NCBI GenBank assembly: GCA_021735655.1
Contig: JAIPGM010000009.1
Location: 1 to 64,000, forward strand
Direction: 5' to 3'
Source: Candidatus Omnitrophota bacterium
GTDB taxonomy: Bacteria > Omnitrophota > Gorgyraeia > Duberdicusellales > 4484-171
Length of the DNA: 64,000 nt
Shown here: one piece after another, positions 1 to 64,000 of the stretch
How positions within the stretch are numbered: position 1 is the first letter of the stretch
Layout of the letters: each line of letters opens with the position of its first letter
Program-made: the position numbers and the translations under genes
The notes under the pieces: generated by a model
Told to the model about the DNA's origin: nothing
Seen by the model: the letters and a program-made list of their open reading frames with translations, nothing else
Databases searched by the model: none

Positions 1-300
1 GTTTGCAAAAAGCTATGGCTTTGCCCCCGCAAAGCCGGACGGTGCCTGCACCTACCACCAAGCCCGCTGAAGCACCGACAGGTGCGGAAGCGGGCGGATG
101 CATCATGATATAGAGAACAAGGAAAACAGCATATCGTAAAACCTTAATGATATGTCAGCCAAAAGTCCGAATATAGATATTAGGCATAAGCAGGTATTAT
201 AGCAGGATATAGTTAGTTTACAGAGTGGTTTAATAAAATAGTGATTGAAGCCGGACGAGCACAAAGCTTCCTTCAGAAATCATGATTGTTGAGGGAGAAA

Positions 301-346
301 AATTAAAAAGCAGGATGCCTAATTCGAATAACTAAACATCCTGCTC
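301..346 (-). terminator. Rho-independent terminator after cbiM. The hairpin is AGCAGGATG...CATCCTGCT, followed by a T-run on the minus strand.
   Basis: A 9-bp perfect inverted repeat lies at 309-317 and 337-345. The A-run at 301-309 on the plus strand reads as a U-run after the stem on the minus strand. It sits immediately 3' of the cbiM stop at 369. Confidence 0.6.
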
Positions 347-368
347 CAACTCAACTTAATGTTTTTCT

Positions 369-1283
369 CTATGCATTAACTTCTAACTGTCTAGATTTAT
401 TCAATAATCCTGCAACCATCCAGGCAATTACAAAAGTAATAATTACCCCTGCCAACCCTGCCAAAGATGTTGCCAATATTTCATTACTTATTACCGGAAC
501 TATATAGTCGGGTAAAGGGCTAACAAAATTTGGCGCTGTTTCATGAAGAAAATTAAACTTTCTAGCCACCCATTCTAAACCATCGGGCAAACCACTGGCA
601 AAAGGGCTCAAAACAAAGGCAACAATACCAGAAGCCACGAGGGGAATTATAATGGATTTTTTCTCTAAAGTATTTACCGGATCATGGCCTAAAGCAAAAC
701 ATGCTGCAACAGTAATTAAACCCTCGCCTATCCCAATAAATGCGTGGGTACCCCACATTGCCCCAATCACCTTGAAAAAGGGAATGATTCCTGAAACAGC
801 TAACTCAATACTGCAAACCAATGTCGCTGCCATTACTGATAACCAAGCAGCAAATCCTAACCCTAACGCATAATGAATATTTGATGTTTGGGATTTTTTA
901 AAGTATGCCTGAATAAACCCGCCTAACCCTGCTCCAACAATAGCCATGTTAAAAATATTTGCTCCTAAAACAGTAAGCCCACCATCAGAGAAAACCAAAC
1001 ATTGAATTGTAGCGACTAAAGCCATAGATAAAATTCCAAAAGGAACACCCAATAAAGCAGCAGCCAATACACCGCCAAGCAAATGCCCGCTCGTTCCTCC
1101 ACTAATTGGAAAATTCATCATTTGTCCGGCAAAAATTAGCGCTGTAATTGCCGCGAATTTTCCTGCACTGGGCTTAGCTTTAGCAAAAAAAACCTTAAAG
1201 GCTGCTAATCCAACACCCACAACACTAACCACTGCCGTAACCGGACAGACCCCACCTTGTAACATCCCATTAGGAATATGCAT
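369..1283 (-). CDS. cbiM: ECF-type cobalt/nickel transporter substrate-specific component CbiM/NikM, with a C-terminal PDGLE domain
   Basis: The N-terminus MHIPNGML is typical of CbiM. It is a polytopic membrane protein. The C-terminal 80 aa contain the LPDGLEWVA (PDGLE) motif. Upstream is an RBS, GAGGGAGGT. Confidence 0.8.
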   Translation of the reverse strand: MHIPNGMLQGGVCPVTAVVSVVGVGLAAFKVFFAKAKPSAGKFAAITALIFAGQMMNFPISGGTSGHLLGGVLAAALLGVPFGILSMALVATIQCLVFSDGGLTVLGANIFNMAIVGAGLGGFIQAYFKKSQTSNIHYALGLGFAAWLSVMAATLVCSIELAVSGIIPFFKVIGAMWGTHAFIGIGEGLITVAACFALGHDPVNTLEKKSIIIPLVASGIVAFVLSPFASGLPDGLEWVARKFNFLHETAPNFVSPLPDYIVPVISNEILATSLAGLAGVIITFVIAWMVAGLLNKSRQLEVNA

Positions 1284-1388
1284 AAGATACCTCCCTCAAT
1301 GAAACTTTTCCAATTTAATGGTAATTAAATTGGGATTAGTATAATGAAACCCTCAATAAAACCCCTATTTTATCAAAGGCAAATTCGG

Positions 1389-2012
1389 CTATATGATTTT
1401 TCCAGCACTTACCACAACAAAACCACCTTTTCCAAAACCTCTCTGAGGCTTTTCGATTGAGTCAATCTTGCTTGGCAAGCGAAATATTGTCTGATAATAA
1501 GAAAAGCTACTAAACCCTGCAGTTTTAAGTAAAGCTGTTAATTCTTTTACCGTAAGCAAATTGGCCTCCTGGTAAAAAACACTTTTCTTAGTTCGATAAA
1601 ATTCACCTAAAAAGCTATTTCTATCTATTATGCCTATGATCAGCTTGCCACTATTCTCAAGAACTCTCCATGCTTCCTTAATTACTCCCAGCGGATTATC
1701 AACAAATGAAAGAGTAACAATAATCACAGCGTAGTCAAAGGCGTTATCCAAAAAAGGAAGGTCTTCGCCAAGACCCCAGCACACGTTTACTCCTCTTTGT
1801 CGGGCAATTTCAATCATATCATGAGAGGGATCGATCCCCATCTGAATTCCTAAAGCAGAAGCAAATCTCCCCGTACCAACACCGATCTCTAAACCTCGCC
1901 CTTCTTTAGGAATTACAATCTTAAAAGCTTCAATTTCCGATAAATAAGCAAGTTTATTCCTATCGTACCAAGCATCATATTTTTTAGGATACACTTCAAA
2001 TATGTTTTTCAT
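1389..2012 (-). CDS. Class I SAM-dependent methyltransferase
   Basis: It has the LEIGVGTGRF glycine-rich SAM-binding motif I and a Methyltransf_11-like layout. Confidence 0.75.
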   Translation of the reverse strand: MKNIFEVYPKKYDAWYDRNKLAYLSEIEAFKIVIPKEGRGLEIGVGTGRFASALGIQMGIDPSHDMIEIARQRGVNVCWGLGEDLPFLDNAFDYAVIIVTLSFVDNPLGVIKEAWRVLENSGKLIIGIIDRNSFLGEFYRTKKSVFYQEANLLTVKELTALLKTAGFSSFSYYQTIFRLPSKIDSIEKPQRGFGKGGFVVVSAGKII

Positions 2013-2380
2013 ACAGCGCTCTGCTCATCAGCTATACTAATCCCATTCTCAACAGCCATTATCAAATCAACAACCTTATTACTTATTAATTCCAATTTAG
2101 CTAACTCTGAATTAGCCGTATAGTTATCCCCAGAGTCACTTAACTGAATGACTCGCCTAACAATGACATGGAGCTTGGCGTGGGCTTTTTCAAGCTCTTG
2201 CATCTCAGATATCATTCCATACTTTTGTATCCCTTCGGTATATAGCCACTTCCCTAAACTGCATTCATGAGGGGAAACTGCTTCTTCCTCCTGAATACAC
2301 TCTCCTCCATCAAGAAAACACCTAAGCCTGATATTCCAAATTACATGATCCCTTATTTCTTGAATAAAATTAATTTTTCC
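2009..2380 (-). CDS. CZB (chemoreceptor zinc-binding) domain protein, stand-alone
   Basis: The H..W...L...C.LGKWL signature is present as DHVIWNIRLR...HECSLGKWLY. I moved the start to the internal Met (MGKINF) to avoid a 25-nt overlap with the upstream J-domain gene. Confidence 0.6.
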   Translation of the reverse strand, partial: GKINFIQEIRDHVIWNIRLRCFLDGGECIQEEEAVSPHECSLGKWLYTEGIQKYGMISEMQELEKAHAKLHVIVRRVIQLSDSGDNYTANSELAKLELISNKVVDLIMAVENGISIADEQSAV

Positions 2381-2409
2381 CATAATACCGACAAAAAACA
2401 TTAATATGA

Positions 2410-2733
2410 TTAGAAATCTAAATCTCCCCACCATCCATCATAAAATCTTTTCAAATGTTTGTAGAATTCTTTATCCATGGCATTCCTTTTTACATCTTTT
2501 TCTTTAAAAGAGTAGCGATAATTAGTACAATAAACCGAAAGGATATCCCTAGCATGATTAATCTTCTTAATCATCTCTTCGCAGTGTTTTTTATCCTCCT
2601 CCTGGCAGCGATCAGGATGAAATTCAAGACTTAAGCTTCGATAGGACTCCTTTATATCATCCAAAGTTGCCATTTCATCCAAGCCCAGTACTTTTCTTGC
2701 TTCATCAATTTGTTTAAAATCTGCCATTTGCAC
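2410..2733 (-). CDS. J-domain (DnaJ-like) protein with an HPDRC...C motif
   Basis: It has the HPD tripeptide (EFHPDRCQEEDKKHCEE) and a J-domain helix pattern. It is a paralog of the gene at 21997..22686. Confidence 0.7.
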   Translation of the reverse strand: MQMADFKQIDEARKVLGLDEMATLDDIKESYRSLSLEFHPDRCQEEDKKHCEEMIKKINHARDILSVYCTNYRYSFKEKDVKRNAMDKEFYKHLKRFYDGWWGDLDF

Positions 2734-2764
2734 TTTCCTTACTCTGAAAAATTTCAGGACTACA

Positions 2765-3082
2765 TCAAATGCAAGGTTTAATTAGAGTTTCAAGTTCTGC
2801 CTTCGACAATGCACCCACACCCTTATCAACCACTTTACCCGCTTTAAAAATTACCAACGTAGGAATACTCATAATGCCATATTCAGAAGCTGTTTTTGGC
2901 GCTTCGTCTACATTTAATTTACATACCTTTAATTTCCCTTGATAATCCTTAGCTATCTCTTCAACTACCGGAGCGACCATAAGACAAGGCCCACACCAAG
3001 GAGCCCAAAAATCTACCAAAACCGGTAAACCCGATTCTAATACCTCTCGCTTAAAATTACTATCATTTACTTTAGCTTCCAT
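2765..3082 (-). CDS. trxA: Thioredoxin
   Basis: It carries the WAPWCGPC active-site motif and is 105 aa long. Confidence 0.9.
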
Positions 3083-3109
3083 TCACCCTCCTTTCTATTC
3101 TACAAAATT

Positions 3110-3820
3110 CTAAACTTCTATTGTCTGTCCTACCTTTACACCGACAAAATTATTTCCATATTCAGCTTTAAATATTTCTATCGCCTCATAACCGGTGCAA
3201 TGAGTAGGCCCAACTTTCTCGACTCCAATTTCTTTGAGCTTCTCGACTATGAGTTTCACTTCTCTTTTATCCTTATCGATCAAGTGGAATTCGCCCAAAA
3301 CAAGATAAATATGATCAGAAATATTCGCCTTCACGGTTTCAATAATCTTGATTATCCCCGGATGTGCGCAACCAGTCAAAATAGTTAAACCTTTAGATGT
3401 CTTTAAGGTAAGTAACTGCTCAGCTATTGGTTGACCACCATAACTGCCGATTATTTCACCCGTACTATAGATATTTTCGTTCAATTTAGTAAACTGCTTA
3501 ATATCTGCTAGCTTACCGCCATAAGATTTAACTGTTGTCTTAAACTTTTTGCTGAAAGAACGACAGACATAGACCTTTAATCCTGAGCGCTCCTCCAGTA
3601 TATCCTCTAATCCACCGGTATGATCCCAATGATCATGAGAAATAACTACTTTTTCTATTTTCGATAGCTTTACTTCCATAAATTCCAGGTTGTTGAATAA
3701 CGACCATCCCTTTTCACCAGTATCAAAAAGAATTTTTCCATCTACAAGATAAGCCACGCCCCAGCCGGTTAAAAAGTGCTCACCTAAAGAAAAACTATCA
3801 AAAAGTATTTTAACCTGCAT
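3110..3820 (-). CDS. MBL-fold metallo-hydrolase
   Basis: It carries the HxHxDH motif as VISHDHWDHTGG. Confidence 0.8.
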   Translation of the reverse strand: MQVKILFDSFSLGEHFLTGWGVAYLVDGKILFDTGEKGWSLFNNLEFMEVKLSKIEKVVISHDHWDHTGGLEDILEERSGLKVYVCRSFSKKFKTTVKSYGGKLADIKQFTKLNENIYSTGEIIGSYGGQPIAEQLLTLKTSKGLTILTGCAHPGIIKIIETVKANISDHIYLVLGEFHLIDKDKREVKLIVEKLKEIGVEKVGPTHCTGYEAIEIFKAEYGNNFVGVKVGQTIEV

Positions 3821-4700
3821 TTTTCTTTGAATTATATAACAATACTATATCGCCTAACCTACAGCCAGTATGCTCAGCTACTACCTGACACTTAACCATG
3901 AATAAAAAGAAAATTGGCCTTTTTTCTTGCGACAAAGTTTCAAAGTTACCCTGGCCCTTGCTGATTATCATGTCGGCGCTACGGTAAATCCGCTTAAATT
4001 CTTTTGAGCATAAAGGCAATATTGTTCCCGGGGCATCAGTCCCATTAGAAATTATCCGGCTCACCTTATCTAAACCGCAAACTCTGGCATCATCCAACAG
4101 GGCATCGTTTATAATCGGCTTTTCCTTTACCGCATAATAAATAATTTTATCAGGATAAAGTCTTTTTATCTCTTCAATCAAAATCCGGTCAAAAACTGTT
4201 TCGCCGGCATTATCAGCTAAATAAAGAATATTTTTAGTTTTTTTAAGGCACTGTTTAAACTCTCGATAATGAAATATTGACTGCTTATCGATGTATTTCT
4301 TTTCTTTAGCTAATATTTTTTTTAATTCTTGGTCAATATTCAAATTGTTTTTTACTCCAAAATCTATAATATTGCCGGCAATGGCCAGTTCCACTGACAC
4401 CAAAAGCCGATTCTTAGAAGAATTTACCTTATTCTTTAATTGCTTATAGAGCTTTAAAGCTAGGCGGTTGCTTGTAGCCTTTATTTTTTTATAAGGGTCA
4501 TTTCCCGGACTAAGCTTTTTTAACAAGTGATAACCCACACGAGCTATCTCCGGAGGCGTAGAATTAAGAGAAACTTCAGAGATTGTCTTTGCTAAGTGAT
4601 TAATAATCTGCTTCTGATGTTTCGGACTCAACCCAGCAATCCTGGCTCCTTCCAGAGCCTGCCGAAAAAAACAAGGTATACAGTCTAGATAAGTTTTCAT
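3810..4700 (-). CDS. DUF89-family protein (damage-control phosphatase ARMT1-like)
   Basis: The N-terminal MKTYLDCIPCF and the overall pattern resemble DUF89. This assignment is from memory of the family, not a search. Confidence 0.5.
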   Translation of the reverse strand: MKTYLDCIPCFFRQALEGARIAGLSPKHQKQIINHLAKTISEVSLNSTPPEIARVGYHLLKKLSPGNDPYKKIKATSNRLALKLYKQLKNKVNSSKNRLLVSVELAIAGNIIDFGVKNNLNIDQELKKILAKEKKYIDKQSIFHYREFKQCLKKTKNILYLADNAGETVFDRILIEEIKRLYPDKIIYYAVKEKPIINDALLDDARVCGLDKVSRIISNGTDAPGTILPLCSKEFKRIYRSADMIISKGQGNFETLSQEKRPIFFLFMVKCQVVAEHTGCRLGDIVLLYNSKKNAG

Positions 4701-5473
4701 TAAACTTTACCTCGCCTGGCTAAGGTATCTTTATTGCTAATCGGTTTAATATCTTTTTTTGACGCTTCATAGACCGATACCGCAGGCAACCCTTCAAAAT
4801 ATTTTTTTATTCCGGTTAATTCTCCTTTGGGTAACGGCTTCACCCTGCACAGCCTAAGAGGCGTATTAATTTGAACTTCCTCAGGATTAATTTCTCTTAT
4901 AATCTTTGCAATCTCTTTTGCATATTTTTTATTTTCTTTGATAAACATAACTTGCAATGCTAATTTCCCTTGATATATATTTTTAAATTTTTTTATCGCG
5001 AAAACAATATTTTTAAAATAAATGCTTTTTAACGGACGATTAATTACCTCAAAAACTTCCTGCGAACAAGCATCAAGCTTAACTGCAACTAAATCAGCGA
5101 GTAATAGGTCTTTCTGGACATCTTCTCTGTGTAATAGAGAAGAGTTAGTTAAAACTGCTATTTTGTTTTTTCGTATTCTTTTAACCGCCCTTATCGCATC
5201 TCCCAAATTCTCGGCGATAGTCGGCTCACCTGCTCCAGAAAAAGTAATATAATCTATTTTTACCGGCGGCAATGAGTCTAGCTCTTCAATAATCTTACTG
5301 ACCGGAACAAAAACCTTTCTTTCATCGCTAAAAAGCAGGGTTTTGCCCAATTGGCAATATATACAATCAAAACTACAGATTTTATTGCCTTGAGAAATTA
5401 GGTCTATCCCTAAAGAACTGCCCAACCTCCATGAAGGAACCGGGCCGTAAATATATTTAAATTCAGGCTTCAT
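4700..5473 (-). CDS. Radical SAM protein (CX3CX2C)
   Basis: It has the CSFDCIYC cluster motif and a YGPVPSWRLGSSLGI N-terminus typical of a radical SAM subfamily. Its start overlaps the DUF89 gene by 1 nt. Confidence 0.8.
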   Translation of the reverse strand: MKPEFKYIYGPVPSWRLGSSLGIDLISQGNKICSFDCIYCQLGKTLLFSDERKVFVPVSKIIEELDSLPPVKIDYITFSGAGEPTIAENLGDAIRAVKRIRKNKIAVLTNSSLLHREDVQKDLLLADLVAVKLDACSQEVFEVINRPLKSIYFKNIVFAIKKFKNIYQGKLALQVMFIKENKKYAKEIAKIIREINPEEVQINTPLRLCRVKPLPKGELTGIKKYFEGLPAVSVYEASKKDIKPISNKDTLARRGKV

Positions 5474-5476
5474 TTG

Positions 5477-5836
5477 TCAACGCACAATGAATTTTGACTT
5501 TACGCGGTTAGCCGAAAAAAAATCCTTGGTAAATTTTAAGGCAACTTTATGGTCAAAGAACTTACAGGAAAAAATATTAATATAAGAAATACGCCAATGC
5601 TCACTGAAATGACCAGTTATCGAGCTGGTTTCAATAAATTGTAAAAGTGAATAACCGCTAGTCTGAGGTTTTTGCAAACCAAAATACGGAAGATGCAACT
5701 TACCATATTTCTCCATATCAATTAATTCACAAAGACGGTCGACATATGCACTGATTTTTTTCTTAGACTTCATAGTTTTTAAATCACAATCATATAAGTC
5801 CATAATCAGTTCGTACCCGAATGCCTTTTGATCCAT
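5477..5836 (-). CDS. Pyruvoyl-dependent S-adenosylmethionine decarboxylase-like protein (SpeH/AdoMetDC family)
   Basis: The N-terminus has ...MDLYDCD... and the C-terminus has SSITGHFSEHWRISYINIFSC, resembling the SpeH pattern ESHLTIHTWPE...DVFTC. Confidence 0.55.
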   Translation of the reverse strand: MDQKAFGYELIMDLYDCDLKTMKSKKKISAYVDRLCELIDMEKYGKLHLPYFGLQKPQTSGYSLLQFIETSSITGHFSEHWRISYINIFSCKFFDHKVALKFTKDFFSANRVKSKFIVR

Positions 5837-5865
5837 ACCCGCCTCCTTTAAAAATTAATTAATAT

Positions 5866-6261
5866 TTAAAAACGTAATAAATAACCGGCTATTGCTCGAT
5901 AAAGCGTACTTACTGCAAGTATTGAGCAGTGCAGATGGTCTTCGGGTAAACCTTTCAACCTTGTGATCACTTCTCCCGCAGAGACTGTCAACGCCTCGTT
6001 GATTGTTTTACCATAAGCCAGATTAGCGACCATTGCAGCACACGCCCTTGTTGCGCCGCAGCCATCTGTATAATATTTAATATCGGTAATCTTTCTATCT
6101 TCTATCACCAAATAAAACTCCATCGAATCCCCGCAAGGCCCTTTTAAGTATGACGAAGCTGTAGGATCGCTCATTCTGCCAAAAAACTTCGGATCATTTA
6201 AAAGACTTACAAACTCTTTAGGGTAGCCAGTAGTTTCTTCCTTGTTACTTGAATTTTTCAT
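5866..6261 (-). CDS. NifU/IscU N-terminal-domain-like Fe-S scaffold protein
   Basis: It has the GPCGDSMEFYL...DGCGATRACAAM cysteine pattern of IscU/NifU N-domains. Confidence 0.65.
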   Translation of the reverse strand: MKNSSNKEETTGYPKEFVSLLNDPKFFGRMSDPTASSYLKGPCGDSMEFYLVIEDRKITDIKYYTDGCGATRACAAMVANLAYGKTINEALTVSAGEVITRLKGLPEDHLHCSILAVSTLYRAIAGYLLRF

Positions 6262-6286
6262 ATAGATACCCTCCGAAATTATCTAT

Positions 6287-7276
6287 TTATGCCGACACGT
6301 ATTTATTTTTATCTTTAAAACTTGGCTCTCTTGGCCCGTCAACCGGCAGCTTAGACTCACTGATGAATGCCTTAAAACTTCCTAAACGAACAGATTGCCC
6401 GCTTGGCTTATTTGAAAAAAGGTATTGCTTCTTCGTGTCTAATTTTTTTATAAGTTCATCTTCAAAGGCATATGCCGAAACAAAATCCATTCCATTTTTC
6501 GTTAAAACAAAAACAGGTATTTGCCGAGAAAGTTGCATTATAGCCGCAGGGCCGATCATCTGTCTTATATCAAAAGAAGCGCAACTCCAGACTAAATCAG
6601 CGTAATCACGTATCATGTTAATTTTATCTTTAGCTATACCGGTCGTACATATTGCCAATGAAATTATTCTAATACCGCTTTCTTTTTCTAACGAACGTAA
6701 TGCTTTTAAATTCTTAGCTGAATGACCACATATAGTAACCGCAATAGTCTTATATCCTGCTTTTATCGCGCCTTCAACTCCCCGTACCTGATCAATAAGC
6801 GCGTTTTCAAATATCATCTGACAGCCAGCAGCCTTAAGTTTCTGAATAATCGCTTTAATCGGTGAGGTTAACAATAAACTATTCATTCGGGCGCCGATGC
6901 CTTGTACTATTTCCGGTTTATCGGTAACAACCGTCCCCGCCCCTTCGCAAACTACAACTGCCGAATCTATCGTACCTTTTTTTAACGCGAACATGAGCAT
7001 CTCTGAAGCGCCATATGGTATCGTAACATCATCATATGAAATTTTTCTCTCATCCGTAAAAAAACCGTAGTCTTTTATTTTTGACTCAATCACTTTTTTT
7101 ATAGAATTTTTAATGGCTTCCTTATTGTTGCCCCGAATACCACTAAAATCCTTATATAGGTGCTCGGCCAGTGGGCAAAAAGCAAGTGTTGGCTCGGTAA
7201 TATTAATGACCTTCCCAGAAGATACACTCACAAACGATGAAAAATATTTTAATATATGGATATCCCGTTTATCCAT
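6287..7276 (-). CDS. Conserved hypothetical protein, possibly DUF2099-like
   Basis: It is a long ORF with good coding periodicity. The family assignment is uncertain. Confidence 0.4.
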   Translation of the reverse strand: MDKRDIHILKYFSSFVSVSSGKVINITEPTLAFCPLAEHLYKDFSGIRGNNKEAIKNSIKKVIESKIKDYGFFTDERKISYDDVTIPYGASEMLMFALKKGTIDSAVVVCEGAGTVVTDKPEIVQGIGARMNSLLLTSPIKAIIQKLKAAGCQMIFENALIDQVRGVEGAIKAGYKTIAVTICGHSAKNLKALRSLEKESGIRIISLAICTTGIAKDKINMIRDYADLVWSCASFDIRQMIGPAAIMQLSRQIPVFVLTKNGMDFVSAYAFEDELIKKLDTKKQYLFSNKPSGQSVRLGSFKAFISESKLPVDGPREPSFKDKNKYVSA

Positions 7277-7288
7277 AAAATCCTTATT

Positions 7289-8140
7289 CTAAACTTGTAA
7301 TTTTTCCCAAATTTTGCGAATCTCACCCTTAACTACCGTATCCTTATATTCAATAATAGTCTTACCCTCAACCATAGCTTCTACCACTGTTTTATCAAAT
7401 CTGACTTTACCGGCTAAGGAAATTCCACTCTTTAGGCAATGTTCTTCTATTTTTTCTGACATATCCAAATTTAAATCATATTTATTAATTACTAACCGCG
7501 AAGGGACATTAAAATGTTTAGTTACTTCTATAACCCTTAACGCATCATGCAAACCGGATAAGGTGGGTTCAGTTACTACTACCGCGCAATCTATTCCAGA
7601 AAGCGAGGCGATAACCGGACATCCTATACCTGGGGCACCGTCAATGATAACCCAATCACAATTATTCTTCTCGGCCAGTTCTTTTGCCTGTTTTCTCACC
7701 AATGAGACAAGCTTGCCTGAATTCTCTTCAGCGATTCCAAGTTTAGCGTGCACCATCGGGCCAAAGCGAGTTTCGGAAATAAACCACTCTCCGGCAATAT
7801 TCTCTTCCATCTTAATAGCGCCAACCGGACAAACATGATAACAAAAAGTACATCCTTCGCAGGAAACCCCATCTACAGAAAAATCTTCACTTATAGCAGA
7901 GAAACGACAGACTTCAACACATTTGCCGCATTTAACACATTTTTCCTTATCAATAACGGCTGTTTTGCCACTTCTGAATTCATGTTTTTCTTTGACCGAC
8001 GGCTTCAGCAAAAGATGCAGATCCGCTGCGTCCACATCGCAGTCAGCCATAACTTTATTTTTCGCCAGTGCCGCGAAGGCTCCGGTAATTACAGTCTTGC
8101 CTGTCCCGCCTTTTCCACTTATTATGACTATTTGCTTCAT
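7289..8140 (-). CDS. MinD/ParA-family P-loop ATPase with an inserted 4Fe-4S ferredoxin domain (COG1149-like)
   Basis: It has the SGKGGTGKT deviant Walker A and two CxxCxxCxxxCP motifs (CVKCGKCVEVC, CEGCTFCYHVCP). I moved the start to MKQIVIIS, giving a 10-nt gap after the upstream stop. Confidence 0.8.
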   Translation of the reverse strand: MKQIVIISGKGGTGKTVITGAFAALAKNKVMADCDVDAADLHLLLKPSVKEKHEFRSGKTAVIDKEKCVKCGKCVEVCRFSAISEDFSVDGVSCEGCTFCYHVCPVGAIKMEENIAGEWFISETRFGPMVHAKLGIAEENSGKLVSLVRKQAKELAEKNNCDWVIIDGAPGIGCPVIASLSGIDCAVVVTEPTLSGLHDALRVIEVTKHFNVPSRLVINKYDLNLDMSEKIEEHCLKSGISLAGKVRFDKTVVEAMVEGKTIIEYKDTVVKGEIRKIWEKLQV

Positions 8141-8150
8141 GCAGTCTCTC

Positions 8151-9497
8151 TTACATTTTATCTGACGCGTTTTGAGCCGCCAAGACAACCGGATACATAG
8201 TTGGAGCAGATGTTAAATAGGGGTGAGTTGCCATTTGCAATGTTTCTAACTCGGTTATCGAGACTCTCTGTTGAATAGCCATACCAATAATGTTGATTAT
8301 TTCCCCCGCTGATATGCCTCCAGCTACCTGCCCACCCATAAAAATACCTGATTGTTTTGAAAAAATAAGTTTTACCCTTATTTTGTTTGCTCCGGGAAGG
8401 CTTCCGGGATGTTTATCAATACTCTCGGTATTTCCCGAAACAATCTCAAATCCCTCTTTCTTGGCACTCATTTCGGTAAGACCGGCTGAACCCAAAACCA
8501 AACCATCCACGTAAGTTGAGTAAATCGCTATTGTCCCCTTATTTTCACGCACAACCTTTAATTGGTATAGATTTGCTCCGGCAATCCTCGCCTCAGCAGT
8601 AGCAGTAGAAGCAAGCATAACTGGTGTGTCTTTTCTCGTGTAAAAATCTCGTTTTCCGGCACAATCACCCACAGCAAAGATATCGGAATCAGCAGTACGC
8701 ATATACTCATCCACCCATATACCCTGGCCTCTTCCTAAATCCAAACCTGCTTCGGTCGCTAAGGCTGTATTCGGACTAGCGCCTATCCCTAAAATAACGC
8801 TATCCACTTTAAGCTCTTTTCCGTTTTCAAACCGCACACCCTCTACTCTTTCCTTCCCTAAAAATTCAACCACTTTAGTGTCAGTTAAAATGGTGACTCC
8901 TCTTGACTTTAACTTCTCTTCAACCAATAAAGAAAATTCCTTATCAAAAGAATTTGCCAGTAAACACGGAAGAACCTCTGCTAAATATACATTAACACCG
9001 TTTATTTTTGAAATCTCATCAGCAAATTCAACGCCGATAAATCCTCCCCCCAGAACCAATACATCCTTAGCTTTTTTTAATTCCGCTACTGTTTTTTTTA
9101 AATAATCCATTTCTTTATATATCGGGTAAACTCCCTCTTTATCAATTCCAACTATTGAGGGCTTAATCGGCACCGAACCAGGGGCAAGGACCAATTTCTC
9201 ATATTCATATTCTTCGCCACTTTTAGCGGTTACTTTTTTTAGGCTACGGCTTATCTTTACCGCCTCATCAATAACGATTTCTATATTATTCTTCTTAAGA
9301 GCGTCAAGCCCCAACTTATTGTCATCGGGATTTTTAAGGCTCCAAAACATATAAGGAATACCACAAGGAATACAACCGTTAATCACATTTTTCATAACTA
9401 AGACATTTTTATCCGGATAATATCGCTTTGCCGTGATCGCACTCACCAACCCAGCTGGTCCACCGCCAACAATAAGAACATCCACTTTTTTAGCCAT
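8151..9497 (-). CDS. FAD-dependent pyridine nucleotide-disulfide oxidoreductase (NADH oxidase / CoA-disulfide reductase family)
   Basis: It has the VLIVGGGPAGL FAD motif, a single redox Cys in CIPCGIPY, and a second GGGFIGVE NAD motif. Confidence 0.85.
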   Translation of the reverse strand: MAKKVDVLIVGGGPAGLVSAITAKRYYPDKNVLVMKNVINGCIPCGIPYMFWSLKNPDDNKLGLDALKKNNIEIVIDEAVKISRSLKKVTAKSGEEYEYEKLVLAPGSVPIKPSIVGIDKEGVYPIYKEMDYLKKTVAELKKAKDVLVLGGGFIGVEFADEISKINGVNVYLAEVLPCLLANSFDKEFSLLVEEKLKSRGVTILTDTKVVEFLGKERVEGVRFENGKELKVDSVILGIGASPNTALATEAGLDLGRGQGIWVDEYMRTADSDIFAVGDCAGKRDFYTRKDTPVMLASTATAEARIAGANLYQLKVVRENKGTIAIYSTYVDGLVLGSAGLTEMSAKKEGFEIVSGNTESIDKHPGSLPGANKIRVKLIFSKQSGIFMGGQVAGGISAGEIINIIGMAIQQRVSITELETLQMATHPYLTSAPTMYPVVLAAQNASDKM

Positions 9498-9513
9498 AAA
9501 GTATACTTCTCCT

Positions 9514-9897
9514 TTATAAAGATTCTAGCATTACACAGAGTCCATAAATTACATCAATGTTATTGTCACGACAAAATTTTATCGCAGTTTCATTTTCAGC
9601 TCCCGGTTGAAGCCAAACTCTTCTTATAGATTTTTCCCGACATTCCTTTACTATCGCCTCGGTAACCGAAGGAGGGGTAACCAGATTAGCAACATCAATA
9701 TTAAAAGGAATATCGCTTATACTTTTATAACCTTTTACTCCGTCGACATCATTTAAACGGGGGTTAACCGGATATGCCTCATACCCCCTTTTTATCAAAG
9801 TCCTCAAAATTTTATACGCGTATTTAGTTTCATTTCTGAACGAGCCCACGACCGCAAATTTCTTCTGCCTTAAAAAATCCTTAACTAAGTTTTCCAT
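9514..9897 (-). CDS. CoA-binding domain protein (YccU/YneT-like)
   Basis: It has the KKFAVVGSFRNETKYAYKI pattern. The start was taken at MENLVKDF. Confidence 0.7.
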   Translation of the reverse strand: MENLVKDFLRQKKFAVVGSFRNETKYAYKILRTLIKRGYEAYPVNPRLNDVDGVKGYKSISDIPFNIDVANLVTPPSVTEAIVKECREKSIRRVWLQPGAENETAIKFCRDNNIDVIYGLCVMLESL

Positions 9898-10738
9898 CTT
9901 TAATCTTATTAAAAAGCTGCTCAAAATCTTTTCTGTATTCGGGAAAGGCTTTTACAATCGGCTCACCTTTTGAATAGGTAATTGCTATCTCCTTTTTAAA
10001 AGGTATCCGCATAAGAATAGGAACATTCTCCTTTTGGCAATACTCATCTGTTTTATTGTCCCCCAAATCCGAGCGGTTAATCACGACCCCAAAAGACACT
10101 TTCAGCTTTCGTAAAACTTCTACAGCCAGCATTAAATCGTTCAACCCAAACGGCGTTGGCTCAGTAACCAACAGGCAAAAATCACTTCTCTTTATAGTCT
10201 CAACCACCGGGCATGATGTACCAGGAGGAGCATCAATAATAACCGTACCTGTTGGATCAATATACTTCTTGATTTGCCTTATGACCGGCGGCACCATTGC
10301 CTCTCCGATATTTAGACGTCCATGTATAAACTGCATAGAACCAACCTCACCAATCTCGATTTCACCAATCTCTTTATTAACTTCCTTTATCGCCGCTTGG
10401 GGACAAAAGTAAGTACAGCTTCCGCAGCCATGGCAAAGGTTCGAAAAGACTAAAATGTTTCCCTTCCTCTCCTTGGATTCGGCTATCACCGCGATAGCAT
10501 TATAAGCGCATACCTGACGACACTTGCCGCAATAATTACACTTTGCTTGGTCAATTTCCGGAACCGGGATAAAAACTTTTTGGATACTGCTTATGGTCGG
10601 CTTCAAAAAAATATGTGCGTTGGGCTCTTCAGCGTCACAATCTAAAAACTGCACCCTCTCCTTTATAGAAAGTGCCAAATTGACCGCTATTGTAGTTTTT
10701 CCTGTCCCGCCTTTTCCGCTGGCAATTGATATAATCAT
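9881..10738 (-). CDS. MinD/ParA-family P-loop ATPase with an inserted 4Fe-4S ferredoxin domain (paralog of 7289..8140)
   Basis: It has SGKGGTGKT plus CNYCGKCRQVC and CHGCGSCTYFCP motifs. The start ATG was verified at 10738. Confidence 0.8.
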   Translation of the reverse strand: MIISIASGKGGTGKTTIAVNLALSIKERVQFLDCDAEEPNAHIFLKPTISSIQKVFIPVPEIDQAKCNYCGKCRQVCAYNAIAVIAESKERKGNILVFSNLCHGCGSCTYFCPQAAIKEVNKEIGEIEIGEVGSMQFIHGRLNIGEAMVPPVIRQIKKYIDPTGTVIIDAPPGTSCPVVETIKRSDFCLLVTEPTPFGLNDLMLAVEVLRKLKVSFGVVINRSDLGDNKTDEYCQKENVPILMRIPFKKEIAITYSKGEPIVKAFPEYRKDFEQLFNKIKDGKLS

Positions 10739-10742
10739 AAAT

Positions 10743-11354
10743 TTACATAAGTGAGTGGCAAGCTGTCACTATTTCCTGAAACTTACTGGAATACGTTTCT
10801 ATGCTAAAATCTTTTCTCTGTAAATATTTACCTATATCGTTTAAGTTTACCGAGCCTGCCTTATGAGTTCTCCCTTCGCTCTCATGAATCTTACCGATTA
10901 GTTTTAACCCCTCTTCGTTAAAATCACTCAAGATAAATTTACCTTCAAAACTAGTTACTCTGATAAGTTCATCCATTACTTTATAAGGATTTTCGAAATG
11001 ATGAATAGCGTTGATTACAAATACTGTATCAAAACTTGCATCTTTAAAGCTAAATTGTTCGGCATTTTCTATTTGAAAATTTACCAATTTTGCAAAACCA
11101 AAATATTTTATATTCCGTCTAGCATAATCTTGTTCTTGATACGAAACGTCAACACTAGTAAAATTATACCCTGCCTTAGCTAACTCAACAGTAAAATAAC
11201 CTTTTCCAGTCCCCACTTCTAGAATATCTCCATCGAAAGGGCATGATTTCTCTAAAATAAATTTACGCTCTTTTTCAATATCGTAACCAAAGCTTTTATA
11301 AAAATTTACCCTTTCTAAATATCGAGTATAATAATCTGATGTTTTATTTTCCAA
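10743..11354 (-). CDS. Class I SAM-dependent methyltransferase
   Basis: It has the ILEVGTGKGYF motif I. The start is TTG, verified at 11354, with SD AAGGGAGT. Confidence 0.75.
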   Translation of the reverse strand: MENKTSDYYTRYLERVNFYKSFGYDIEKERKFILEKSCPFDGDILEVGTGKGYFTVELAKAGYNFTSVDVSYQEQDYARRNIKYFGFAKLVNFQIENAEQFSFKDASFDTVFVINAIHHFENPYKVMDELIRVTSFEGKFILSDFNEEGLKLIGKIHESEGRTHKAGSVNLNDIGKYLQRKDFSIETYSSKFQEIVTACHSLM

Positions 11355-11357
11355 AAA

Positions 11358-11576
11358 CTACTCCCTTAACATTCGAGTCGCACATTTAGGACAATTTAAT
11401 GAATTACACGGAACGCTTGCCTGATGAGATAATTTCGCCCCACAGCTTGGACAAATACAATTTCCACTTGGGCCAGCACCAGGACTATTGCCACCATTGC
11501 GCCCCCTACCGCGCCCCATTCCTCTACCTGTCCCTGAACCTTGACCGAAAGGACCTGTCCCATCTCCTCTTGGCAT
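11358..11576 (-). CDS. Small Gly/Arg-rich protein with an MPRGDGTGP N-terminus and a C-terminal C4 zinc ribbon (DUF5320-like)
   Basis: It shares the MP(R/G)xDGTGP..G.G..TG N-terminus with ORF 12693..13043. It has CICPSCG...CPKC motifs. Upstream is a strong SD, AAGGAGGT. Confidence 0.55.
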   Translation of the reverse strand: MPRGDGTGPFGQGSGTGRGMGRGRGRNGGNSPGAGPSGNCICPSCGAKLSHQASVPCNSLNCPKCATRMLRE

Positions 11577-11657
11577 TTTATACCTCCTTAATTTTCGAAA
11601 TTTACTAAATTGATAAATTAACTCCTAAAATTCTTAAGGAAGGATCTTAATCTAACT

Positions 11658-11825
11658 TTATAACGAAATCGCTTCAACCGGGCATTGGCTTAAACAAGCT
11701 CCGCAATCTACACATTCTTGACTAATAACTGCTTTACCCTCTTCAATCTTAATCGCCTGTACTGGACACACATCAACACAAGCGCTACAACCAGTACATT
11801 TATTATTATCTACTTTAGCCGCCAT
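11658..11825 (-). CDS. 2x[4Fe-4S] ferredoxin
   Basis: It has two motifs: CTGCSACVDVCP and CVDCGACLSQCP. The start was moved to MAAKVD, preceded by a strong SD, AAGGAGGGGG. Confidence 0.8.
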   Translation of the reverse strand: MAAKVDNNKCTGCSACVDVCPVQAIKIEEGKAVISQECVDCGACLSQCPVEAISL

Positions 11826-11838
11826 GCCCCCTCCTTTA

Positions 11839-12204
11839 TCATTTATTACCAAAATGTGAATCTACACTTGGACCTTGGGTTAGTTTAAATTCCCCCCTTT
11901 TATACTTCGCTATCACTTCTTTAATTGTTCCCGATACACCAGCAATCACATCAAGGCCTGCTGCCTGTAAGGTCTGAAAAGCATTTGGTCCAACATTGCC
12001 GGTTAAAATTACTTTTACCTGCTTTTCGGCTGCAAGCTGACCCGATTGAATTCCAGCCCCACCCATACTATCTATATTAGGATTCTTAACTGACTCAAAA
12101 TCCTCTGATTCGGTATCAGCAATAATAAAATACTGACAACGACCAAAGCGAGGATCAACCGTCGAATCTAGGCTATCCCCTTGTGACGTAATACAAATCT
12201 TCAT
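11839..12204 (-). CDS. Dinitrogenase FeMo-cofactor biosynthesis-domain protein (NifX/NifB-C-terminal-like)
   Basis: It has MKICITSQGDSLDSTVDPRFGRCQYFII, the canonical start of this domain family. Upstream is SD AGGAGGT. Confidence 0.75.
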   Translation of the reverse strand: MKICITSQGDSLDSTVDPRFGRCQYFIIADTESEDFESVKNPNIDSMGGAGIQSGQLAAEKQVKVILTGNVGPNAFQTLQAAGLDVIAGVSGTIKEVIAKYKRGEFKLTQGPSVDSHFGNK

Positions 12205-12215
12205 AAATTTACCTC

Positions 12216-12617
12216 CTATTCATGCTCACAGTTATCTTCATCAGGATGATCACAAGCTGTCTTTTCTACGCCATATCCTTTTCCGGCCCCAGGCTGGCAA
12301 AGGCTTTCCCCTCCTTTAAGTGTTCCGGCCGTAGCTTGCTTAACTATTTCATCTACTTTTCCGCTAATCCCCATTATTGTTTTTATTCCACTTTCATCAA
12401 ATAACATTTGAGCCCTTTGCCCCATGCCACCAGCGACAATGGCGTTCACTCCTTTCTCCTTTAAAAACTGAGGTAAAAACCCCGGGTGATGCCCTGGGTT
12501 ATCAACCACCTGTTTCCTTATTAGTTTATCACCCTCAAGCTCTACAATAGTAAAGGAAGGACACCGGCCAAAATGAGCTGATACTAAATCACCATCTGTT
12601 GAAATTGCTACTTTCAA
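12216..12617 (-). CDS. Dinitrogenase FeMo-cofactor biosynthesis-domain protein (NifX/NifB-like), with an Asp/Cys/His-rich tail
   Basis: It has MKVAISTDGDLVSAHFGRCPSFTIV. The start is TTG, verified, with SD AGGGGGT. Confidence 0.75.
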   Translation of the reverse strand: MKVAISTDGDLVSAHFGRCPSFTIVELEGDKLIRKQVVDNPGHHPGFLPQFLKEKGVNAIVAGGMGQRAQMLFDESGIKTIMGISGKVDEIVKQATAGTLKGGESLCQPGAGKGYGVEKTACDHPDEDNCEHE

Positions 12618-12692
12618 AATTACCCCCTTATTAAAAATTTACCAAACAAGTAAGAATAAAGATATTTCCTTACCCCTACCTATCTCTTTACA

Positions 12693-13043
12693 CTATTTAT
12701 TACCTTCAAGTCCAGCATTAGATTCTAATTCCTTAATGCGCTGATTCATAGCTTCAATCTCATCCTGCATCAGCTTCGCTTCGGCTTTTAACTCAACTGC
12801 CTCCTGCTGTGGTGTAAGCCCGGGAACATACGGTAATCCAAAATAAGGATTTCCGTAAGCGTAACCGCCGGCTCTTCGCCATCCAAAGCCTCTTCCAAGA
12901 CCCCTTCCTAATCCACGACCTCTGCCAAAAAATCCACCTCTGACCGGACGCTGCGCACTTCCTGCCGGCAATGCACAATAGCCTCTTGCCCCACCGGTCA
13001 TCGAGCCTAACCCTTGAGGACCTGTTCCATCGAAACCTGGCAT
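12693..13043 (-). CDS. DUF5320-like protein: MPGFDGTGP N-terminus, Gly/Arg-rich middle, C-terminal coiled coil
   Basis: It has the shared N-terminal motif and SD GGAGGT. A Fur box lies immediately upstream. Confidence 0.6.
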   Translation of the reverse strand: MPGFDGTGPQGLGSMTGGARGYCALPAGSAQRPVRGGFFGRGRGLGRGLGRGFGWRRAGGYAYGNPYFGLPYVPGLTPQQEAVELKAEAKLMQDEIEAMNQRIKELESNAGLEGNK

Positions 13044-13063
13044 TTAAATCACCTCCATTTTTT

Positions 13064-13082
13064 GTTAATGATAATCATTTTC
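13064..13082 (-). promoter_or_regulatory. Fur box: 17 of 19 matches to GATAATGATAATCATTATC
   Basis: The plus strand reads GTTAATGATAATCATTTTC. It lies 20-40 nt upstream of the start of 12693..13043 and directly downstream of the fur stop. Confidence 0.6.
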
Positions 13083-13101
13083 ATTAATATTTTAAAAAAA
13101 A

Positions 13102-13584
13102 TTACTCCTCCTTTTTACCTTTACATTTATCACATAACCCATAAAATTGGATAACGTGATCGTCGATTTTAAAGTTATATTTTTTAGACAATCCTTTTTC
13201 TGTCTTCTGTAATAGTTCAATTTCATCTTTAATAAAATCAGTATAGTCAATAACCCTTCCACAATTCCTACATACTAAATGATGATGATGATGCCGTTGG
13301 CCTTTGGGGCCCTGGTTTAACTCATAGCGTGCTCTTCTATCTCCAAAATCTGATCTAATTACCAAGCCCATTTGAACAAGCAATTCAAGCGTACGATACA
13401 CAGTAGTTAAGCCAACATTGGGATAATCCTTATGAACCTTTATATATACATCCTCAGCACTAACATGTACAGAGGTTGCACCTAAAACGTCCAAAATTGC
13501 CCTTCTCGGAACAGTAAACCTATAACCACATCCTTTGAATTTGCCTTGCCACCAGCTAGGCCCTCTTTTGCATCTACCTTGCAC
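13102..13584 (-). CDS. fur: Fur-family metalloregulator (Fur/Zur/PerR)
   Basis: It has a winged-helix N-terminus (FTVPRRAILDVL), HHHHH...CRNCGRV and a C-terminal CDKC. The start is GTG with SD AAGGAGGA. Confidence 0.85.
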   Translation of the reverse strand: MQGRCKRGPSWWQGKFKGCGYRFTVPRRAILDVLGATSVHVSAEDVYIKVHKDYPNVGLTTVYRTLELLVQMGLVIRSDFGDRRARYELNQGPKGQRHHHHHLVCRNCGRVIDYTDFIKDEIELLQKTEKGLSKKYNFKIDDHVIQFYGLCDKCKGKKEE

Positions 13585-13598
13585 TACTCCTCCTTATT

Positions 13599-13646
13599 GA
13601 TAATGGTTTCCATTTCTAATATAACATTCATCTCAAAGCTTGTCAA
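13599..13646 (-). promoter_or_regulatory. Sigma-70-type promoter of fur (TTGACA-17-TATATT), followed by an AATGGAAACCATT palindrome (Fur-box-like auto-operator)
   Basis: The -35 is at 13641-13646 and the -10 at 13618-13623, with a 17-nt spacer. The palindrome at 13602-13614 lies between the -10 and the RBS. Confidence 0.55.
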
Positions 13647-13889
13647 GGTGGTTTTTCAAAAAAATACTGTCTCAGGAAATCTAAATATACAAGAATAGTA
13701 AACTTTAGGGAAAGGTTTAGTAAAATAGCGGCTTGAAACCGCCCAAAGCGGCGAAGCCCAAGAACAAGGACAACTTTCGAGTGCCTGCCGGCAGCCAGGG
13801 ATCGGATATTCTTAAGCACCTAAGTTTGGAAAAAGATTCGGCTCTTGCCCCGAGATCAACTTCTGATTATCCGAAACATAAAATGCAAA

Positions 13890-14030
13890 CTATTGCATTT
13901 GTTTTACAGATGCAATAAGGGCTAAAACACCTTTGCCAATTAGCCATGCAATAGCGATAACTATAACCGCAATGATAAATGGTTTTAGAGATCCGGTGCT
14001 TGGTTGCAATGAATCTTTCTTGTCTGCCAT
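13890..14030 (-). CDS. Unlisted small ORF, 46 aa, hydrophobic: MADKKDSLQPSTGSLKPFIIAVIVIAIAWLIGKGVLALIASVKQMQ
   Basis: It has a strong SD (GGGGGT) about 6 nt before the ATG and a single predicted TM helix. It lies 21 nt downstream of the preceding gene. Confidence 0.4.
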   Translation of the reverse strand: MADKKDSLQPSTGSLKPFIIAVIVIAIAWLIGKGVLALIASVKQMQ

Positions 14031-14051
14031 GTCTTTACCCCCTTCACTTTA

Positions 14052-14981
14052 TTACAGCTTATCGACTATCTGATACAAAACCCCTCCGGCAATATCAGGC
14101 TTTGGAAAAACATATTTGCGCGCGGAAATTGTTATCTCAGTCTTGTTATCCGACTCCCTCCTGAGTTGAATCGCCACCATCGCACCCTGTATATTCGCTT
14201 TAATGGCTCCGTTTGCCGCATCCTCTTTGGTTAATTTTCCAATCCGTTTTACTACCTCAAGGCTTACTTCATACACATGTTGAAAGCTGGCATCCGTGGT
14301 TTGCTGCACACTATCCTTACCTAAAAATGTTGCCGCGATACCAACCGGCAAGGCCGCCACTCCAGACAACATAACAAGGCCGTATATCTTAGCGGCTTTT
14401 ATCCCCGCAGCCTTTACCGGTTCCACAAGGATCAAGACAGCCAGTTGTTGCGCACTAGTAATACCTTTATAGCTTTTATGAATATTAACGTCCTGCACTC
14501 GCACAGCCGGCTCCGTGCCTACTGAATAATCTTTATAAACTATTTTTCCAATGCCTAGAGTCAAGAGATCGATTCGCATCGGCATAGGCTTAGACGGCTT
14601 TGGCGCCTGCACCACCTTTAACGAATCTACATTGAGCTCTCCTTCTTTGTTCTTCATGAGCCCCATCTCATCTAACTCAACCTCCACAAGTACCAAGTGT
14701 AATTTTTGTTTAAAAAGGGCAGCGCGGTCATAGATAACGTTTATTTTCGAGCAAGAGACAAGTATGCCCTTAGGAAACCCACTTGGATTGTATATTTTGA
14801 GCCCGGATATACGTATAGATGATTTTAAAATACTAAATGAAAAACCATCCATATGGACCGGCACTCCGGTAATGCGAGAGGCGGCAGTTGTCACCACAGA
14901 TTTAATTATCGGATTTTTAAAAACTATGATAGATACTAAAAGAACTACTATTACTCCTAGCACTATAAGAAATTTCTTCAT
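14052..14981 (-). CDS. Membrane-anchored hypothetical protein (N-terminal TM, AsmA/DUF748-like?)
   Basis: It has N-terminal hydrophobic helix KKFLIVLGVIVVLLVSIIV and a preferred ATG start at 14981 with SD GGGGGG. Confidence 0.55.
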   Translation of the reverse strand: MKKFLIVLGVIVVLLVSIIVFKNPIIKSVVTTAASRITGVPVHMDGFSFSILKSSIRISGLKIYNPSGFPKGILVSCSKINVIYDRAALFKQKLHLVLVEVELDEMGLMKNKEGELNVDSLKVVQAPKPSKPMPMRIDLLTLGIGKIVYKDYSVGTEPAVRVQDVNIHKSYKGITSAQQLAVLILVEPVKAAGIKAAKIYGLVMLSGVAALPVGIAATFLGKDSVQQTTDASFQHVYEVSLEVVKRIGKLTKEDAANGAIKANIQGAMVAIQLRRESDNKTEITISARKYVFPKPDIAGGVLYQIVDKL

Positions 14982-15156
14982 AAGCACCCCCCTATCCCGC
15001 TGATTCTATTTTCAATAGAGTCTTTCTTACTTTCGAGCTAAACCAAAAGCCCCGCCTATGCCGGCGACAAATCCGCCAATCAAAAGCCAGAGCGCCCTGT
15101 CTGTAGACGTGTCCGCGAAAAAGCGCGCTACATCGGCACTAGCCGAGAGATAGACT

Positions 15157-15618
15157 TTATTTCATGCTTAAAACAATATGATTATTTTTTATTTCTGGCA
15201 AAATCTCGGCAAAACGCATCATCATCTCATCAGTAGACTTTAATCTAGAAACTTTCACCTTATTTTGGTTTAGCTTAACCATACAACCGGTTTCTTCTTC
15301 AATGATCTTCTCAATAGCTGCATAAGTGTAATATTTGGGATCAAATTGTACCTGTTTTAAATTTTTTATATCCAAAGAACTTCTATGAGTTCCAGGAAGG
15401 TAAATTGTTCCATTGTTGAAATCAACCGCGTAAGCAATGACACCAGGAATTATAAAAAGCAATAAGCAAAGCCCATCCATAACTGCAACTCCCGCATCAA
15501 TCCTCCCAGCCTTCTGTCCTTTGCGTTCAGGATACATAATAGTCCCACATCCTGACAACTGAACAATTAAAATAGCGTAAAACAAAACATGTAACATTTT
15601 TGATAACTTCTTAACCAT
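15157..15618 (-). CDS. Lipoprotein or small membrane protein, hypothetical
   Basis: It has a signal and lipobox-like LSGCG. Confidence 0.5.
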   Translation of the reverse strand: MVKKLSKMLHVLFYAILIVQLSGCGTIMYPERKGQKAGRIDAGVAVMDGLCLLLFIIPGVIAYAVDFNNGTIYLPGTHRSSLDIKNLKQVQFDPKYYTYAAIEKIIEEETGCMVKLNQNKVKVSRLKSTDEMMMRFAEILPEIKNNHIVLSMK

Positions 15619-15669
15619 AAATCCTCCTTTACTTTTTTAACTCAACCCTGCTTTTCCTCAATAATCATT

Positions 15670-15936
15670 TTATGCATGCCTTACAACAAGACGTGTCAAG
15701 CCAACTAAGATCACAGCGCCACCAAGTGCCACTAAAAAGGCACCAATTGAACTACTACCGGTAGATAACCCGATTTCTCTGGCTATCCATCCGCCAAGCA
15801 TAGCCCCAAAAATCCCAATCACAATATCTCCGATAATTCCAAAACCCCGACCGCTGACAATCAACCCTGCCAACCATCCAATCGCTCCACCGATAACGAG
15901 AAACCATACCCACTGTCCTATTGTGTTATGCTCCAT
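15670..15936 (-). CDS. GlsB/YeaQ/YmgE-family transglycosylase-associated membrane protein
   Basis: It has three Gly-zipper TM helices and the family-typical GxxxG repeats. Upstream is SD AGGAGGT. Confidence 0.75.
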   Translation of the reverse strand: MEHNTIGQWVWFLVIGGAIGWLAGLIVSGRGFGIIGDIVIGIFGAMLGGWIAREIGLSTGSSSIGAFLVALGGAVILVGLTRLVVRHA

Positions 15937-16187
15937 ACCTCTTACCTCCTTTTTTTACGGTCTATTGAAAAAGGCCGCATTGTCGTCAATAAACTACAAG
16001 TCACATCCACGGATTTTTTAAACGAACGAAATTCCTTTTCTCTTTTTTATATCACACCTATTCCGTGGAGCTTTCTCACCCCCTAATAATTCCTTTAAAA
16101 AATTCTTAAGGAAATCAGTTGTCGGTGACAGCAAACATTCAATGCGTTCGTTTTAAAATAGAGTCGCATAATTCGAATAATTTTTCT

Positions 16188-17996
16188 TTAATTAAAATTT
16201 TGTATTATTGAAGCATCGCTCCAGTTATAATTTGTCTCTAAAAGCAAGATAGTCTGAATCAAAGCTAGATGCGAATACCCCTGAGGAAAGTTACCGGTCA
16301 AACGGCCGGAACTTATTTCCACATCCTCAGAGAAAAGACTAAATTTATTCAGACAGCGTAAAATATTTTTCAGCATTTCCCGACTGGTTTTTTCTTCTCC
16401 GATCAAATATAAAGAATTTATCATCCAAAAGGTGCAAACGATAAAGGCGTTTTCCGGCTGACCGAATTCATCCTCTGAAATGTAACGAAAAGTAAAACCG
16501 GACTTGGTTAGTTCTTGATATGTTTTTTCCACAGTCTTAATCATTTTCGGATCGCTCTTTTCCAGAAAGCCGTAATGTAGCATCAAAAGATTAGCGGCAT
16601 CTAACTCCTGAGCACCATAACACATCACAAATGACTCGCGAGCCTCATCCCAACCGTTTTCTAGTATATCTTGCTTGATCTCCGAAGCTACTTTTAACCA
16701 TTTTTCGGCATTACTAGGCCTTCCAATAAAACTAGCAATCTTTGCAGCCCTATCCATAGCTACCCAACTCATAACCTTCGAATGAACATAATGCCTTAAT
16801 TCCCCCCTACGCTCCCATATTCCATTGTCCGGCTCTCGCCATTTTTTCAACACATTATTTGCTAAATCCCTAACTACTGTCCAAATTTCTTCATCTATCG
16901 TAGCCTTTCCTCTGCGATTGGTTATAAGGTACGTATAGATAGCCTCAATGAGCTGGCCATAGATATCATTTTGCACCTGTCTATAGGCATCGTTACCGAT
17001 TCGTACAGGCTTAGAACCCTCATAGCCGGCCAGATGATCTAATATTTTCTCGGTCAATAGCCTTTCGCCATTTATTCCGTACATAACCGATATATTCTCG
17101 TGTTTCAGTAACCTTCGGTTTAATACAAAATTCATATAGCGCTGCGCCGAACGCATATGCCCGATTCTAGTATATAAATCTACAATCATTGAGGCATCCC
17201 TTATCCAACAATATCGATAGTCCCAGTTCCGATCCTTGCCAATTATCTCCGGCAGCGATGTTGTCGGCGCTGCAATAACAGCCCCCGAACGCTGATAGGT
17301 AAGAAGCTTGAGGGTGATAGCTGAACGGATAAGTAAATCTTTATACTTTGAGGGAACTTTTGTTCGATATACCCAATCCAGCCAGTAAGTCTTTGTCTTC
17401 TCGTATTCAATATATATCTTATCCGTATCGATGTCTTGTAGCTTTTCGTGATAAGAAAAAAGCAAAAAAGAAGTGCCCTTCAATTCCATGGGCTCTGAGC
17501 TCATTATTTTATTATAGTCTAAATTACTATATAAATAAAAACTTGCGTATTCACCTTTCTTGGAGGTAATCTTTAAATGATTATTTTCTAAGACAATCTC
17601 GCAATCACTAATGGCATAATTCGGCTTTGGTTTCAACTCAACGATAATTTTTGGATTACCAGAAATAAGCAAAATATCCCGGTGAATCTCCGGTGGACAG
17701 TAATACTCGTCTCTTAAAGTAAAAAAACGAGGCATATAATCCCTTAATTCAAAAACCCCATCTTCTGTAGTAAAAATGGTCCGAAGGATCGGCGTGTGAA
17801 CAACATAATGTTGTTCTACTTTTATTATATTCGCAGCGGATATCTTGAAATATCCTCCTTTATCTTGGTCTAGGATTTTAGCAAATACCGATGGCGAATC
17901 AAAAAAAGGAAAACACAGCCAATCTATACTGCAATCACTAGAAATCAAAGCCGAGCTTGTGCAATTTCCGATAATCGCATAATCGTAGTTTTTCAT
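16188..17996 (-). CDS. Glycoside hydrolase family 15 (glucoamylase/trehalase-like)
   Basis: It has the YRYCWIRDAS motif and MKNYDYAIIGNC, an N-terminus typical of archaeal/bacterial GH15. Confidence 0.85.
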   Translation of the reverse strand: MKNYDYAIIGNCTSSALISSDCSIDWLCFPFFDSPSVFAKILDQDKGGYFKISAANIIKVEQHYVVHTPILRTIFTTEDGVFELRDYMPRFFTLRDEYYCPPEIHRDILLISGNPKIIVELKPKPNYAISDCEIVLENNHLKITSKKGEYASFYLYSNLDYNKIMSSEPMELKGTSFLLFSYHEKLQDIDTDKIYIEYEKTKTYWLDWVYRTKVPSKYKDLLIRSAITLKLLTYQRSGAVIAAPTTSLPEIIGKDRNWDYRYCWIRDASMIVDLYTRIGHMRSAQRYMNFVLNRRLLKHENISVMYGINGERLLTEKILDHLAGYEGSKPVRIGNDAYRQVQNDIYGQLIEAIYTYLITNRRGKATIDEEIWTVVRDLANNVLKKWREPDNGIWERRGELRHYVHSKVMSWVAMDRAAKIASFIGRPSNAEKWLKVASEIKQDILENGWDEARESFVMCYGAQELDAANLLMLHYGFLEKSDPKMIKTVEKTYQELTKSGFTFRYISEDEFGQPENAFIVCTFWMINSLYLIGEEKTSREMLKNILRCLNKFSLFSEDVEISSGRLTGNFPQGYSHLALIQTILLLETNYNWSDASIIQNFN

Positions 17997-18031
17997 TACC
18001 TCACCTTTTTAAATATCATAAAAAAAATAGA

Positions 18032-18655
18032 CTACCTTGGAATCAATAAAGATTCATCAAGTTTTATAATTAATTCAGTACCTACAGGAAGCTTTATCTC
18101 TTTTCGACCTGACAATAAAGCAGCGCTTGCACTCGAAACAACACCAATAGCAAGCCCTTTTTCAGCACCATTCTTACCAAGAACTTCTTTTCCGACTAAA
18201 CTCCCCATAACTCCGCTAGCGCCAATTATGGCTAAATCTTGCGCGGCTTTACCGGGTATTTTAATAACTTTTACGCCTTCATCAGTATCAAGGCTGGCTA
18301 CAACAGGAATAATTACTCCGGAAAATAAGACTACCTGATCAAGCAATAAAAGCAAGCTTGCTTTATCGCCTAATTTTTCAAATTTTGTGGCGCTTTTGAC
18401 CAAGCCTCTGATTTGTACGCCTTTAGCCAATACAACCCTATCCTTATAATTAAGATCTTCTTTTAATTTAGTAATGAAGATATCGCCGCGTTTATTGCTA
18501 TTAGAACTGAGAGGTGCCCCTAAAACAACGGTGAGGTTAACTCCTTTCTGAATCTGATATCCTTCTTGGGTTTCTTGTACCTTTTCAACTAATGGCTCAC
18601 ATCCTAACAAAGATAAAACCAAAACTATAGACATTAATCTAGCTAAACTTTTCAT
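18032..18655 (-). CDS. Lipoprotein, hypothetical (Gly-zipper rich)
   Basis: It has a signal and lipobox LLGC. It overlaps the MFS start by 4 nt. Confidence 0.5.
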   Translation of the reverse strand: MKSLARLMSIVLVLSLLGCEPLVEKVQETQEGYQIQKGVNLTVVLGAPLSSNSNKRGDIFITKLKEDLNYKDRVVLAKGVQIRGLVKSATKFEKLGDKASLLLLLDQVVLFSGVIIPVVASLDTDEGVKVIKIPGKAAQDLAIIGASGVMGSLVGKEVLGKNGAEKGLAIGVVSSASAALLSGRKEIKLPVGTELIIKLDESLLIPR

Positions 18656-20151
18656 TCTTTATCGCCTCCTCCGGTAACTTTTCCTATAAACTTAACTCCT
18701 CTGCTAATAAAAGAATAAGGATAAGATGCTATTTGGAATAATCCTGCCCCTGAAGAAAGACTTCTTATCGGCCTTTTAATAGCATCGATAAATTCGGCCC
18801 GAACCGCTTCATCATCTATAACACCTTCTTCCTTAACCATTGTCAACCGATGAAGGGAATACAGGCCGACAAGAAAAGCCAAAGCAAAAAAGAAATCCCA
18901 ATGCTGAAAATTAAGTGCCTGGAAAATCAACTCTCTGCCAGGAGAAGACCACTTAAAAACTAAAGATAAATTACGGGCAGCAAAGAAATCAGCAAACTTA
19001 CCTCCCAAAATAGGCGCTATGCCGGCAGCAAAGGAATTAACCAAAGTATTGGTAGCTAAATAGGCAGTTGCCTGACCTTTCGGGGCAAGCTTTAATCCGA
19101 TATTACCGGAAGCTATGGCTATGCCGGCGGTAGCAATGCCCATTACTATATGGATGACTACTAAAATTGGCAAAGTTAAAAAGTATTTCTCCGGCATAGT
19201 GGTAAATGTCCAAGCAAGAATGCTAAACATAAATAAAGGGCCGCTTACCGCTAAAACTGACTTATTGCTAAACCGATCAGCCCACTTACCCCATAAAGAA
19301 AGAAAAGTAAAGTTAAATACCTGACTGACTATACTTAAAAACACTATCATCGACATACCTAAACCCAGCTTAGTCAACATATATACGGTAAAAAAAGGTG
19401 CCGCCAGGTTAACCGCAAAACTCCAAGAACCTAAAAAAAACATTAAACGCCTAAAATTTATATCCTTAAACGGCTGAGTGAGAAGTTTTAAAAAATCTGC
19501 CTTTTCCGACTGCATGGCCGGTTCAGGCGTCCGGGATAAAAAGATAACACCAACTATCCCGATAAGGAAAGCAACCGCAAAAAGTCCGGAATAAGCATAT
19601 ATTTCAACATCAGGGAAACTCCTTTTCCAAAAATCAAGAAACATACTTGCCAAAATGCTGACAAAAACTCCTAAAAATGTTGCAACCCTTAATCTCTCGG
19701 AAAAAAATGTTCCCATCTGATTTTCAGGAACTAAATCCCGCATCCAAGAATTCCAGGCACAACCGCCGATGCCTCCGAAACCGGAAGAAAACAAAACCGC
19801 GACAATAAGAACTGCCAGCCCTACTGAGGGTACAAACAAAAACGGACTCAAAGCAATCAATAAAAAACCAAACCGACCGATTAAGGCCGAATAAATCGCA
19901 ACCGTTTTTCGGCTACGGATTTTTTCAATCAAAAAAATTGCCGGAATCTGAACAAACTGCATCAAGGCCGGAATTGCGGCAATAAGCCCAATTTGAAAAT
20001 TTGAAGCTCCCAACTTTACGGCAATAGCAACCAGGAAAACACCACCAGTCAAAACCCCCATCAAATGGCTCATTACACCATCGGCAACAACTGATCTTAG
20101 CCCGATTTTAAGCTCTTTTTCGCTAATTTGCTCTTGAGTTTTAAATCTCAT
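18652..20151 (-). CDS. MFS transporter
   Basis: It has about 12 TM helices and MFS-like loops. Confidence 0.8.
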   Translation of the reverse strand: MRFKTQEQISEKELKIGLRSVVADGVMSHLMGVLTGGVFLVAIAVKLGASNFQIGLIAAIPALMQFVQIPAIFLIEKIRSRKTVAIYSALIGRFGFLLIALSPFLFVPSVGLAVLIVAVLFSSGFGGIGGCAWNSWMRDLVPENQMGTFFSERLRVATFLGVFVSILASMFLDFWKRSFPDVEIYAYSGLFAVAFLIGIVGVIFLSRTPEPAMQSEKADFLKLLTQPFKDINFRRLMFFLGSWSFAVNLAAPFFTVYMLTKLGLGMSMIVFLSIVSQVFNFTFLSLWGKWADRFSNKSVLAVSGPLFMFSILAWTFTTMPEKYFLTLPILVVIHIVMGIATAGIAIASGNIGLKLAPKGQATAYLATNTLVNSFAAGIAPILGGKFADFFAARNLSLVFKWSSPGRELIFQALNFQHWDFFFALAFLVGLYSLHRLTMVKEEGVIDDEAVRAEFIDAIKRPIRSLSSGAGLFQIASYPYSFISRGVKFIGKVTGGGDKE

Positions 20152-20876
20152 ATTTTATTTACATTACTATATAATTTATCTTTAATATTCTCCAGCTTAC
20201 CAAAACAAATAAGTCTATCACCAAGAATTACTTTTGTACTTGCCGAAGGATTAGGAATTACCTCGTCACCTCTCTCAATAGCCAAAATATTTATACCTTC
20301 TTTACGCAAAGCTGTATCAAGCAGTGATTTATCTAATATCGAGCTGTCCTTATAAACTTCTATACTCGATACACCGTAGCCTCCGGTAGCAACTAGAAGT
20401 TCTTCAAAAGATACTGCTTTTATTATATCTCTTTTAACAATCCTGGCCCGTAAGGCCTTAGTAATCCTTTGGGTAAGCCTAGAGTGAGTAAATATACGAT
20501 AGGTAAAATAAATCCCTAAGCAGACAATAACTAAATTAATCCAAGGCAGAAGGCGATAAGGAATAATTAAATCTAAAAAAGGTATTTTAAATTGTGGTAA
20601 TAACATATTCGGCCGTAAAGTATTGGCAAAGGTAGCAATCATAGTAACCAGCCCGGCATTACCTAATATAATCAAAGCCGAAGCTATGCGCCGCCGCTGG
20701 GGGTTACCCACCACTAGCTCCGACTCTTTAGTAGTAAACCCAGTTCCCGAAAAACAAGATAATGCCTGAAACTTAGCCAACGACCATTCAAGACCGGTAA
20801 GCTGAAAAGCAATAGCCCCTATCCTGACTGCTACAAAAGATGCAACCACAACTACCAAAAATAACATTAAGTTCAT
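20148..20876 (-). CDS. Membrane protein with a C-terminal RCK_C/TrkA-C domain (putative ion channel or transporter regulator)
   Basis: It has N-terminal TM helices and a C-terminal GDEVIPNPSASTKVILGDRLICFG pattern typical of TrkA-C. Confidence 0.5.
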   Translation of the reverse strand: MNLMLFLVVVVASFVAVRIGAIAFQLTGLEWSLAKFQALSCFSGTGFTTKESELVVGNPQRRRIASALIILGNAGLVTMIATFANTLRPNMLLPQFKIPFLDLIIPYRLLPWINLVIVCLGIYFTYRIFTHSRLTQRITKALRARIVKRDIIKAVSFEELLVATGGYGVSSIEVYKDSSILDKSLLDTALRKEGINILAIERGDEVIPNPSASTKVILGDRLICFGKLENIKDKLYSNVNKI

Positions 20877-20889
20877 GTTATCCTCCTGA

Positions 20890-21972
20890 TTAAATCCACT
20901 TCTTGCGCCGAAAATAAATAAGCATAGTTAAGGCAATTAAAATCATAATTCCCCAAGCACCAAAATAGCCGAATTTCCAGCTAAGCTCAGGCATATTCCA
21001 AGGTGATATCTTAGGATCAAAATTCATGCCGTAAATACCAGCCACGAAAGTGATCGGGATAAAAATGGTAGCAATTATAGTCAAAACCTTCATAACCTCA
21101 TTCATCTTATTACTTACGCCAGACATATATATATCAAGCATCCCGGAAACCATATCCCGATAAGTCTCGACGGTATCGATAACTTGAATGGTATGATCAT
21201 AGAGATCACGCAAAAATATACGGGTCGGTTTTGCTATCAGCTTTGATTCGCTACGTTCCAAAGCATTAACTACCTCACGCAAAGGCCAGACTGATTTGCG
21301 CAAGAAAATAATGTCCTGTTTTGAGCGATGAATCATTTGCAAAGTCTTAGGTACAGGATTAGCGATAATTTTCTCTTCCATCTCCTCTATTTTTTCACCA
21401 ATCTTCTCCAATATCGAAAAATAATTATCTACCACTGAATCTAGAAGGCTATAGGCAAGGTAATCAGCGCCCATTTTTCTAATTCTACCCTTGGCCTTAC
21501 GAATCCGCTCGCGGATCGGGTTAAATACGTCACCTTCTTTTTCCTGCAGAGAAATAACAAAGTTATTCCCAAAAATTAAACTAACCTGTTCCGAAACAAC
21601 TTCTTTGCTCTTCTCCTTAAACATAAACATCTTTAAAACCACAAAAATATACTTATCAAAATCTTCATACTTAGGCCTCTGGCCAGTGTTAACAATATCC
21701 TCCATAGTCAAGGGGTGCATTTCAAACCGCTCCCCTAACTTAGTAATTATTTCTGTATCGTGCAAACCGTCGATATTCACCCAGGTAACCGTGGGGGTAT
21801 CTTTGAAAGGAAAAACTTCTTCAATGCTCTTAACTTCTTTTTCTTGAAAGTTCACCGAATCATAATCAATTACCGATATCTTCACTTTATCAATTTTTCT
21901 TTCCCCCACGTGAACTAAATCACCGGGAATATGTCCGGCAGTTTTAGATAATTTTTTTAGTAATTTAGCCAT
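20890..21972 (-). CDS. corA: Magnesium/cobalt transporter CorA
   Basis: It has the GMN motif (YGMNF) before the final TM helices. Confidence 0.9.
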   Translation of the reverse strand: MAKLLKKLSKTAGHIPGDLVHVGERKIDKVKISVIDYDSVNFQEKEVKSIEEVFPFKDTPTVTWVNIDGLHDTEIITKLGERFEMHPLTMEDIVNTGQRPKYEDFDKYIFVVLKMFMFKEKSKEVVSEQVSLIFGNNFVISLQEKEGDVFNPIRERIRKAKGRIRKMGADYLAYSLLDSVVDNYFSILEKIGEKIEEMEEKIIANPVPKTLQMIHRSKQDIIFLRKSVWPLREVVNALERSESKLIAKPTRIFLRDLYDHTIQVIDTVETYRDMVSGMLDIYMSGVSNKMNEVMKVLTIIATIFIPITFVAGIYGMNFDPKISPWNMPELSWKFGYFGAWGIMILIALTMLIYFRRKKWI

Positions 21973-21996
21973 AAGTCCCTCCCAAAAATTTAATCT

Positions 21997-22686
21997 TCAG
22001 TTACGCCTTATTCCGACCATAATAAACAAATCACCCCTGTGATCACAGCAAGGACACATTCGGCCTAAACCTTTTAATCTTAGTTTTTGGCCATTCTTCG
22101 TACCTGGATTTATCTTTAAAGTAATCGCTCTACCATCAGTCATTTTAAACTTTACTTCACCACCGCGATTAGCGATATTTACCGGAACATTTAAATTAGC
22201 GAGGGTGTCGGTATCAACCTTCTGAAAAGAACCGGCATTATTAAAGTCATACGTTGTATATTTACCACCAGCATGACTGCCGGCTGAATGCACATCTTTA
22301 AAAATATCAGCTAAATCATCAAAAAAGAAATACTGACTGCTACTTCTTCCTGGCCTTGATTTCTTAGCGCCGATATCCTGGAAATGTTTCATTAAATCAT
22401 CAAAATCAAATCCAGTCTGAGAAGCAAAATCCCCGGAGCCAGGGCCGCTCCTGAACGTATAGGTCCCTTTTTTATAATCATCATATTCTTTGCGTTTTTT
22501 AAGGTCTCCGAGAACATAATAAGCGGCAGCGACATCCTTAAACTTTTCTTCGCATTCTTTCTTCTTCTCTTCCGGGCAACGGTCAGGATGATACTTAAAA
22601 GCAAGCTTTCGGTATGCCGATTTTATCTCTCCCTGGCTGGCCCGCCGATTAACTCCCAAAATTGTGTAGTAATCTTTGGTATTCAT
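21997..22686 (-). CDS. J-domain protein (DnaJ-like, no zinc finger), paralog of 2410..2733
   Basis: It has YYTILGV...[17 protein letters not shown]. Confidence 0.7.
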
Positions 22687-22696
22687 TAGCTATATT

Positions 22697-22897
22697 CTAA
22701 GTTTTCCGATTGGAAGATCTTCTTCCGATAAAGAAACCCAGGGAAAAACCGATGACTATGACTAGCGGCAACAAGATAATCCGTGACATGCTTAATTTCC
22801 AGAATAAAAATCTCAAAGTAACTACTTGCGTATTCTGCAGTAAAATAATTAATAATAAACACCCTAGCACTAATAGTATTATCCTCTTTAGTTTCAT
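22697..22897 (-). CDS. LapA-domain (DUF1049) small inner-membrane protein
   Basis: It has a two-TM pattern with LRFLFWKLSMSRIILLPLVIVIGF. Confidence 0.5.
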   Translation of the reverse strand: MKLKRIILLVLGCLLLIILLQNTQVVTLRFLFWKLSMSRIILLPLVIVIGFSLGFFIGRRSSNRKT

Positions 22898-22925
22898 TAT
22901 TGCTACCTCCTTAATAATGGCGATT

Positions 22926-24173
22926 TTATGTCTGTCTCAAAAATAGCTGAAATGACCTAGGTGGTAAATTAAATGAATAGTTATCAGTTACTATATTGAA
23001 CTTTTTCTTGTTATTGTCAATGTTTATGAATTTTCCCTGTATTGTCCTGGAATCAACCTCAACCTGGATTGATTCGGTACACTTATTAAATACCGCGATA
23101 CCGTCACCTTCCCGGCTAAATATAAGATGGCATTTTCCGGCTGAAACAATCTGCATAGTCTTCCCCGATAGAAGATTGTGAAATTTTATCATCTTTAGTA
23201 AATCCTTGCTCTTGTAAGCATCTTTCCACTGATCAGAATGCATTCCACCTTCTTTTCCTTTATCAGAATAAACTAACGGGACTCCGCCATCTCTGCCAAT
23301 AATATAAGCATAAGCAATCTTTTCATCTATTCTATTTGGATCGTTAGAATCAAAGATAAGTTGTCTCATCTCCTGATTATTAGGGATATCATGAGTTATG
23401 GCAAAAGTGAGACTTCGGAAACGGTCCAGCTGATCCGGTTCTTTTAAAGCTTCCAGACTACCCTCAATACTTAAGGCCTTACGCATTGAATAGAAAAGAT
23501 TAAAATCATAGACTGAAAAGTCAACTCTCTTTAAAAAATCTTTTAAGAAAATTCTATGTAACTCAGGAATTATCTCAGCAAAAATATATAAACCTCGGGT
23601 TATCTCCTCGGTAAAAACTTTTTTAATATGTTCTATCGACATATGCTTAGCCGCATCAATCCGAAACCCGTCAGCACCTATTTTTTTTAAAGCCCTAAGG
23701 TATTCTTTTTGGGCAGAAATCACCCTTTGACTGTCAGGATCTAAATCCGACAGGCCGGTATCAGTCTTGTGGCTAAAATCCTCAGCTGAAAAGATATCCT
23801 TTGATAAATCACCATATAGACGATTTCTAGCAAAAACTGGATCTTGCTGATACTGGTCTAGAATATCTTTACCAGGAAAATCCAAATTATCATCTCTACG
23901 ATGAGCCATGTGGTTAAAGACTACGTCGATATAGATTTTTAAATTATTTTTTTTTAAAGTTTGAATCAAAGAGGTTAATTCTTGCAGATTGCCCAAAGGC
24001 GAGAATATAACTCGGTAATCTAAAGGTTGATAGCGATAAAACCACTCTTTACCCTGACTAAAGGTAGGCGGCGAAATAAGTATGGCGGAATAACCAAAGC
24101 TGCTGATCTCTTTTGCTTGTTTCTCTATTTCCTTAAATTTCCAGTTAAAAGCATGTAAAATGACATTACCCAT
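22926..24173 (-). CDS. Alpha-amylase family (GH13) protein
   Basis: It has DVVFNHMA and GFRIDAAKHM catalytic-region motifs. Confidence 0.8.
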   Translation of the reverse strand: MGNVILHAFNWKFKEIEKQAKEISSFGYSAILISPPTFSQGKEWFYRYQPLDYRVIFSPLGNLQELTSLIQTLKKNNLKIYIDVVFNHMAHRRDDNLDFPGKDILDQYQQDPVFARNRLYGDLSKDIFSAEDFSHKTDTGLSDLDPDSQRVISAQKEYLRALKKIGADGFRIDAAKHMSIEHIKKVFTEEITRGLYIFAEIIPELHRIFLKDFLKRVDFSVYDFNLFYSMRKALSIEGSLEALKEPDQLDRFRSLTFAITHDIPNNQEMRQLIFDSNDPNRIDEKIAYAYIIGRDGGVPLVYSDKGKEGGMHSDQWKDAYKSKDLLKMIKFHNLLSGKTMQIVSAGKCHLIFSREGDGIAVFNKCTESIQVEVDSRTIQGKFINIDNNKKKFNIVTDNYSFNLPPRSFQLFLRQT

Positions 24174-24314
24174 TCAACCTCAATCAGAAATATAGCTAAC
24201 ATACCACTTATGATTCTTCTCTAATTTTCTTTTCTCAACCTCTCAATAAGCCTTTTAGTTGAAAAACGAACCTCTCTATTAGAGCATTATTTCCGTATTT
24301 ATCTATCGGTATTG

Positions 24315-24890
24315 CTATTTTCTTTTTAAAAACGAACTATTATGTTTTCGTAAAAATCTTCTATGCGGATTGCCTAGAGGGAACAGATTATTTTCAGTTA
24401 CAAACTGCATATCTTCTATGGTATAAAAAGCATTAGGATTGAATTTCTTTATTATTTGTATAACCCTTTTTAAATTCTTGCGTTTAACCACACTAAAAAT
24501 AACTTTAACCGGTCCATCTTTACCTTGAGCATTAATACTGGTGACGCCATAACCCTGCTTACTCATAAACTGCACTAAATCTACGGCATCTTTCTTAGTT
24601 ACTATTTGAATCATAAGATTACCCATTAGAATTCGTCTTTCTATAGAAATGCCCACAAAGTTTCCCATACCAAACCCAGCGGCATAAGCGATGTAATGGC
24701 TTACACTGCTTAGATTCTTCATTATCTGAGTAATAGCTATAAGCCAAATTAAAACTTCAAAAAAACCCAATACGGCTGACAAGAATCTTATCCCCCGGGA
24801 AACAAATATAATCCTGATAGTGCCGATAGTAACATCGATAATGCGGGCTAGAAAAATCAAAAACGGAATTAAGATATAATTTATTTCCAT
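24315..24890 (-). CDS. UPF0316/DUF2179-family membrane protein
   Basis: It has three N-terminal TM helices plus a C-terminal soluble domain. It is the last gene of the KamA-ATP-grasp operon. Confidence 0.5.
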   Translation of the reverse strand: MEINYILIPFLIFLARIIDVTIGTIRIIFVSRGIRFLSAVLGFFEVLIWLIAITQIMKNLSSVSHYIAYAAGFGMGNFVGISIERRILMGNLMIQIVTKKDAVDLVQFMSKQGYGVTSINAQGKDGPVKVIFSVVKRKNLKRVIQIIKKFNPNAFYTIEDMQFVTENNLFPLGNPHRRFLRKHNSSFLKRK

Positions 24891-24902
24891 AACTTTCTCG
24901 AT

Positions 24903-25979
24903 TTAGCGAAAAATCTTTAATATTTTATTACGCCAGTTATTATAAAAATAATGTGCTTTGGGCCCAGCCTGCTTTAGCAATTCCGGAGAACTACCTAGCC
25001 CCCTTATTTCAATCATTGCATCCTTAAGAAAAATTGAATATCTTTTGCTGATTTTTTTATTATTAATAAACCGCTGGGCAGCATCAACGATGTTATTAGC
25101 AGTAAACTGAGCGATCTGATCGGGTACACCACTAGGAGTTTCAGATTGAGAAGTCATATCGCATTGGTCGTTAACGTAATCTATGACTAAAAAACGCTTT
25201 TTTCCCTGTTTTTCATCAATAGCTATTTCACTTGAAAACCAAGCCATCCGGGTTATCGAAGCAATTTTAGAAACTATCTTGGCTAAGGGGAAAAGACTAT
25301 GCTTATTAAATTCTTCATAACCTATATGTTCATAACGATTAGCCTGATCATCCCACCAGCAAGGTATTATAGTATCAAATACATTAAACCCTCGAAACCA
25401 AGCACGTTTTCCTTCTATTTGGATAGGAACAATCTTCTCCTGTAGTAAAAAATTATCGCCTCGGTCAAACTTCCGAGCTTGAGCAATTTCTCGAATTGTG
25501 CCCCGAGCATCACGAATAACACCTAATTGACCATAGCCAAGCGCCGGCTTTATTACAAAAGGAACCCCTAGTTTCTTCTTCTCCTCATCGGGAAGCCTAA
25601 AAGTAGTCGGTTCCCAGTTACGAACAACAACTGTATAGGGAGCCATAATCCCGGCATTGATTAACTCATAGTGCATTGCTGATTTATCAATTGCACTCTG
25701 GGCCCGATCAGGATCATTAATAACCACCCCACCGCTATCTTTTACATCATAGCAAATACGAGTGTAGATATCGCCTTTTTTATTATAGGTAGCCTCGGTG
25801 TCCAGTAAAGCCTTGATTACAAGCTTTCTTTGATCAAGATCCCGAGCCACTTGCCTTACATTATCTTTAGATATCCAAAGGAAAGAAAGTTTTCTTTGCT
25901 TGCAAGCGGCCTGGAGTAAAACAACAAACCTCTCCTTGATATTACCACTCCAAGTCAAACCAAAATCGTATCTTTTCAT
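24903..25979 (-). CDS. ATP-grasp enzyme (RimK/LysX-like ligase?)
   Basis: It has VPFVIKPALGYGQLGV, matching the ATP-grasp KP..GS.G.GV pattern. There is a 9-nt gap to the LdcA-like gene. Confidence 0.5.
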   Translation of the reverse strand: MKRYDFGLTWSGNIKERFVVLLQAACKQRKLSFLWISKDNVRQVARDLDQRKLVIKALLDTEATYNKKGDIYTRICYDVKDSGGVVINDPDRAQSAIDKSAMHYELINAGIMAPYTVVVRNWEPTTFRLPDEEKKKLGVPFVIKPALGYGQLGVIRDARGTIREIAQARKFDRGDNFLLQEKIVPIQIEGKRAWFRGFNVFDTIIPCWWDDQANRYEHIGYEEFNKHSLFPLAKIVSKIASITRMAWFSSEIAIDEKQGKKRFLVIDYVNDQCDMTSQSETPSGVPDQIAQFTANNIVDAAQRFINNKKISKRYSIFLKDAMIEIRGLGSSPELLKQAGPKAHYFYNNWRNKILKIFR

Positions 25980-25988
25980 TATCTTATT

Positions 25989-26909
25989 TTAAACAACTGC
26001 ACTTTCGGCAACTGTTAATGACAGCCTATCAGCATCGATAGTTACCGGAAGTCCCAAAGGCAAGGTAACATGAAGCCCACCGCGCAAACGCAAATGCCCG
26101 GAAGGAAATCCATACAATACCGGGATATCCTGTCCTTTAAATAACTTTTCTATTAGTTTACGTAAATCATGGTCTTTACCTGAAGAGTCAAGCATTCTGC
26201 CTAAAAGTAACCCCTTGATATTTTTAAACTTCCCTGAACGCTTGAGACGAAAAAAATAATTTCTAATGGTATTAAAGTCTTCGTTGACGTCCTCTAAAAA
26301 CAAAATGCTGCCGGCAGTCCTTATTCGGTAAGACTTACCTATTGAATCAATGATTAAAGACATATTGCCGCCAACCAGCTTACCGGTAGCTACTCCCAGC
26401 TTAAAAGCAATCAGCTGGGGGAATTTCAATTCTCCCAAAGGCTTAGTTTCACTAAAAAGCCTTTGCAGATATTCAAGAGTCAGCTGATGCATTCCTTGAT
26501 AAATCTCCCCGGAAACTATCGGCCCGTGAAAAACAACCATCTTAGCCAATTTTTGCAAATAGAGTAAGATAATAGTTATATCACTGTACCCGAGAAAAAT
26601 TTTGGGATTTTTTCTAATAGTTTTCTCATCTAGGTAGGGTATAATTTCGGCTGAACCGTAACCGGCTTCAGCACAAAAAATAGCTCTCACTTCTTTGTCG
26701 GCAAACATCCGATTTATCTGCATGGCCCGCTGACGATCATGATCGGGCTTAGACCATTTCGGATCAAAAATTACTCGTTCATATTTAACTTTATAGCCTA
26801 GCTCTTTAAGCAGTTCAACGCCGCTTTTAAATTTATCCACATCAAAAGAACTTGCCGGAGCTACTATACCGATAGTATCACCAAGTTCTAATTTTTGAGG
26901 CTTACGCAT
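25989..26909 (-). CDS. LD-carboxypeptidase (peptidase S66; LdcA/MccF family)
   Basis: It has the GYSDIT nucleophile motif and a C-terminal GH...E triad region. There is a 2-nt gap to the upstream gene. Confidence 0.8.
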   Translation of the reverse strand: MRKPQKLELGDTIGIVAPASSFDVDKFKSGVELLKELGYKVKYERVIFDPKWSKPDHDRQRAMQINRMFADKEVRAIFCAEAGYGSAEIIPYLDEKTIRKNPKIFLGYSDITIILLYLQKLAKMVVFHGPIVSGEIYQGMHQLTLEYLQRLFSETKPLGELKFPQLIAFKLGVATGKLVGGNMSLIIDSIGKSYRIRTAGSILFLEDVNEDFNTIRNYFFRLKRSGKFKNIKGLLLGRMLDSSGKDHDLRKLIEKLFKGQDIPVLYGFPSGHLRLRGGLHVTLPLGLPVTIDADRLSLTVAESAVV

Positions 26910-26911
26910 TT

Positions 26912-29107
26912 TTACCTATCAAAGCTAAAACCATAACGATTAAATGAATCTTGCAAAATCAACCTTATTAAACTATTGTAACTGTTACCTTTCAATTTGT
27001 AAAGAATTGGTAAATCACCATACGAAGATGAGAGACCAGGCAAAGGGTTAATATCTATTATCTTAGGTTTGTTCTGAGTATCAAGGCGAAAATCTATACG
27101 CGCCATATCCTTTAATTCTAATTCTTTATATGCCTTTATAGCATAAAATTCAATTATTTTCTGAATATTTTTTAAAATACTCTCCTGTGGCTCATATTTA
27201 ACTTTATTTTGCCAATCCTGTTTGATCTCAAGAGAATAGAGAAAGTTCTTGCAAGCCTTATCCCTAGGCACTATTTTCATCATTCCTAGAATTTGTGGAA
27301 CTTCATTGCCGTAAACTCCTACGGTAATCTCATCTCTCTCCAAAAACTCTTCTATCAAGGCCGGCTGTTCATATTTCGAAATTATTTCCTCTACTCTCTT
27401 TTTTAAATCATCAAAGTTGCTGACTAAAGAATTAAGAAAAATTCCCTTTGAAGAACCTTCCCAACGCGGCTTTACAAGAAATGACCCGTTTCCTCCAAAA
27501 ATATTTCCTAAATTTTCTAAATCTTTGACATCCTTAATCATAGCCATCTCTGGAACCAGAATATTTGCTGATTTTAATAATCTATTGGTTAGGTATTTAT
27601 CTAGAGTGATTCCTAAGGCGACTGGATCTGATCCCGAATAGGGTATATCTAAGCTTTCAAGGATTGCCGGAACTTGCGATTCACGCCCCCTCTTATCCCC
27701 TCTGCCTTCGGCGATATTAAAAACGAAATCCGGCCTTTGACTCAACAATCGTTTTAGAAAATTATCATCCTGCTCAAAAATAACTACCTTGAAACCGTAT
27801 TTTTCTATTTCTTTCTTTATGCTTTCAATGGTCTCAATTTCGTCGTATTCCTCATGGTTCTCGCCAGCATCCTTATTTTTAAGATTAAATGTTATACCTA
27901 TTGTATTCACTGAGCGGACTTTTTTAGAATTAGTTATTGCTTCTGGCTGAACAGGAGTATCCTGATAAAAAAATATTTCATCTTTATAATTTTTTAATAT
28001 CATTCCTCGGTCAGAATCTGAAACCAAATAATCAGGACCAAAGGGGATTTTACCTTTCCCGCCTATAGCATCAATAACAAAAGTCGGTACACACATACCG
28101 CTAGTAAACCCCTGCATTTTTTTGATAATTTCTCTACCTTGCCAAGGTGATGTTCGAAAATGAGATGTCCCGCTAACCGGATCACACTGAAATAAATAAT
28201 ATGGCCTAACCCTTATCGCTTGTAGTCTCTGACATAAATCCCTCATCACTTGCAAGTTATCATTCACCCCCTTAAGCAATACTGACTGATTGCTTACAGG
28301 AATACCTATTTTTTGTAGTTTTCTGCAAGCTAAAGCTGCCTGAGGGGTAATTTCTCTAGGGTGGTTGAACTGGACATTAACCCAAACATTGTCATATTTT
28401 TTTAGCATCTCACAAAGCCGATCATCTATCCGCCGAGGGAAAACAACCGGAGTACGCGTACCGATACGGACAACCTCAATATTACTAAAAGAATGAATTT
28501 TTGAAAGTATAGCTTCTAGCCGTTCTGTAGGTAAAGTTAAAGGGTCTCCTCCGGAAACTATTATCTCCCTAATTTTCGGATTCCGGCCCACATAATTTAA
28601 GGCTCTATCTATATCTTCTAGGGTTGGTTCATTTATTTTTTTGCTCCATATTCTTTTTCTTGTGCAGTGGCGGCAATACATAAAGCAACGGTTAGTTACT
28701 AAAAGCAGTGCCCGATCAGGATAGCGGTGTACTAAGCAATCTAAGGGAGAACTCTTTTCCTCAGCTAAAGGATCCTTGCTTTCAAAGGAACCTTGGCTAA
28801 GCTCATCAAAATTAGGTATGCATTGTTTTCCAATCGGATCGCAGTTATCAGAGGTATTTTCAATTAAGGAAAAGTAGTAAAAAGGAATTTTCAAATGGTA
28901 AGCATCAGAAACTTTCTTTAATCGACAAATCTGTTCTTTATCTAAAGGTAGGTATCGAGAAAGGTCTTCAATGTTGTTAATAAACTCTTTAGGATCATAA
29001 TACTCTCTCCCAACATCAAGAGTTTTGTTGTGATAATTTACAGTTTCATAACTAGGTCCGCCAGGTTCCTCTTCAAGGAAAGTTTCAGCATCCAAGTTAT
29101 TGCTCAT
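26912..29107 (-). CDS. Fusion protein: KamA-family radical SAM aminomutase (lysine/glutamate 2,3-aminomutase-like) N-domain plus D-Ala-D-Ala-ligase-type ATP-grasp C-domain
   Basis: The N-domain has HRYPDRALLLVTNRCFMYCRHCTRKR (CX3CX2C) and SGGDPL. The C-terminal 330 aa have a Ddl-like pattern (DFVFNIAEGRGDKRGRESQVPAILESLDIPYSGS...ARIDFRLD...IDINPLPG). Upstream is RBS GAGGAGG. Confidence 0.8.
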   Translation of the reverse strand: MSNNLDAETFLEEEPGGPSYETVNYHNKTLDVGREYYDPKEFINNIEDLSRYLPLDKEQICRLKKVSDAYHLKIPFYYFSLIENTSDNCDPIGKQCIPNFDELSQGSFESKDPLAEEKSSPLDCLVHRYPDRALLLVTNRCFMYCRHCTRKRIWSKKINEPTLEDIDRALNYVGRNPKIREIIVSGGDPLTLPTERLEAILSKIHSFSNIEVVRIGTRTPVVFPRRIDDRLCEMLKKYDNVWVNVQFNHPREITPQAALACRKLQKIGIPVSNQSVLLKGVNDNLQVMRDLCQRLQAIRVRPYYLFQCDPVSGTSHFRTSPWQGREIIKKMQGFTSGMCVPTFVIDAIGGKGKIPFGPDYLVSDSDRGMILKNYKDEIFFYQDTPVQPEAITNSKKVRSVNTIGITFNLKNKDAGENHEEYDEIETIESIKKEIEKYGFKVVIFEQDDNFLKRLLSQRPDFVFNIAEGRGDKRGRESQVPAILESLDIPYSGSDPVALGITLDKYLTNRLLKSANILVPEMAMIKDVKDLENLGNIFGGNGSFLVKPRWEGSSKGIFLNSLVSNFDDLKKRVEEIISKYEQPALIEEFLERDEITVGVYGNEVPQILGMMKIVPRDKACKNFLYSLEIKQDWQNKVKYEPQESILKNIQKIIEFYAIKAYKELELKDMARIDFRLDTQNKPKIIDINPLPGLSSSYGDLPILYKLKGNSYNSLIRLILQDSFNRYGFSFDR

Positions 29108-29177
29108 TTTTCCTCCTCACTCAGGTAAAAGTCCACCCGGGAAAATTATAAATTACCCTATGATATCTCCATTCTCT

Positions 29178-29507
29178 CTAATAATCTTGGTCAGGATAAA
29201 CTTCTTCGCTGTCATCATCGTATCCTAACTCTTCATCATAAATATACTCATAGCTCAAAGCCCGCAAACCTTCCTGGCTATTTTCGGCTTTAATTTCCAC
29301 ATTATCTCCAAGCTCAAAATAAGCCTCTTCTACTAACTCTTTAGTAGTTAGCACTTTTTGACCACCAACAGTAATATAGCTACCGTCCTCGGAAATCTGC
29401 TCTATCTTACCCTTAAGCAACACTGAATCATCTTCCTGAGCAAAAGCAAAAGTTGTCCCAGCCAAAATCATAACCAACAACAATGTTAAATATTTTTTCA
29501 TGACCAT
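29178..29507 (-). CDS. Secreted small protein with an acidic C-terminal tail, hypothetical
   Basis: It has signal peptide ...TTFAFA|QE and an acidic tail DEELGYDDDSEEVYPDQDY. Confidence 0.5.
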   Translation of the reverse strand: MVMKKYLTLLLVMILAGTTFAFAQEDDSVLLKGKIEQISEDGSYITVGGQKVLTTKELVEEAYFELGDNVEIKAENSQEGLRALSYEYIYDEELGYDDDSEEVYPDQDY

Positions 29508-29725
29508 TCCTCCCTTTCTCCTTTTCCGTTAAAATCTTCTTCCTCCTCACTGTAATCCACGTAATCATCCCAGGTGCCGATTTCTTCCTCTAGCTCTACC
29601 GGATTAAGCTTGGTTAATTTAAGCTCTGCAAAACAACCCTGACAATTAAGGATATCGGCAATCCCCAAACCTTCTTCAATCTCAACATTTTCTTTACAAA
29701 CCGGACATTTGGTTTTTTTAACCAT
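29498..29725 (-). CDS. LysW-like zinc-ribbon small protein with an acidic C-terminal tail (candidate amino-group carrier protein)
   Basis: Two Cys pairs (CPVC...CQGC) are followed by AELKL..LNPVELEEE and an acidic tail ending EEWS. This parallels the Thermus LysW pattern CPECGAEL...CEDCGAELEV..LDPLRLE...EDWGE. Upstream is SD AAGGAGGT. Confidence 0.5.
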   Translation of the reverse strand: MVKKTKCPVCKENVEIEEGLGIADILNCQGCFAELKLTKLNPVELEEEIGTWDDYVDYSEEEEDFNGKGEREEWS

Positions 29726-29839
29726 TTATACCTCCTTTTAACCAAATACTCCTATATTCTTAATGGACCGCTCCACCGACATTAAGTTTATAGTTTCCAT
29801 ACTTTTTATTGAAGAGTGTAAACTGTTAGGTAAGACATT

Positions 29840-30178
29840 TTATCTTTTAGTTCGACGAGTTGCTTTTTTATCACTGGCGAAAGTTTTAGTAGCTCTAAAC
29901 TGAGAAACAATAAAATCGGTAATTCGACATTGAGGAGAATTAAGATCCTTATTGCGCCGGTAAAAAACCGAGTTGCCCTTTCTCCGGTCAAAAACTAGCT
30001 TAAGCAGGCGCAACCTCATTAGATGCTTGGAAATCGTAGGCTGGCTTACTTTTAAAACAACACATATATCTTTAACGGTAAGTTCTTTCTCATCCAGCAC
30101 ATTTATTATCCTTAGACGCGTATCATCGGAGCAGGCTTTAAATATCTGGCGTAATGATTTTAGATTTACTTTTCGCAT
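29840..30178 (-). CDS. ArsR/SmtB-family transcriptional regulator
   Basis: It has an HTH_20 pattern: SDDTRLRIINVL...LTVKDICVVLKVSQPTISKHL. I moved the start to the internal ATG (MRKVNLK) because the promoter lies inside the longer track ORF. Confidence 0.8.
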   Translation of the reverse strand: MRKVNLKSLRQIFKACSDDTRLRIINVLDEKELTVKDICVVLKVSQPTISKHLMRLRLLKLVFDRRKGNSVFYRRNKDLNSPQCRITDFIVSQFRATKTFASDKKATRRTKR

Positions 30179-30196
30179 ATAACATTCCTTTATTGG

Positions 30197-30235
30197 TATA
30201 TACGTATATATATCATCGGTTAAAAAGGTTGTCAA
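30197..30235 (-). promoter_or_regulatory. Sigma-70 promoter TTGACA-17-TATATA for arsR-family gene, with a 14-bp perfect palindrome TATATACGTATATA across the -10/+1 (probable auto-operator)
   Basis: The -35 is at 30230-30235. The palindrome is at 30197-30210. The spacer is 17 nt. Confidence 0.55.
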
Positions 30236-30378
30236 TATTTATTTTTTCTTTTTAAGAAAATAGGCCCTGGGCTTAGTTAATAAAGGGCACCGAAGGCGAC
30301 AAAATACAGGCAAGTGGAAAATTATATTTAGAATTGTTTAAAAGTATTCTAGCAGGAATAGTAAGGTTTACTTTTTTC

Positions 30379-31047
30379 TTAAACAACAAGTAAGTGTCCA
30401 TTTTCCTTAAGCCATCTTTGATATTTCTTATAATCAGGAATTATCGTTTTAACCTTGCTCCAAAATCTTCGGGAGTGATTTCTTACCTCAAGATGCGCCA
30501 ATTCATGCACTATAACATAATCGATAACTTGCAGTGGCGCAATTATTAAACGCCAAGCGAAGTTTAACCTCCCACTTGCACTGCAAGATCCGAATCTTTT
30601 ATAAGCATTTGATATTCTTAATGACTTGTATCTTAAACCCGTCACTTCTACAAAAAAATCTAAACGTTCTGATATTTTATTTAGCGCTTTGGCTCGATAC
30701 CACTCAATTAAACAGCTCCGAGCCTGAGGTAATAAACTTTTTGGAAACTCTAAATACTCAGTTAAGACTATATCCCTTCGATCCAAAGCTCTGAACCTGT
30801 AAGGACTGCCTAAATAAAAAAACTCTTCTCCATTAATAAATTGTTTAGTTTTAGTTTGAGCCTTACGCTTTTTTGCAATTTCCTGCTTCTTTTCAATCCA
30901 CTCCTTTTTCTGCGAAACGAAATCTTTAATTAACTTATCTGAAATACCAAAAGGAGCTCTCACGATCAATTGAGCATCTTGGGTTATGGCAAGAGACAAA
31001 GTCCGACGCCTTGACCTTATTATTTTATCCACCTTAACTTTTTCCAT
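30379..31047 (-). CDS. YgjP-like (DUF45) / M48-family zinc metallopeptidase
   Basis: It has the HELAHL...NHS...FW motif. Confidence 0.75.
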   Translation of the reverse strand: MEKVKVDKIIRSRRRTLSLAITQDAQLIVRAPFGISDKLIKDFVSQKKEWIEKKQEIAKKRKAQTKTKQFINGEEFFYLGSPYRFRALDRRDIVLTEYLEFPKSLLPQARSCLIEWYRAKALNKISERLDFFVEVTGLRYKSLRISNAYKRFGSCSASGRLNFAWRLIIAPLQVIDYVIVHELAHLEVRNHSRRFWSKVKTIIPDYKKYQRWLKENGHLLVV

Positions 31048-31060
31048 TTTATTTAATATT

Positions 31061-32236
31061 CTAACGTCGCGGAGGTCGATAACGCCTTCCTGGATGATGG
31101 CTGGAATGTATCGGTCTACCGGATTGCTTCAATGGATCTAATCCAAACCAATGAGGTGTAATTTTAGTAATACGTAACACTTCCCTCAAAGCAAGGATAT
31201 CGCGATCAGTTATCAAAGATAGGGCAAGACCTTTCCTGCCCATCCGACCAGTTCGGCCAGTACGATGCGTATATTGCTCACCACGAGGAAAATCCCAGTT
31301 AATAATATGAGAAACATGAGAAAAATCGAGACCGCGGCCAGCGACATCAGTTGCAATTAAGTAGCGAATCTTTTGAGCCCGAAAACGTCGTACTATCGAA
31401 GAACGCTTGCCTTGCTCGAGGCCAGCGTGAATATATTCGGCATCGCGAAGATGCTTGCGTAAAACCTTGTGCAACTTATCCACCATATGGCGAGCATTAC
31501 AAAAAATGATCGTCTGATTAACTCTTTCACGCTGCAAGTAGTCAAGGAGTGCTTTTTCTTTTGCTTCACGATTAACATAAATAAAATAGTGCCCAATACT
31601 TTCTGGTATAGCCTGTTCATTAATCAGTGATATCTGGGCCGGGTTTTTGAGACAATCATTGGCAAGTTTTTTCGTCTTATCATTCATCGTGGCCGAAAAC
31701 ATAAGTGTCTGATGCTCATGTCTAATACAAGAAAGGATAAACTCAATTCCCTCTAGGAATCCATCATCAAGCAATTGATCAGCCTCATCTAAGATCACGC
31801 ATTTAACATCGGCCAGATTAACTACCCCATCGTACATTAAGTCAGTAAGCCGGCCAGGAGTAGCTACCAAAATATGCACCCCATGCTTAATTTTAGCTAC
31901 TTGTATTGACTTATCAAAACCGCCGTAAGCGGCAAGAATTGCAACCGGAGTTTTAAGTGCAATTTTATGTATCTCATCAACATACTGGATACAAAGCTCA
32001 CGCGTAGGCACAATAACCAACCCCTGAATAGTTTTACTGCTCGAGTCGACTTTCTGAATAAGCGGAATTGCACAAGCGCTGGTCTTGCCAGATCCGGTCT
32101 CAGCCAAAGCACAGATATCGCGCCCAGTCAAAATAATAGGATAAGTTGCTTCCTGTATCGGGGTAAGCTCGTTAAACCCTATCCTCTGTAACGAGTTCAT
32201 AATCGCTTTTGGTAAATTAAGTTCGCTAAATTTCAT
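31061..32236 (-). CDS. DEAD-box ATP-dependent RNA helicase with an Arg-rich C-terminal tail
   Basis: It has the Q-motif region, TGSGKT, DEAD (VILDEADQLLD), SAT and HRTGRTGR. Confidence 0.9.
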   Translation of the reverse strand: MKFSELNLPKAIMNSLQRIGFNELTPIQEATYPIILTGRDICALAETGSGKTSACAIPLIQKVDSSSKTIQGLVIVPTRELCIQYVDEIHKIALKTPVAILAAYGGFDKSIQVAKIKHGVHILVATPGRLTDLMYDGVVNLADVKCVILDEADQLLDDGFLEGIEFILSCIRHEHQTLMFSATMNDKTKKLANDCLKNPAQISLINEQAIPESIGHYFIYVNREAKEKALLDYLQRERVNQTIIFCNARHMVDKLHKVLRKHLRDAEYIHAGLEQGKRSSIVRRFRAQKIRYLIATDVAGRGLDFSHVSHIINWDFPRGEQYTHRTGRTGRMGRKGLALSLITDRDILALREVLRITKITPHWFGLDPLKQSGRPIHSSHHPGRRYRPPRR

Positions 32237-32266
32237 AAGTTTAACCGAGTGTTTTAATATGGCTCT

Positions 32267-32461
32267 TTATTTTATCTCCCTAAATTCAGCATCAACCACA
32301 TTTTTATTTTTAGGTGGCTGTTTTTTTGATTTTTGATAACCTCTTGGCTGAGACTTAGGCTTAACCTGGCTAGCAAAAAGACTGATAAAAAAAATAATAA
32401 TTCTAAAAAGAAAACTAACGATCAAGTAAAAAAATAATATTTTTAATAAAAAACTAAACAT
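32267..32461 (-). CDS. Small protein, 64 aa, with an N-terminal TM helix and a Lys/Pro-rich basic tail, hypothetical
   Basis: It has a hydrophobic N-terminus. No clear SD is present, so it is tentative. Confidence 0.35.
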   Translation of the reverse strand: MFSFLLKILFFYLIVSFLFRIIIFFISLFASQVKPKSQPRGYQKSKKQPPKNKNVVDAEFREIK

Positions 32462-32515
32462 AATAATTCAGCTAAACCCAAAATCTAATTTCGTTTTTGC
32501 TTTGAGTAAGTTTCA

Positions 32516-33958
32516 TTAAACATTTTTTATAAATAAACGCTTTAAAGTATCGGCAAGACGACTTTTCTCTACTTCTCTAGCGATAACACTATACAATATC
32601 CTTGGCGTTACAAAAAGAAGTGCCAATAATTCCTTAAAACTGAAAAACTTTATTACAAAAATCCCCTTCCATAACATTTTTAAATATCGCGATGGTGTAT
32701 AAAAAGAAAACTTTATTCTCCGTCCAATCTTTTTTAAAGCCGCATGGCTATAGGTATCGGAATAAAGCTCGCCTCGGTCAGTAACATGGTAGCCGGGAGT
32801 ATTTAAGGCTAGCTCCTTGAGCGGCGAGAATTTCTCAATTCTCAACTTCTGGGAAGAAAAAGAATCAACCCCGATCTCCTTTGCAAACTGGGCTATATAT
32901 AACATCTCTTCCTCGCTTTCACCAATATTACCATAAATAAAATAACCATGATAGTAAAGTGGGTATTTTCTAAACACCGAAAAGGCTTCTCTCACTGCCT
33001 TGGAGTCAAAACCCTTATCAATTTGCGCAAGTATCCAATCATGAGGCGATTCAATGCCAATAAGCAGCGTTTTAAACCCGGCTTTGACCATTTTGTCTAA
33101 TAGTTTAGGATGCTGGGCTACTTCAATCCGAGCCTGGGCTACGAACCGTTTCTTTATTTTGCGAGAAATTATCAAATCACAGATCTTTTCGGCTCTTTTT
33201 ACGTCAACGAAAAAATTTTCATCACTGAAAATTATCGCATTCGCGGTCATCTTCTCAATCTCATCAACAACAAGCTCAACTTGCCGAACTGCATAGCTCC
33301 GCTTCTGACCGAGAGGATTTAAGCTAAAAGTACAAAATTTACAATTATAGGGACAACCTCGAGAACTCAACACAGTATCAAAGCTTACATTGGTTACATT
33401 AATGCCATTAAGCATCAGGCGACACTCGCTACGTCTTAGGCTTCGGTCCGGCGGGAAAATACTATTAATATCCGGTAATGGCCGATTACTATTATGTATT
33501 ATTTTTCCATCTGCCCGATAAGAAATACCCAGAATATCCTCGAACCGAGCTCCGGGGGCGATTTCTTTTATGGTTTCTTCGCCTTCACCTCTAACAATGA
33601 TGTCTATTCTCGGACAATTATTAAAAAACTCTTCAACCTTTTCGCTGGCTTGATAGCCACCTACGACCAACGGCCTACCCGTAGGTATTAAATTCAACAA
33701 ATCGAAGATTTCCTTGAGTTGACGATCCCAGCTAACCCCAACACAGACAAGATCTATTTCTTTAGCTATAAAATCCAAAAGATTGTCAATGACCGATAGC
33801 TCTTTCTCATATCTTAAATCAAGGAGAGTTATTTTGCCTACTGAATCCTTAGCATTAGTGGCCACATATTCCAAGCCAGTTGGCGGAAAAAGCATCATTG
33901 AGCTTATCGCCGAGCTCCTAACATAGGGGTTCAAAAATAAAGCATGTTTATATTTCAT
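32516..33958 (-). CDS. B12-binding-domain radical SAM protein
   Basis: It has an N-terminal B12-binding-like region and the radical SAM motif CPYNCKFC. Confidence 0.8.
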   Translation of the reverse strand: MKYKHALFLNPYVRSSAISSMMLFPPTGLEYVATNAKDSVGKITLLDLRYEKELSVIDNLLDFIAKEIDLVCVGVSWDRQLKEIFDLLNLIPTGRPLVVGGYQASEKVEEFFNNCPRIDIIVRGEGEETIKEIAPGARFEDILGISYRADGKIIHNSNRPLPDINSIFPPDRSLRRSECRLMLNGINVTNVSFDTVLSSRGCPYNCKFCTFSLNPLGQKRSYAVRQVELVVDEIEKMTANAIIFSDENFFVDVKRAEKICDLIISRKIKKRFVAQARIEVAQHPKLLDKMVKAGFKTLLIGIESPHDWILAQIDKGFDSKAVREAFSVFRKYPLYYHGYFIYGNIGESEEEMLYIAQFAKEIGVDSFSSQKLRIEKFSPLKELALNTPGYHVTDRGELYSDTYSHAALKKIGRRIKFSFYTPSRYLKMLWKGIFVIKFFSFKELLALLFVTPRILYSVIAREVEKSRLADTLKRLFIKNV

Positions 33959-33987
33959 AAAGATACATTGTATAAGATTAAATAAAC

Positions 33988-35001
33988 TTAAGCAAGGCTA
34001 ATTGGAGACTTTGCAATAGCCGAAAAATCCTTAATCAGCTTGAACATCTCCAGCCGACTTTTAGCCTGATGAGTACTAGTTCTTAAAGTCTTTGTTTTTA
34101 AAAAACCTCTGGTGTACCAGATATAAAATTTACGAAATTCAACTGTACCGATTCGTTCACCATAAAAACCAATTGATAAATCTAAATGCTTTTTCATCAT
34201 TTTCGCTACTTCTTTTATGGTTGGCCGAGCTACAACCTTACCTTTAGTTAAGAACTCTTCAATCTCTTTAAATATCCAAGGATTACCCAAGGCCCCGCGG
34301 GCTACAATAATTGCGTCGCAATTAGTTTGATCAAACATCTCTTTTGCTTTACTTGCCGAAAAAATATCACCGCTAGCAATAACCGGGATCGATAAAGCTT
34401 TTTTTACCTTTTCTATACTCAAATAATCAATCGAATCACGATAGCCTTGCTCCCGAGTTCTCCCATGTAAGCATACCCCGGCAATACCAGCATCCTGAGC
34501 ATATTTTGCTATATTAACAATATTCTTAGCACTGTCCCAACCCAGACGTAACTTAACCGTAACCGGAAGATTAGCTTCCTTAACCATATTCGATAGCAAC
34601 TTTTGGAGCTTTTTCGGGCTTTTTAGTAAAGCCGCACCTTTACCATTGCTGGTTATTTTTCTCCGCGGGCAAGCGGCATTAAGATCTAAAATACCGTAAG
34701 GAAAATCCCTTAACTTCTCTAAGGCCTTTAGTATGTCGTAAGAATCATCTCCTAATAACTGTACCCCCAGAGGCTGGTCACTCTTTTCAGTAGAAAGCAT
34801 CTCAAGAGTTCTTCGGCTTGAATAACTCAAAGAACGAGCGCTAATCATCTCCAAGAAAGCAAATTTGCATCCGGCTTCTCGATTCAGCTTGCGAAAAGGC
34901 AAAGAGCTTACCCCCGATAAGGGAGCAAGCATTATCCGCGGAAGCATAAAGCTTTTGCTAGAACTACCTATTTTTAAACTATTTTTTAATTTTTCTAACA
35001 C
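33988..35001 (-). CDS. dusB: tRNA-dihydrouridine synthase
   Basis: It has the Dus pattern: LDLNAACP, a conserved Cys, and a TIM-barrel FMN site. Confidence 0.85.
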
Positions 35002-35257
35002 CGATCAATTCTTCCTTCTTAGCCCTGCTTAATTTTTTTATCTTTAGCTCCTTCAAAAAAGCTATTTTAAAATATTTATACTCCTTAAACCAAACTAACT
35101 TAACTGGCCTTCTGTCTCTGGTATACTTGGCCCCCTTACCCTGATTATGTAACCTAAGACGTCTTTCTAAGTCCGGAGTATATCCCGTATAGTAAGTCTG
35201 ATCAGAACATTCGACAATATAAACAAAATGCCTACCACTTCTTTTGATTTTCGCCAT
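34979..35257 (-). CDS. GIY-YIG nuclease-domain protein (UPF0213/YhbQ-like)
   Basis: It has the [28 protein letters not shown] motif. Confidence 0.8.
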
Positions 35258-35312
35258 CAGATATTAGATAGTTTACAGCCTTCGGTGGGCAGTAACTGAA
35301 AGGTCAAAGAAA

Positions 35313-37604
35313 TCAATCCACATCTTTATCCATACCTTTATCAAGCAAAGAACTAAAATGCCGTCTTAATTTACCTAAGGCTCTCGGAATCACCGCAAGA
35401 TACGGCAAAACCCGCTTGAGCCCAGCTGATGTATTCTTTGAACTGACTCGCTTTAATACTGGGATCTCGGCTATAGCCGGTAAAACAAAAATTGCCGCCA
35501 AGGCCGCCACTATCGTTCCTAAAACTATTGAGAGGCCAAAACGCTGAGTAGGCGGAAATGATGATATACCAAATATGCCAAAACCAGCGGAAATTATAAA
35601 TACTGAACCGACTATCGGCTCCCAAAGCCTAACTTGAGCCTCCTTCCACGCTATCCGGCTCTTAACGCCTTTTCGCATCCGACGACGAACAAAAATTGCC
35701 ATGTGAATCATCGAATCAATACCCATAGCAATAGCTACATTAGCTGCCGGGGCTGATATTATGTCTAAAGGAACTTTCATTAGACCAACGACTCCAAGCA
35801 TGCAAACCGGAGGAATACATAAACTTAAAACCATCGCCAAAGATATTCCAAAACAACGCGAAACTATCCAGGCGATGATTATAAAAAATAATATTAATTT
35901 CACCAACCCATAGACAAGACTTGAAGCGACTAATTTTGAAAGCTCGCCCTGTAACACATATACCCCGCCCTGCATTTCAGGAATAAATCCGTGTTCGTGA
36001 ATTATTTTCTTAATTCTTTCAATAACCATGATTCTTGACGCTTTACGATCAGCCTCTTTCATCCTGATAAAAAAATAACCGGAAATCCGATCGTCAGTAA
36101 CAAAACTCCTGGCAATCCTATGGTATTTTTCCTGACCCATAGTTTTCAGTAAACTTTCCCAATTAAGCAAAAAAGCTAACGGCGCCCGGCTGCCTTCGGC
36201 CATAATTACCGGAAGTGAAACAATGCTACCAACCGAACGATCTTCCTCTAGCGCCTCCTGAAGTCTCCAAAGTCTCTTATAAACTATATTATCAGTAAGC
36301 TTGCCGCCACCAGCATCCCGTAGAACAAGCTTAAACGGACTACTGCCACCATTACGATCAATATACTCCAAACCTTGGCGTAGCTCGGTTTTACCCTTAA
36401 AATAAGACAACAAACTCGGATCGGTATTCAAACTGCTTAAGCCTAGCAATCCGACAATAAACAAAAAAAGTATTCCAATAATAACCCAGTTTGAATGTCC
36501 TAGCAAATAAGAACTAACTTTTCTATTATTAGTTTCTTCAGCCTTAATCTTCACCGGCCGCATTGATTTAAGAAATAAAGGATAAACCCCGTAGACAACG
36601 GCAATTGCGGCCAAGGTTCCGATTGATCCGGTAACCCCCAATTCACGCAACGGTTTTGCCTGGACAAACAAAAGACTTAAAAATCCCAAAAGGGTAGTTA
36701 CCATACACCAAAACGAAGCAGTAAAAGTACTTTTTACCGCTTTAGCAGTAAACTCTGGAGGACTAAGCTCTAAATTCTGGCCGGCATAACGCCAGCTATA
36801 GGTAAGAAACACAATATGTGAGAGGGCTAAAACAAAAATTATCGTTACTAAGTTAACCGTTAAAATTCCTATTCTTATTCCAAACAGATTAGAGATAATT
36901 AAAGTAAGCACACAGGCATTAATACAGGATAGTAAAGTTCCAAGAAGTATCTTCGGTGAACGGAATATCAACATAATCACTATCCCAAAAATCAAAAAGG
37001 CCATAGCGCTAAAAAACCTAAAATCTCTTAATAGGTTACGCCGGATATTTTCAACCACATAGGGAACTCCGGCAATCTTTAGCTGAAAATAATCAGTAGC
37101 GAATAGATCCATCGCCTCCTCAAATTTCGGTACAATCTCTTGCGGCGAGACATCTTCTAAAAGAACAATTAAATTTGAAGATTTACCATCTTCAGAAACT
37201 AAAAGACGCTTCCAAAGCGGGCTCACTAAGGCATCATCAAGGTTTTTTGGGCCGCGAGTTAAGCCCTTTACACTAGACACACCGCTAACCGCTGAAAGAA
37301 CCTCAGTAAATAAGTCCAGTCGCTCAATATACTCTGAAGAATAAACATCGCCAGTTACGCTAATAATAACCTGCTCCTGGTCGGGAAAAACTTTAGAAAT
37401 CATCTTGTCATACTGAAACTTTGGCTCATCGCTTGAAAAAAAGAAGTCACCATCTACATGAGGGGTAAGATCAACGGTAAGAAATAGAATAAGCAGGGCT
37501 ACTATAGTTAAACCGAAAAACAACAAAAGCTGCCAAGAATACTTGGCAATTAATCGATTTATTAACTTTGACTTTTTAATCTTAGAAAATAAAAACTTTA
37601 CCAT
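35313..37604 (-). CDS. MMPL/RND-superfamily exporter
   Basis: It has two bundles of about 6 TM helices separated by large periplasmic loops, an MMPL-like arrangement. Confidence 0.7.
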   Translation of the reverse strand: MVKFLFSKIKKSKLINRLIAKYSWQLLLFFGLTIVALLILFLTVDLTPHVDGDFFFSSDEPKFQYDKMISKVFPDQEQVIISVTGDVYSSEYIERLDLFTEVLSAVSGVSSVKGLTRGPKNLDDALVSPLWKRLLVSEDGKSSNLIVLLEDVSPQEIVPKFEEAMDLFATDYFQLKIAGVPYVVENIRRNLLRDFRFFSAMAFLIFGIVIMLIFRSPKILLGTLLSCINACVLTLIISNLFGIRIGILTVNLVTIIFVLALSHIVFLTYSWRYAGQNLELSPPEFTAKAVKSTFTASFWCMVTTLLGFLSLLFVQAKPLRELGVTGSIGTLAAIAVVYGVYPLFLKSMRPVKIKAEETNNRKVSSYLLGHSNWVIIGILFLFIVGLLGLSSLNTDPSLLSYFKGKTELRQGLEYIDRNGGSSPFKLVLRDAGGGKLTDNIVYKRLWRLQEALEEDRSVGSIVSLPVIMAEGSRAPLAFLLNWESLLKTMGQEKYHRIARSFVTDDRISGYFFIRMKEADRKASRIMVIERIKKIIHEHGFIPEMQGGVYVLQGELSKLVASSLVYGLVKLILFFIIIAWIVSRCFGISLAMVLSLCIPPVCMLGVVGLMKVPLDIISAPAANVAIAMGIDSMIHMAIFVRRRMRKGVKSRIAWKEAQVRLWEPIVGSVFIISAGFGIFGISSFPPTQRFGLSIVLGTIVAALAAIFVLPAIAEIPVLKRVSSKNTSAGLKRVLPYLAVIPRALGKLRRHFSSLLDKGMDKDVD

Positions 37605-37614
37605 GATTGCTGGT

Positions 37615-38289
37615 TCACTTCCAGATACTTTCTCCTTTTAATACTTCCGGTATAGCAAAAGTATCGATCCTTAGACCACCATCATGCTCAATCTTTATCG
37701 TATAGACTATGCCCGGAACAAACATCGTCCCAGGAGCTTCCACTTGAGCGTTCTTTATGCCCATGCTTTCACCCTTCTTAGGATTAAGCGCATATTCCCA
37801 AAACTTTTTCCACAATTTTCGCTCAAAAGCACTTCCGGTTTCATCTACCTTATAGCCTTGAGGCACCTTATCAATATGAGTTATTTCGTATTCTTGTGTA
37901 TTGCTACCGTCAAGCATAAATACCTTCCAAAATAAAAAGGCACTTTTACCCTTTAAGGCATCACCAGCTTTAACATGAATATCATCAAATCTTATAACTA
38001 AAGATTGGAACTGAATAATATTTCCCGAAAAGGTAAAATACTTAGGTTCAAGGGGATTTCCGTCAACATCGTATTCGAGAAATTTTATTGTAGTGTAAAG
38101 CTTATTTTCATTTTCGTTATAATTTACTCCGGTAACCAAAACCTCGGCTATCCTCGAATCAGCCTCAAGACGAGCAATAACTTTCCTCAAAACTTTATTC
38201 TGGTTAATATAGCGCTGGATATAATGGTATGAAATGAGGGTTACCGTGAGAATTAAAGCAACAACAAAAAAGGTCTTAATTTTATTCAT
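37615..38289 (-). CDS. Membrane-anchored periplasmic protein, hypothetical (possible accessory to the MMPL exporter)
   Basis: It has an N-terminal TM helix. There is a 10-nt gap to the MMPL gene. Confidence 0.5.
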   Translation of the reverse strand: MNKIKTFFVVALILTVTLISYHYIQRYINQNKVLRKVIARLEADSRIAEVLVTGVNYNENENKLYTTIKFLEYDVDGNPLEPKYFTFSGNIIQFQSLVIRFDDIHVKAGDALKGKSAFLFWKVFMLDGSNTQEYEITHIDKVPQGYKVDETGSAFERKLWKKFWEYALNPKKGESMGIKNAQVEAPGTMFVPGIVYTIKIEHDGGLRIDTFAIPEVLKGESIWK

Positions 38290-38388
38290 AAATAGCTATG
38301 TTTCATTGCTATATTACATCAAACCTCAAGATAAATCAAACCTAATTTTTTGATGACTAACCAGATTGACTTAAGGCTAAGCAATCTC

Positions 38389-39498
38389 TCAATTAATAGG
38401 GTTACTAGCAAACCAGCCTCTGGTTTTCAAGCATATCTTCACCAACATAAGCATTACCGGAACTTCAATCAAAACTCCGACAACTGTTGCCAATGAAGCT
38501 CCTGAAGATAGACCAAAAAGCATTGCTGAAGTCGCTATGGCTACTTCAAAATGGTTACTAGCTCCTATCAACGCCGAAGGAGCGGCATCTCGATAGGGTA
38601 ATTTAAGCCATTTAGCTCCCAAATAGGTCAAAGCAAAAATAAAGCAGGTCTGAATAAAAAGCGGTATCGCGATCAAAACTATTACTTGTGGCTGCTTAAC
38701 GATTAAGTTACCCTTAAATGAAAATAAAAGAATCAAGGTAATTAATAAGGCTCCAATTGATACCGGAGTTAAGAAATGCAAAAACTTCTCCTTAAACCAA
38801 ATAACCCCTTTTTTAGCTATGATTAATTTCCTTGAATAATACCCTAAAACTAACGGTAGGCCAACATAAACCACAACCGACAGAACAATAGTCTGCCAAG
38901 GAATCGGCATCTGGTTTACCCCAAGAAGCCAACTACCCAAAGGAGCATACAAAAATAACATTGTCAGCGAATTTATCGCAACCATAACCAAGGTGTGACC
39001 GTCATTGCCTTTAGCTAAATGGCCCCAAACCAAAACCATTGCCGTGCAAGGGGCAATGCCTAAAAGTATACAACCAGATATATAAGAACGATAGAGTTCA
39101 ACCTGAGCGCCACCCTTAATGAGTTCAAATCCGCCAAGCGAGCCTTTAAATATTACACCAAGGAATAAGGTTGCTATCGCCAACATCGTAAACGGCTTAA
39201 TACACCAATTAACAACCAAAGTAAGAATAACTGGCTTAGGAGTTTTACCAGCCTTAACTACTTCGGCAAAATCTATCTTGACCATAATCGGATAAATCAT
39301 AAAAAATAAACAGATCGCGATTGGAATTGAAACTTGATAAATAGAAAGGCTTTCTAGATTCACCGCTGCCTGAGGAAACAATTTTCCGAGCAAAATACCT
39401 AGACCGATACAGACAAAAACCCACAAAGTTAAATATCTTTCAAAAAAACCCAAATCTGGTTCGATTTGGTTTGATGATCTGATCTTACATTTATTCAT
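38389..39498 (-). CDS. arsB: Arsenite efflux transporter ACR3 family
   Basis: It has the [12 protein letters not shown]-terminal signature and about 10 TM helices. There is no SD before the ATG, so the mRNA is probably leaderless. Confidence 0.85.
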
Positions 39499-39515
39499 AC
39501 GCTAATTTTTAGCTT

Positions 39516-39557
39516 TAAAAAGAAAAGGGCACAAGGAGTTATATTCCTTATGCCCTT
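39516..39557 (-). terminator. Rho-independent terminator after the RRM-protein gene
   Basis: The stem AAGGGCA/TGCCCTT (39525-39531 and 39551-39557) is followed on the minus strand by TTCTTTTT. Confidence 0.65.
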
Positions 39558-39579
39558 AAACTGTCATAAACGTTGTTTT

Positions 39580-39915
39580 TTAGTAGCGTCTATCTCTACC
39601 GCGTCCGCCGCCGGCTCCGCTTCCGCCTCCGCTTCCGCCTCCGAAATCACTGCGCGGCTTTCTTTTTTGTGCTCTGTTCACTTTTAGTGCTCTTCCATTT
39701 AAATCCTGACCGTTTAAAGCATCAATTGCTTTCTGTGCATCGTCAGCTGTTTCGAATTCGGCAAATCCAAAACCCTTTGAACGTCCGGTGTATTTGTCAA
39801 TTATCACCGTTACTTCTTTTGCAGCAATGCCTTTCTCGTCAAGAAGAGCTTTAAGCTCATTTTCACCTACGCCATACTCCAAGTTACCAATGTAAATCTT
39901 CTTTTCTTCTTCCAT
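39580..39915 (-). CDS. RNA-binding protein with an RRM domain and a Gly/Arg-rich tail
   Basis: It has RNP-2 (KIYIGNL) and RNP-1 (KGFGFAEF) motifs. Confidence 0.85.
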   Translation of the reverse strand: MEEEKKIYIGNLEYGVGENELKALLDEKGIAAKEVTVIIDKYTGRSKGFGFAEFETADDAQKAIDALNGQDLNGRALKVNRAQKRKPRSDFGGGSGGGSGAGGGRGRDRRY

Positions 39916-39966
39916 TCCAAATCTCCTTTTTCCTAAACCTTAGGTCGCATACTGCGAACCTAAATA

Positions 39967-40464
39967 CTATTCAACCGAAATAATCTTTACCTCAAAATTT
40001 AATTGTTTACCAGCAAGTGGGTGGTTTAGATCGAGCACTACCAGATCTTCCTTGACATCGGAAATCTTGACTGGCAGGGGTTTGCCGCTTGGCCCCTGCA
40101 TAGCAAGCACCATTCCAACTTGCGGTTCCAATTCAGGCGGTAAAGACGTTTTCGGAACCTCACTAAATTTACTTGAATCTATTTGTCCGTAGCCTTCCTC
40201 AGGAGGAACTGCTACAGTTTTCTCATCTCCAACGGTTAAGCCTGAAAGCTCTTTTTCGAGACCGGGAATAATTTGACCGGAACCTTGGGTATATTCCAAA
40301 GGCTGACGATCTTTAGAGCTGTCAACCACTTTTCCATCTATCATTAAAGTATAATCAAAAGATACTTTACTTCCTTCGGTAATTGCCACTTTCTTCTCCT
40401 TGGCACATGCTACACAAAGGGTCATCAACAACAACCCTAATAATAACAAACGATTTATCTTCAT
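39967..40464 (-). CDS. FKBP-type peptidyl-prolyl cis-trans isomerase (lipoprotein)
   Basis: It has the FKBP pattern VSFDYTLMIDGKVVDSS...PLEYTQGSGQIIPGLE and a lipobox CVAC. Confidence 0.8.
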   Translation of the reverse strand: MKINRLLLLGLLLMTLCVACAKEKKVAITEGSKVSFDYTLMIDGKVVDSSKDRQPLEYTQGSGQIIPGLEKELSGLTVGDEKTVAVPPEEGYGQIDSSKFSEVPKTSLPPELEPQVGMVLAMQGPSGKPLPVKISDVKEDLVVLDLNHPLAGKQLNFEVKIISVE

Positions 40465-40490
40465 TTATCCTTAAGTAACTCTTGCCCCTA

Positions 40491-40532
40491 TAAATAAAAA
40501 AACCACAAAGTTACCGATCTTGGAACTTTGCG
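40491..40532 (-). terminator. Terminator-like hairpin (CGCAAAGTT/AACTTTGTG) plus U7 in the leader between the predicted promoter and the FKBP start
   Basis: A 9-bp stem with one GU pair is followed by GGTTTTTTTATTT on the minus strand. Confidence 0.45.
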
Positions 40533-40577
40533 GCTTCAAGATACTTCAGAGCAAAAACCTACTTTTCAACCATGAGT

Positions 40578-40606
40578 ATACTACCTTTTTTATCAATATT
40601 TGTCAA
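40578..40606 (-). promoter_or_regulatory. Sigma-70 promoter TTGACA-17-TAGTAT
   Basis: The -35 is at 40601-40606 and the -10 at 40578-40583, with an exact 17-nt spacer. Confidence 0.45.
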
Positions 40607-40667
40607 TAAAAATTAAAAAGGACAAAATCGCCACTATCAGCTAACCTTAAAAAGCCTTAGTCAATGG

Positions 40668-41048
40668 TCACTTCTCGTTTATCGTCGCCTTTAGCTTAGA
40701 AAGATACTTTTTAATTATCTTTGACTCATCAGGTGAAAGAGCGCTAGGGCTTAACGGCACAAAGCTGTCAACCCCCTCTATCTGGGCTATACCCAAAGCT
40801 ATTTTCTGACTAAAAGTAGCATATTCAAGCATTGAAACATTATACTTATCACATACAGCCTTAATCTTAAAGGCTATCTCAGCACCTTTAGAAGGATCAA
40901 ACTTCCCTGGTGGTGCAAAACGGCTCACCTCTTTAGTTATCAGCAAATATTTCTCCATATTAGCATCATTTACCTGCTCAAAACCTTCGGCTAAAACTGT
41001 AAAAGAAAAAATACTAACTAAAAAAATAAAAAAAACTACCTTACCCAT
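40668..41048 (-). CDS. Secreted small protein, hypothetical
   Basis: It has a signal peptide. Confidence 0.5.
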   Translation of the reverse strand: MGKVVFFIFLVSIFSFTVLAEGFEQVNDANMEKYLLITKEVSRFAPPGKFDPSKGAEIAFKIKAVCDKYNVSMLEYATFSQKIALGIAQIEGVDSFVPLSPSALSPDESKIIKKYLSKLKATINEK

Positions 41049-41071
41049 ATAGATATCCTCCTTTAGTTAAT

Positions 41072-41839
41072 TTACAACAGATAAAGGCTAAAAGCCATTA
41101 TCAGCATCCCTAAAATTAATCCCAAAATTGAAATATGACTGCCATCGTGTTCATAAGCAAGCGGCAACAACTCATCAAAGCTAATAAATACCATAATCCC
41201 GGCAACAAAAGCTAAAGAAAAAGACAAAACCGCCGGATTTAAAAAAGGCATTAAAATTAAAATTCCAATTATCGCCCCTATTGGCTCAGCCACCCCTGAC
41301 AAAAACGAATACCAAAATGCCTTTTTGCGACTCTTGGTAGCATAAAAAATAGGCATCGCAACCGCAATACCTTCAGGAATATTATGAACCGCGATTGCGA
41401 AAGCCATTGCTACTCCCAATTTCAGACTCCCTAAGGAACTCATAAAAACAGCTAGCCCCTCGGGAAAATTATGAATTGCTAAGCCAAGAGCAGTAAATAC
41501 TCCGGCAGCCATAAGTTTCTTATTGTTTACCCCTTTAGTAACGTGCTCTTCGATATATTCATGAGGAATGATAAAATCTATAAGCATAATAAAAATAATT
41601 CCGGAAAAAAAGGCAATGTTTGCTTTTAAAAAACCTACATCTCTAATAGCCGAGACAAGCAATTCAGCAAATGAAACGTAGATCATCACCCCGGCTGAAA
41701 GCCCCAAGAAAAACTGTAGATAGCTTCGCTTAAAATTTTTTATAAATAGGGAAATAAGACTTCCTAAGCCAGTTGAAATACCAGCCAAAAAGGTAAGTAA
41801 AAGCGGTATCCAAATATTATTTAAACTGATAGTCTGCAC
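41072..41839 (-). CDS. zupT: ZIP-family metal (Zn/Fe) transporter ZupT-like
   Basis: It has HNFPEGLAV and HNIPEGIAV motifs. Confidence 0.85.
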   Translation of the reverse strand: MQTISLNNIWIPLLLTFLAGISTGLGSLISLFIKNFKRSYLQFFLGLSAGVMIYVSFAELLVSAIRDVGFLKANIAFFSGIIFIMLIDFIIPHEYIEEHVTKGVNNKKLMAAGVFTALGLAIHNFPEGLAVFMSSLGSLKLGVAMAFAIAVHNIPEGIAVAMPIFYATKSRKKAFWYSFLSGVAEPIGAIIGILILMPFLNPAVLSFSLAFVAGIMVFISFDELLPLAYEHDGSHISILGLILGMLIMAFSLYLL

Positions 41840-41841
41840 AG

Positions 41842-42132
41842 TTAAATTTTTCCCACCAGCATCAAAATACCAATTACGATAAAAAGTGCCCCTGATCCAT
41901 ATTTAATATGCTCAGGATGAATATATTTACATAGAATATTCCCTAAAGAAACAGTAATTAAAGTAACTACAGCAAAGGCAGCTACTGAAGCCACAAATAC
42001 CGTCAACCAAGATTTAGACTTTGCCGACAAACAAAGATTTGCCACTTGAGTTTTATCACCTAATTCAGCAAGAAATATCGCACCAAAAGTAGCTAAAAAT
42101 ACCTTCCAATCCATAGTTTCCTCCTCTGTCAA
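41842..42132 (-). CDS. UPF0016/GDT1-family single-repeat membrane protein (half-size)
   Basis: It has the ELGDKTQ motif. The true start is possibly the internal MDWKV. Confidence 0.7.
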   Translation of the reverse strand: MTEEETMDWKVFLATFGAIFLAELGDKTQVANLCLSAKSKSWLTVFVASVAAFAVVTLITVSLGNILCKYIHPEHIKYGSGALFIVIGILMLVGKI

Positions 42133-42137
42133 TAAAT

Positions 42138-42698
42138 TTAATTATGAATCATCAACCAGCGTATGCTATCACCCACCTTGATAAGATTACCGGTCGCCAA
42201 ATCACCATCATCTAAGGTGGAATCTACACGTTTATAAGCGTCATCAGGAATTGGACAAACGACTCCAGAATCCTGATAACAAAAATTCAAAACAATTAAC
42301 CGCATATCGGAATCTGCCCGACTCATAAAGTTCTGAACTAAATAAAGATTATTCCATGGGCTCGGTCCGACATTTTTCTCAAGATAAGGCCCATCCCAAC
42401 CTAACCAATTACTGAAATTAATCATAATATCTGAACGACAAAAAGCCGGATTAGCCCTGGGTTCATCTATGCTTATAAAACAAACCCCGCAAGCACAATA
42501 ATCATCTCCCAGCCAATGGCCAGTGTCAGCATAAAGAGCAAGAACTGCGTTCTTAACTGACTTCATATCAGCTATAGCCCTAGAAACCTTGGCCTTCTCA
42601 ATTGCCTTAAAAGCATTGGGAGCGATAATTGCAGCAAGAATAGCAATTATTGCAATAACCACAATCAACTCAATCAGGGTGAAGCTTTTTCTTGTCAT
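42138..42698 (-). CDS. Prepilin-type N-terminal cleavage/methylation-domain protein (GspG-like pseudopilin or type IV pilin)
   Basis: It has [25 protein letters not shown]. It overlaps the glnS 3' end by 29 nt. Confidence 0.7.
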
Positions 42699-44394
42699 CT
42701 CTCTCCTTTTTTTTATCTTCGCTACTTTTTATTTTAGCCCAACTATCACGCAAACTAACTATTCGATTAAATACTAATTTATTTAAAGACAAATCAGCCG
42801 AATCAACACAAAAGTAACCCTTTCTTTCAAATTGATAGCGTTGGCCGGGTTGAGCATTCTTCAAACTTGGCTCAAGATAACACTCGTCAATGACCTCTAA
42901 AGATTTAGGATTTAAGCCGGTTTTCCAATCCTGGCCGGCCGAAGCCTTGTTGGGATCCCGTTCAGTAAAAAGATAGTCATAAAGCCTGATTTTGGCCTTT
43001 AAAGATTTTTCAGCCGCAACCCAGTGCAAAGTAGCTTTTACTTTACGGCCATCAGGCGAATCACCGCCACGGGTCGCCGGGTCATAACTACAGTGCAACT
43101 CGATTATCCTGCCAGCTTTATCCTTGATCACCTCCAAGCATTTAATAAAGTAGGCATAGCGCAGGCGCACTTCCTTACCCGGTGAAAGACGAAAAAACTT
43201 TTTTGGCGGATCTTCCTGGAAATCGCCTTGCTCGATATATAAAACTTTTGAAAAAGGAACCTTTCTTTTACCCATAGCAGGGTCCTCAGGATTGTTAATC
43301 GCTTCGAGTTGCTCGATCTTACCTTCAGGATAATTGGTAATGACCACCTTTAAGGGGCGCAACACTGCCATTACCCGAGGAGCAGTTTTATTTAGCTCTT
43401 GGCGAATAGTATTTTCAAGTACAACCATATCGATTATACTGTTAAATTTTGCTACTCCGATGGTTTGGCAAAAACTCCTAATTGAACTTGCAGTATAGCC
43501 ACGTCTACGTAGGCCACTCAAAGTCGGCATCCGCGGATCATCCCAGCCACTTACATATCTACCCTCAACTAATTCTAGAAGTTTTCTTTTACTTAAAACC
43601 GTATGGCTAAGGTTCAAGCGAGCAAATTCAATCTGACGTGGATGATGAACCTCCAACTGGTCAAGTATCCAATCGTATAAAGGACGATTGTTTTCAAACT
43701 CTAAAGTACAAATAGAATGAGTTATCCGCTCAATAGAGTCAGAAAGACAATGAGCAAAATCATACATCGGATAAATACACCATTTATCCCTTGTGCGATG
43801 ATGTCTCACTCGACGAATGCGATAAAGGGCTGGGTCGCGCATATTTAAATTAGGAGAACTCATGTCTATCTTTGCCCGTAAAACCCTTGCTCCATCTTCA
43901 AACTCACCCGCCTTCATTCTCTTGAACAAATTTAAATTCTCAGCAATTGAACGATCTCGATAAGGACTATCTTTACCGGGTTTAATTAAGGTTCCTCGAT
44001 ATTCTCTTATTTGATCAGAAGTTAAATCACAAACATAGGCCTTACCTTTTTTGATCAACTTTTCTGCATATTTATAAAGTTTAGTAAAGTAATCAGAAGC
44101 GTAAAATTTATGCCAACCCCAAGAAAAACCCAGCCAGCGAACATCCCTTTTTATTGATTCAACGTATTCAATATCCTCCTTAGCCGGATTAGTATCATCA
44201 AAGCGCAGATTACACTTTCCCCGATAATCCCGAGCAATACCAAAATTAAGACAAATTGATTTAGCGTGGCCAATATGCAAATACCCATTAGGTTCAGGCG
44301 GAAAGCGGGTATGGACCTTGGCTCGATTATTGTCCTTTAAATCTTGATCAATAATATCTCTGATAAAATTAGAAGTTATTTTTGATTCTTCCAT
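42670..44394 (-). CDS. glnS: Glutamine--tRNA ligase
   Basis: It has the HIGH motif (HIGHAKS) and a class I catalytic core. Confidence 0.9.
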
Positions 44395-44405
44395 ATAACC
44401 TTCGG

Positions 44406-46847
44406 CTATCTCTTAGGTGCTGACTTATTGTCCAACTTCTCAGCGACTCTTACCGCTTCAACACCATCTTTTGCGTATTTAGCACCTATTGAATCAGCAT
44501 AAGCTTTATTGACTACCGCCCCGCCAATCATAAATTTACATTTTAAACCTTCCCTCTCGGCGGACTTAACCACCTCATCCATATTAATCATAGTTGTAGT
44601 CATAAGCGCTGAGAGCCCCACAATATCCGGAGAATATATCTTTATATTCTGAATGATCTTTTTAGTCGAAATATCCTTTCCTAAGTCGATAATCTTAAAC
44701 CCGTGATTCTTAAGCATCAAAGCTACTATATTCTTACCGATGTCATGGACATCCCCCTTAACCGTAGCTAGAATAATTACTCCCTTTTTAGCCCAAGCTA
44801 ACTTCTGGTTCTTTAAGTAAGGCTCTAAACGGGAGACTCCTTTTTTCATCGCCTCAGCGCTGGCAATTAGCTGCGGCAGAAAGTATTCTTTTCGATCAAA
44901 AAGGTTACCAACCTTTATTATTGCCGGGGTCATTACCTGCTCTATAAGTTTTGACGGTGTCTCCCCCGACTCTAGAGCCTTTTGAATAAACTCTTCAATT
45001 TGGCTTCTATCCCCTTCAATAATCGCAATCGATACATAATCACAAGGAGAAAGCTTCTTTTTGCTTATTCTTTTACTGAAGGTTGATTCTTTTTGCTTAG
45101 CATAAGCAGCGATAAATTTTTCGCTAGCCTTAGGTTTATTAAATAATAAGTCTTCGGCTAATTTATTCCGTAAACCTGGTGAATCCTCAGGATCGGCAAT
45201 TGCTAAAGTTAGCCCTTTGATTCCGGCCAATTTTAAAAAAACTTTATTAATTAAATGTCTCTGAGGAAGCCCAAATGAAATATTCGAAAGCCCAACTATT
45301 GTTTTAGCTTTAAAGCTCCTCGTGCACCAGCTGATAGTCTTGAAAACCTCTCCAGCAGCCTGAGCATTCCAAGAAAGCGGCATCACTAGCCCATCAATTA
45401 AAATATCCTCTTTAGAAAATCCTATTTTTTTTGCCGCCTTAAAAACGGCCTCGATTATCGGCTTACGTTCCTTAAAAGTTTTAGGGAGCTTTTTTCCGGC
45501 CAAAGGCAAGATTATAAACATTGCTCCGTATTTTTTAGCTATATTAAGTAGCTTTTTAAGCTTTCGACTTTCTCCGGAAATAGAATTAATCAAAGCTCGT
45601 CCAGGATAGAATCTTAAGGCTTGCTCGATAACTTCAGGATTTGCTGAGTCAATTACCAAAGGCAATGAAGTTGCAAGTGGCAATAACGATATAACTTCAA
45701 GCATCGCCTTTTTCTCATCAACTCTTGGAGCGCCCAAATTTACATCCAAAAGCTTTGCTCCCTGAGCCTCTTGAGCTTTAGCAAAAGTGCGGATTTGGGT
45801 ATATTTATTTTGAAGCAACTCGGCTTGCATAGTCTTTTTACCGGTTGGATTTATTTTTTCACCAACAACAATCGGAAATTTTTCTTTCTCGAAAATAAAA
45901 ACTCCCCGAGCAGAACTTAAGGCCGCTATCTTTTTTCGCTTAGGAAAAACTGGCTTACTCCTTAAGGCAACTTTTTTTAGCTTAAAGATATGTTCCGGCG
46001 TTGTTCCGCAACAACCGCCGATTATAGTTGCTCCGGCAGTAATTAACTTTTTAGCCGAATCAGCAAAATCTCCGGGCTTCATATTAAAAACAGCCTTGTT
46101 ATTAATAAGCTTCGGCATGCCGGCATTTGGTTTAGCTACCAAAGGCACAGTGCTATATGGCCTCATCTTTGAAATTATCTTAACCATAGCTTGAGGGCCA
46201 CTTGAACAATTGCAACCTATAGCATCAGCCCCTAAACTCTGTAAAGTAATTAAGGCACTAACCGGATCATTACCATTTAAAGTCCGCCCCCCTGACTCGT
46301 AGGTCATGGTTACTATAGTGAATTTATTAGTAAGCTCTTTTACTGCAATCAAGGCGGCTCGGGCCTCTTGAATATCAATCATCGTCTCAATAGCAAAAAG
46401 ATCAACCCCACCCAAAAGCAACCCCTTAACCTGCTCTTTATAAATATCTACGGCTTGATTAAAATCCAAAGAGCCAAAGGGCTTAATAAACTCACCGGTC
46501 GTAGCTATATCACCAGCAACTAAGGCTTTTTTGCCCACAGCCTGGCGGGCTAATAAGGCTAGACGTCGATTGACCGACACCACATCTTTAATCTTGAAAT
46601 GGGAAAGTTTCAGGCGATTGGCACCAAAAGTACAAGCATAAACTATATCCGAACCAGCCTTAAGATAGTCCGAATGGACACTTTTTGTAAGCTCAGGATT
46701 CTTAAGGCACCAACTTTCCGGACAAACTCCTTGAGGCATGCCGCGCTTATGCAACTCGGTTCCGGTTGCTCCATCAAGCAAAACAACACGCTTTTTTAGA
46801 AGTAGTTTGATTCTAGAATTACTCATAGCCTTTGGATGACTCCACAA
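44406..46847 (-). CDS. metH: Cobalamin-dependent methionine synthase lacking the activation domain (Hcy-binding, pterin-binding and B12-binding modules)
   Basis: It has a homocysteine S-methyltransferase N-terminus, a pterin-binding domain, and the B12 motif [11 protein letters not shown]. Confidence 0.9.
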
Positions 46848-47446
46848 ATAGCGGTAACTGATTTCTCAGGAATAAGTACATATCTATCGGTTATTGAAAC
46901 TTGGATTTTTTCTAATTGCAAAAGCCGATGAATTGTCTCTTGGTTTGTAAGTGCAAAATCACCATAACCGCAGGATATCCGTTTAGGAATCAACTGTTTA
47001 TTCTCACGTTTAAGTTGCGGTCCAAAATAATCTTGAATCCAGACAAATGAAGCATCAACAGTTTCCGAAGCAACCGCATCAAAAACAACTCCCCGAGTTA
47101 AATCGTTGTCTTTAACATTTGTAATCGCCTTGACTATTTCGGCCCCGGCGGTCGCCCCAATCAAAAGAAGCTCCTGGCAGTCTTCAAAAACCGACCCAAC
47201 AAGGTTGCCTTCAAAAATTACCCCTTCGGAAAGCTCTAATTTTGAAACATGCTTCATCTCAATGGCAATTCGCCGAGCGGCTCCTTTTAGCTGTATAAGC
47301 TGAACTGCCTCTTCAATATAGGCCTTAAGCTCTTTTTCCTGCTCAGAAGATATCTTAGTCACCCCCGGTTGATATCCTAAGCGGGCATATATTTTCTCAA
47401 TTGGTATTTTGACTCCGATTTGATTAAAAAATCTTACCTTATTCAT
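46823..47446 (-). CDS. Stand-alone methionine synthase activation (AdoMet-binding) domain protein
   Basis: It has RISCGYGDFALTNQ...[13 protein letters not shown], resembling the MetH activation-domain pattern PGYGDW...P.KSVSG. Confidence 0.65.
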   Translation of the reverse strand: MNKVRFFNQIGVKIPIEKIYARLGYQPGVTKISSEQEKELKAYIEEAVQLIQLKGAARRIAIEMKHVSKLELSEGVIFEGNLVGSVFEDCQELLLIGATAGAEIVKAITNVKDNDLTRGVVFDAVASETVDASFVWIQDYFGPQLKRENKQLIPKRISCGYGDFALTNQETIHRLLQLEKIQVSITDRYVLIPEKSVTAICGVIQRL

Positions 47447-47468
47447 TATAAAAATTAATCATAGGTTT

Positions 47469-48629
47469 TTAAAAGGCTGCTTTTAATATCCCTAAAACAT
47501 CTAAAGTCTCTAATTTTTTAAATGTCCCAATTGGACCAAAAACCATGGCCTTAGAAACTAATAATGAGAGCTCAGACTCTTTAACTCCTACTTCACGCAA
47601 AGTTTTCGGCATAGCCAAACTATCAAAAAATTCTCGAGTTTTCTTAATTGACTGTTTAGCTAGAGCAAACTTATCTTCCCCCTCTAGGCCCCAAACATTT
47701 ATTGCGTATTCAGCAAACTTATCAACCGTGGTTTCATTTAAAACTGCATTCATCCAAAACGGAACAATTATCGCCAGCCCGACCCCGTGAGTTACATCAT
47801 AAACCGCACTAACCGCATGTTCGATAGCGTGGGTTGACCAATCACCAATTTTACCATAGCTAAGCAATCCGCATAAAGCTAGGCTGCTAGCCCACATAAT
47901 ATTTGCCCGGGCCTGATAGTTTTTTGGTTCATTCATGACTACTGATCCATAATGTAGGCAAGTTTTAAAAATCGCCTCAGCTAATCTATCTTGCAAAAAA
48001 GCTCCTGAGACAGAAGAAAAATACTGCTCGATTACATGAACATAAATATCAACCACTCCGGCTGCAGTCTGCTCCTTAGGTAAGTTAAACATAACCTCAG
48101 GATCTAAAACTGAAAATTTTGGCCGAAGGATATCGCTTCCGGCAGCAAGCTTCTCCTGGGTCTGTTCATTGCTAATTACGCTATAGCCATTCATCTCTGA
48201 ACCGGAAGCCGCTAGAGTCAATACCGTGCCTAGAGCTAAGGCCTGTTTTATTTCTGTCTGCTTTGAGAAAAAATCCCAAGGATCCTGATCGTAAAGCGTA
48301 CCGCAAGCAACCGCTTTTGCACAATCAATGACTGAACCGCCGCCAACGGCTAAAACAAAGCCCAAATTATTCTCACGACAAAGAGCCACCCCCTCCCTAA
48401 CCGTCTTAATCCTCGGATTAGGCCTAACTCCCGATAGCTCTTTATAAAAAATATTATTCGCTTCTAATATTTTTACTATTTTTTGGTAAATACCGTTCTG
48501 CTTAATACTCGAACGACCATAGACTATCAGCACTCGATCGGCATATTTTTTTATCTCCGGACCAAGGCTATCAAGCCGATCCCTACCAAAAAATATTTTC
48601 GTATCAACTAAATAGTTAAAATCTAACAT
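47469..48629 (-). CDS. Iron-containing alcohol dehydrogenase
   Basis: It has the GGGSVIDCAKAVA motif and His-rich metal-site residues. The start was taken at MLDFNYLV. Confidence 0.85.
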   Translation of the reverse strand: MLDFNYLVDTKIFFGRDRLDSLGPEIKKYADRVLIVYGRSSIKQNGIYQKIVKILEANNIFYKELSGVRPNPRIKTVREGVALCRENNLGFVLAVGGGSVIDCAKAVACGTLYDQDPWDFFSKQTEIKQALALGTVLTLAASGSEMNGYSVISNEQTQEKLAAGSDILRPKFSVLDPEVMFNLPKEQTAAGVVDIYVHVIEQYFSSVSGAFLQDRLAEAIFKTCLHYGSVVMNEPKNYQARANIMWASSLALCGLLSYGKIGDWSTHAIEHAVSAVYDVTHGVGLAIIVPFWMNAVLNETTVDKFAEYAINVWGLEGEDKFALAKQSIKKTREFFDSLAMPKTLREVGVKESELSLLVSKAMVFGPIGTFKKLETLDVLGILKAAF

Positions 48630-48630
48630 C

Positions 48631-50247
48631 TTACTGAGGCTTTGGATGCTTTCCAAGCATAAGGTTTGTTTGAACACTTAAAGTAGCTGCAGCTGTTAAA
48701 AAAATTCCCACCGGAACTAAAAAAATTAAGGCGAAAAATTGAGAAATTTGGTTAAAGAAACCCAGCTTAGATTTCTTTCTCGGAAAAACTAAACTAGTCA
48801 AAACGATTGAAATAATAAAGCATGCTGTCATCAAAGCAAAAATTACAAAAGTTATTCTCGGAGCACTGTAATATATTCCGGAATCTGAAAATTCACGACC
48901 TGACAGTAAGGCCGGAAGCCAGCCAATGATAAATATAATAAAAGGCCAAACAGCCGGCAAGATTTGGGCCTCAAGCAACTTAAAGGCACAAATAATTTTT
49001 TTTAGAAACGGCATCCGGCCAATCCTTAAAAGGGCTCGCATCACAATCGGTAGATTCTCTCCGGCATAAGCTAAATTACATTTTTTCTTATAAAGTTCAG
49101 AAACTGAATCCGAAGAATCTCCAGCGATATCCATGGTAATTGGATAAGTAACATACAACGGATTAATGGTGAACGCACCATTAAAATTAATAAAAGCTTT
49201 CCAAAAAAATGATAAATCAGCTGAGATTAAATCGCTTGGCCAAAACTTAAGCTCAAGCAAAGTTGCCAAACTAACACTAAAACTAGAAAAAATAATCAAA
49301 TTGTCAGGATGAACCGCTTCAATTATTTGAAAAAATGAAGCGGCCGCGTTAAGAACCCTTCCTGGGGCCGAAGCTCGCCAAAGAGAAACGTCGTAAGCAG
49401 CAATCGCTTGAAAACAAGCCAGTTGACGACTAGGCAAAACCATAAAACGATAAGTAAGGCAACTGTAGTGGTCCGGATTAACTAAAGCTCCGGGCTCTAG
49501 AGATGAAGTAATCACATTTTCGTGGGCAATTTTCTTTTCTTTGAAGTAGTTAGCTGCCTGGCTAGCAGCCTGGCTAAGGATGGCCCCCTTAAAAGATTTC
49601 CCGGTTTGAGATTCAGCTGAGCAAGCTACGGTTAAAAAATCAAAAAACTTATCGCGATAACGCTCGATGAGACGCCGATTACTCAACTTTGCATTCTCGC
49701 TAACTCCCGGCTCAAAAGCCAAAACCACTACCATCCTTATTGAAGGAAAGTTACCGCCAATTAAGCTAGTAACTGTTTTTGAAATCAAATTCTCTTGATT
49801 ATCACTAACCGGAATTATAATTAAATGATGTATATCATCTAATTGCGGCGCCTTCTGTTTACTTTTCTCTAAAAGACGCATTTCTTTTCTATGAATTAAA
49901 AATGATATGTCTTGCTTAGTTTTAGATGCCGCCTCTAAGTCATTTAACTCTTTCCAATAAGTATAGATACGATTTAAGCCTCTTGCCCGCTCCGGCCAAT
50001 TAGCCTGTGACTCAAGTTCCAAGCGAGAACATCTAAGAACAAAAGATATCGCCATATAAAGAAGACGCAGAAACCAGTAAAAACTAAAAGCGATAGTAAT
50101 AACTGCGGCGATAAGTGGCCTCACAAAGCAAACTACAGTCAGCGCCAAAAGAATAGTCCAACTTATAGCTGCTGGCAAGATTTCAAAAAATCTTTGCAAT
50201 ATTTTATCTAATTTACTTAAATTCTTATATGAAAATTCAAACTCCAT
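48631..50247 (-). CDS. Polytopic membrane protein, possibly a degenerate GT2-like glycosyltransferase
   Basis: It has 2 N-terminal and about 4 C-terminal TM helices. The central region has IIIPVSDNQEN, resembling the GT2 IIPAYNEE block, but no clear DxD or QxxRW. Confidence 0.4.
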   Translation of the reverse strand: MEFEFSYKNLSKLDKILQRFFEILPAAISWTILLALTVVCFVRPLIAAVITIAFSFYWFLRLLYMAISFVLRCSRLELESQANWPERARGLNRIYTYWKELNDLEAASKTKQDISFLIHRKEMRLLEKSKQKAPQLDDIHHLIIIPVSDNQENLISKTVTSLIGGNFPSIRMVVVLAFEPGVSENAKLSNRRLIERYRDKFFDFLTVACSAESQTGKSFKGAILSQAASQAANYFKEKKIAHENVITSSLEPGALVNPDHYSCLTYRFMVLPSRQLACFQAIAAYDVSLWRASAPGRVLNAAASFFQIIEAVHPDNLIIFSSFSVSLATLLELKFWPSDLISADLSFFWKAFINFNGAFTINPLYVTYPITMDIAGDSSDSVSELYKKKCNLAYAGENLPIVMRALLRIGRMPFLKKIICAFKLLEAQILPAVWPFIIFIIGWLPALLSGREFSDSGIYYSAPRITFVIFALMTACFIISIVLTSLVFPRKKSKLGFFNQISQFFALIFLVPVGIFLTAAATLSVQTNLMLGKHPKPQ

Positions 50248-50253
50248 ATCTAT

Positions 50254-51699
50254 TTACCTCTTCTTGCTTAAGTATTCTCGATAAGAAAATGGCCTTTCTC
50301 GATTCAGGTCAATAACTTCAGCGCAACTTAACTTTTTAGTAAGCGCATCCAAATAATATAACTTTCCATTATCCTCCAAATAGTGAACTGAAGAATTAGT
50401 TTTTATTTTAATAATTTGATTAGGAGCAGCCTCCCCCTCAGCTTTAAGCTCAAAAATAAAAACTTCGTCAGCATCAGCTAAAACAATATAAGTTCCCTGA
50501 TAGGCCCAAAAACTCTGAGTAATATCACGACCCTTAGTATAAAACCAGTACCCTTTCGTCGGTGTGGTCTTAACATAGGTAGGATCTACCGCCAATAAAG
50601 GCCGATAATCCATAATTCCAGCCTGCTTCTTCATCCAAAACAATACCCGTTTAGTCTTTCGATGAAACTCAAGCCCCCTAACTCCACTTTCGGTAATACG
50701 ATGCGGCAAATGGTTGCTTAAAAGCTTTCCCTCTTCACCAAGAAAGATAATTAAATCCTCATCTAAAGGTTTAACCTCAAAGAATCCTTTATCTCCAAAA
50801 AGAAATTTACCCAAAATCGGATCATTTATCAAAACCTTTTGATTTCTTCGAGCATAATTAATACGAAAAAGAGTATTAATCTCTTTTAAAACATATATTT
50901 TGTTGTTAAAAAGACCATAGCCACGTAAATTGTCTATATAATCAGCCTCTAACGATTGTTCAATTAAATCTATTTTACTAAGGCTATTGTTCTCAAAAGG
51001 AAAAAAATACCTAGACTGTCCTGGCTCCCAAATAATATGCTCAGGGCTTCCGGTAAAAAAACGACTAATATCTTTAACATTAACATAATCAATATCTTGT
51101 TCGATTAAAAGATACTTTTCTCCATTGAAATTTCTAACCCTAGCAATCACCGTAGAACTTTCCTTAATCTTAAATAGGGAAACTACCTCGTAATTCGCCA
51201 AGGTTGAATCAGAACGCACAAATGATGTTAGAGCTTCTGACTTTGAATCAAAGCTGTAATAATCTCTAAGCTTAGGACCTTTAGCTAAAATAAAAAATCT
51301 ACTTCCGGATAATGGGATCAGCTTTTGAAAAGAATCAGAAGATAGTTCGCGGGTTACCCATCTCTGTGGAATCAATAAAATTTTATCGAAAACAGATGCT
51401 AATTTAGGGAGAGCGGTAATTTTATAATGCCAAGGCTTATAATTTTTTAAGGAAAGTGTGACATCGTATGATCCCGGCAACATGCCAGATAGGGCCGCTG
51501 GAGTTTTCTCGGTAAAACGCCTCCCTTCAACATGAATTGTAGCGCCCGGCGGACTGCTAGAGAGGAAAATAAGACCAGCCAAATCACCCTCGCCCCCTGG
51601 CCTCATAATTCGGCCAAAACTATATAAAAGAAGTAAAGGACAAAGAATAAGATAAGCTGCTATGAAACTAAAAAGGAGTGTTTTTCTTAAATAAAGCAT
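50254..51699 (-). CDS. PEGA-domain protein with an N-terminal membrane anchor
   Basis: It has the PEGA-like segment IHVEGRRFTEKTPAALSGMLPGSYDVTLSLKNYKPW. Confidence 0.6.
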   Translation of the reverse strand: MLYLRKTLLFSFIAAYLILCPLLLLYSFGRIMRPGGEGDLAGLIFLSSSPPGATIHVEGRRFTEKTPAALSGMLPGSYDVTLSLKNYKPWHYKITALPKLASVFDKILLIPQRWVTRELSSDSFQKLIPLSGSRFFILAKGPKLRDYYSFDSKSEALTSFVRSDSTLANYEVVSLFKIKESSTVIARVRNFNGEKYLLIEQDIDYVNVKDISRFFTGSPEHIIWEPGQSRYFFPFENNSLSKIDLIEQSLEADYIDNLRGYGLFNNKIYVLKEINTLFRINYARRNQKVLINDPILGKFLFGDKGFFEVKPLDEDLIIFLGEEGKLLSNHLPHRITESGVRGLEFHRKTKRVLFWMKKQAGIMDYRPLLAVDPTYVKTTPTKGYWFYTKGRDITQSFWAYQGTYIVLADADEVFIFELKAEGEAAPNQIIKIKTNSSVHYLEDNGKLYYLDALTKKLSCAEVIDLNRERPFSYREYLSKKR

Positions 51700-51895
51700 A
51701 ATCTAAACCTAAAATAAGTACCTTATACATTATAACAAAATGTAGAAAAAATGTAAGCCTATTTCCCTTAATAAACATTACGCTATTATCTATCCGCTTT
51801 CTACCTTGCTACTTTTAAAGGCAATCATATTTTATTTACCTCCGATTATTCAATATGGTAATATAAAATCACCTCAATAGAATAAAAATAAGACT

Positions 51896-52175
51896 ATGCA
51901 AATAAATCTGGCTAAATCTTCTGGTTTTTGTTTCGGGGTAAAAGAGCTGTTAGCATTACCCTATCTAGCTCAAAAAAAGTTCAGAAGTTACAAAAAGCCG
52001 CAGTAGTGGTTCAATCAACTCAAAATTTTGAAAAAAAACGCTTAAAACCGTTAAAAAGCTTACTAAATACATTAAAAACCTATGGTTTAAAGGAATAAAA
52101 AAAGTAGGGATTATAGCTGGAGCTTCAACACCTGAATCTACAACTAAGACAATTATTGAAAAAATACCCGCCTAA
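51896..52175 (+). pseudogene. ispH: Relic of ispH/lytB (4-hydroxy-3-methylbut-2-enyl diphosphate reductase), internally deleted
   Basis: The plus-strand ATG at 51896 encodes MQINLAKSSGFCFGVKELLALPYLAQKK, followed by a stop at 52004. In another frame, 52032-52175 encodes ...KGIKKVGIIAGASTPESTTKTIIEKIPA*. Both fragments match IspH termini. The roughly 200 central codons are missing. Confidence 0.6.
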
Positions 52176-52185
52176 ACAAACAAAT

Positions 52186-52761
52186 CTAAGGAATCCTATT
52201 TTTTGCCTTCTTCAATAAAGTATATTCAACATAGCCGCATAAAACTTCCTGCACCTTAGCCGGGGGCGGGACAGCAAAGTAATGAGAAATGACTGCATGA
52301 GCCATCTCATGACCAAGCATGCCAAGAGTTAAGTCTTGATAGGAAATATAGATTGTATTTTTGGAATGAAGATAGAAAGAACGCTCCGGAAAACTAGAAC
52401 CAAAATAACTGCTAAACACTGAGCTCAAAGATGACTGATCCGGAAGAATGCTTATCTTGCCGTGAAAGCTATAAACATGGATATCGAGGATATCGGAAAC
52501 TTCCAAATACAAATCATCCATCGCCTGTGCTATGAGAGAGTAAGAATCATTTTTCTGCTTGCCAAAAAAACTGTCAACATTTCCTAAATAGCTAAAATTT
52601 ATTTTACTTAACAAAGAAACAACATCTAGCTTGCGAGACCCATAAACCGAAAAGTATTTTCCGGTAGCAAGAAGCGAAAGGCTACCCTCTTGAGCTAAAA
52701 CCTTAGGAGTAAATAAAACCCCTAACATGACAATAGACAGTATTAAGCTCTTTTTCATCAA
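52186..52761 (-). CDS. Secreted protein with an HExxH motif (putative small zinc metallopeptidase-like)
   Basis: It has a signal peptide and GHEMAHAV. Confidence 0.5.
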   Translation of the reverse strand: MMKKSLILSIVMLGVLFTPKVLAQEGSLSLLATGKYFSVYGSRKLDVVSLLSKINFSYLGNVDSFFGKQKNDSYSLIAQAMDDLYLEVSDILDIHVYSFHGKISILPDQSSLSSVFSSYFGSSFPERSFYLHSKNTIYISYQDLTLGMLGHEMAHAVISHYFAVPPPAKVQEVLCGYVEYTLLKKAKNRIP

Positions 52762-53327
52762 GTTTTAAAATTATCAAGTTCAACCTGCAAATGATCAAGA
52801 AGAGTTAAAAGTTGATCAGCATCTTTTGCTGCTATATGAAAATTCCTGTCTCTTATAAATTTGCTCAAGGAGTTAAAGCTAGCTTTTAGCCCTAAGTGCT
52901 TATCTTTCAATGACCTACACATAGCATCTAAAGATTTAGCAAACGCCTGCAACTGATCATTGCCGCGAATATGAAAATCTCTTCTAAAATCTGCACGCTG
53001 GAGTAAATCAACCTCACGGCGCAGGCGAAAAAGAGGTCCAGCAATTTGATGAGACACAAGCATTGTTAAAGCAAGAACCCCTAAGCCACTAAAAAATACT
53101 ACTACCGTTAAATTAATAGCAACTATCGGCAAAATAAAATCCGAGGTTCTTTTAACGGTTACTTTTGTGTTTTCAATGGCTACTGTGTTTGAATCACTAG
53201 AAAAAAATAATATTCCTCCTAGAATAAGCAACGATGATAAAACAATAATTGAACCGAATTTCATCATAAATCTTGTCTGAAAATTTTTATCAATAAAGTA
53301 ATTCCTACGTTTAAATTTTTCTGCCAT
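52758..53327 (-). CDS. Two-TM membrane protein with a HAMP-like linker and no output domain
   Basis: It has TM1, a periplasmic loop, TM2, then HQIAGPLFRLRREVDLL (a HAMP signature) and a coiled coil. Confidence 0.5.
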   Translation of the reverse strand: MAEKFKRRNYFIDKNFQTRFMMKFGSIIVLSSLLILGGILFFSSDSNTVAIENTKVTVKRTSDFILPIVAINLTVVVFFSGLGVLALTMLVSHQIAGPLFRLRREVDLLQRADFRRDFHIRGNDQLQAFAKSLDAMCRSLKDKHLGLKASFNSLSKFIRDRNFHIAAKDADQLLTLLDHLQVELDNFKT

Positions 53328-53340
53328 GACTTCCTCCCTT

Positions 53341-53916
53341 TTATTGGTTAGCTTTAAGGTCTAAACCTTCATAATCAATATTAATCTTCACTTTTGTCTT
53401 TAAGGACTCTGCCCACTGGTTTATCGCCTCACGTTGTTTTTCATTCAAAATGACCCATTTTATCTGATCATATACTTGAGCTAGCTCTTTCTCCGGAAAT
53501 TGACTATCTTTATTTTTTTTGTAATATCTACGAATATCCTGGTCATTAACCTGAATACCAACAGCCAGTTCTTTTATCTTTTTTGATAAAGCAAGTTTAA
53601 GTAATGACTGCTCCCAGAAAAGCTGAACGTCTTTTAGAAATTCCGGATCCTTATCCAAACCCAACCTCTCGGCTTCATTAAGAATTAGTTTGCGGGATAT
53701 AAACTGATCTAGGAAATCTCGCTGCGATTCAACATCAGAGCTACGAGATAAGGAAGAGTTTAGAGCTTGTTTAAACTCCTGCTTACTTACTTCAATATTA
53801 CCAATCGTAATTACCGGGTGCTCTTTATCTGCTAAGCCGCAACCAACAACTAATAAAATCATTATAATAACAGGAATTGCTCTGAACATAGAACCTCCTT
53901 TTTTTCCGCTAATCAA
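53341..53916 (-). CDS. SurA-N-terminal-domain-like chaperone lipoprotein
   Basis: It has lipobox VVGC and a helical SurA_N-like pattern. Confidence 0.5.
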   Translation of the reverse strand: MISGKKGGSMFRAIPVIIMILLVVGCGLADKEHPVITIGNIEVSKQEFKQALNSSLSRSSDVESQRDFLDQFISRKLILNEAERLGLDKDPEFLKDVQLFWEQSLLKLALSKKIKELAVGIQVNDQDIRRYYKKNKDSQFPEKELAQVYDQIKWVILNEKQREAINQWAESLKTKVKINIDYEGLDLKANQ

Positions 53917-53952
53917 TCTTTCTTTTATTATACTATTTTATCGGAAGAACTC

Positions 53953-53988
53953 AAAATAAAAAACAGGAAGGTGGATGCCACCTTCCTG
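53953..53988 (-). terminator. Strong Rho-independent terminator after the giant gene
   Basis: An 11-bp perfect stem CAGGAAGGTGG/CCACCTTCCTG with a 3-nt loop is followed on the minus strand by TTTTTTATTTT. Confidence 0.75.
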
Positions 53989-54018
53989 TTAATTAAACTC
54001 TCTATTGTCAAAATCTAC

Positions 54019-57000
54019 TTACAAATCAGTTGCTTTTTTCTTCTTTTTCTCATCATCGTCTTTGCCGCCAAAATAAGGAGCTAGAGTCCCTTTGAGGTTA
54101 ATATTCTGCTCAATGAACTCATAAGCACCACTATCTAGGCTAATACCATCAAAGCCTGACTCATCGGTTACAGTTAACGGATGATAAGCATAAAAATCGG
54201 TGCTTCTAACTGGGGTAACTGTACTAAATCTATAGTTAGCCATCAATTCATAGTAAGTCCTAGAATCACGCAAGATACTTGCTAAAAATTGAGCACCGTC
54301 AAATTCTGGTAAGAAATCTGGCCAAATCTGCTGAGGTCCTAAGTTAGCTGCCGCAGGGCCAAACAAAGGTGAAGCACCTCTGGTGTCGGTATCATCATAA
54401 AAGATGTATCCCGGAGGTGTAACATTGGTTAAGTCAATATCTGGCGATGGAAAAACCCCGGTAACTGCTGTAACCCCAGGTCTAACTATACCTTCAATGG
54501 CTCCGCTTACCCCTAAGGTACCACTAGGACCAGCTAAGGTAAAACCAGGAGCAGCGCCACCTATCTCTAGGGTAAGCCCAGCAACTGGCGTAAAACCAGC
54601 AGGAACTGCCCATTTTGAAGGATCTAAATCCACTGCCTGAATATTTACATTTAAAGGATTATAAAAATTATCTGCATCTACTGGAACTCCTGCGTTACCA
54701 ATTCCAATTGTGCCTTCTGGTGTTGAGAAATAAGAATAACTTCCAGCAATTACGTTTGGCCCAGAAACCGGGTCAACTACGTAATGTGAAAATACATCTA
54801 TTCCACCATCGGTCGACCAAGGAGTACCAGTTAAGTCCATCGGAAGCGCTCTTGCGAAATCATTTACCGTGTCAGGACCAGTTGTTACGTCTGGTTGTAC
54901 TCCGCTAGGATCCCAGCCGGTTCCGGCATAAATCGAGCCAGTGCGGCTTTCTAAATAAACTCCACCGCGCGGTGCGATAACTGAGTTAACTGTCATGTCC
55001 CCACCACTACTAACATTAATTATCCCATTATTAGCAGCAACTGAAAGACCATAAAGAGTGCCTGCGTCCTCAGTCAAGGTACCTAGGGTAATGCTGTCTA
55101 ATTCATTAACGTAGATGTTTCCTACATCCCAAGAGTAAGCACTTAAATAATCAACTGCTGTCATAAATGGCGAAGCACTGGTACCGATATTGTGACGGGC
55201 CAATAACCCGGCAAAATCAGCGCTAACCAGCGAAGTAGCATCACCATAGATATTACCTTCCCAAGCATAGATATCTACTTCTGAGCTGCCTGTACCGCCA
55301 ACTGAAGCTGAAATAGAGCTATTAGCAAGGGTTACATCGCCGTTACCAGAGATTAAAGTTGCTCTGGCATCGCCGTCACCTATCATCTCAGCTGAAACAG
55401 TACTATCAGTAATATTTACACCCAAATTAGCAAATAATTCAACTAAAGCTGTATCACTACCACTTAAAGCTTGAGCTAAAATAGTGCTGCCATTAGTTAC
55501 GTTAATTTCACCATCTTGGGCGGTTACGCCTATTTCGGCATGACCTTCTCCATCTACGTCAGCAGTAATATCACTATTGCTAATATTAACATCGTTAAGG
55601 GTATTAATATCAACAAGGGCTATTCCTTCATTGCCTACTAAAGCTTCCAAGGTTGAATCGGTAATTGTTGTACTATTCCCAGCAACGCTAAGAATAGTTG
55701 CATCACCATCATTGCCAACTGAAGCTATTACTGTACTTTCTATTACCTCTATGTTGCCTTTGTCGGCAGCCAAGTTAACCGTAGCATCGCCATCATTTAC
55801 TACTGATGCAGCAAGTGTACTCGGATCAATGGTTATATCATTTGCGGCAAGAACGTTAATCGTAGCATCGCCATCATTACCAACCAAAGCTTCCAAGGTT
55901 GAATCAGTAATTGTAGTATTGTCGCCAGCTTCTAAGTTAACTGTTGCGTCACCGTCATTACCAACCAAAGCATATCCATAATCAGTGTAGGCTTCAACAT
56001 GACCAGTATCGACCTCGATATCATCTTCAGCTTCGATATTGACAGTGGCTTTGATGTCGCTGTCTTGGATTTCGACTCTTTCATCAGCTTCTAGATTGAT
56101 CTCAGATTTAACCGTACTAGAAGAGATCTTGACATCATCAGCTGATACTATATCGACCTGAGCTTCAATTGTCTCATCAGTTACTTCGATGTTTTCTCCA
56201 GCTTCAATGTCAATTGTTGATTTTACAGTGCTGTCTTGAATTATTAGGTCATTCCACCAGTTGCCTTCTTCAGGATCCCAACCACCGACTACTAGGTCGA
56301 TCTCGGATTTAACGGTGTCAACGTCATCGCCGTTGGTGATCTCAACGTCATCTTCAGCATCGATGTCAACTGTGGCTAATACATTACTGTTAACAATCTC
56401 CATCCTCTCATCAGCCTTAAGCTCGACTTCAGACTCGATATGGCTGTCGATTGACTTTACGTCATCTGAGGACTTAAGAGTTACTTCAGATTCGATGGTC
56501 TCACCAGTTACCTCTATAGTATCCTCAGCAGTTACATCGACTAAGGCCTTAACGGTTGATTCTTCAATTACCAGGTCGCTCCAGTTGCTGTCATTGTCAC
56601 CACTCCAGCCGCCGGCTACCAGATCTATTTCAGCTTTGATAGTTTCACCTTCAGCGTTAGTGATTTCAACGTCATCTTGAGCCTCAATCTCAATAGTAGC
56701 TAAGATATCGCTGCTTTCAATTTGCAGACGGTCTTGAGCTACTAGTTCAAGTTCGGCTTCTATAGTGCTATCAGTTATCTTTACATCGTCTGAAGACTTA
56801 AGAGTTACTTCAGATTCGATGGTCTCATCAGTTACTTCAATCTTGTCATCGGCAGTTACATCTACCAATGATTTAACTGTTGAATCTTCAATTACCAGGT
56901 CGCTCCAGTTGCTGTCATTATCACCACTCCAGCCGCCGGCTACCAGGTCTATTTCAGCTTTAACAGTAGTCTCACCTTCAGTGATCTCAACGTCATCTTC

Positions 57001-60000
57001 GGCGTCAATAGCTACAGTTGCTAGAATATCACTGTCAGTTATTTCTAAACGATCATCAGCTACTAGCTCGGTTTCAGCTTCGATAGTGCTTTCAGAGATC
57101 TTCACATCGTCGCCGGAAGCTATATTAACTGTTGATTCAACAGTCTCACCGGTTACTTCGATCTTGTCATCGGCAGTGATATCGACCAGTGATTTAACCA
57201 AACTGCTGTTGATTATTACATCATTCCACCAGTTACTTGCATTGTTTACCACGATATCAATCAATGAGCCGATAGTTTTACCGCCGTCATTGGTGATCTC
57301 AACGTCATCTTCAGCTTCGATATTGACAGTGGCTTTGATGTCGCTGTCTTGGATTTCGACTCTTTCATCAGCGCTAATCCTAACTTCGGCCTTAACATCA
57401 CTAGAAGCAATCTTTACGTCCTCATCGGCACTCAAGTTTACTTCTGCAGTTAAGTCTTCACCGTCTAAGTCGATATTAGAATCTTCCAATTCGACTTTAG
57501 CCAATACTGTACTGCGTGTTACCTCTATATTGTTGTCAGCTTGGGCATTAACCGTTGCTTGGCCTTTTCCTTCTAAAATCGCCTCGACTGTACTGTCCTC
57601 TATTTTAATGTCATGATCAGCTTGTAAGTTAACTCTTGATTCACCATCAAGATAGTTAATCGCTCTAACCAAACTGTCATTCTTTACTATTAAATCATTA
57701 CCAGCAGTAATATTTACACTGGCTACGCCGGTGTCAGAAGGTGGATCGATTGCTCTAACAGTGCTGTTATCCACAGTCACATTGCCTAAATCGGAATGGA
57801 TACCAATATAGGCGCCACCATCAGATGAAGGGGCAAGTTTAGAAAAAGCGCTTACTAAGCTATCCTTGATCACTATATCATTATCGGCAAGTAAGTTAAT
57901 CCAGGCTGATGCACCAAGGGCCCTGGCGATAACATCACTTCTTAATAAACCGATTCTATTAGCATCGAATCTAATTCTTGATAGTCCACCAAGATTTAAC
58001 TCATTAGTAACTACCCTTGAGTCAATCACCCTAATATCATCATTAGCATCGAAGAAAATCCTGGCTAAGTAATTACCGAACGAATTAGCTCTAACTACGC
58101 TACCGTCTCTTAGACCGATGTTTTTACCAGCATGAAACTCAACATTTGCCGGACCATTATTAATTGAGGTAGCTGCAACTCGTGAGTTTGTTAAACCGAT
58201 ATTATCCCCAGCATCTATTGTAATAATTGCTGAGGCTACTCCATCAAGCACCTGGCTCAACAAATCGCTGTTGTTCAGAAATACATCACTAGCAGCATCA
58301 ATATCTATCTCAGCATGGCCGGTGTTTGACACTATTGCTTTCACTTCACTGTCATCGATTGTAATATCGCCATTCTCGGTCGAAATATCTACATAAGCAT
58401 TACCGTTCAAAACTGATGCTGTAATGTAGCTTGTGTCTATGGCAATGTTATCACCGGCAGATAGATCAACTGAAGCATCGCCGTCACCCTCAACGGTTGC
58501 ACTTACAGTGCTGTCAGTGATGGTTAAATCTCCATTCTCAAGTGTACCCGATGTAGGAGGAACAGGTTCGTAAGGAGTGGTCCAATCACCAGCTACCATT
58601 TTAACCGTAGCATTACCGTTTCCGGTTACATTAGAAGAAACTGTACTATTAGCAACACTAATGTTCTCACCTTCAGCAAAAACCTCTGCATTACCAGTAC
58701 CGGTTTGAGCTGAAACTGTACTTGAATCGTTTATATTAAGATCAGCGCCATGGAAAGTGCTGTTATACAAATCTGGATCAGGAAAATTTATCATAATCCC
58801 ATCTGCATGCAATCCGGCGCTAAGTTCAACATTGGCATCGCCGGTTCCTTGAGTGATTGCGCTAACTGTGCTGTCAACAACATCGATCCCCTGCCAAGCA
58901 CGGACAGTTGTTGTAGTATCACCATTGCCAGCTGTGAAAGCTCTGACTATGCTGTTGTTTTGTATTGCGGTATTGCCAGAAGTTCCAAAAAAGACTGTTG
59001 AATCTCCGTCATTACCAACAGTGGCTTCGATTGTACTGTTATCAACTGTTTGAGAGGCAATCGGCCCATGAGTAAGCAGTGAAACTTCAGCATCACCGTC
59101 ATTGCCAATAGCCGCTGAAACAGTACTATCTAAAACTTGTAACGGCCCAGCCGATCTTAAAACAACACTAGCGGTGCCATTTAAAGCTGAGGCCGAAATC
59201 AAACTCGGGTCTATAGTCAGAGTTCCGTCGGCAATCATATTTCCAGCAGTTAAATCAACTGAAGCATTGCCAGTGCCTACGACAGTAGAAGTAATATCAC
59301 TATCGGTTACAGTAACATTTGTACCAGCATCTACATCAATCGAAGCATCGCCATCAAGGCCAATTCTAGCTAAGATATCGCTATCGACTATCGAAACTAG
59401 ACCATTAGTTGCATTTGCAATAACTGTTGCATCTCCACCGCCGCGGACTCTTGAACGAATTAGGCTATTGTCCCTAATGGAGATTCCTCTTCCCGGTGTT
59501 GTTAAGCTAACTGAAGCATTTCCATTGCCATTAACCCAAGCATCAATGACGCTTGAGTCGTACACACTGATTCCATTGTCAGCATCAGCAGTAATCAAAG
59601 CATTTCCATCGCCCGCACGAAAAGCCTCAATAGTTCCATCTACAAAAAGAGTTCCACTGTTAACGTCTAAATTAATAACTGCATCATCAGCTGGACCAGA
59701 TCCAGTTGCCAAAACTGAATAAGCATAAGTATCTCCACCGGTAATAATATCGACTACACTCCCTAGAGCCTGGATATCCCAAAGATTTACACCGTCTAAC
59801 TCGTTAATCCATACATCGCCACCTAAAGCAATCGCTTGCCAGATATCATCTACGTTAGTGTCAATATGATCACCTGGGACACCAATAGTACCAGCTGCAT
59901 TCATGTAAAGATTTGGAGCTGTTAAATTAATGCGATTACCATTAGTATCGAGAATATCGCCTGCAGAACTAGTTAAACGAATATTATCGCCAGCATTAAT

Positions 60001-63000
60001 AACACCTAAAGAAATATTACCAACTGCATTAATATTAGCATCATGACCAGCCGTAACAGTGCTATTCGATACCACAACCTGACCATCAGCGTCAATATTT
60101 ACATCATAACCTGCGGTCATATCACTTGAACCATTCATGATAGTATCTCGACCGGTGACAACGTTAATACTTCCGTCAGAAAGTAACGCCGAGCTTTGGC
60201 TCATGATTAAATCCTGAGCTGCATAGATATCAACCAATCTGCCTGAGCGGATAGTTGAATTATTGTTCATAAGAACATCTCTCTGGGCATCTACGTCAAC
60301 CCAAGCTGTACCTAAAATATCTGCATTGTTAAACATCCTTAAGTCTGCATCAAGGTTTACATCAACAATTCTGGCTTCAATTGATGAGTTGTTATGCATA
60401 CCTAAACCAAAAGCGTCAATGCGTGCATTAGTGGCATTAATTGCTGAAGTATTATACATTCTCATAAGATTAGCCACATCAATCGTTACATTTGTACCTG
60501 AGATAGATGATCTATTATTCATTGTAAAATTATCTGGCCCTGCTCCATCACCTACGTTTACAAATATATCAGTTCCGGTAATCGAAGATGTGTTATTCAT
60601 CTCCATATAATCATCGGCTGAAACATTCACCGTAGCACCATGGATAAGAGCATCGCCGTTCATAGTTAAAGTATCATTGCCAGATCCATTGCCAGCTGAA
60701 ACATTAACTATACCGCGTGTGCCAATAGTGCCTGTATTGTGGACTAGATCGTTATCGGCATGTACATTAACTGTACCTGAGCCAAGGCTGATAACATCAG
60801 CGTTAACTGTCATATCAGCTCCGGGGCCAGAACCATTAGCTGCTAAACTAACATCACTATTTCCAACAACATCAGCATTAACTGTCATTGGCGAACCAGT
60901 AGTAATATCAATATTTCCACTACCAAAGTTCTTTACGGCATATCCCCATCCTGGCAAATCATTGAGGGCTATAGCACCCTTATTGCGAATAGTGATATCA
61001 CCGCTTGAATCAGGATCGCGTACCTGTGCGCTTAAACTGCCAATTCGAGTTTTCAAATCAATTGAAGTCTTTGCATCAAGTATCGCTGTATCAGAAATGA
61101 TGTTTGGCCCAAACCCACTATTACCTATAATAGAGCCGGTAAAGTTAAATGGATAAACATCGTAGCCCATTGTCAAAAGAATAACATCAGTTGCAATTAA
61201 TTGGTTAATCGCTAAGTCAGTTAGCTCATTTAAATTAATAAGCCCGCCAACGCGACCCTCTAAAGTTTCTATCTCGGTCTCGATTCCATTACCTAAACCA
61301 GCGAGACCAACATTACCGTCAACATCAAAGGCAAGTGTGTCAGCTACAATATCAGTGCCGATGTCGCCTGAGCCCTGCTCCTGCACATCACCTGAACTGA
61401 TTAGCTTAAATTTCAGCCCCGGCTGATCTAAATTATTAATTGTGATAGTTCCGGCGCTACTTGAACCGATATTGATAAAACCAGAAGTAATCAAATTGTA
61501 GATTTCATCATTAGAAAGCCTAAACTGACCATAAGCTAAATGTGCGGCTAGAGCAATTGTCTGAGCAGCGCTTGGGGCAATAGTAATATCTGCCGTGCCG
61601 GCATCTACGATACCGTCAACATTAATGTCATCAGCGCTTATGTAGACTTCTCCGTCAGTTGCTCCAGTTGTATCTATAACCGAACCATTTTGCAAATCAT
61701 AGAAACCAGTAGTATCACCATCGCTATCAGCTGAACCGGTAAAGCTTCCACCACCGGTGTAAACATCTCCACCAGAACTATGGATAATATCACCTACGGC
61801 AGCCAAAATTACATCTCCGCCGCCACTATTGATCAAAGCATTAACATAAAGGTTAGGATCATCAACTACGGCTATATCAATAAGTCCGTTGTTAGTAGTA
61901 ATCGCACCATCAAGCCATAAATCACCAGAGTTAATCAAACTGAAGCTATCTCCGTCAAATCCACCAAAATGCATTGCACCAGCATGATACATGGCGGCTC
62001 TTTGAGCAGTAATAGACATATTGTTTGATCTTAATTCAAGAGCACCATTTGTACCAAAACCGATATCACCACCGGCATTAAAATCTATGGTATTGGCTGA
62101 TATATCAAAGTTAGTAATACCACCTGCAACCTTATCAATTCCATCAACAGCATTGCCACTATCATAAGCATCATTGATATTTCCACCGGCCGTAACTGTT
62201 ACTGTTCCTAATGCAGGAATAGCTGAACCAGTAAAAGTACCATCAGTTGAAACCCTAGTAACATAAGCATCTTGGGCAGCAGTTAAGTCAATATCTCCGC
62301 CGTCAGTAACTACGCTGCCTGTTTGACTAATAGCCAAATCTCTTCCAGCATCAAGACCAACATTGCCAGCGCTTGAATCAACAGCAGCATTTACTGACAA
62401 ATCTCCATCAGCACCAGCTGCAGCTAAACTAATATCGCCCAAGGCTAAAACATCAGAATTTACTGTTAAAGGAGAAGCTGTAGAAATATCAACTGCTCCA
62501 CCGATATTATTAACACCACTACCGGCGATAGTTAGATCTCCAGTATTATCAATTTCTATATTTCCTGAAATCGTATTAAGAGCTTCTAAATTACTTACCT
62601 GTGTTTCTAAAGCATCGCCGGAACCGATTCCTTGAGCTGCAGAAATGCTTAAAGAATCAGCGGTGATATCAGGAGTAGTGGCACTATTAGCATCTACTAC
62701 TGCCCCATCACTTGAATTTATATTAACATTTACACCACTCAATCCAGTTGTAACTGTTGTTGAAGTGGCGCCTAAAGGATCGCTTCCTACCTCATAAGAT
62801 GCTTTTAACCACGCATCACTTCTGGCAACATTTGAAACCCTGACTTCATCAATCTGGCCTTCAGTTAAATAATTTGTATCACCCCAACCGCCAATCATAA
62901 AGTCGGTAGCAGTATCGACATCGCCTGATGAAGTTGCAAAACCAATATTGTCACCTGCGCCATCTACATACAAACTTCCTGAACCACCGCTACGAGCAAG

Positions 63001-64000
63001 CACAACATTATGCCAAGACCCATCAGCTATATTAACAGAACCATCGTCTGCATCGTTATTGATCCAGCTTCGAGCTTGACCATTATGATTTTCCAGGGTA
63101 TAGCCAGAACCTGCTCCAGGAGTAGCACCAGCCAAACCAATATAATCCTCTGACTGATTTCCCTTATACCAGGTTTCAATGGTAAAATCGCCTGTTCCTA
63201 AACCAAGACCATTCCCAATATCAATAAAGCTACTTCCATCAAAATCAGCTGCATTACCCATTTCTCCATCAACGAGGGTTGTACCGTTATTTGTTCCATC
63301 GTTACCGTTAGCTGTTGAATCATTGTAGTCATTCATATGATGAACCATTAGATAACCATTGCTCCAAACATCGGTTGAATCGTTTTCCGGTGCGCCATAA
63401 CTAGCGAAAGCAAAATTCTCGGAAGGTAAGTTTGTGTTATCGTCATGATACATTGAAAAAGTGGTAGTAAGGCTATCACTTACGCTATCTAATTTAACCC
63501 AAATAAAAGCTTCCTGAGTTCCACTGTTCCAACTTTCAATTTCGTAAGAAAGCACTTTTCCGTCAGGCCCGACAAAACGCACGTCAGAACCATCGACTTG
63601 AGCTTGAGAAAAATCAAAATTACTGCTATCTAATTTTATTAAAACTGGGAAATCGGTAAGGGTGGAGTCAATGAGGCTTGGGTCAATAGTAAAATTCTCT
63701 TTATAACGCCAAGCCGGAGCAATCATCACATCATTGGTCGCCTCGATATTAATATCCTTAGCCGAAGATATTGCCCGAACAGTTACGTCGTAACCGCTAA
63801 TATTAACGTCACCTGAAGTAATACTGGTTGTAATAATAAAACCGAAATCTTGGAAAAAGTCACCAGTACCATTACCATCATTATCGGCCCTAAAAGTTAA
63901 ACTTCCATCATTTCCAGTAATGTCGCCTTTAACGACTATGTGTTCATTATCAAGCCAGGTTTGATTACCGGTATAAGTACCGCCATATATATAGGTATGG
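54019..64000 (-). CDS. Giant extracellular or surface protein (at least 3,327 aa in the window; 5' end beyond the window) with DUF2341, a LamG-like domain and beta-solenoid or adhesin-like repeats
   Basis: The reading frame stays open from 63729 to the window edge at 64000 (verified codon by codon), so the protein's N-terminus lies outside the window. The DUF2341-like segment is APAWRYKENFTIDPS...VLIKLD...DGSDVRFV...YEIESW. A ConA/LamG-like block follows. Long Asp/Thr/Asn/Gly-rich periodic repeats follow that. The C-terminal tail ends in KKKKK. Confidence 0.85.
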   Translation of the reverse strand, partial: HTYIYGGTYTGNQTWLDNEHIVVKGDITGNDGSLTFRADNDGNGTGDFFQDFGFIITTSITSGDVNISGYDVTVRAISSAKDINIEATNDVMIAPAWRYKENFTIDPSLIDSTLTDFPVLIKLDSSNFDFSQAQVDGSDVRFVGPDGKVLSYEIESWNSGTQEAFIWVKLDSVSDSLTTTFSMYHDDNTNLPSENFAFASYGAPENDSTDVWSNGYLMVHHMNDYNDSTANGNDGTNNGTTLVDGEMGNAADFDGSSFIDIGNGLGLGTGDFTIETWYKGNQSEDYIGLAGATPGAGSGYTLENHNGQARSWINNDADDGSVNIADGSWHNVVLARSGGSGSLYVDGAGDNIGFATSSGDVDTATDFMIGGWGDTNYLTEGQIDEVRVSNVARSDAWLKASYEVGSDPLGATSTTVTTGLSGVNVNINSSDGAVVDANSATTPDITADSLSISAAQGIGSGDALETQVSNLEALNTISGNIEIDNTGDLTIAGSGVNNIGGAVDISTASPLTVNSDVLALGDISLAAAGADGDLSVNAAVDSSAGNVGLDAGRDLAISQTGSVVTDGGDIDLTAAQDAYVTRVSTDGTFTGSAIPALGTVTVTAGGNINDAYDSGNAVDGIDKVAGGITNFDISANTIDFNAGGDIGFGTNGALELRSNNMSITAQRAAMYHAGAMHFGGFDGDSFSLINSGDLWLDGAITTNNGLIDIAVVDDPNLYVNALINSGGGDVILAAVGDIIHSSGGDVYTGGGSFTGSADSDGDTTGFYDLQNGSVIDTTGATDGEVYISADDINVDGIVDAGTADITIAPSAAQTIALAAHLAYGQFRLSNDEIYNLITSGFINIGSSSAGTITINNLDQPGLKFKLISSGDVQEQGSGDIGTDIVADTLAFDVDGNVGLAGLGNGIETEIETLEGRVGGLINLNELTDLAINQLIATDVILLTMGYDVYPFNFTGSIIGNSGFGPNIISDTAILDAKTSIDLKTRIGSLSAQVRDPDSSGDITIRNKGAIALNDLPGWGYAVKNFGSGNIDITTGSPMTVNADVVGNSDVSLAANGSGPGADMTVNADVISLGSGTVNVHADNDLVHNTGTIGTRGIVNVSAGNGSGNDTLTMNGDALIHGATVNVSADDYMEMNNTSSITGTDIFVNVGDGAGPDNFTMNNRSSISGTNVTIDVANLMRMYNTSAINATNARIDAFGLGMHNNSSIEARIVDVNLDADLRMFNNADILGTAWVDVDAQRDVLMNNNSTIRSGRLVDIYAAQDLIMSQSSALLSDGSINVVTGRDTIMNGSSDMTAGYDVNIDADGQVVVSNSTVTAGHDANINAVGNISLGVINAGDNIRLTSSAGDILDTNGNRINLTAPNLYMNAAGTIGVPGDHIDTNVDDIWQAIALGGDVWINELDGVNLWDIQALGSVVDIITGGDTYAYSVLATGSGPADDAVINLDVNSGTLFVDGTIEAFRAGDGNALITADADNGISVYDSSVIDAWVNGNGNASVSLTTPGRGISIRDNSLIRSRVRGGGDATVIANATNGLVSIVDSDILARIGLDGDASIDVDAGTNVTVTDSDITSTVVGTGNASVDLTAGNMIADGTLTIDPSLISASALNGTASVVLRSAGPLQVLDSTVSAAIGNDGDAEVSLLTHGPIASQTVDNSTIEATVGNDGDSTVFFGTSGNTAIQNNSIVRAFTAGNGDTTTTVRAWQGIDVVDSTVSAITQGTGDANVELSAGLHADGIMINFPDPDLYNSTFHGADLNINDSSTVSAQTGTGNAEVFAEGENISVANSTVSSNVTGNGNATVKMVAGDWTTPYEPVPPTSGTLENGDLTITDSTVSATVEGDGDASVDLSAGDNIAIDTSYITASVLNGNAYVDISTENGDITIDDSEVKAIVSNTGHAEIDIDAASDVFLNNSDLLSQVLDGVASAIITIDAGDNIGLTNSRVAATSINNGPANVEFHAGKNIGLRDGSVVRANSFGNYLARIFFDANDDIRVIDSRVVTNELNLGGLSRIRFDANRIGLLRSDVIARALGASAWINLLADNDIVIKDSLVSAFSKLAPSSDGGAYIGIHSDLGNVTVDNSTVRAIDPPSDTGVASVNITAGNDLIVKNDSLVRAINYLDGESRVNLQADHDIKIEDSTVEAILEGKGQATVNAQADNNIEVTRSTVLAKVELEDSNIDLDGEDLTAEVNLSADEDVKIASSDVKAEVRISADERVEIQDSDIKATVNIEAEDDVEITNDGGKTIGSLIDIVVNNASNWWNDVIINSSLVKSLVDITADDKIEVTGETVESTVNIASGDDVKISESTIEAETELVADDRLEITDSDILATVAIDAEDDVEITEGETTVKAEIDLVAGGWSGDNDSNWSDLVIEDSTVKSLVDVTADDKIEVTDETIESEVTLKSSDDVKITDSTIEAELELVAQDRLQIESSDILATIEIEAQDDVEITNAEGETIKAEIDLVAGGWSGDNDSNWSDLVIEESTVKALVDVTAEDTIEVTGETIESEVTLKSSDDVKSIDSHIESEVELKADERMEIVNSNVLATVDIDAEDDVEITNGDDVDTVKSEIDLVVGGWDPEEGNWWNDLIIQDSTVKSTIDIEAGENIEVTDETIEAQVDIVSADDVKISSSTVKSEINLEADERVEIQDSDIKATVNIEAEDDIEVDTGHVEAYTDYGYALVGNDGDATVNLEAGDNTTITDSTLEALVGNDGDATINVLAANDITIDPSTLAASVVNDGDATVNLAADKGNIEVIESTVIASVGNDGDATILSVAGNSTTITDSTLEALVGNEGIALVDINTLNDVNISNSDITADVDGEGHAEIGVTAQDGEINVTNGSTILAQALSGSDTALVELFANLGVNITDSTVSAEMIGDGDARATLISGNGDVTLANSSISASVGGTGSSEVDIYAWEGNIYGDATSLVSADFAGLLARHNIGTSASPFMTAVDYLSAYSWDVGNIYVNELDSITLGTLTEDAGTLYGLSVAANNGIINVSSGGDMTVNSVIAPRGGVYLESRTGSIYAGTGWDPSGVQPDVTTGPDTVNDFARALPMDLTGTPWSTDGGIDVFSHYVVDPVSGPNVIAGSYSYFSTPEGTIGIGNAGVPVDADNFYNPLNVNIQAVDLDPSKWAVPAGFTPVAGLTLEIGGAAPGFTLAGPSGTLGVSGAIEGIVRPGVTAVTGVFPSPDIDLTNVTPPGYIFYDDTDTRGASPLFGPAAANLGPQQIWPDFLPEFDGAQFLASILRDSRTYYELMANYRFSTVTPVRSTDFYAYHPLTVTDESGFDGISLDSGAYEFIEQNINLKGTLAPYFGGKDDDEKKKKKATDL
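55930..57290 (-). repeat. Tandem repeats of about 330 nt (about 110 aa), 4-5 copies, inside the giant gene
   Basis: The protein unit ...NWWND/AGGWSGDNDSNWSDLVIE(D/E)STVK.LVDVTA.D.IEVT.ETIESEV... recurs. Stretches of about 68 nt are identical at 56030-56100 and 57300-57370. Confidence 0.7.

Follow-up and report, generated by a model that had tools for sequence, protein, structure and literature searches.

The orange protein (ORP) system of Desulfovibrio is a physical complex in which Fe-S transfer from MrpORP and redox-dependent control by sigma54 and OrpR have been described (PMC6345978, PMC8359166). The complex is linked to cell morphology, and a role in cluster trafficking is not proven (PMC8359166). 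In Desulfovibrio vulgaris Hildenborough the cluster consists of orp3-4-5 and orp7-8-9 (DVU2103-DVU2109). The locus analyzed here comes from an uncultured Candidatus Omnitrophota bacterium. A first-pass annotation regarded its combination of NifX-like and MinD-ferredoxin genes as one of unknown function, which is not wholly correct, as it is the gene set of the ORP complex (PMC6345978, PMC8359166).

The window, i.e. the whole stretch of DNA that was analyzed, is 64 kb long. The features are listed from upstream to downstream; fractions give the presence of a gene in 28 full-flank loci.

13618..13646, minus: fur promoter, sigma-70-type, TTGACA-17 nt-TG-n-TATATT, 11/12 positions
13594..13616, minus: predicted operator O1 (GAAATGGAAACCATTATCAATAA), PWM 29.0 bits
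13102..13584, minus: Fur-family repressor, paralog A, 160 aa, GTG start (PF01475, 7.7e-33)
13065..13087, no strand: predicted operator O2 (TTAATGAAAATGATTATCATTAA), PWM 30.2 bits
12693..13043, minus: DUF5320 protein, 116 aa (PF17253, 1e-21)
12644..12685, minus: 19-bp RNA hairpin just 3' of the DUF5320 stop codon, -20.5 kcal/mol
12216..12617, minus: NifX-domain protein 1, 133 aa (Nitro_FeMo-Co PF02579, 1.4e-23)
11839..12204, minus: NifX-domain protein 2, ORP/Orp8 homolog, 121 aa (Nitro_FeMo-Co, 2e-25)
11658..11825, minus: small 2x[4Fe-4S] ferredoxin (Fer4_21, 5e-16), 12/28
11358..11576, minus: short DUF5320 protein, 72 aa (PF17253, 3e-6), 21/28
10743..11354, minus: SAM-dependent methyltransferase (Methyltransf_11, 1.5e-20), 23/28
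9881..10738, minus: MinD/ParA ATPase copy 1 with inserted 2x[4Fe-4S] ferredoxin domain, Orp3/Orp4 type (CbiA, ParA, Fer4), 25/28
9514..9897, minus: CoA-binding protein, variable insert (CoA_binding_2, 3e-34), 12/28
8151..9497, minus: CoADR/Nox-family flavoprotein, variable insert (Pyr_redox_2, 6e-59), 13/28
7289..8140, minus: MinD/ParA-ferredoxin ATPase copy 2, 24/28
6287..7276, minus: DUF2099/methanogenesis marker 8 protein (1e-78), predicted FrhB-like fold
5866..6261, minus: IscU-type scaffold (NifU_N, 5e-23), 20/28
5477..5836, minus: AdoMet_dc (SpeH-like) protein (PF02675, 5.9e-15)
4700..5473, minus: radical SAM protein, CxxxCxxC (PF04055, 1.3e-14), 20/28
3810..4700, minus: DUF89/ARMT1-like protein (PF01937, 1.7e-69), 16/28
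3110..3820, minus: metallo-beta-lactamase (MBL)-fold protein (Lactamase_B, 9e-8), 21/28
1389..3082, minus: probable 3' extension of the unit (ORFs, synteny), with the next three genes and a 141-aa ORF
2765-3082, minus: thioredoxin, WCGPC (Pfam Thioredoxin assigned to the L001 homolog)
2410-2733, minus: J-domain protein, HPD (Pfam DnaJ assigned to the L001 homolog)
1389-2012, minus: second methyltransferase (Methyltransf_11, 2.8e-16)

Domain searches recovered every gene named in the first-pass annotation, all on the minus strand, and added the Methyltransf_11, DUF2099 and MBL-fold genes that it had missed. Of the extent given there, 5866-13646, the upstream end stands, but a start at 5866 excludes the SpeH-like, radical SAM and DUF89 genes that it had itself named. 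Gene spacing and synteny indicate a unit from about 13646 down to about 1389. Intergenic gaps between the DUF5320 and MBL genes are all 81 nt or less, and because of tight spacing and synteny the unit was continued through the thioredoxin, J-domain and second methyltransferase genes. Same-strand homologs of the J-domain protein occur in 19 sister loci and those of the second methyltransferase in 22. We lean towards viewing the region as a single long operon on the minus strand, with about 21 genes in about 12 kb, taken together with repression by Fur and a role in Fe-S cluster metabolism.

About 50 species-level genomes share this gene order, and the two boxes are seen again in Omnitrophota, WOR-3 and Nitrospirota. 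Searches anchored on Fur gave the context Fur > DUF5320 > NifX > ... > P-loop ATPases, together with both boxes, in WOR-3, in Nitrospirota and in two contigs without assigned taxonomy (L187 and L188). The Fur-headed arrangement is conserved in at least three phyla, and the co-conservation in related genomes on which the earlier proposal depended clearly exists. The proposed wiring to a Fur-family repressor is borne out and strongly conserved: Fur directly precedes the NifX pair in 29 of 30 informative genomes or loci, and the two predicted operators sit at fixed positions.

As claimed earlier, fur has a promoter and operator of its own. The promoter is the top match in the 12 kb scanned, and about 30 sister loci likewise have CTTGACA-17-TATAAT/TATATT upstream of fur; a sigma54 promoter was not found at the Omnitrophota cluster. 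O1 covers the +1 position of this consensus promoter and lies between the -10 element and the fur ribosome-binding site, a position kept in sister loci. O2 falls within the 58 nt that separate fur from the first structural gene (DUF5320), and its position is kept in sister loci, WOR-3 and Nitrospirota. Both operators have 0 mismatches to the family-specific 21-mer (chance expectation 0.03). The Fur box at O2 (13064-13082), which had been called near-consensus, indeed agrees with the E. coli 19-mer at 16/19 positions on the minus and 17/19 on the plus strand, and matches of this quality are expected by chance at 0.05 per window. The consensus from 52 collected sites is a 23-nt palindrome, TTAATGGAAATGATTTTCATTAA, with a 7-1-7 architecture and the core TGGAAAY-S-RTTTTCA. 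A PWM scan of 994 kb of loci and the 64-kb window gave no further sites of at least 14 bits. The regulator looks local rather than global, since the scan found no box upstream of feoAB in two sister loci. The absence of a feoAB box is unusual for an iron Fur.

Essentially the same palindrome is known from other bacteria. The experimentally defined actinobacterial Zur box of S. coelicolor, Mycobacterium and Corynebacterium (TGAAAATGATTTTCA) has the same 7-1-7 sequence (PMC2823685), and so has the predicted deltaproteobacterial FUR box (tTGAAAATCATTTTCA) before fur and feoAB in Geobacter, Desulfuromonas and Desulfovibrio (PMC545781). In metagenome contigs the box precedes znuA and cobW genes and one zur-znuA pair. 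Because of its identity to the Zur box and its position before znuA and cobW elsewhere, the metal cannot be named from the box. Of the iron or peroxide regulation suggested earlier, the Fur-family wiring is retained, but a box that is also a Zur box (PMC2823685) does not by itself prove iron.

Paralog A bears an N-terminal extension, MQGRCKRGPSWWQGKFKGCGYR, and in the alignment it has the His of HxSAED, HHHHH, two CxxC motifs (Cys4) and the Glu of YEL. Its top NCBIfam match is Bacillus-type Fur (131 bits, under the 220-bit cut-off) and its closest PDB matches are Fur proteins. The same wiring could nevertheless serve another signal, a possibility that we rate as rather unlikely but the most serious of the alternatives: zinc in a Zur-like manner, peroxide or redox in a PerR-like manner, or the state of the machinery itself through the DUF5320-like N-terminal peptide. 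The Zur-type occurrences of the box, the feoAB genes lacking it and the Fur equivalog scores below NCBIfam cut-offs would all be compatible with this. In most paralog A orthologs an Asp occupies the site that corresponds to D104 of B. subtilis PerR, where Fur proteins have Glu; this position tunes peroxide sensitivity. In some orthologs the extension reads MPRGDGTGP..., and a 24-residue HMM of the DUF5320 N-terminal motif matches such extensions (E = 2e-8 to 1e-3) with no other matches among 7750 ORFs. Furthermore, the Desulfovibrio orp genes react to redox potential (PMC8359166). On the other hand, paralog A has the Fur-type Glu in place of the Cys that Zur proteins typically carry at the regulatory site, Fur proteins give the top family and PDB scores, and the box has G2 and C14 of Fur-type 7-1-7 sites and not the PerR-type TTATAAT. 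The same genomes also encode a distinct Zur-like paralog, with the Zur-type Cys, next to znuA (box TAGAAAnnATTTCTA) and a PerR-like paralog next to ferritin/rubrerythrin-like genes (box TAGTAATTATTACTA). Iron is the likeliest effector, favored because of the Fur-type ligand residues and by elimination, as the Zur-like and PerR-like paralogs have different boxes.

The structural genes start with a DUF5320 protein whose N-terminus reads MPGFDGTGP... and whose C-terminal part is a coiled coil. It also has a segment of pI 11.5 in which G, R, F, Y and W are abundant. The hairpin behind it has z = -5.1 against shuffles and was also listed as terminator-like. The short DUF5320 protein combines an MPRGDGTGP motif with an RG-rich segment and a zinc ribbon that has four Cys. 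NifX protein 1 matches positions 265-364 of the NCBIfam MrpORP model (98.8 bits) and resembles its C-terminal Di-Nase domain. It carries the HFGxC, HxPGxxP and CDH motifs published for MrpORP (PMC6345978), has an acidic tail with Cys and His, and finds TM1816 and PH0822 in the PDB. The P-loop half of MrpORP is absent from the 64-kb window; sister loci also encode a true Mrp/NBP35 protein with a CPxC motif. The top PDB match of NifX protein 2 is D. gigas ORP (2WFB, 7.7e-20; 39% identity over the full length), and it also matches MTH1175 (7.8e-17).

The latter match touches on a second alternative, which we consider improbable. The operon could be a split version of the thioferrate-type Fe-S storage and mobilization system of Pyrococcus furiosus IssA, in which the NifX proteins nucleate polyanionic Fe-S species, DUF5320 provides the cationic tail in trans, and the ATPases load and unload the store. 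In IssA an IPR003731 (NifX) domain precedes a disordered tail that is cationic and rich in Gly and aromatic residues, and MTH1175 is a member of the IssA clade (PMC5524996). A comparable cationic segment, with Gly, Arg and aromatic residues, is thus associated with the NifX domain in both systems, in cis in IssA and on a separate protein in Omnitrophota, where the DUF5320 gene always adjoins the genes of the two tail-less NifX proteins. Both systems belong to anaerobic, sulfide-rich lifestyles, and a CoADR/NSR-type enzyme accompanies the cluster; NSR and IssA reportedly both take part in the Pyrococcus sulfur response. However, the DUF5320/IssA-tail similarity is one of composition only. The NifX proteins are acidic (pI 5.5 and 5.3, where the published IssA criteria require at least 9), and Gly accounts for 17.5% and 15% of their last 40 residues as opposed to at least 20%. 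Moreover, IssA is induced under abundant iron and sulfide, whereas Fur control usually works in the opposite direction and repression by holo-Fur would turn the store off when iron is plentiful.

The two ATPases are 33% identical, and copy 1 has the Walker A sequence SGKGGTGKT. In all loci that have the Methyltransf_11 gene (10743-11354), it follows the small proteins and precedes the first ATPase. The flavoprotein contains a CGIPY active-site motif and scores 221 bits with the NCBIfam CoA-disulfide reductase, under the 458-bit cut-off. The IscU ligands are canonical (C43, D45, C68, H111, C112); a cysteine desulfurase was found neither in the cluster nor in the 64-kb window. In sister loci the AdoMet_dc gene is usually further downstream. 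The radical SAM protein is not NifB; it did not match NifB models, and none of the NCBIfam families attained its cut-off. Some sister operons have a ferritin-like gene inside or feoAB alongside, and in one related operon a CDF transporter is fused to a NifX domain; these genes would fit iron as the effector. A ferritin-like gene in a Fur-repressed operon would be a poor fit with iron storage.

In view of the above, we cautiously favor an autoregulated, Fe2+-corepressed Fur unit encoding an Fe-S or metal-sulfide cluster machinery induced by iron limitation. A paralog A dimer would bind the two copies of the 7-1-7 palindrome, O1 and O2. With its corepressor, most likely Fe2+, it would shut off fur and the downstream genes, and upon scarcity of the corepressor the whole unit would be expressed. 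The structural genes make up three groups. An ORP-complex-like set comprises the orange-protein homolog, a stand-alone version of the Fe-S-binding NifX domain of MrpORP, the two Orp3/Orp4-type ATPases, the two DUF5320 proteins and the ferredoxin. An ISC-like set includes the IscU scaffold, the J-domain protein and thioredoxin and, in the present genome, also the CoA-disulfide/persulfide-reductase-type flavoprotein and its CoA-binding partner. In the third group, several SAM-dependent enzymes accompany DUF2099, an FrhB-like redox protein. Together they could build, carry or hand over Fe-S or related metal-sulfide clusters when iron is limiting. The metallocluster assembly or trafficking role suggested in the first-pass annotation remains an inference with which the gene content is consistent. 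Simple Fe-S assembly does not account for several conserved members, namely the two methyltransferases and the radical SAM, DUF89, MBL and AdoMet_dc-like proteins.

It is doubtful that the region instead consists of two or more co-oriented neighboring units, with a Fur-controlled ORP-like module from fur to the second ATPase and an unrelated module from DUF2099/IscU to radical SAM, DUF89 and MBL. The first module occurs in WOR-3 and Nitrospirota loci that lack DUF2099, distant DUF2099 genes, one of them in a Methanobacteriaceae genome, lack all of these neighbors, and downstream content and order differ among loci. Yet the genes across the supposed boundary are separated by 3-29 nt or overlap, no operator and no promoter better than 10/12 was found inside the cluster by PWM and promoter scans, and the order ATPase > DUF2099 > IscU is retained in most Omnitrophota loci. 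Fur-anchored clusters without DUF2099 still contain IscU, MBL, radical SAM, methyltransferase and TrmO-like genes.

A function in cell division or polar positioning, in which the MinD-like ATPases position and the metal centers are mere cofactors, is hardly probable. In its favor, D. vulgaris shows morphological defects when OrpR is inactivated and the orp genes carry a cell division annotation (PMC8359166, PMC4641369), MrpORP has a polar localization and amphipathic helices of the MinD kind occur at the C-termini of Orp3/Orp4 (PMC6345978), and both ATPases weakly match archaeal MinD models (59-67 bits, below the NCBIfam cut-off). Against it, domain searches of the cluster found no division genes such as minC, minE or fts, the combination of a dedicated metal-sensing repressor with IscU, Mrp/NBP35, ferredoxin, thioredoxin and a J-domain protein points to cofactor handling, and the Desulfovibrio case itself has been called unclear (PMC8359166).

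The Fe2+-corepressed Fur unit that we favor is closest to the D. vulgaris ORP cluster. The two share an orange-protein homolog, a pair of paralogous MinD-type ATPases that carry inserted 2x[4Fe-4S] ferredoxin domains, and an Fe-S-binding NifX-type domain resembling the C-terminal half of MrpORP; the Mrp/NBP35 P-loop carrier in sister loci adds to the likeness. Both are restricted to anaerobes and neither has a settled function. In the present Omnitrophota locus, however, a single co-directional operon takes the place of two divergent ones, MrpORP is split, and a sigma-70-type promoter with a Fur-family repressor replaces sigma54, IHF and the redox-sensing OrpR. The additions are the DUF5320 proteins, methyltransferase, DUF2099, IscU, radical SAM, DUF89, MBL-fold protein, thioredoxin and J-domain protein. 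An ORP relative under a dedicated Fur repressor in at least three phyla offers a testable clue to the function of these proteins.

The nitrogenase maturation proteins NifB, NifX and NafY share the Nitro_FeMo-Co (PF02579) domain, and the nearby radical SAM gene is another likeness, but the Omnitrophota NifX proteins group with ORP, MTH1175 and TM1816, and no nifHDKEN genes occur in the 64-kb window. Known 7-1-7 operators resemble the Omnitrophota box in lying over or just downstream of the -10 element, and autoregulation of the regulator gene, as proposed here for fur, is common in deltaproteobacteria. Unlike those operators, the Omnitrophota boxes are paired, about 530 bp apart, flank the regulator gene and occur nowhere else in the sequence available, and the regulator has an extra N-terminal peptide.

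In its logic the operon would resemble E. coli sufABCDSE, a Fur-repressed Fe-S cluster assembly operon: Fe-S assembly or trafficking is placed under a Fur-family repressor and the machinery would be made when iron is scarce. The components differ, as homologs of SufBCD and SufS are missing from the Omnitrophota operon, the scaffold is IscU-type and the carriers are NifX-, Mrp- and MinD-type. In contrast to suf, the operon encodes its own repressor, which seems to be dedicated to it.

The operon headed by the Fur-family gene has the following members, all on the minus strand and given here from 5′ to 3′.

13646-13618, minus strand: sigma-70 consensus promoter (TTGACA, 17 nt, TG-n-TATATT)
13584-13102, minus strand: Fur-family gene, fur (PF01475, 7.7e-33)
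then, minus strand: DUF5320 protein
12617-12216, minus strand: NifX protein 1
12204-11839, minus strand: NifX protein 2
then, minus strand: 2x[4Fe-4S] ferredoxin
then, minus strand: short DUF5320 protein with a zinc ribbon
then, minus strand: Methyltransf_11 enzyme
then, minus strand: MinD/ParA ATPase with an inserted ferredoxin domain
then, minus strand: CoA-binding protein
then, minus strand: CoADR/Nox-family flavoprotein
then, minus strand: second MinD-ferredoxin ATPase
then, minus strand: DUF2099 protein (methanogenesis marker 8)
then, minus strand: IscU
then, minus strand: AdoMet_dc-like protein
then, minus strand: radical SAM protein
then, minus strand: DUF89 protein
then, minus strand: MBL-fold protein
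3′ end, minus strand: thioredoxin
3′ end, minus strand: J-domain protein
3′ end, minus strand: 141-aa ORF
3′ end, minus strand: second methyltransferase

The intergenic gaps are at most 81 nt, and most are shorter than 30 nt or the genes overlap, a packing that is expected for one operon of about 12 kb. All genes listed in the first-pass annotation are present, but it had omitted a methyltransferase, DUF2099 and the MBL gene, and the start that it gave the cluster excludes genes that it names itself. A homology search found NCBI proteins 100% identical to the DUF2099 and Fur proteins of the window, on an Omnitrophica contig.

The two MinD-ferredoxin ATPases, which both combine CbiA/ParA and Fer4 domains, are paralogs with 33% identity. 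The DUF2099 protein passes the TIGR03275 cut-off (240.2 against 232.7 bits). It gave only noise against PDB sequences, and its predicted FrhB-like fold comes from a fold search; literature searches on DUF2099/methanogenesis marker 8 and on DUF5320 yielded no useful papers. The IscU-type scaffold (NifU_N match, 5e-23) has the ligands C43, D45, C68, H111 and C112 and scores under the cut-offs of the NCBIfam IscU and NifU equivalogs. Neither a cysteine desulfurase (IscS/NifS) nor an Hsp70 was found in the cluster or in the scanned ORFs of the window; in place of an HscA/HscB pair there is only the small J-domain protein. The best NCBIfam matches of the radical SAM protein are weak and point to a W-cofactor maturase and MoaA. 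None is to NifB, and a NifB-type cofactor pathway was rejected on this ground; nif genes were not found in the window. Rfam gave no RNA families in 3000-14200. A 19-bp RNA hairpin (12644-12685, minus strand; -20.5 kcal/mol, z = -5.1) lies 3′ of the DUF5320 stop codon, with a U-rich stretch after it. Within the operon it may work as an attenuator, or it may be a stabiliser separating DUF5320 from the downstream genes.

In the window as a whole, every ORF of at least 150 aa is on the minus strand, leaving aside those that are simply antisense to a larger ORF of that strand. This also holds for the substantial ORFs over 1-64000, where all 2-kb bins have a negative GC skew and no tRNA genes were found. 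Among them is a giant ORF of 3236 aa (54019-63729, minus strand) with Laminin_G_3 and DUF2341 matches only, near the N-terminus; Omnitrophota typically have giant proteins of the surface type. A 731-aa fusion (26912-29107, minus strand) joins a radical SAM/lysine-2,3-aminomutase-like domain to a D-Ala-D-Ala-ligase C-terminal (ATP-grasp) domain.

Two operators flank fur. The near-consensus Fur box reported in the first-pass annotation is real and is one of them: O2, which reads GAAAATGATTATCATTAAC, lies in the 58-nt gap between fur and DUF5320 and shares 16-17 of 19 positions with the E. coli Fur consensus, with 0.05 such matches per window expected by chance. The second, related site O1, GAAATGGAAACCATTATCAATAA, sits downstream of the -10 element and ahead of the fur ribosome-binding site. 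In nearly all sister loci the region upstream of fur carries CTTGACA-17-TATAAT/TATATT, followed 1-4 nt further on by TAATGGAAACCATTTTCATTAA, and the fur-DUF5320 gap carries TAATGGAAATGRTTTTCAWTAA. Many loci also have, 5′ of the box in this gap, a hairpin across the fur stop codon followed by TATATTTTTTT. In its conserved form (L004 ~6370-6415, and also in the sister loci L035, L029 and L011) it reads AGCGGT-AAGAAATA-ACCGCT and then ATATTTTTTT, upstream of O2, and either is terminator-like or provides a -10 element (TATATT). The window version has kept only the T-run. O2 could act either by blocking a second promoter or, on the fur transcript, as a roadblock or a partner in looping. A sigma54 promoter was rejected, since the promoter found is of the sigma-70 type and a minus-strand sigma54 consensus is absent near 13000-13700.

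A 23-nt matrix was built from 52 sites (consensus TTAATGGAAATGATTTTCATTAA, with the 7-1-7 core TGGAAAY-S-RTTTTCA). At 14 bits or more, across the 994 kb of loci and the 64-kb window, it hits two positions per locus only, and because sites are limited to the O1 and O2 positions the repressor looks dedicated to its own operon and autoregulated. With about 20 kb scanned per genome, no box of at least 14 bits was found upstream of feoAB (L002/L027) or feoB (L022). The window also encodes a ZIP-family zinc transporter (41072-41839), with none of the boxes of the three Fur paralogs described below in its upstream region.

Conservation of the neighborhood was examined from two sides. GTDB species representatives scanned with DUF2099 as the anchor gave 60 loci, the ORFs of which were searched with 17 window proteins. 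About 50 Omnitrophota-type genomes, with DUF2099 proteins 45-81% identical to that of the window, keep the order Fur, DUF5320, NifX, NifX, (ferredoxin), (short DUF5320), methyltransferase, ATPase, (CoA-binding, CoADR), ATPase, DUF2099, IscU, (Mrp/NBP35), (radical SAM, DUF89), MBL. Fur is directly upstream on the same strand in 29 of the 30 loci that have the NifX pair and enough upstream sequence. The co-conservation for which the first-pass annotation had proposed comparative genomics is thus found, both in gene order and in Fur linkage. The bias of DUF2099 anchoring is removed when the Fur protein is the query. This gave 1978 relatives at E ≤ 1e-15, the top 120 of which are all at least 70% identical. 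In WOR-3 (L065/L066) Fur is followed by DUF5320, NifX, NifX, a FeThRed_B-like protein and two MinD-ferredoxin ATPases. In Nitrospirota (L189) a CGGC-domain protein and a cytochrome precede Fur, DUF5320, NifX and NifX, and a ParA/Mrp-like P-loop ATPase stands further on at the contig end. Two further contigs (L187, L188) have the same head, followed by a varied set of Mrp, MinD-ferredoxin ATPase, IscU, methyltransferase, MBL, radical SAM and TrmO-like genes. Both boxes are present in the WOR-3, L189, L187 and L188 loci, and a Nitrospirae contig (L064) has CGGC plus fur only. Because of these Fur-anchored contexts outside Omnitrophota, the conserved core is the Fur paralog with DUF5320, two NifX proteins and P-loop ATPases, to which particular lineages have added DUF2099 and a large part of the 3′ half.

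Some sister operons have a ferritin-like gene in place of the ferredoxin and short DUF5320 genes, with boxless feoAB just upstream (L002 7191-7676, 988-2945), and another (L001, 13613-14038) includes an Rrf2 (IscR-like) regulator and a peptide deformylase. The Fur/DUF5320/NifX cluster of L187 encodes a fusion of a cation-diffusion-facilitator transporter with a NifX (Nitro_FeMo-Co) domain (12657-13832). A similar CDF with an MTH1175 domain in Acidithiobacillus ferrooxidans is predicted to be Fur-regulated (PMC1874648) and is only loosely related to the cluster studied here.

The cluster's repressor, here called paralog A, has the structural Cys4 and the His/Glu/His/His regulatory site of a Fur protein: both CxxC motifs, HHHHH, the YEL Glu and the HxSAED His are conserved in 30 orthologs. 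Its highest family and PDB scores are with Fur proteins, but it reaches none of the curated Fur equivalogs, where the best score is 131 bits against a cut-off of 220 (Bacillus-type Fur) and the next 94.6 against 146. Omnitrophota loci have three Fur paralogs and three distinct 7-1-7 boxes. The Zur-like paralog B (138 aa) adjoins znuA, has the Zur-type regulatory-site Cys, with Y[SA]LC where paralog A has YEL[AN], and has its own box, TAGAAAnnATTTCTA / ATAGAAAnnATTTCTAT. The PerR-like paralog C adjoins ferritin/rubrerythrin-like and PTPS genes and has the box TAGTAATTATTACTA. Loci of paralogs B and C are the following.

L035, 7346-7762 and 9673-10680
L054, 10228-10644 and 10910-11539
L002, 14561-14998
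L032, 14788-15300

Given these separate paralogs with their own boxes, the zinc and peroxide roles seem taken, and a Zur identity of the cluster regulator was rejected since it has no regulatory-site Cys and the znuA-linked paralog has its own box. In S. coelicolor, footprinting has defined the 7-1-7 sequence TGAAAATGATTTTCA as the Zur box, and the Zur boxes of Mycobacterium and Corynebacterium are similar (PMC2823685). Predicted FUR sites before fur and feoAB in Geobacter, Desulfuromonas and Desulfovibrio read tTGAAAATCATTTTCAg (PMC545781). A metagenome scan for TAATGGAAAYSRTTTTCA returned the cluster's operon about 20 times, as well as high-GC contigs with the box before ZnuA, its ABC partner or CobW/COG0523, and two low-GC contigs (L098, L084) with the box before a 132-aa Fur-family gene, downstream of which ZnuA follows in L098. 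Boxes that equal the Omnitrophota operator or nearly do so (e.g. CTAATGGAAACGATTTTCATTAG), just upstream of ZnuA, ABC, CobW or Fur-family genes, are at these positions.

L104, 431-453
L143, 2378-2400
L140, 737-759
L068, 2564-2586
L121, 3061-3083
L135, 1935-1957
L098, 753-775

These metagenome boxes are actinobacterial-type Zur boxes. Because identical boxes precede znuA and cobW, the box was rejected as proof of iron, and its sequence alone cannot decide which signal is sensed. Regulon prediction calls for caution here, as one 7-1-7 box is used by Zur in Actinobacteria, by Fur in deltaproteobacteria and by paralog A. The top scores with Fur proteins, the Fur-type ligands without the Zur Cys and the separate Zur-like and PerR-like paralogs make iron the somewhat favored effector. 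Against iron speak the lack of a box at feoAB and the Asp (VIDY) that most paralog A orthologs have at the equivalent of B. subtilis PerR D104, where Fur proteins have Glu; this position tunes peroxide sensitivity. The box is not of the TTATAAT/PerR type. Another or an additional signal seems rather unlikely. Of the iron- or peroxide-dependent regulation proposed in the first-pass annotation, the Fur-family wiring is supported and extended, and iron is the part that we infer.

Paralog A is set apart by an N-terminal extension with a conserved Cys (consensus MPRGNCQGQGWWHGKFRGCGYR), which is homologous to the MPxxDGTGP signature opening both DUF5320 proteins of the same operon; the L073 ortholog starts with MPRGDGTGPIWWHGRFRGCGYR. 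An HMM of 80 DUF5320 N-termini (24 residues each) run on 7750 ORFs matched three Fur N-termini (E = 2e-8, 3e-5 and 1e-3) and at E < 1 nothing beyond these and DUF5320 proteins. The Fur N-terminus of the window (13519-13584) is a degenerate copy, with E = 5. Fur loci with a DUF5320-like N-terminus are listed below.

L073, 11-484
L056, 4650-5123
L009, 3307-3777

A peptide common to the regulator and the first operon products suggests a shared partner or ligand, and a possible, speculative extension is that the repressor senses the state of the machinery through it. If the peptide is a docking or cluster-binding motif, Fur and DUF5320 could compete for NifX/ATPase partners or metal-sulfide species, and the cationic Gly/Arg/aromatic segment of DUF5320 could hold polyanionic Fe-S material as an in-trans equivalent of the tail of IssA. 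That paralog A reads the loading state of an ORP-like machinery (after the orange-protein complex of Desulfovibrio) via this peptide, with the DUF5320 segment as such a tail, is a long shot; if true, it would describe a self-sensing Fe-S storage and trafficking module that is widespread in anaerobes of several phyla.

In the mechanism that we propose, a corepressor-bound dimer on O1 and O2 would silence fur and the operon, and the unit would be expressed when metal is scarce. It would supply an IscU scaffold with canonical ligands, helped by the J-domain protein, thioredoxin and ferredoxin, and NifX-type and P-loop proteins would act as carriers. In the genome of the window, the CoADR-type enzyme could deliver sulfide from persulfides. 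The logic would be the same as that of the suf operon, which is Fur-repressed. The two methyltransferases and the radical SAM, DUF89, MBL and AdoMet_dc-like proteins have no place in this mechanism. The overall model is a best guess, which we hold to be right by a slight preference.

An attractive alternative is a split storage system like IssA, in which the DUF5320 segment, rich in Gly, Arg and aromatic residues and with a pI of 11.5, resembles the IssA tail. The criteria for IssA (supplement of PMC5524996) are an IPR003731 domain, pI ≥ 9, <5 Cys and a Gly content of ≥20% over the final 40 residues. With pI 5.5 and 17.5% Gly (NifX protein 1) and pI 5.3 and 15% Gly (NifX protein 2) both NifX proteins fail, and IssA membership was rejected; moreover, storage is poorly suited to Fur repression. 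A division of the genes over two operons is weakened by the tight gene junctions, and also because Fur-anchored clusters without DUF2099 again contain IscU, MBL, radical SAM and methyltransferase genes. A role in cell division would draw only on the Desulfovibrio phenotype, and the wiring and operon partners instead connect the system with the handling of Fe-S clusters and with metal homeostasis.

For the proposed Fur-controlled unit, the kind of system is known, its wiring and composition do not seem to have been described before in the searchable literature, and its function is one that we infer. It offers the first functional contexts for DUF5320, DUF2099 and a new subfamily of Fur proteins that bear an N-terminal peptide, and with two defined operators, one small repressor and few partner proteins it is amenable to simple experiments.

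The cluster resembles the ORP complex, which with its relatives (NifX-like carriers with MinD-ferredoxin ATPases) is widespread in anaerobes and has no agreed function after more than 10 years of work on Desulfovibrio. The ORP protein itself binds a Mo-Cu-S cluster. The D. vulgaris complex includes the orange protein, Orp8, the MinD-like ATPases Orp3 and Orp4, each with two [4Fe-4S] motifs, and Orp9 (MrpORP), an Mrp/NBP35 protein fused to a Di-Nase/NifX domain; MrpORP transfers Fe-S clusters to Orp3, Orp4 and Orp8 in vitro. The genes form two divergent operons whose expression depends on sigma54, IHF and OrpR, a [4Fe-4S] redox sensor, and their function is called unclear, possibly cell division (PMC6345978, PMC8359166, PMC3897727, PMC4641369). 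The NifX-like/MinD-ferredoxin combination that the first-pass annotation listed as of unknown function is the same gene set. NifX protein 2 has D. gigas ORP as its best PDB match (2WFB, 7.7e-20, 39% identity over the full length) and provides the single-domain, Orp8/ORP-type protein. Judged by domain content, the two paralogous MinD-type ATPases with ferredoxin motifs correspond to Orp3/Orp4. NifX protein 1 matches the C-terminal domain, positions 265-364, of the MrpORP NCBIfam (98.8 bits against a cut-off of 450) and bears the HFGxC, HxPGxxP and CDH motifs that the MrpORP authors tied to Fe-S binding (PMC6345978). Unlike in Desulfovibrio, the two-domain MrpORP is missing and the Di-Nase-like part stands alone; no Mrp was found in the 64-kb window, and sister loci have a separate Mrp/NBP35 with a CPxC signature. 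The cluster further differs in having a different regulator, many added genes and neither a sigma54 promoter nor an EBP (OrpR) gene. It is best read as an ORP-like system and not as a straightforward member of the ORP family, and its description as a Fur-family-controlled ORP-like operon is very probably correct. In Omnitrophota, WOR-3 and Nitrospirota the ORP-like core is firmly linked with a Fur-family repressor of its own, and in Omnitrophota it shares one operon with IscU, a J-domain protein and thioredoxin, joined in sister genomes by Mrp/NBP35.

Follow-up and report, generated by a model that had tools for sequence, protein, structure and literature searches.

The two small genes described here, A and B, are, as judged from their sequences, two architectural variants of DUF5320, that is, new members of a known family with an uncharacterised function, and the cluster that holds them is by its gene content an orange-protein (ORP)-type cluster of anaerobes. 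Both lie in the window, by which we mean the whole stretch of 64,000 nucleotides of Candidatus Omnitrophota DNA that was analysed (Table 1). A literature search on DUF5320 gave no functional study, only two incidental mentions. We tentatively propose, with a confidence that falls a little short of even, that A and B are accessory proteins, cationic and for the most part disordered, of a Fur-controlled ORP-type metal-sulfur machinery, in which they act with the NifX-like carriers and the ATPases.

Table 1. Features of the cluster in the window, listed in the direction of transcription, with the segments of genes A and B
Feature	Position	Strand	Basis or remark
Fur-family regulator, first gene of the unit	13102..13584	-	Pfam FUR, 113.6 bits
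Fur-box-like palindrome TGAAAATGATTATCATTAACA (minus strand), Fur-B spacer	13063..13083	.	directly upstream of B
Gene B, canonical full-length DUF5320	12693..13043	-	116 aa
B residues 1-23, signature and Cys23 (MPGFDGTGPQGLGSMTGGARGYC)	12975..13043	-	100-sequence alignment
B residues 24-76, cationic Gly/Arg/aromatic/Pro low-complexity tail	12816..12974	-	predicted disordered, AF2 pLDDT <50
B residues 77-116, acidic amphipathic heptad helix (coiled coil)	12696..12815	-	AF2 and heptads
19-bp stem-loop, directly 3' of the B stop codon	12644..12685	-	terminator-like; MFE -20.5 kcal/mol, z = -5.08
NifX-like protein 1, HFGRC motif and C-terminal Cys/His tail	12216..12617	-	Pfam Nitro_FeMo-Co, 83.4 bits
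NifX-like protein 2 (NifX2), orange-protein (ORP/Orp8) homologue	11839..12204	-	Pfam Nitro_FeMo-Co, 89.1 bits
2x[4Fe-4S] ferredoxin	11658..11852	-	Pfam Fer4 families
Gene A, DUF5320-family	11358..11576	-	72 aa: N-terminal signature, Gly/Arg linker, Cys6His ribbon
A residues 1-18, shared signature MPRGDGTGPFGQGSGTGR	11523..11576	-	hhalign E 6e-8
A residues 19-38, Gly/Arg-rich linker, predicted disordered	11463..11522	-	AF2 pLDDT <50 to ~60
A residues 39-72, Cys-rich ribbon	11361..11462	-	orthologue conservation and AF2
Class I SAM methyltransferase, between A and ATPase gene	10743..11354	-	Pfam Methyltransf_11
MinD/ParA-type ATPase with ferredoxin insert (Orp3/Orp4-like), copy a	9881..10738	-	Pfam CbiA, ParA, Fer4
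MinD/ParA-type ATPase with ferredoxin insert (Orp3/Orp4-like), copy b	7289..8188	-	Pfam CbiA, Fer4
Radical SAM gene, same operon	4700-5473		

Results

The shared N-terminal signature

Translation of the open reading frames placed A and B where the sequence-only reading had put them and with the sequences it gave, both on the minus strand. A starts MPRGDGTGPFGQGSGTGRGMGRG and goes on to the motifs CICPSCG and CPKC, and B starts MPGFDGTGPQGLGSMTGGARGYC and has a helix at its C-terminal end; the strong ribosome-binding sites that had been reported are also present, AGGAGG for A and GGAGGTG for B, each 6 nt from the ATG. The suggestion that a DUF5320 search would be informative was right for both genes, each of which passes the Pfam gathering threshold of 27 bits. 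B matches the model (PF17253) along its entire length (78.4 bits, E = 1e-21, positions 1-99 of 99), with the signature, the low-complexity tail and the C-terminal helix all represented, whereas A scores 28.8 bits over model positions 1-39 only, its Gly/Arg linker and Cys6His ribbon standing in place of the aromatic tail and helix of the model. A profile-profile comparison by hhalign of a 117-sequence A-family alignment with a 100-sequence B-family alignment (probability 94.7%, E = 6e-8) covered columns 1-18 only. Because the one match ends at position 39 and the other is confined to the signature, A belongs to DUF5320 by virtue of its signature alone, and the earlier description of A and B as paralogous holds for about 18 N-terminal residues but not beyond them.

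The 18-residue N-terminal signature common to A and B, MPxxDGTGPxGxGxxTG, has next to no probability of being a chance or compositional likeness between two unrelated Gly-rich ORFs. A direct BLASTP comparison of the two was indeed not significant (E = 2.2 to 75) and both regions are of low complexity; however, we attribute the BLASTP result to composition correction and low complexity, for which reason profile methods were used instead, and by these the two families align at the E value given above and each protein exceeds the Pfam cut-off. The sequence-only reading had held that absence of the motif from orthologues would mark it as chance, but the motif is kept in the orthologues of both genes: M1, P2 and G8 are invariant and G4, G6, T7 and P9 at least 90% conserved in 117 A orthologues, and M1, P2, G8, G17, G21 and C23 are invariant in the 100 sequences of the B family. 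Non-glycine residues (M1, P2, D5, T7 and P9) are among those conserved across hundreds of orthologues, the position of the signature is fixed at residue 1, and the alignments refute the chance reading.

A profile built from the signature alone retrieved at least 2,378 clusters (at 50% identity) of small proteins. The best 150 of these 2,378 are all small, and most carry the signature at residue 1; an internal signature is, as a rule, the second of two tandem copies. Four such tandem genes were read as DNA, and in each the second copy keeps its own in-frame ribosome-binding site, AAGGAGGT, followed by an ATG. Pfam scans of the 147 newly returned proteins among these 150 (the other 3 were already among the B homologues) matched DUF5320 in every case and no other Pfam family. 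Homologues of B form 390 clusters, of which the best 120 all carry PF17253 only. Those of A form at least 329 clusters of about 74 aa, most of whose listed members have no recorded Pfam DUF5320 match, and the database entry that is 100% identical to A (P0121) already bears the NCBI name 'DUF5320 family protein [Candidatus Omnitrophica bacterium]'. Within the window there is no third signature-bearing gene.

Different C-terminal modules

The first 38 residues of A (pI 12.0; 16 Gly, 5 Arg) lead into a ribbon in which C40, C42, C45, H51, C57, C62 and C65 are invariant or nearly invariant in orthologues and which is predicted by AF2 to form beta hairpins (pLDDT 79-86). This module had been called a C4 zinc ribbon, but orthologues conserve six Cys and one His in it. 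Two conserved knuckles of the CPxCG type (C42/C45 and C62/C65) and the predicted hairpins make residues 39-72 resemble small zinc ribbons (Rpb12/RpoP, L40e, HVO_2753-like), from which A differs by three further conserved ligand residues (C40, H51 and C57), which would allow for several metal sites or for an Fe-S site. Zinc ribbons were the best matches in a fold search, none of them significant (best Foldseek E 0.37), and comparison with PDB chains by sequence gave weak, non-significant zinc-ribbon matches; no solved structure was found for the A family or the B family.

In B, the first 24 residues are not basic (pI 5.6), and residues 25-76 have a pI of 11.8 and a net charge of +7.8, with 16 Gly, 8 Arg, 9 aromatic residues and 5 Pro. 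Tails of the B family have a composition of 27% Gly, ~21% aromatic, ~10% Arg and 11% Pro. The proposal that B ends in a coiled coil is borne out by a predicted AF2 helix at residues 78-113 (pLDDT 83-89) and by its heptad pattern, the a/d positions being A, L, A, M, I, M, I, L, A in a segment of pI 4.5; L85 is invariant in the 100 sequences. Of the small metal-binding modules that had been proposed, A has a candidate in its Cys6His site and B has none, its features being a single invariant Cys, a low-complexity tail that is cationic and aromatic, and a coiled coil.

Synteny and fusions across relatives

As reported earlier, A and B lie on either side of a pair of Nitro_FeMo-Co (NifX-like) genes and a gene for a 2x[4Fe-4S] ferredoxin (Pfam). 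NifX-like protein 1 resembles the C-terminal domain of MrpORP (NCBIfam MrpORP positions 265-364, 98.8 bits), and the best solved relative of NifX2 is the ORP of D. gigas (2WFB, E = 7.7e-20). The two small genes had been supposed to be elements of the cluster, and they are conserved together with the NifX-like pair: in a set of 160 loci from more than 20 phyla, an arrangement recurs that runs from a regulator (Fur or DUF134) through B, the NifX-like pair and A to two MinD/ferredoxin ATPases.

Among 80 genome loci centred on A (>20 phyla), a NifX2-like gene is present in 63, a MinD/ferredoxin ATPase in 60 and a B-like gene in 57; the methyltransferase gene is accessory, being found in 20 of 80 related loci. 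A NifX-like gene stands immediately before A in 40 of 75 loci, and the commonest class of gene after A is the MinD/ferredoxin ATPase (34 of 75, with 27 best matching copy a and 7 copy b), a methyltransferase taking that place in 7 further loci of the 75. B is followed by a NifX-like gene in 34 of 50 genome loci and is directly preceded by Fur in 17 of the 50. Gene order was the same in an independent, B-centred metagenome sample, where NifX was the next gene in 42 of 63 usable loci; the gene preceding B in the B-centred sample was Fur in 9 of 75 and DUF134 in 10 of 75. At some loci (L087, L133 and L139) B has no more than a DUF134 regulator beside it or stands by itself, and the first of these is a minimal module, DUF134 - small signature protein - B, without other ORP genes.

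Fusions tie both variants to NifX2. A B-type tail and helix are joined to it in 13 homologues or loci (E = 1e-17 to 3e-5, B-profile positions ~30-116) and an A-type linker and ribbon in one locus (L048, A-profile E = 9e-30); against these 14 fusions, none was seen between a DUF5320 part and a MinD/ferredoxin ATPase. Most of the fusion loci also have a free B gene, so B is not simply replaced by the fusion, and the idea that the signature becomes dispensable once fused to NifX2 (which would imply docking) is weakened by the same observation. The Gly/Arg stretches had been taken for linkers. Since they persist in the NifX fusions and resemble in composition the tail of the iron-sulfur storage protein IssA, they may be a working part of these proteins and not merely linkers.

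Regulatory sequences

The Fur-box sites at 13063-13083 are the best matches in the window to TGATAATNATTATCA, with 1 and 2 mismatches. A promoter-like site at 13096..13068 has a -10-like element that overlaps the palindrome, and a further promoter-like (sigma-70-like) sequence, TTGACA-17-TATATT, lies ahead of the Fur gene at 13646..13618. Fur-box-like sites occur upstream of B in 8 of 19 loci that have Fur beside B, as compared with ~0.5 expected. Given the putative operator upstream of it, B appears to be a Fur target itself. In the window, a strong hairpin separates Fur and B from the downstream genes; it may be an attenuator or an mRNA-stabilising element, and comparable hairpins were found in 16 of 29 related loci.

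Discussion

DUF5320 emerges as a core part, kept in synteny, of the ORP-type cluster, which is specific to anaerobes and whose own function is debated (cell division versus Fe-S biogenesis). By itself the window provides an annotation-level clarification and no new kind of system, but the fusions, the free signature and the putative Fur operator offer concrete starting points for studying how metal-sulfur species are carried or buffered in anaerobes, and the fusions, signature and operator suggest that the low-complexity tails are working parts and not linkers.

The sequence-only reading had suggested chaperone or adaptor elements, and an accessory or adaptor role for A and B would fit both the synteny and the NifX-DUF5320 fusions. 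According to the mechanism that we have in mind, A and B would bind the NifX-like carriers physically, and their cationic Gly/Arg(/aromatic) tails would help to hold anionic metal-sulfur species of the NifX-like domain, as has been proposed for the C-terminal tail of IssA (PMC5524996). B might multimerise through its coiled coil, and its Cys23 may serve as a ligand; the Cys6His ribbon of A might bind Zn and/or an Fe-S centre and couple the carriers to the ATPases; and the free N-terminal signature could be a docking or ligand peptide common to the two. Several points count against this explanation: RG-rich tracts can bind nucleic acids too (PMC7565180), some B genes stand alone or beside only a DUF134 gene, an ORP cluster of Desulfovibrio lacks DUF5320 altogether (see below), and most fusion loci keep a free B gene.

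The IssA tail contains 21% Gly, 20% aromatic, 10% cationic and 16% Pro residues, has a pI of 10.7 and holds the only Cys of the protein (PMC5524996). The tail of B has a similar profile (predicted disordered, cationic, Gly/aromatic-rich, pI >10), in a likeness that is compositional only; as in IssA, a tail of this kind that holds a single Cys would work together with a NifX-like domain, and relatives in which a tail is fused to a NifX-like protein have the IssA layout. However, the IssA tail is covalently joined to its NifX-like (IPR003731) domain, whereas A and B are separate polypeptides, and the tail of B comes with an N-terminal signature and a coiled coil of its own. Regulation differs as well: here, Fur control suggests low-iron induction and not storage, and an iron store would usually respond in the opposite way to repression by holo-Fur, a further point against the explanation proposed here. 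The Desulfovibrio counterparts in D. alaskensis G20, Dde_3197, Dde_3198 and Dde_3199, co-vary with feoA and flavodoxin (PMC10533852); taken together with Fur control, this points to a role under iron scarcity rather than in bulk storage, and the logic of the Fur repressor and this co-variation disfavour pure iron storage.

We regard as quite unlikely a more far-reaching form of the idea, in which DUF5320 proteins would be IssA-like tails acting in trans: the free Met-Pro signature would dock on ORP/NifX-like carriers, the coiled coil would multimerise, and the cationic Gly/Arg/aromatic tracts would nucleate or wrap an anionic, thioferrate-like iron-sulfur polymer or other thiometallate, possibly as a condensate-like particle. 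If true, it would mean Fur-controlled Fe-S buffering or salvage in mesophilic anaerobic bacteria and archaea, a kind of system so far described only for the fused IssA of Thermococcales.

Several ParA/MinD ATPases have small partners, among them MinE, ParG and McdB, that combine a disordered charged N-terminus with a dimerising element and are encoded beside the ATPase. A and B, which have no sequence relationship to these, could be partners or activators of the MinD/ParA-type ATPases in the same sense, with a cationic disordered N-terminal peptide that docks on the ATPase dimer and stimulates hydrolysis, and with the coiled coil or ribbon serving for dimerisation or cargo; we consider this unlikely. 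The position of A immediately upstream of an ATPase gene in 34 of 75 loci is as it predicts, and in 7 more a methyltransferase comes after A, as in the window, the ATPase gene being next there; B, however, adjoins NifX genes and not ATPase genes, and some B genes have no ATPase gene nearby. Likewise, the N-termini are predicted to be disordered and cationic, yet residues 1-24 of B, with a pI of 5.6, are not basic, and while B, with a disordered N-terminus ahead of a coiled coil, is laid out like known ParA-family partners, it is NifX2 that takes part in all 14 fusions and the MinD/ferredoxin ATPase in none. An ATPase-directed role would also suit the placing of the ORP complex near cell division, with polar localisation (PMC6345978).

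A nucleic-acid-binding or regulatory function, with RG/RGG-like tracts that would attach to RNA or DNA and with B as a co-sensor or co-regulator alongside Fur or DUF134, possibly sensing a metal-sulfur signal via Cys23, seems to us distinctly improbable. The location of B directly after a regulator gene, at the frequencies given above for the two samples, the DUF134-containing minimal module and the hairpin that sets Fur and B apart from the downstream genes in the window are all in keeping with it, as is a motif survey of Methanosarcina mazei in which its DUF5320 and DUF134 proteins were flagged as putative quadruplex binders rich in RG (PMC7565180). However, the predictions for A and B include no DNA-binding fold, B appears to be itself a Fur target, A is embedded among enzyme genes, and fusion of the tail and helix to a NifX/ORP-like carrier argues for cluster handling rather than gene regulation. 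That A and B are RiPP-type precursors, with the N-terminus as leader and the radical SAM and methyltransferase enzymes as maturases, is very improbable and was rejected: small ORFs that are alike at a conserved N-terminus and unlike at the C-terminus do occur here in one operon with both enzyme genes, but the C-terminal modules are highly conserved folded units and not variable cores, the radical SAM protein lacks SPASM and no peptide-maturase model scored above its cut-off, radical SAM and methyltransferase genes are patchy (23 and 20 of 80 loci, respectively), and a protease or exporter gene is absent from the conserved core.

Comparison with the Desulfovibrio ORP cluster

The Desulfovibrio ORP complex comprises the MinD-ferredoxin ATPases Orp3 and Orp4, Orp5, Orp7, Orp8 (ORP) and Orp9 (MrpORP) (PMC6345978, PMC8359166). 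Orp5 is DVU2105/Dde_3197, and Orp7 is DVU2107. The Desulfovibrio cluster and that of the window both have an ORP homologue and two ferredoxin-insert MinD ATPases, and the small genes of the window stand ahead of the ORP gene and of the ATPase pair in the manner of orp7 and orp5. They differ in that the window has Fur (elsewhere DUF134) and not the sigma-54 activator OrpR, and in that its operon contains no full-length MrpORP but only a stand-alone C-terminal-like domain, which scores 98.8 bits on the MrpORP model against a cut-off of 450.

In the ORP cluster of Desulfovibrio sp. X2, the one Desulfovibrio cluster that was read, there is no DUF5320 gene; in its place are genes for a Cys-rich protein of 168 aa that is weakly NifX-like and for a Gly/Gln/Arg-rich protein of 112 aa that lacks the signature. 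The family is thus not indispensable to ORP systems, and the equation of A with Orp5 by gene order is not supported. Dde_3197 is reported to be similar to a NifX-type protein (PMC10533852), which makes the 168-aa protein of sp. X2 a better fit than A, and the correspondence of B to Orp7 is a positional analogy only. Among A-bearing related loci, 4 have an MrpORP at equivalog level (above the cut-off), and at one locus (L089) an A-type and a B-type gene are found immediately 5' of an ORP gene whose product shares 69% identity with the D. gigas protein.

Results

The two small proteins singled out in the sequence-only reading, A and B, are encoded as described there (see table), each behind a ribosome-binding site 6 nt from its ATG, in line with the strong Shine-Dalgarno sequences claimed for them. 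Between them lie, as was also claimed, two genes for Nitro_FeMo-Co (NifX-like) proteins, NifX1 and the orange protein (ORP)-like NifX2, and a gene for a 2x[4Fe-4S] ferredoxin. A has a 100% identical counterpart in the databases, which comes from a Candidatus Omnitrophica genome bin. The short ORFs nested out of frame within A and B, on the same strand, are probably by-products of G+C-rich Gly/Arg coding stretches (the genome has 39% G+C) rather than separate genes.

Pairwise BLASTP gave no significant match between A and B because of composition correction. Alignment by hhalign of 117 A-type with 100 B-type sequences gave a probability of 94.7% (E = 6e-8) and was confined to the first 18 columns, those of the N-terminal signature MPxxDGTGPxGxGxxTG, whose non-glycine positions M1, P2, D5, T7 and P9 are invariant or near-invariant across orthologues. 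Both proteins exceed the cut-off of Pfam DUF5320 (27 bits), the family that the sequence-only reading had proposed to search: B with 78.4 bits over the entire model and A with 28.8 bits from a match confined to model positions 1–39. The motif, whose absence from orthologues would have marked the similarity as accidental, is thus retained in orthologues of both proteins, and a chance similarity of the two N-termini is rejected. A profile of the two N-termini alone, searched at E ≤ 0.001 against 1.84 billion representative proteins, matched at least 2,378 clusters; the best 150 all range from 38 to 261 aa, with the motif either starting at residue 1 or present in tandem, and DUF5320 is the sole Pfam family in all 147 of these that were scanned.

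The putative ribbon of A, described in the sequence-only reading as a C4 zinc ribbon, has two CPxCG knuckles and, beyond a plain C4 site, three additional ligand residues (the A family conserves C40, C42, C45, H51, C57, C62 and C65); fold and sequence searches with the ribbon returned zinc-ribbon matches only, none of them significant. The coiled coil ascribed to the C-terminus of B agrees with the heptad pattern of its sequence and with the helix of the AF2 model. Other architectures in related loci comprise the signature and Cys followed by a long Gly/Arg/Trp/Tyr tail without the helix or by a Gly/Gln/Arg tail, tandem signatures, and a B-type unit joined to an A-type protein.

Features of the window and of related loci from other genomes or metagenomes (L numbers)
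Feature	Position	Strand	Details
Gene A	11358–11576	-	72 aa, MPRGDGTGPFGQGSGTGRGMGRGRGRNGGNSPGAGPSGNCICPSCGAKLSHQASVPCNSLNCPKCATRMLRE
A, signature	residues 1–18		hhalign columns
A, Gly/Arg linker	residues 19–38		predicted disordered
A, ribbon	residues 39–72		AF2 pLDDT about 80–86
ORF within A	11396–11563	-	55 aa
NifX2	11839–12204	-	ORP-like
NifX1	12216–12617	-	Nitro_FeMo-Co
Stem-loop	12644–12685	-	19 bp, right behind the stop codon of B; MFE -20.5 kcal/mol, z = -5.08
Gene B	12693–13043	-	116 aa, start MPGFDGTGPQGLGSMTGGARGYC, helix at C-terminal end
B, signature and Cys23	N-terminal part		Cys23 invariant
B, tail	residues 25–76		predicted disordered; pI 11.8; 16 Gly, 8 Arg, 9 aromatic, 5 Pro
B, helix	residues 78–113		acidic; AF2 pLDDT 83–89; clean heptad pattern
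ORF within B	12793–12978	-	61 aa
Fur-box-like palindromes	13063–13083		Fur-B spacer (58 bp); best window matches to Fur-box consensus, 1 and 2 mismatches
Weaker Fur-box-like palindrome	13598–13612		at Fur's own promoter
DUF2099 gene	6287–7276	-
Very long ORF	54019–63729	-	3,236 aa
Tandem DUF5320 genes, internal ribosome-binding site AAGGAGGT	L085 7120–7137		also L022, L045, L067
B-type NifX2 fusions	L005, L007, L009, L023, L037, L039, L043, L052, L054, L057, L059, L070, L079
Gly/Gln/Arg-rich protein	L081 8562–8900; L083 8414–8752		112 aa, no DUF5320 signature; gene upstream of ORP, Desulfovibrio-type clusters

The window operon, entirely on the minus strand, begins with Fur, B, NifX1, NifX2, the ferredoxin, A, a methyltransferase and a MinD/ferredoxin ATPase; continues with a CoA-binding protein, a pyridine nucleotide-disulfide oxidoreductase (best matches to CoA-disulfide reductase, under the cut-off), a second MinD/ferredoxin ATPase, DUF2099 and a NifU-like scaffold; and ends with AdoMet_dc, radical SAM, ARMT1-like, metallo-beta-lactamase fold, thioredoxin and DnaJ genes. 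The DUF2099 protein of this bacterial operon matches the NCBIfam model "methanogenesis marker 8 protein" (240.2 bits, cut-off 232.7), and DUF2099 is found again in at least two more loci of Omnitrophota (L066 and L069).

A search of species-representative genomes using the A alignment gave at least 600 matching stretches, at least 385 of which encode A-like proteins. The best 80 of these loci, drawn from more than 20 phyla including archaea, hold a NifX2-like gene in 63 cases, a MinD/ferredoxin ATPase in 60, a B-like gene in 57 and Fur in 24. In these genome loci A is preceded by a NifX-like gene (40 of 75) and followed by a MinD/ferredoxin ATPase (34 of 75) or a methyltransferase (7 of 75), while B is followed by a NifX-like gene (34 of 50) and preceded by Fur (17 of 50). 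An independent, B-centred metagenome sample placed NifX after B in 42 of 63 usable cases, the gene before B being Fur in 9, DUF134 in 10 and a tail-only signature gene in 10; the gene order on its long contigs is regulator, B, NifX2, A, MinD, MinD, NifX1, NifU, with which the surroundings of three B homologues on further long contigs agree. DUF134 (PF02001, predicted DNA-binding) replaces Fur before B in L086, L087, L083/L084 and many of L090–L169, and L087 carries a trio of DUF134, a small signature protein and B without other ORP genes.

In 13 NifX2 homologues the C-terminus is extended by Gly/Met/Arg repeats and then a helix, which align with positions of about 30–116 of the B profile (E = 1e-17 to 3e-5); the signature and Cys are missing from these fusions, and most of the loci with a NifX2 fusion keep a free B gene. 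One further NifX2 homologue (locus L048) is joined to an A-type linker and ribbon (E = 9e-30), the A profile aligning from its position 6 so that only the first signature residues are missing.

Discussion

By its gene content, the cluster is of the ORP type, as indicated by four findings: among solved structures NifX2 is closest to the orange protein of Desulfovibrio gigas (2WFB, E = 7.7e-20), both ATPases of the window are built like Orp3/Orp4, NifX1 is similar to the C-terminal domain of MrpORP (Orp9), and MrpORP exceeds its equivalog cut-off in four A-bearing loci. NifX1 has an HFGRC motif near its N-terminus and a C-terminal Cys/His tail (...ACDHPDEDNCEHE), both similar to motifs that have been reported in the C-terminal, cluster-binding domain of MrpORP. 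The Desulfovibrio complex consists of Orp3, Orp4, Orp5, Orp8 and Orp9, with its Fe-S clusters coming from MrpORP, and its function is unsettled (PMC6345978, PMC8359166). A and B are almost certainly members of the DUF5320 family and of an ORP-type cluster; they add new members to a family already known, though without assigned function, and lie in a cluster of a kind that is known yet little understood.

Judged from the loci compared, DUF5320 proteins occur in many ORP clusters but not in all, because the cluster of Desulfovibrio sp. X2, the only Desulfovibrio cluster read, has no DUF5320 gene, whereas in locus L089 an A-type ribbon gene that lacks the signature and a canonical B gene stand directly upstream of an ORP gene, whose product shares 69% identity with D. 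gigas ORP. The sp. X2 cluster lends no support to an equation of A with Orp5, and that of B with Orp7 is a positional analogy. The genes upstream of the sp. X2 ORP gene encode a Cys-rich protein of 168 aa with weak similarity to NifX and a Gly/Gln/Arg-rich one of 112 aa. The 112-aa protein of L081 and L083, both copies of which end in LRxRDGSCRR, may be an Orp7-type counterpart of B.

The fusions are the strongest evidence, at the level of sequence, that the tails and C-terminal modules of A and B work physically with the ORP-like carrier, and we consider a physical association of DUF5320 proteins with NifX-like proteins likely. Because most fusion loci retain a free B gene, the fused helix may pair with that of B. 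We favor a model in which DUF5320 proteins would be detachable tails or adaptors of NifX-like carriers, since the B-family tail (27% Gly, about 21% aromatic, about 10% Arg, 11% Pro) is close in composition to that of Pyrococcus furiosus IssA, a NifX-like iron-sulfur storage protein whose cationic tail (21% Gly, 20% aromatic, 10% cationic, 16% Pro, pI 10.7, with the single Cys of the protein) has been proposed to wrap anionic thioferrate (PMC5524996). The cationic tract would help to hold anionic metal-sulfur species, the coiled coil of B would multimerize the assembly, the Cys6His ribbon of A would bind a Zn or Fe-S center next to the ATPases, and the signature would be a docking or ligand peptide common to both. 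The electrostatic, IssA-like part of this model is an analogy that we hold only tentatively. The position of A next to MinD/ferredoxin ATPase genes would also suit an activator of MinD-type ATPases, which we think unlikely and which no fusion supports. Still less probable is an RGG-type nucleic-acid binder or co-regulator, for which the pairing of B with regulator genes speaks, as does a survey that flagged the DUF5320 and DUF134 proteins of Methanosarcina mazei as putative quadruplex binders (PMC7565180); a RiPP precursor is rejected. The observation of the sequence-only reading is confirmed and its interpretation supported in part, and useful, testable leads come from the conserved gene order, the fusions, the signature at a free N-terminus and the Fur operator of the cluster.

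In the tandem-signature genes, an in-frame AAGGAGGT (Lys-Glu-Val) and an ATG at ribosome-binding-site spacing precede the second unit. The arrangement suggests that the signature must sit at a free N-terminus, and it points to internal initiation or recent gene fusion.

A strong sigma-70-like promoter lies upstream of Fur, and the Fur-box-like palindromes of the Fur-B spacer overlap a promoter-like -10 hexamer. Among 19 loci with Fur before B, eight have a site with at most 3 mismatches within 150 nt upstream of B (about 0.5 expected), typically TGAAAATnATTTTCA; of 51 B-type or tail-only signature genes that have no Fur upstream, only 2 have such a site. B is followed by a hairpin that may serve as an attenuator or 3' stabilizer and separate B, together with Fur, from the genes downstream; in 16 of 29 related loci, B has a comparably strong hairpin behind it. 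Co-variation of the ORP gene and its two small neighbors with feoA and flavodoxin in D. alaskensis G20 (PMC10533852) fits iron-responsive control. Elsewhere, the window contains one very long ORF (see table).

Follow-up and report, generated by a model that had tools for sequence, protein, structure and literature searches.

Fur represses the sufABCDSE operon for Fe-S assembly in E. coli, and DNA reading of the PerR type is distinguished from that of the Fur type by Asn in place of Arg in the recognition helix. The operators of Fur proteins have been described in several consensus forms, including the 19-bp box of E. coli (GATAATGATAATCATTATC) and the 7-1-7 motif of B. subtilis (TGATAATNATTATCA). 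A further form, the dFUR-box WTGAAAATNATTTTCAW, comes from delta-proteobacteria, where it was defined on the sequences preceding feoAB and fur, and where overlapping boxes shifted by 6 bp were noted (Rodionov et al. 2004, PMC545781). The same study gives TTATAATNATTATAA for the PerR box (PMC545781). The position equivalent to Asp104 of PerR is occupied by Glu in Fur proteins and by Asp in PerR, and the residue has been proposed to set the accessibility or reactivity toward H2O2 (PMC4866751). As for gene content, the ORP complex of D. vulgaris is specific to anaerobes and comprises the MinD-like [4Fe-4S] proteins Orp3 and Orp4, the Nitro_FeMo-Co protein Orp8, and MrpORP (PMC6345978). The orp operons are controlled by sigma-54, IHF, and OrpR (PMC6345978, PMC8359166, PMC3897727).

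Here, we analyze a 64-kb stretch of DNA from an uncultured member of Omnitrophota, referred to as the window, in which a 19-mer located after a fur gene is part of a conserved predicted Fur-family operator. This operator (O2) is one of two, the other (O1) being located before fur, and the two probably switch a large Fe-S operon. As in the case of E. coli sufABCDSE, a Fur-family repressor would stand over a dedicated operon for Fe-S biogenesis, which is proposed here to become active under iron shortage or when clusters are damaged. However, the gene content is unrelated to that of suf, and the present locus differs further in having two operators and in carrying the regulator gene in cis, at the head of the unit. 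The 24-mer consensus of the lineage, aTTAATGAAAATGATTtTCAtTAA, contains the dFUR 17-mer exactly, and the locus shares with the delta-proteobacterial cases a box preceding fur and overlapping boxes shifted by 6 bp. Contrarily, the targets seen here are fur and an Fe-S/ORP-like operon with no feoAB in reach, the palindrome is longer (23 bp, including TTAA flanks), and the hosts are Omnitrophota and other candidate phyla. Neither feoB nor a second fur was found in the 64-kb window.

Predicted operators on both sides of fur

The features of the locus are listed in Table 1. All genes in the fur region lie on the minus strand. The preliminary description of this DNA placed a near-consensus Fur box in a 58-nt gap between fur and DUF5320/NifX-like genes, and both the gap (13044–13101, from the fur stop codon to the ATG of the DUF5320 gene) and the identities of the neighbors are borne out, the latter by matches to PF01475, PF17253, and Nitro_FeMo-Co. 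The gap reads TTTTTTTT-AAAAT-ATTAATGAAAATGATTATCATTAA-CAAAAAAT-GGAGGTG-ATTTAA-ATG on the gene strand. The box itself is GTTAATGATAATCATTTTC on the plus strand and GAAAATGATTATCATTAAC on the gene strand, and it differs from the E. coli Fur box at 2 positions, as had been claimed. No other place in the 64-kb window, on either strand, matches the E. coli box with three or fewer mismatches. Dinucleotide-preserving shuffles of the window contain 0.05 such matches on average, and two or more matches were found in 0 of 100 shuffles.

Table 1. Coordinates of the predicted regulatory elements and genes around fur in the window
Feature	Position	Strand	Remarks
fur promoter, TTGACA, 17 nt, TATATT (TG-extended)	13618..13646	-	11/12 to sigma-70 consensus
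Predicted pre-fur operator O1, AGAAATGGAAACCATTATCAATAA	13594..13617	-	26.3 bits, second-best site in the window (24-mer matrix)
fur-family regulator gene	13102..13584	-	160 aa, GTG start; PF01475, 113.6 bits, E=7.7e-33
T8 run directly after fur stop codon	13094..13101	-	5 nt upstream of the 24-mer box
24-mer matrix site at O2	13065-13088		33.4 bits, best site in the window
Predicted post-fur operator O2, 23-bp palindrome	13065..13087	no strand	inverted repeat, matrix score, conserved position
19-mer of the preliminary description	13064..13082	-	17/19 to E. coli Fur box, unique in the window
Shine-Dalgarno GGAGGTG of DUF5320 gene	13050..13056	-	read from sequence; conserved in related loci
DUF5320 gene, first after O2	12693..13043	-	PF17253, 78 bits
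Rest of probable operon	5866..12617	-	Pfam and NCBIfam matches; genes tightly spaced or overlapping
Nitro_FeMo-Co (NifX/ORP-like) genes, two	12216-12617, 11839-12204	-	PF02579
2x[4Fe-4S] ferredoxin, then short DUF5320 with Zn-ribbon, then SAM methyltransferase	within 5866..12617	-	
MinD-like ATPase with Fer4 insert	9881-10738	-	CbiA/ParA + Fer4
CoA_binding_2, then CoA-disulfide-reductase-like flavoprotein gene	within 5866..12617	-	
Second MinD-Fer4	7289-8188	-	CbiA/ParA + Fer4
DUF2099, then NifU_N (IscU-like), last operon gene	within 5866..12617	-	

The 19-mer is the core of the longer palindrome O2, which is TTAATGAAAAT-G-ATTATCATTAA on the gene strand and is centered at 13076. The arms (13065–13075 and 13077–13087) form an 11-1-11 repeat and are complementary at 10 of 11 positions (91%). 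The inverted-repeat scan recovered the palindrome at a maximum distance of 40 and returned none at 12. The dyad symmetry fits a dimeric winged-helix repressor, as expected of a Fur-family operator. The dFUR core of O2, ATGAAAATGATTATCAT at 13068–13084, agrees with the dFUR-box at 16 of 17 positions. The 7-1-7 motif occurs twice with an offset of 6 bp, at 13069–13083 with 1 mismatch (14/15) and, overlapping it, at 13063–13077 with 2 mismatches, and the G/C bases at motif positions 2 and 14 correspond to 13070 and 13082. O2 matches three published forms of the Fur consensus in all (the E. coli box, the 7-1-7 motif, and the dFUR-box). It resembles the E. coli and B. subtilis boxes in being AT-rich and palindromic with conserved G/T bases, whereas the symmetry center of the lineage consensus (13076) is 3 nt away from that of the E. 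coli-style 19-mer (13073), and the half-site preferred here is TGAAAAT, not TGATAAT.

A second predicted operator, O1, is located before fur. Its dFUR core at 13597–13613 has 3 mismatches, and its match to the E. coli consensus is only 13/19, which is why it was overlooked in the preliminary description. O1 is immediately downstream of the fur promoter and directly abuts the −10 element. The order TTGACA-N17-TATATT-box is conserved in an alignment of 56 pre-fur regions. A predicted box abutting the −10 element of fur in this way has the classic geometry of autoregulatory repression. It is probable that fur is autoregulated via O1 and is the first gene of the same unit as the downstream operon. 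The second box is missing from related loci in which fur and the DUF5320 gene are separated by 1–35 nt, in keeping with transcription of the operon from the fur promoter.

The gap after fur has no comparable promoter. The preliminary description regarded TATTAAT (13083–13089, minus strand) as the likely −10 element of the downstream operon and the box as overlapping it. The 19-mer abuts TATTAAT without overlap and only the full palindrome overlaps it, by 5 nt, while the assignment as a −10 element finds no support, since no −35 partner of TATTAAT was found and related loci do not conserve it as a promoter. No convincing sigma-70 promoter was found in the 58-nt gap, the best scan match (9/12) being inside the box itself, and no conserved −35/−10 pair was found in the post-fur gaps of 31 aligned loci. 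Another hexamer, TA..TT, directly joined to the T run of the gap, is likewise a weak candidate for a promoter.

We collected 90 related loci (421 kb), 10 from species-representative genomes and 80 from metagenomes. With a 24-mer matrix that was seeded with a consensus including the window but trained on the other loci, the window sites being left out of the final training, O2 and O1 gave the two highest scores in the window, and the best site outside them scored 9.7 bits. The best scores of 100 shuffled windows were 9.8 bits on average and 18.6 bits at maximum. O2 and O1, which flank fur, are the only sites in the 64 kb above the shuffle range, and the scan detected no further regulon member above that range in the window.

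The positions of the sites in the related loci are also conserved. Sites of at least 17 bits in the 421 kb are located just upstream of fur (62, at the position of O1), just after fur (37), or elsewhere (11). The strong sites thus lie immediately before or after fur in 99 of 110 cases, which is not the random frequency of occurrence that the preliminary description had named as a ground for refutation. In most of the 11 remaining cases, fur is the second gene of its unit or the boxes are in tandem. An intragenic site in feoB of one locus (L017, 20 bits) was judged to be a chance match rather than a regulon member. The 20-kb contexts display the two-site pattern in all 6 cases, plus one weak intragenic match. 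A post-fur box of at least 18 bits is present in 31 of the 53 loci in which a DUF5320-type start follows fur, the window being counted. In these 31 loci, its place is fixed between a T7–8 run and the Shine-Dalgarno sequence of DUF5320, and apart from these the aligned gaps share only the T run, which lies at −13 to −4 with respect to the box. No fewer than 37 independent related loci, drawn from several candidate phyla, have the box after the fur stop codon and before this Shine-Dalgarno sequence, and Omnitrophota, Coatesbacteria, and Auribacterota are represented among the loci in which its position is conserved.

The near-perfect 11-1-11 repeat of O2 lies between a T8 run and an A6 run, and the Shine-Dalgarno sequence of DUF5320 is only 8 nt downstream of it. 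These features would also suit a palindrome that acts in RNA, as a hairpin for termination, stability, or DUF5320 translation, or one that arose by chance from AT-rich sequence. However, the predicted fold (−6.4 kcal/mol, z=0.52 against shuffles) does not use the palindrome, and the same sequence is conserved across phyla beyond the demands of pairing and recurs next to the −10 element of fur. Chance is excluded by the shuffles with the consensus and the matrix and by the positional counts in the related loci. Either explanation is hence highly improbable. An RNA element at O2 was rejected, since no Rfam family matches the region and the folding is no better than that of shuffles. An intrinsic terminator of fur was also rejected, because, on the transcribed strand, the T run comes before the palindrome instead of after it, and there is no GC-rich hairpin.

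Residues of the regulator and its possible signals

The regulator is 100% identical to a protein from a Candidatus Omnitrophica MAG, and hundreds of homologs at 70–86% identity are found in Omnitrophota, Nitrospirota, and WOR-3; a look-up of contigs encoding its exact sequence yielded no entry. It possesses an N-terminal extension of approximately 20 residues. In many homologs, the extension opens with MPRGDGTGP, the same peptide as in DUF5320 proteins.

The Fur domain, the Tyr-Arg pair for DNA reading, and the structural Cys4 zinc site of a canonical Fur are all found in the regulator. Tyr63 and Arg64 are invariant in the homologs and are aligned with Tyr56 and Arg57 of Fur, which, according to crystal structures of Fur bound to DNA, read T and G bases (PMC4506495). 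This pair fits the G, C, and T positions conserved at more than 90% in the matrix. The four cysteine residues (Cys105, Cys108, Cys151, and Cys154) are invariant, and the full metal site (His40, Glu88, His99–102, Asp113, and His143) is conserved.

The ligand set nevertheless deviates from the canonical one of Fur (His, Glu, His, His, and Glu). Asp113, an O-donor located five residues downstream of the first CxxC, occupies the position equivalent to Glu108 of B. subtilis Fur and is invariant in 40 homologs. In comparison with the set of PerR (His37, Asp85, His91, His93, and Asp104), Asp113 is equivalent to Asp104, but the equivalent of Asp85 is Glu88. The ligands of B. licheniformis PerR3 (BL00950, PMC4866751) are likewise His, Glu, His, His, and Asp, with Asp at the position of PerR Asp104.

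These ligands raise the question of whether the adjacent protein serves the predicted operator as a sensor of oxidant or redox state akin to PerR, or as one responding to both iron and oxidant, rather than as a classical iron Fur. If so, Fe2+-catalyzed oxidation of His by H2O2 or O2 would cause release from DNA, and an operon for rebuilding Fe-S clusters would be induced in a strict anaerobe. Asp at position 113 is the PerR state, Glu being the Fur state, and the combination of Glu88 and Asp113 equals that of PerR3, which is peroxide-reactive (PMC4866751). However, Glu88 by itself is Fur-like, and the DNA-recognition residues and the operator are of the Fur type, in which the regulator differs from PerR3. 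Arg64 in the recognition helix is characteristic of Fur and not of PerR, and the operator has G/C, not the T/A of the PerR box TTATAATNATTATAA, at 7-1-7 positions 2 and 14, as do more than 90% of the sites in the matrix. Family models point in the same direction. The regulator matches the clostridial PerR model of NCBIfam with 90.8 bits, below the cutoff of 180, which is a point for a PerR-like protein, but its best NCBIfam match is the Bacillus-type Fur NF051892 (131 bits, cutoff 220), and among solved structures it is most similar to iron Fur proteins. The match to PRK09462 is 94.6 bits (cutoff 146), and the regulator reaches none of the NCBIfam equivalog cutoffs. ORP-type operons in D. vulgaris are known to be under redox control through OrpR (PMC8359166), which would be in line with an oxidant signal. 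On balance, a PerR-like sensor is a rather unlikely reading.

A related Omnitrophota genome (GCA_043817155.1, designated L092) bears on the identity of the binding protein. This genome has a second fur of 141 aa next to feoB, at a distance of approximately 5 kb, and the paralog has the canonical Glu at the position equivalent to Asp113. A division of labor between the two proteins is plausible, which would again suit a PerR-like role of the regulator studied here. The presence of two Fur paralogs in at least one related genome also makes it conceivable that the main protein at the box is another Fur, a global one from elsewhere in the genome, the adjacent gene being a mere neighbor or a minor player, and the core motif equals the general dFUR-box found upstream of feoAB in delta-proteobacteria. 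However, no box of the O1/O2 type was found at the fur-feoB unit of L092 (approximately 20 kb per genome scanned), and in every context examined this type of box flanks only the present fur subfamily. The subfamily, the autoregulatory box, and the operon co-occur tightly across phyla, suggesting a cognate pair, and we regard binding mainly by a global Fur as quite improbable.

Because of Asp113 and the separate feoB-linked fur without a box in L092, caution is required in naming the regulator the iron Fur. Judging from its residues and gene context, the predicted regulator is a member of a distinct subfamily that is tied to the Fe-S operon and has a PerR-like Asp ligand, and it is not to be read as a global iron regulator. 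Its physiological signal may be iron, oxidant, or both. The regulatory link put forward in the preliminary description, in which a Fur-type operator connects fur with the DUF5320/NifX-like operon, is supported at the sequence level by the conserved position, the consensus matches, and the residues of the regulator.

The downstream operon and a proposed mechanism

The probable operon contains 12 genes downstream of O2. The protein encoded by the first of them has a cationic N-terminal half rich in Gly, Arg, and aromatic residues and an acidic, coiled-coil-like C terminus. Of the 58 loci with a Fur of 50% identity or more, 47 have the gene order fur-DUF5320-NifX-NifX-(Fdx)-DUF5320-(MTase)-MinD-FeS, which is also found in annotated contexts. 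Conservation of the order fur-DUF5320-NifX-like-MinD/FeS extends over several candidate phyla.

In its gene content, the operon is similar to the ORP complex, and it also resembles IssA. Two MinD-like ATPases with [4Fe-4S] ferredoxin inserts and single-domain Nitro_FeMo-Co proteins are present as in D. vulgaris. In contrast, the operon has no MrpORP fusion, the MrpORP model matching only in the Di-Nase part (98.8 bits, cutoff 450), and no sigma-54 activator or OrpR-type control was found in the cluster, where a Fur-type regulator, apparently a repressor, is encoded instead. The operon also adds DUF5320, methyltransferase, CoA-disulfide-reductase-like, DUF2099, and IscU-like genes.

We consider it likely that the adjacent regulator in its metal-loaded form binds both predicted operators and represses fur and the operon. 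A dimer of the regulator with its corepressor metal, most likely Fe2+, would occupy O1 and O2, and Arg64 and Tyr63 would read the G and T bases that are conserved in every half-site. Occupation of O1 would block RNA polymerase at the fur promoter, resulting in autoregulation. Occupation of O2 would either block a weak internal promoter or, as a roadblock, halt transcription that reads through from the fur promoter, and the 12 downstream genes would thereby be under tighter control than fur itself. If the metal is lost because iron runs short, or possibly because the metal site is oxidized, the regulator would leave the DNA, and the operon for Fe-S assembly and trafficking (DUF5320, NifX/ORP-like, MinD-FeS, ferredoxin, and IscU-like proteins) would be derepressed.

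A more far-reaching version is that the regulator, with DNA reading of the Fur type, a PerR-like Asp, and the N-terminal extension, is a dedicated hybrid sensor that reports Fe-S/thioferrate status or oxidant damage and controls a "split IssA" operon for storage and delivery. This idea is doubtful. The "split IssA" that forms part of it, an equally doubtful proposal, would consist of NifX-like domains and a separate cationic DUF5320 protein rich in Gly, Arg, and aromatic residues, together with the MinD-FeS carriers and IscU.

Implications for uncultured anaerobes

The predicted Fur-family operator itself is a known, textbook type of switch. In the literature searched, no published link between Fur and a DUF5320/NifX/ORP-like/MinD-FeS cluster was found, nor were publications on the function of DUF5320. 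The operator offers a conserved and testable regulatory handle on this cluster, which occurs widely among uncultured anaerobes (Omnitrophota, Nitrospirota, WOR-3, Coatesbacteria, and Auribacterota). If iron or oxidant status controls the operon via the regulator, a role of the cluster in storage, trafficking, or repair of Fe-S clusters would be supported. A simple in vitro assay with the protein and a 25-bp duplex would then also be at hand for organisms beyond cultivation. The weight of the finding would increase if the regulator is a hybrid Fur/PerR sensor or if DUF5320 is a thioferrate-binding partner of the NifX-like proteins. Should the hybrid-sensor proposal prove to be true, it would provide the first functional and regulatory assignment for the DUF5320/ORP-like clusters of Omnitrophota and several other uncultured anaerobic phyla.

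Putative operators flanking fur

The positions of the two Fur-type sites around fur should be noted. The one upstream of the gene, O1, is retained in 62 related loci, and this putative operator directly abuts the −10 element of the fur promoter, implying that fur is autoregulated; the preliminary description did not include O1. The other site, the palindrome O2 downstream of fur, is flanked symmetrically, with a run of eight T upstream (13094-13101) and a run of six A downstream (within 13057-13063) on the gene strand, and the upstream T run is conserved across the loci.

The location of fur relative to the box also varies among relatives. In locus L093 (8957-9843), a sulfite-reductase-like NIR_SIR/ferredoxin gene is situated upstream of fur and is itself preceded by the pre-fur box, so that fur comes second in the boxed unit. 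A small Cys-rich gene occupies the same place in L015.

Features of the fur region and its surroundings
Feature	Position	Strand	Remark
Fur promoter, near-consensus TTGACA-17-TATATT	13618-13646	-	−10 directly abutted by O1
O1, second Fur-type operator (putative)	13594-13617	-	upstream of fur
Fur N-terminal extension, residues 1-20	13525-13584	-	alignment of homologs P0001-P0120
Asp113 codon of Fur	13246-13248	-	metal-ligand position, five residues past the first CxxC
Terminator-like stem-loop	12644-12685	-	long, AT-rich; 19 pairs (3 GC), then T-rich tail
Radical_SAM, ARMT1-like, and metallo-beta-lactamase-fold genes	3110-5473	-	beyond a 392-nt gap

N-terminus and metal-ligand position of Fur

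An N-terminal extension of about 20 residues is conserved in this Fur subfamily, with the consensus MPRxxGxGPPWWHGRFRGCGYR, and begins with MP[RG]G[DN]G[TMK]GP in 18 of the 120 homologs. The same start is found on DUF5320 proteins of the regulated operon, such as that encoded at 11358-11576 in the window (MPRGDGTGP...), and the extension of the window's own Fur is a diverged copy (MQGRCKRGPSWW). This common start peptide may have arisen by duplication of the operator together with the ribosome-binding site and the first codons, or alternatively it may be a functional motif shared by both proteins.

Asp113, invariant at the metal-ligand position among 40 homologs, is a PerR-like feature, whereas a typical Fur has Glu at this position. 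The combination of Glu88 and Asp113 matches the pattern of Bacillus licheniformis PerR3. A second fur paralog (141 aa), with Glu at the ligand position, is found in L092 (4612-7849; Omnitrophota GCA_043817155.1); feoB and a FeoA/DtxR-C fusion lie immediately downstream of it, and the fur-DUF5320 unit is approximately 5 kb away. This feoB-linked paralog is not preceded by a box of the type seen in the window.

The DUF5320 operon and its neighborhood

The same three families as in the Radical_SAM-containing group, as well as Zn_ribbon_8 and Cation_efflux-Nitro_FeMo-Co fusions, lie beside the cluster in L091, L093, L094, L095, and L096; thus, the conserved island extends past the described operon. 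Almost 10 kb at the window end (54019-63729, minus strand) is taken up by one uninterrupted reading frame, which has a GTG start and encodes 3236 aa.

Within the operon, the DUF5320 gene (12693-13043, minus strand) is followed by genes with NifX-like domains (IPR003731), the first of which is separated from it by a 75-nt gap containing the stem-loop. This predicted structure might attenuate transcription, raising the ratio of DUF5320 to downstream-gene products. Residues 1-75 of DUF5320 (pI 11.2; 24 Gly, 9 Arg/Lys, 11 aromatic residues, and one Cys) nearly equal the reported composition of the thioferrate-binding C-terminal tail of Pyrococcus furiosus IssA, and the CoA-disulfide-reductase-like gene of the window (8151-9497) recalls P. 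furiosus NSR. Such an arrangement may represent a "split IssA" Fe-S store.
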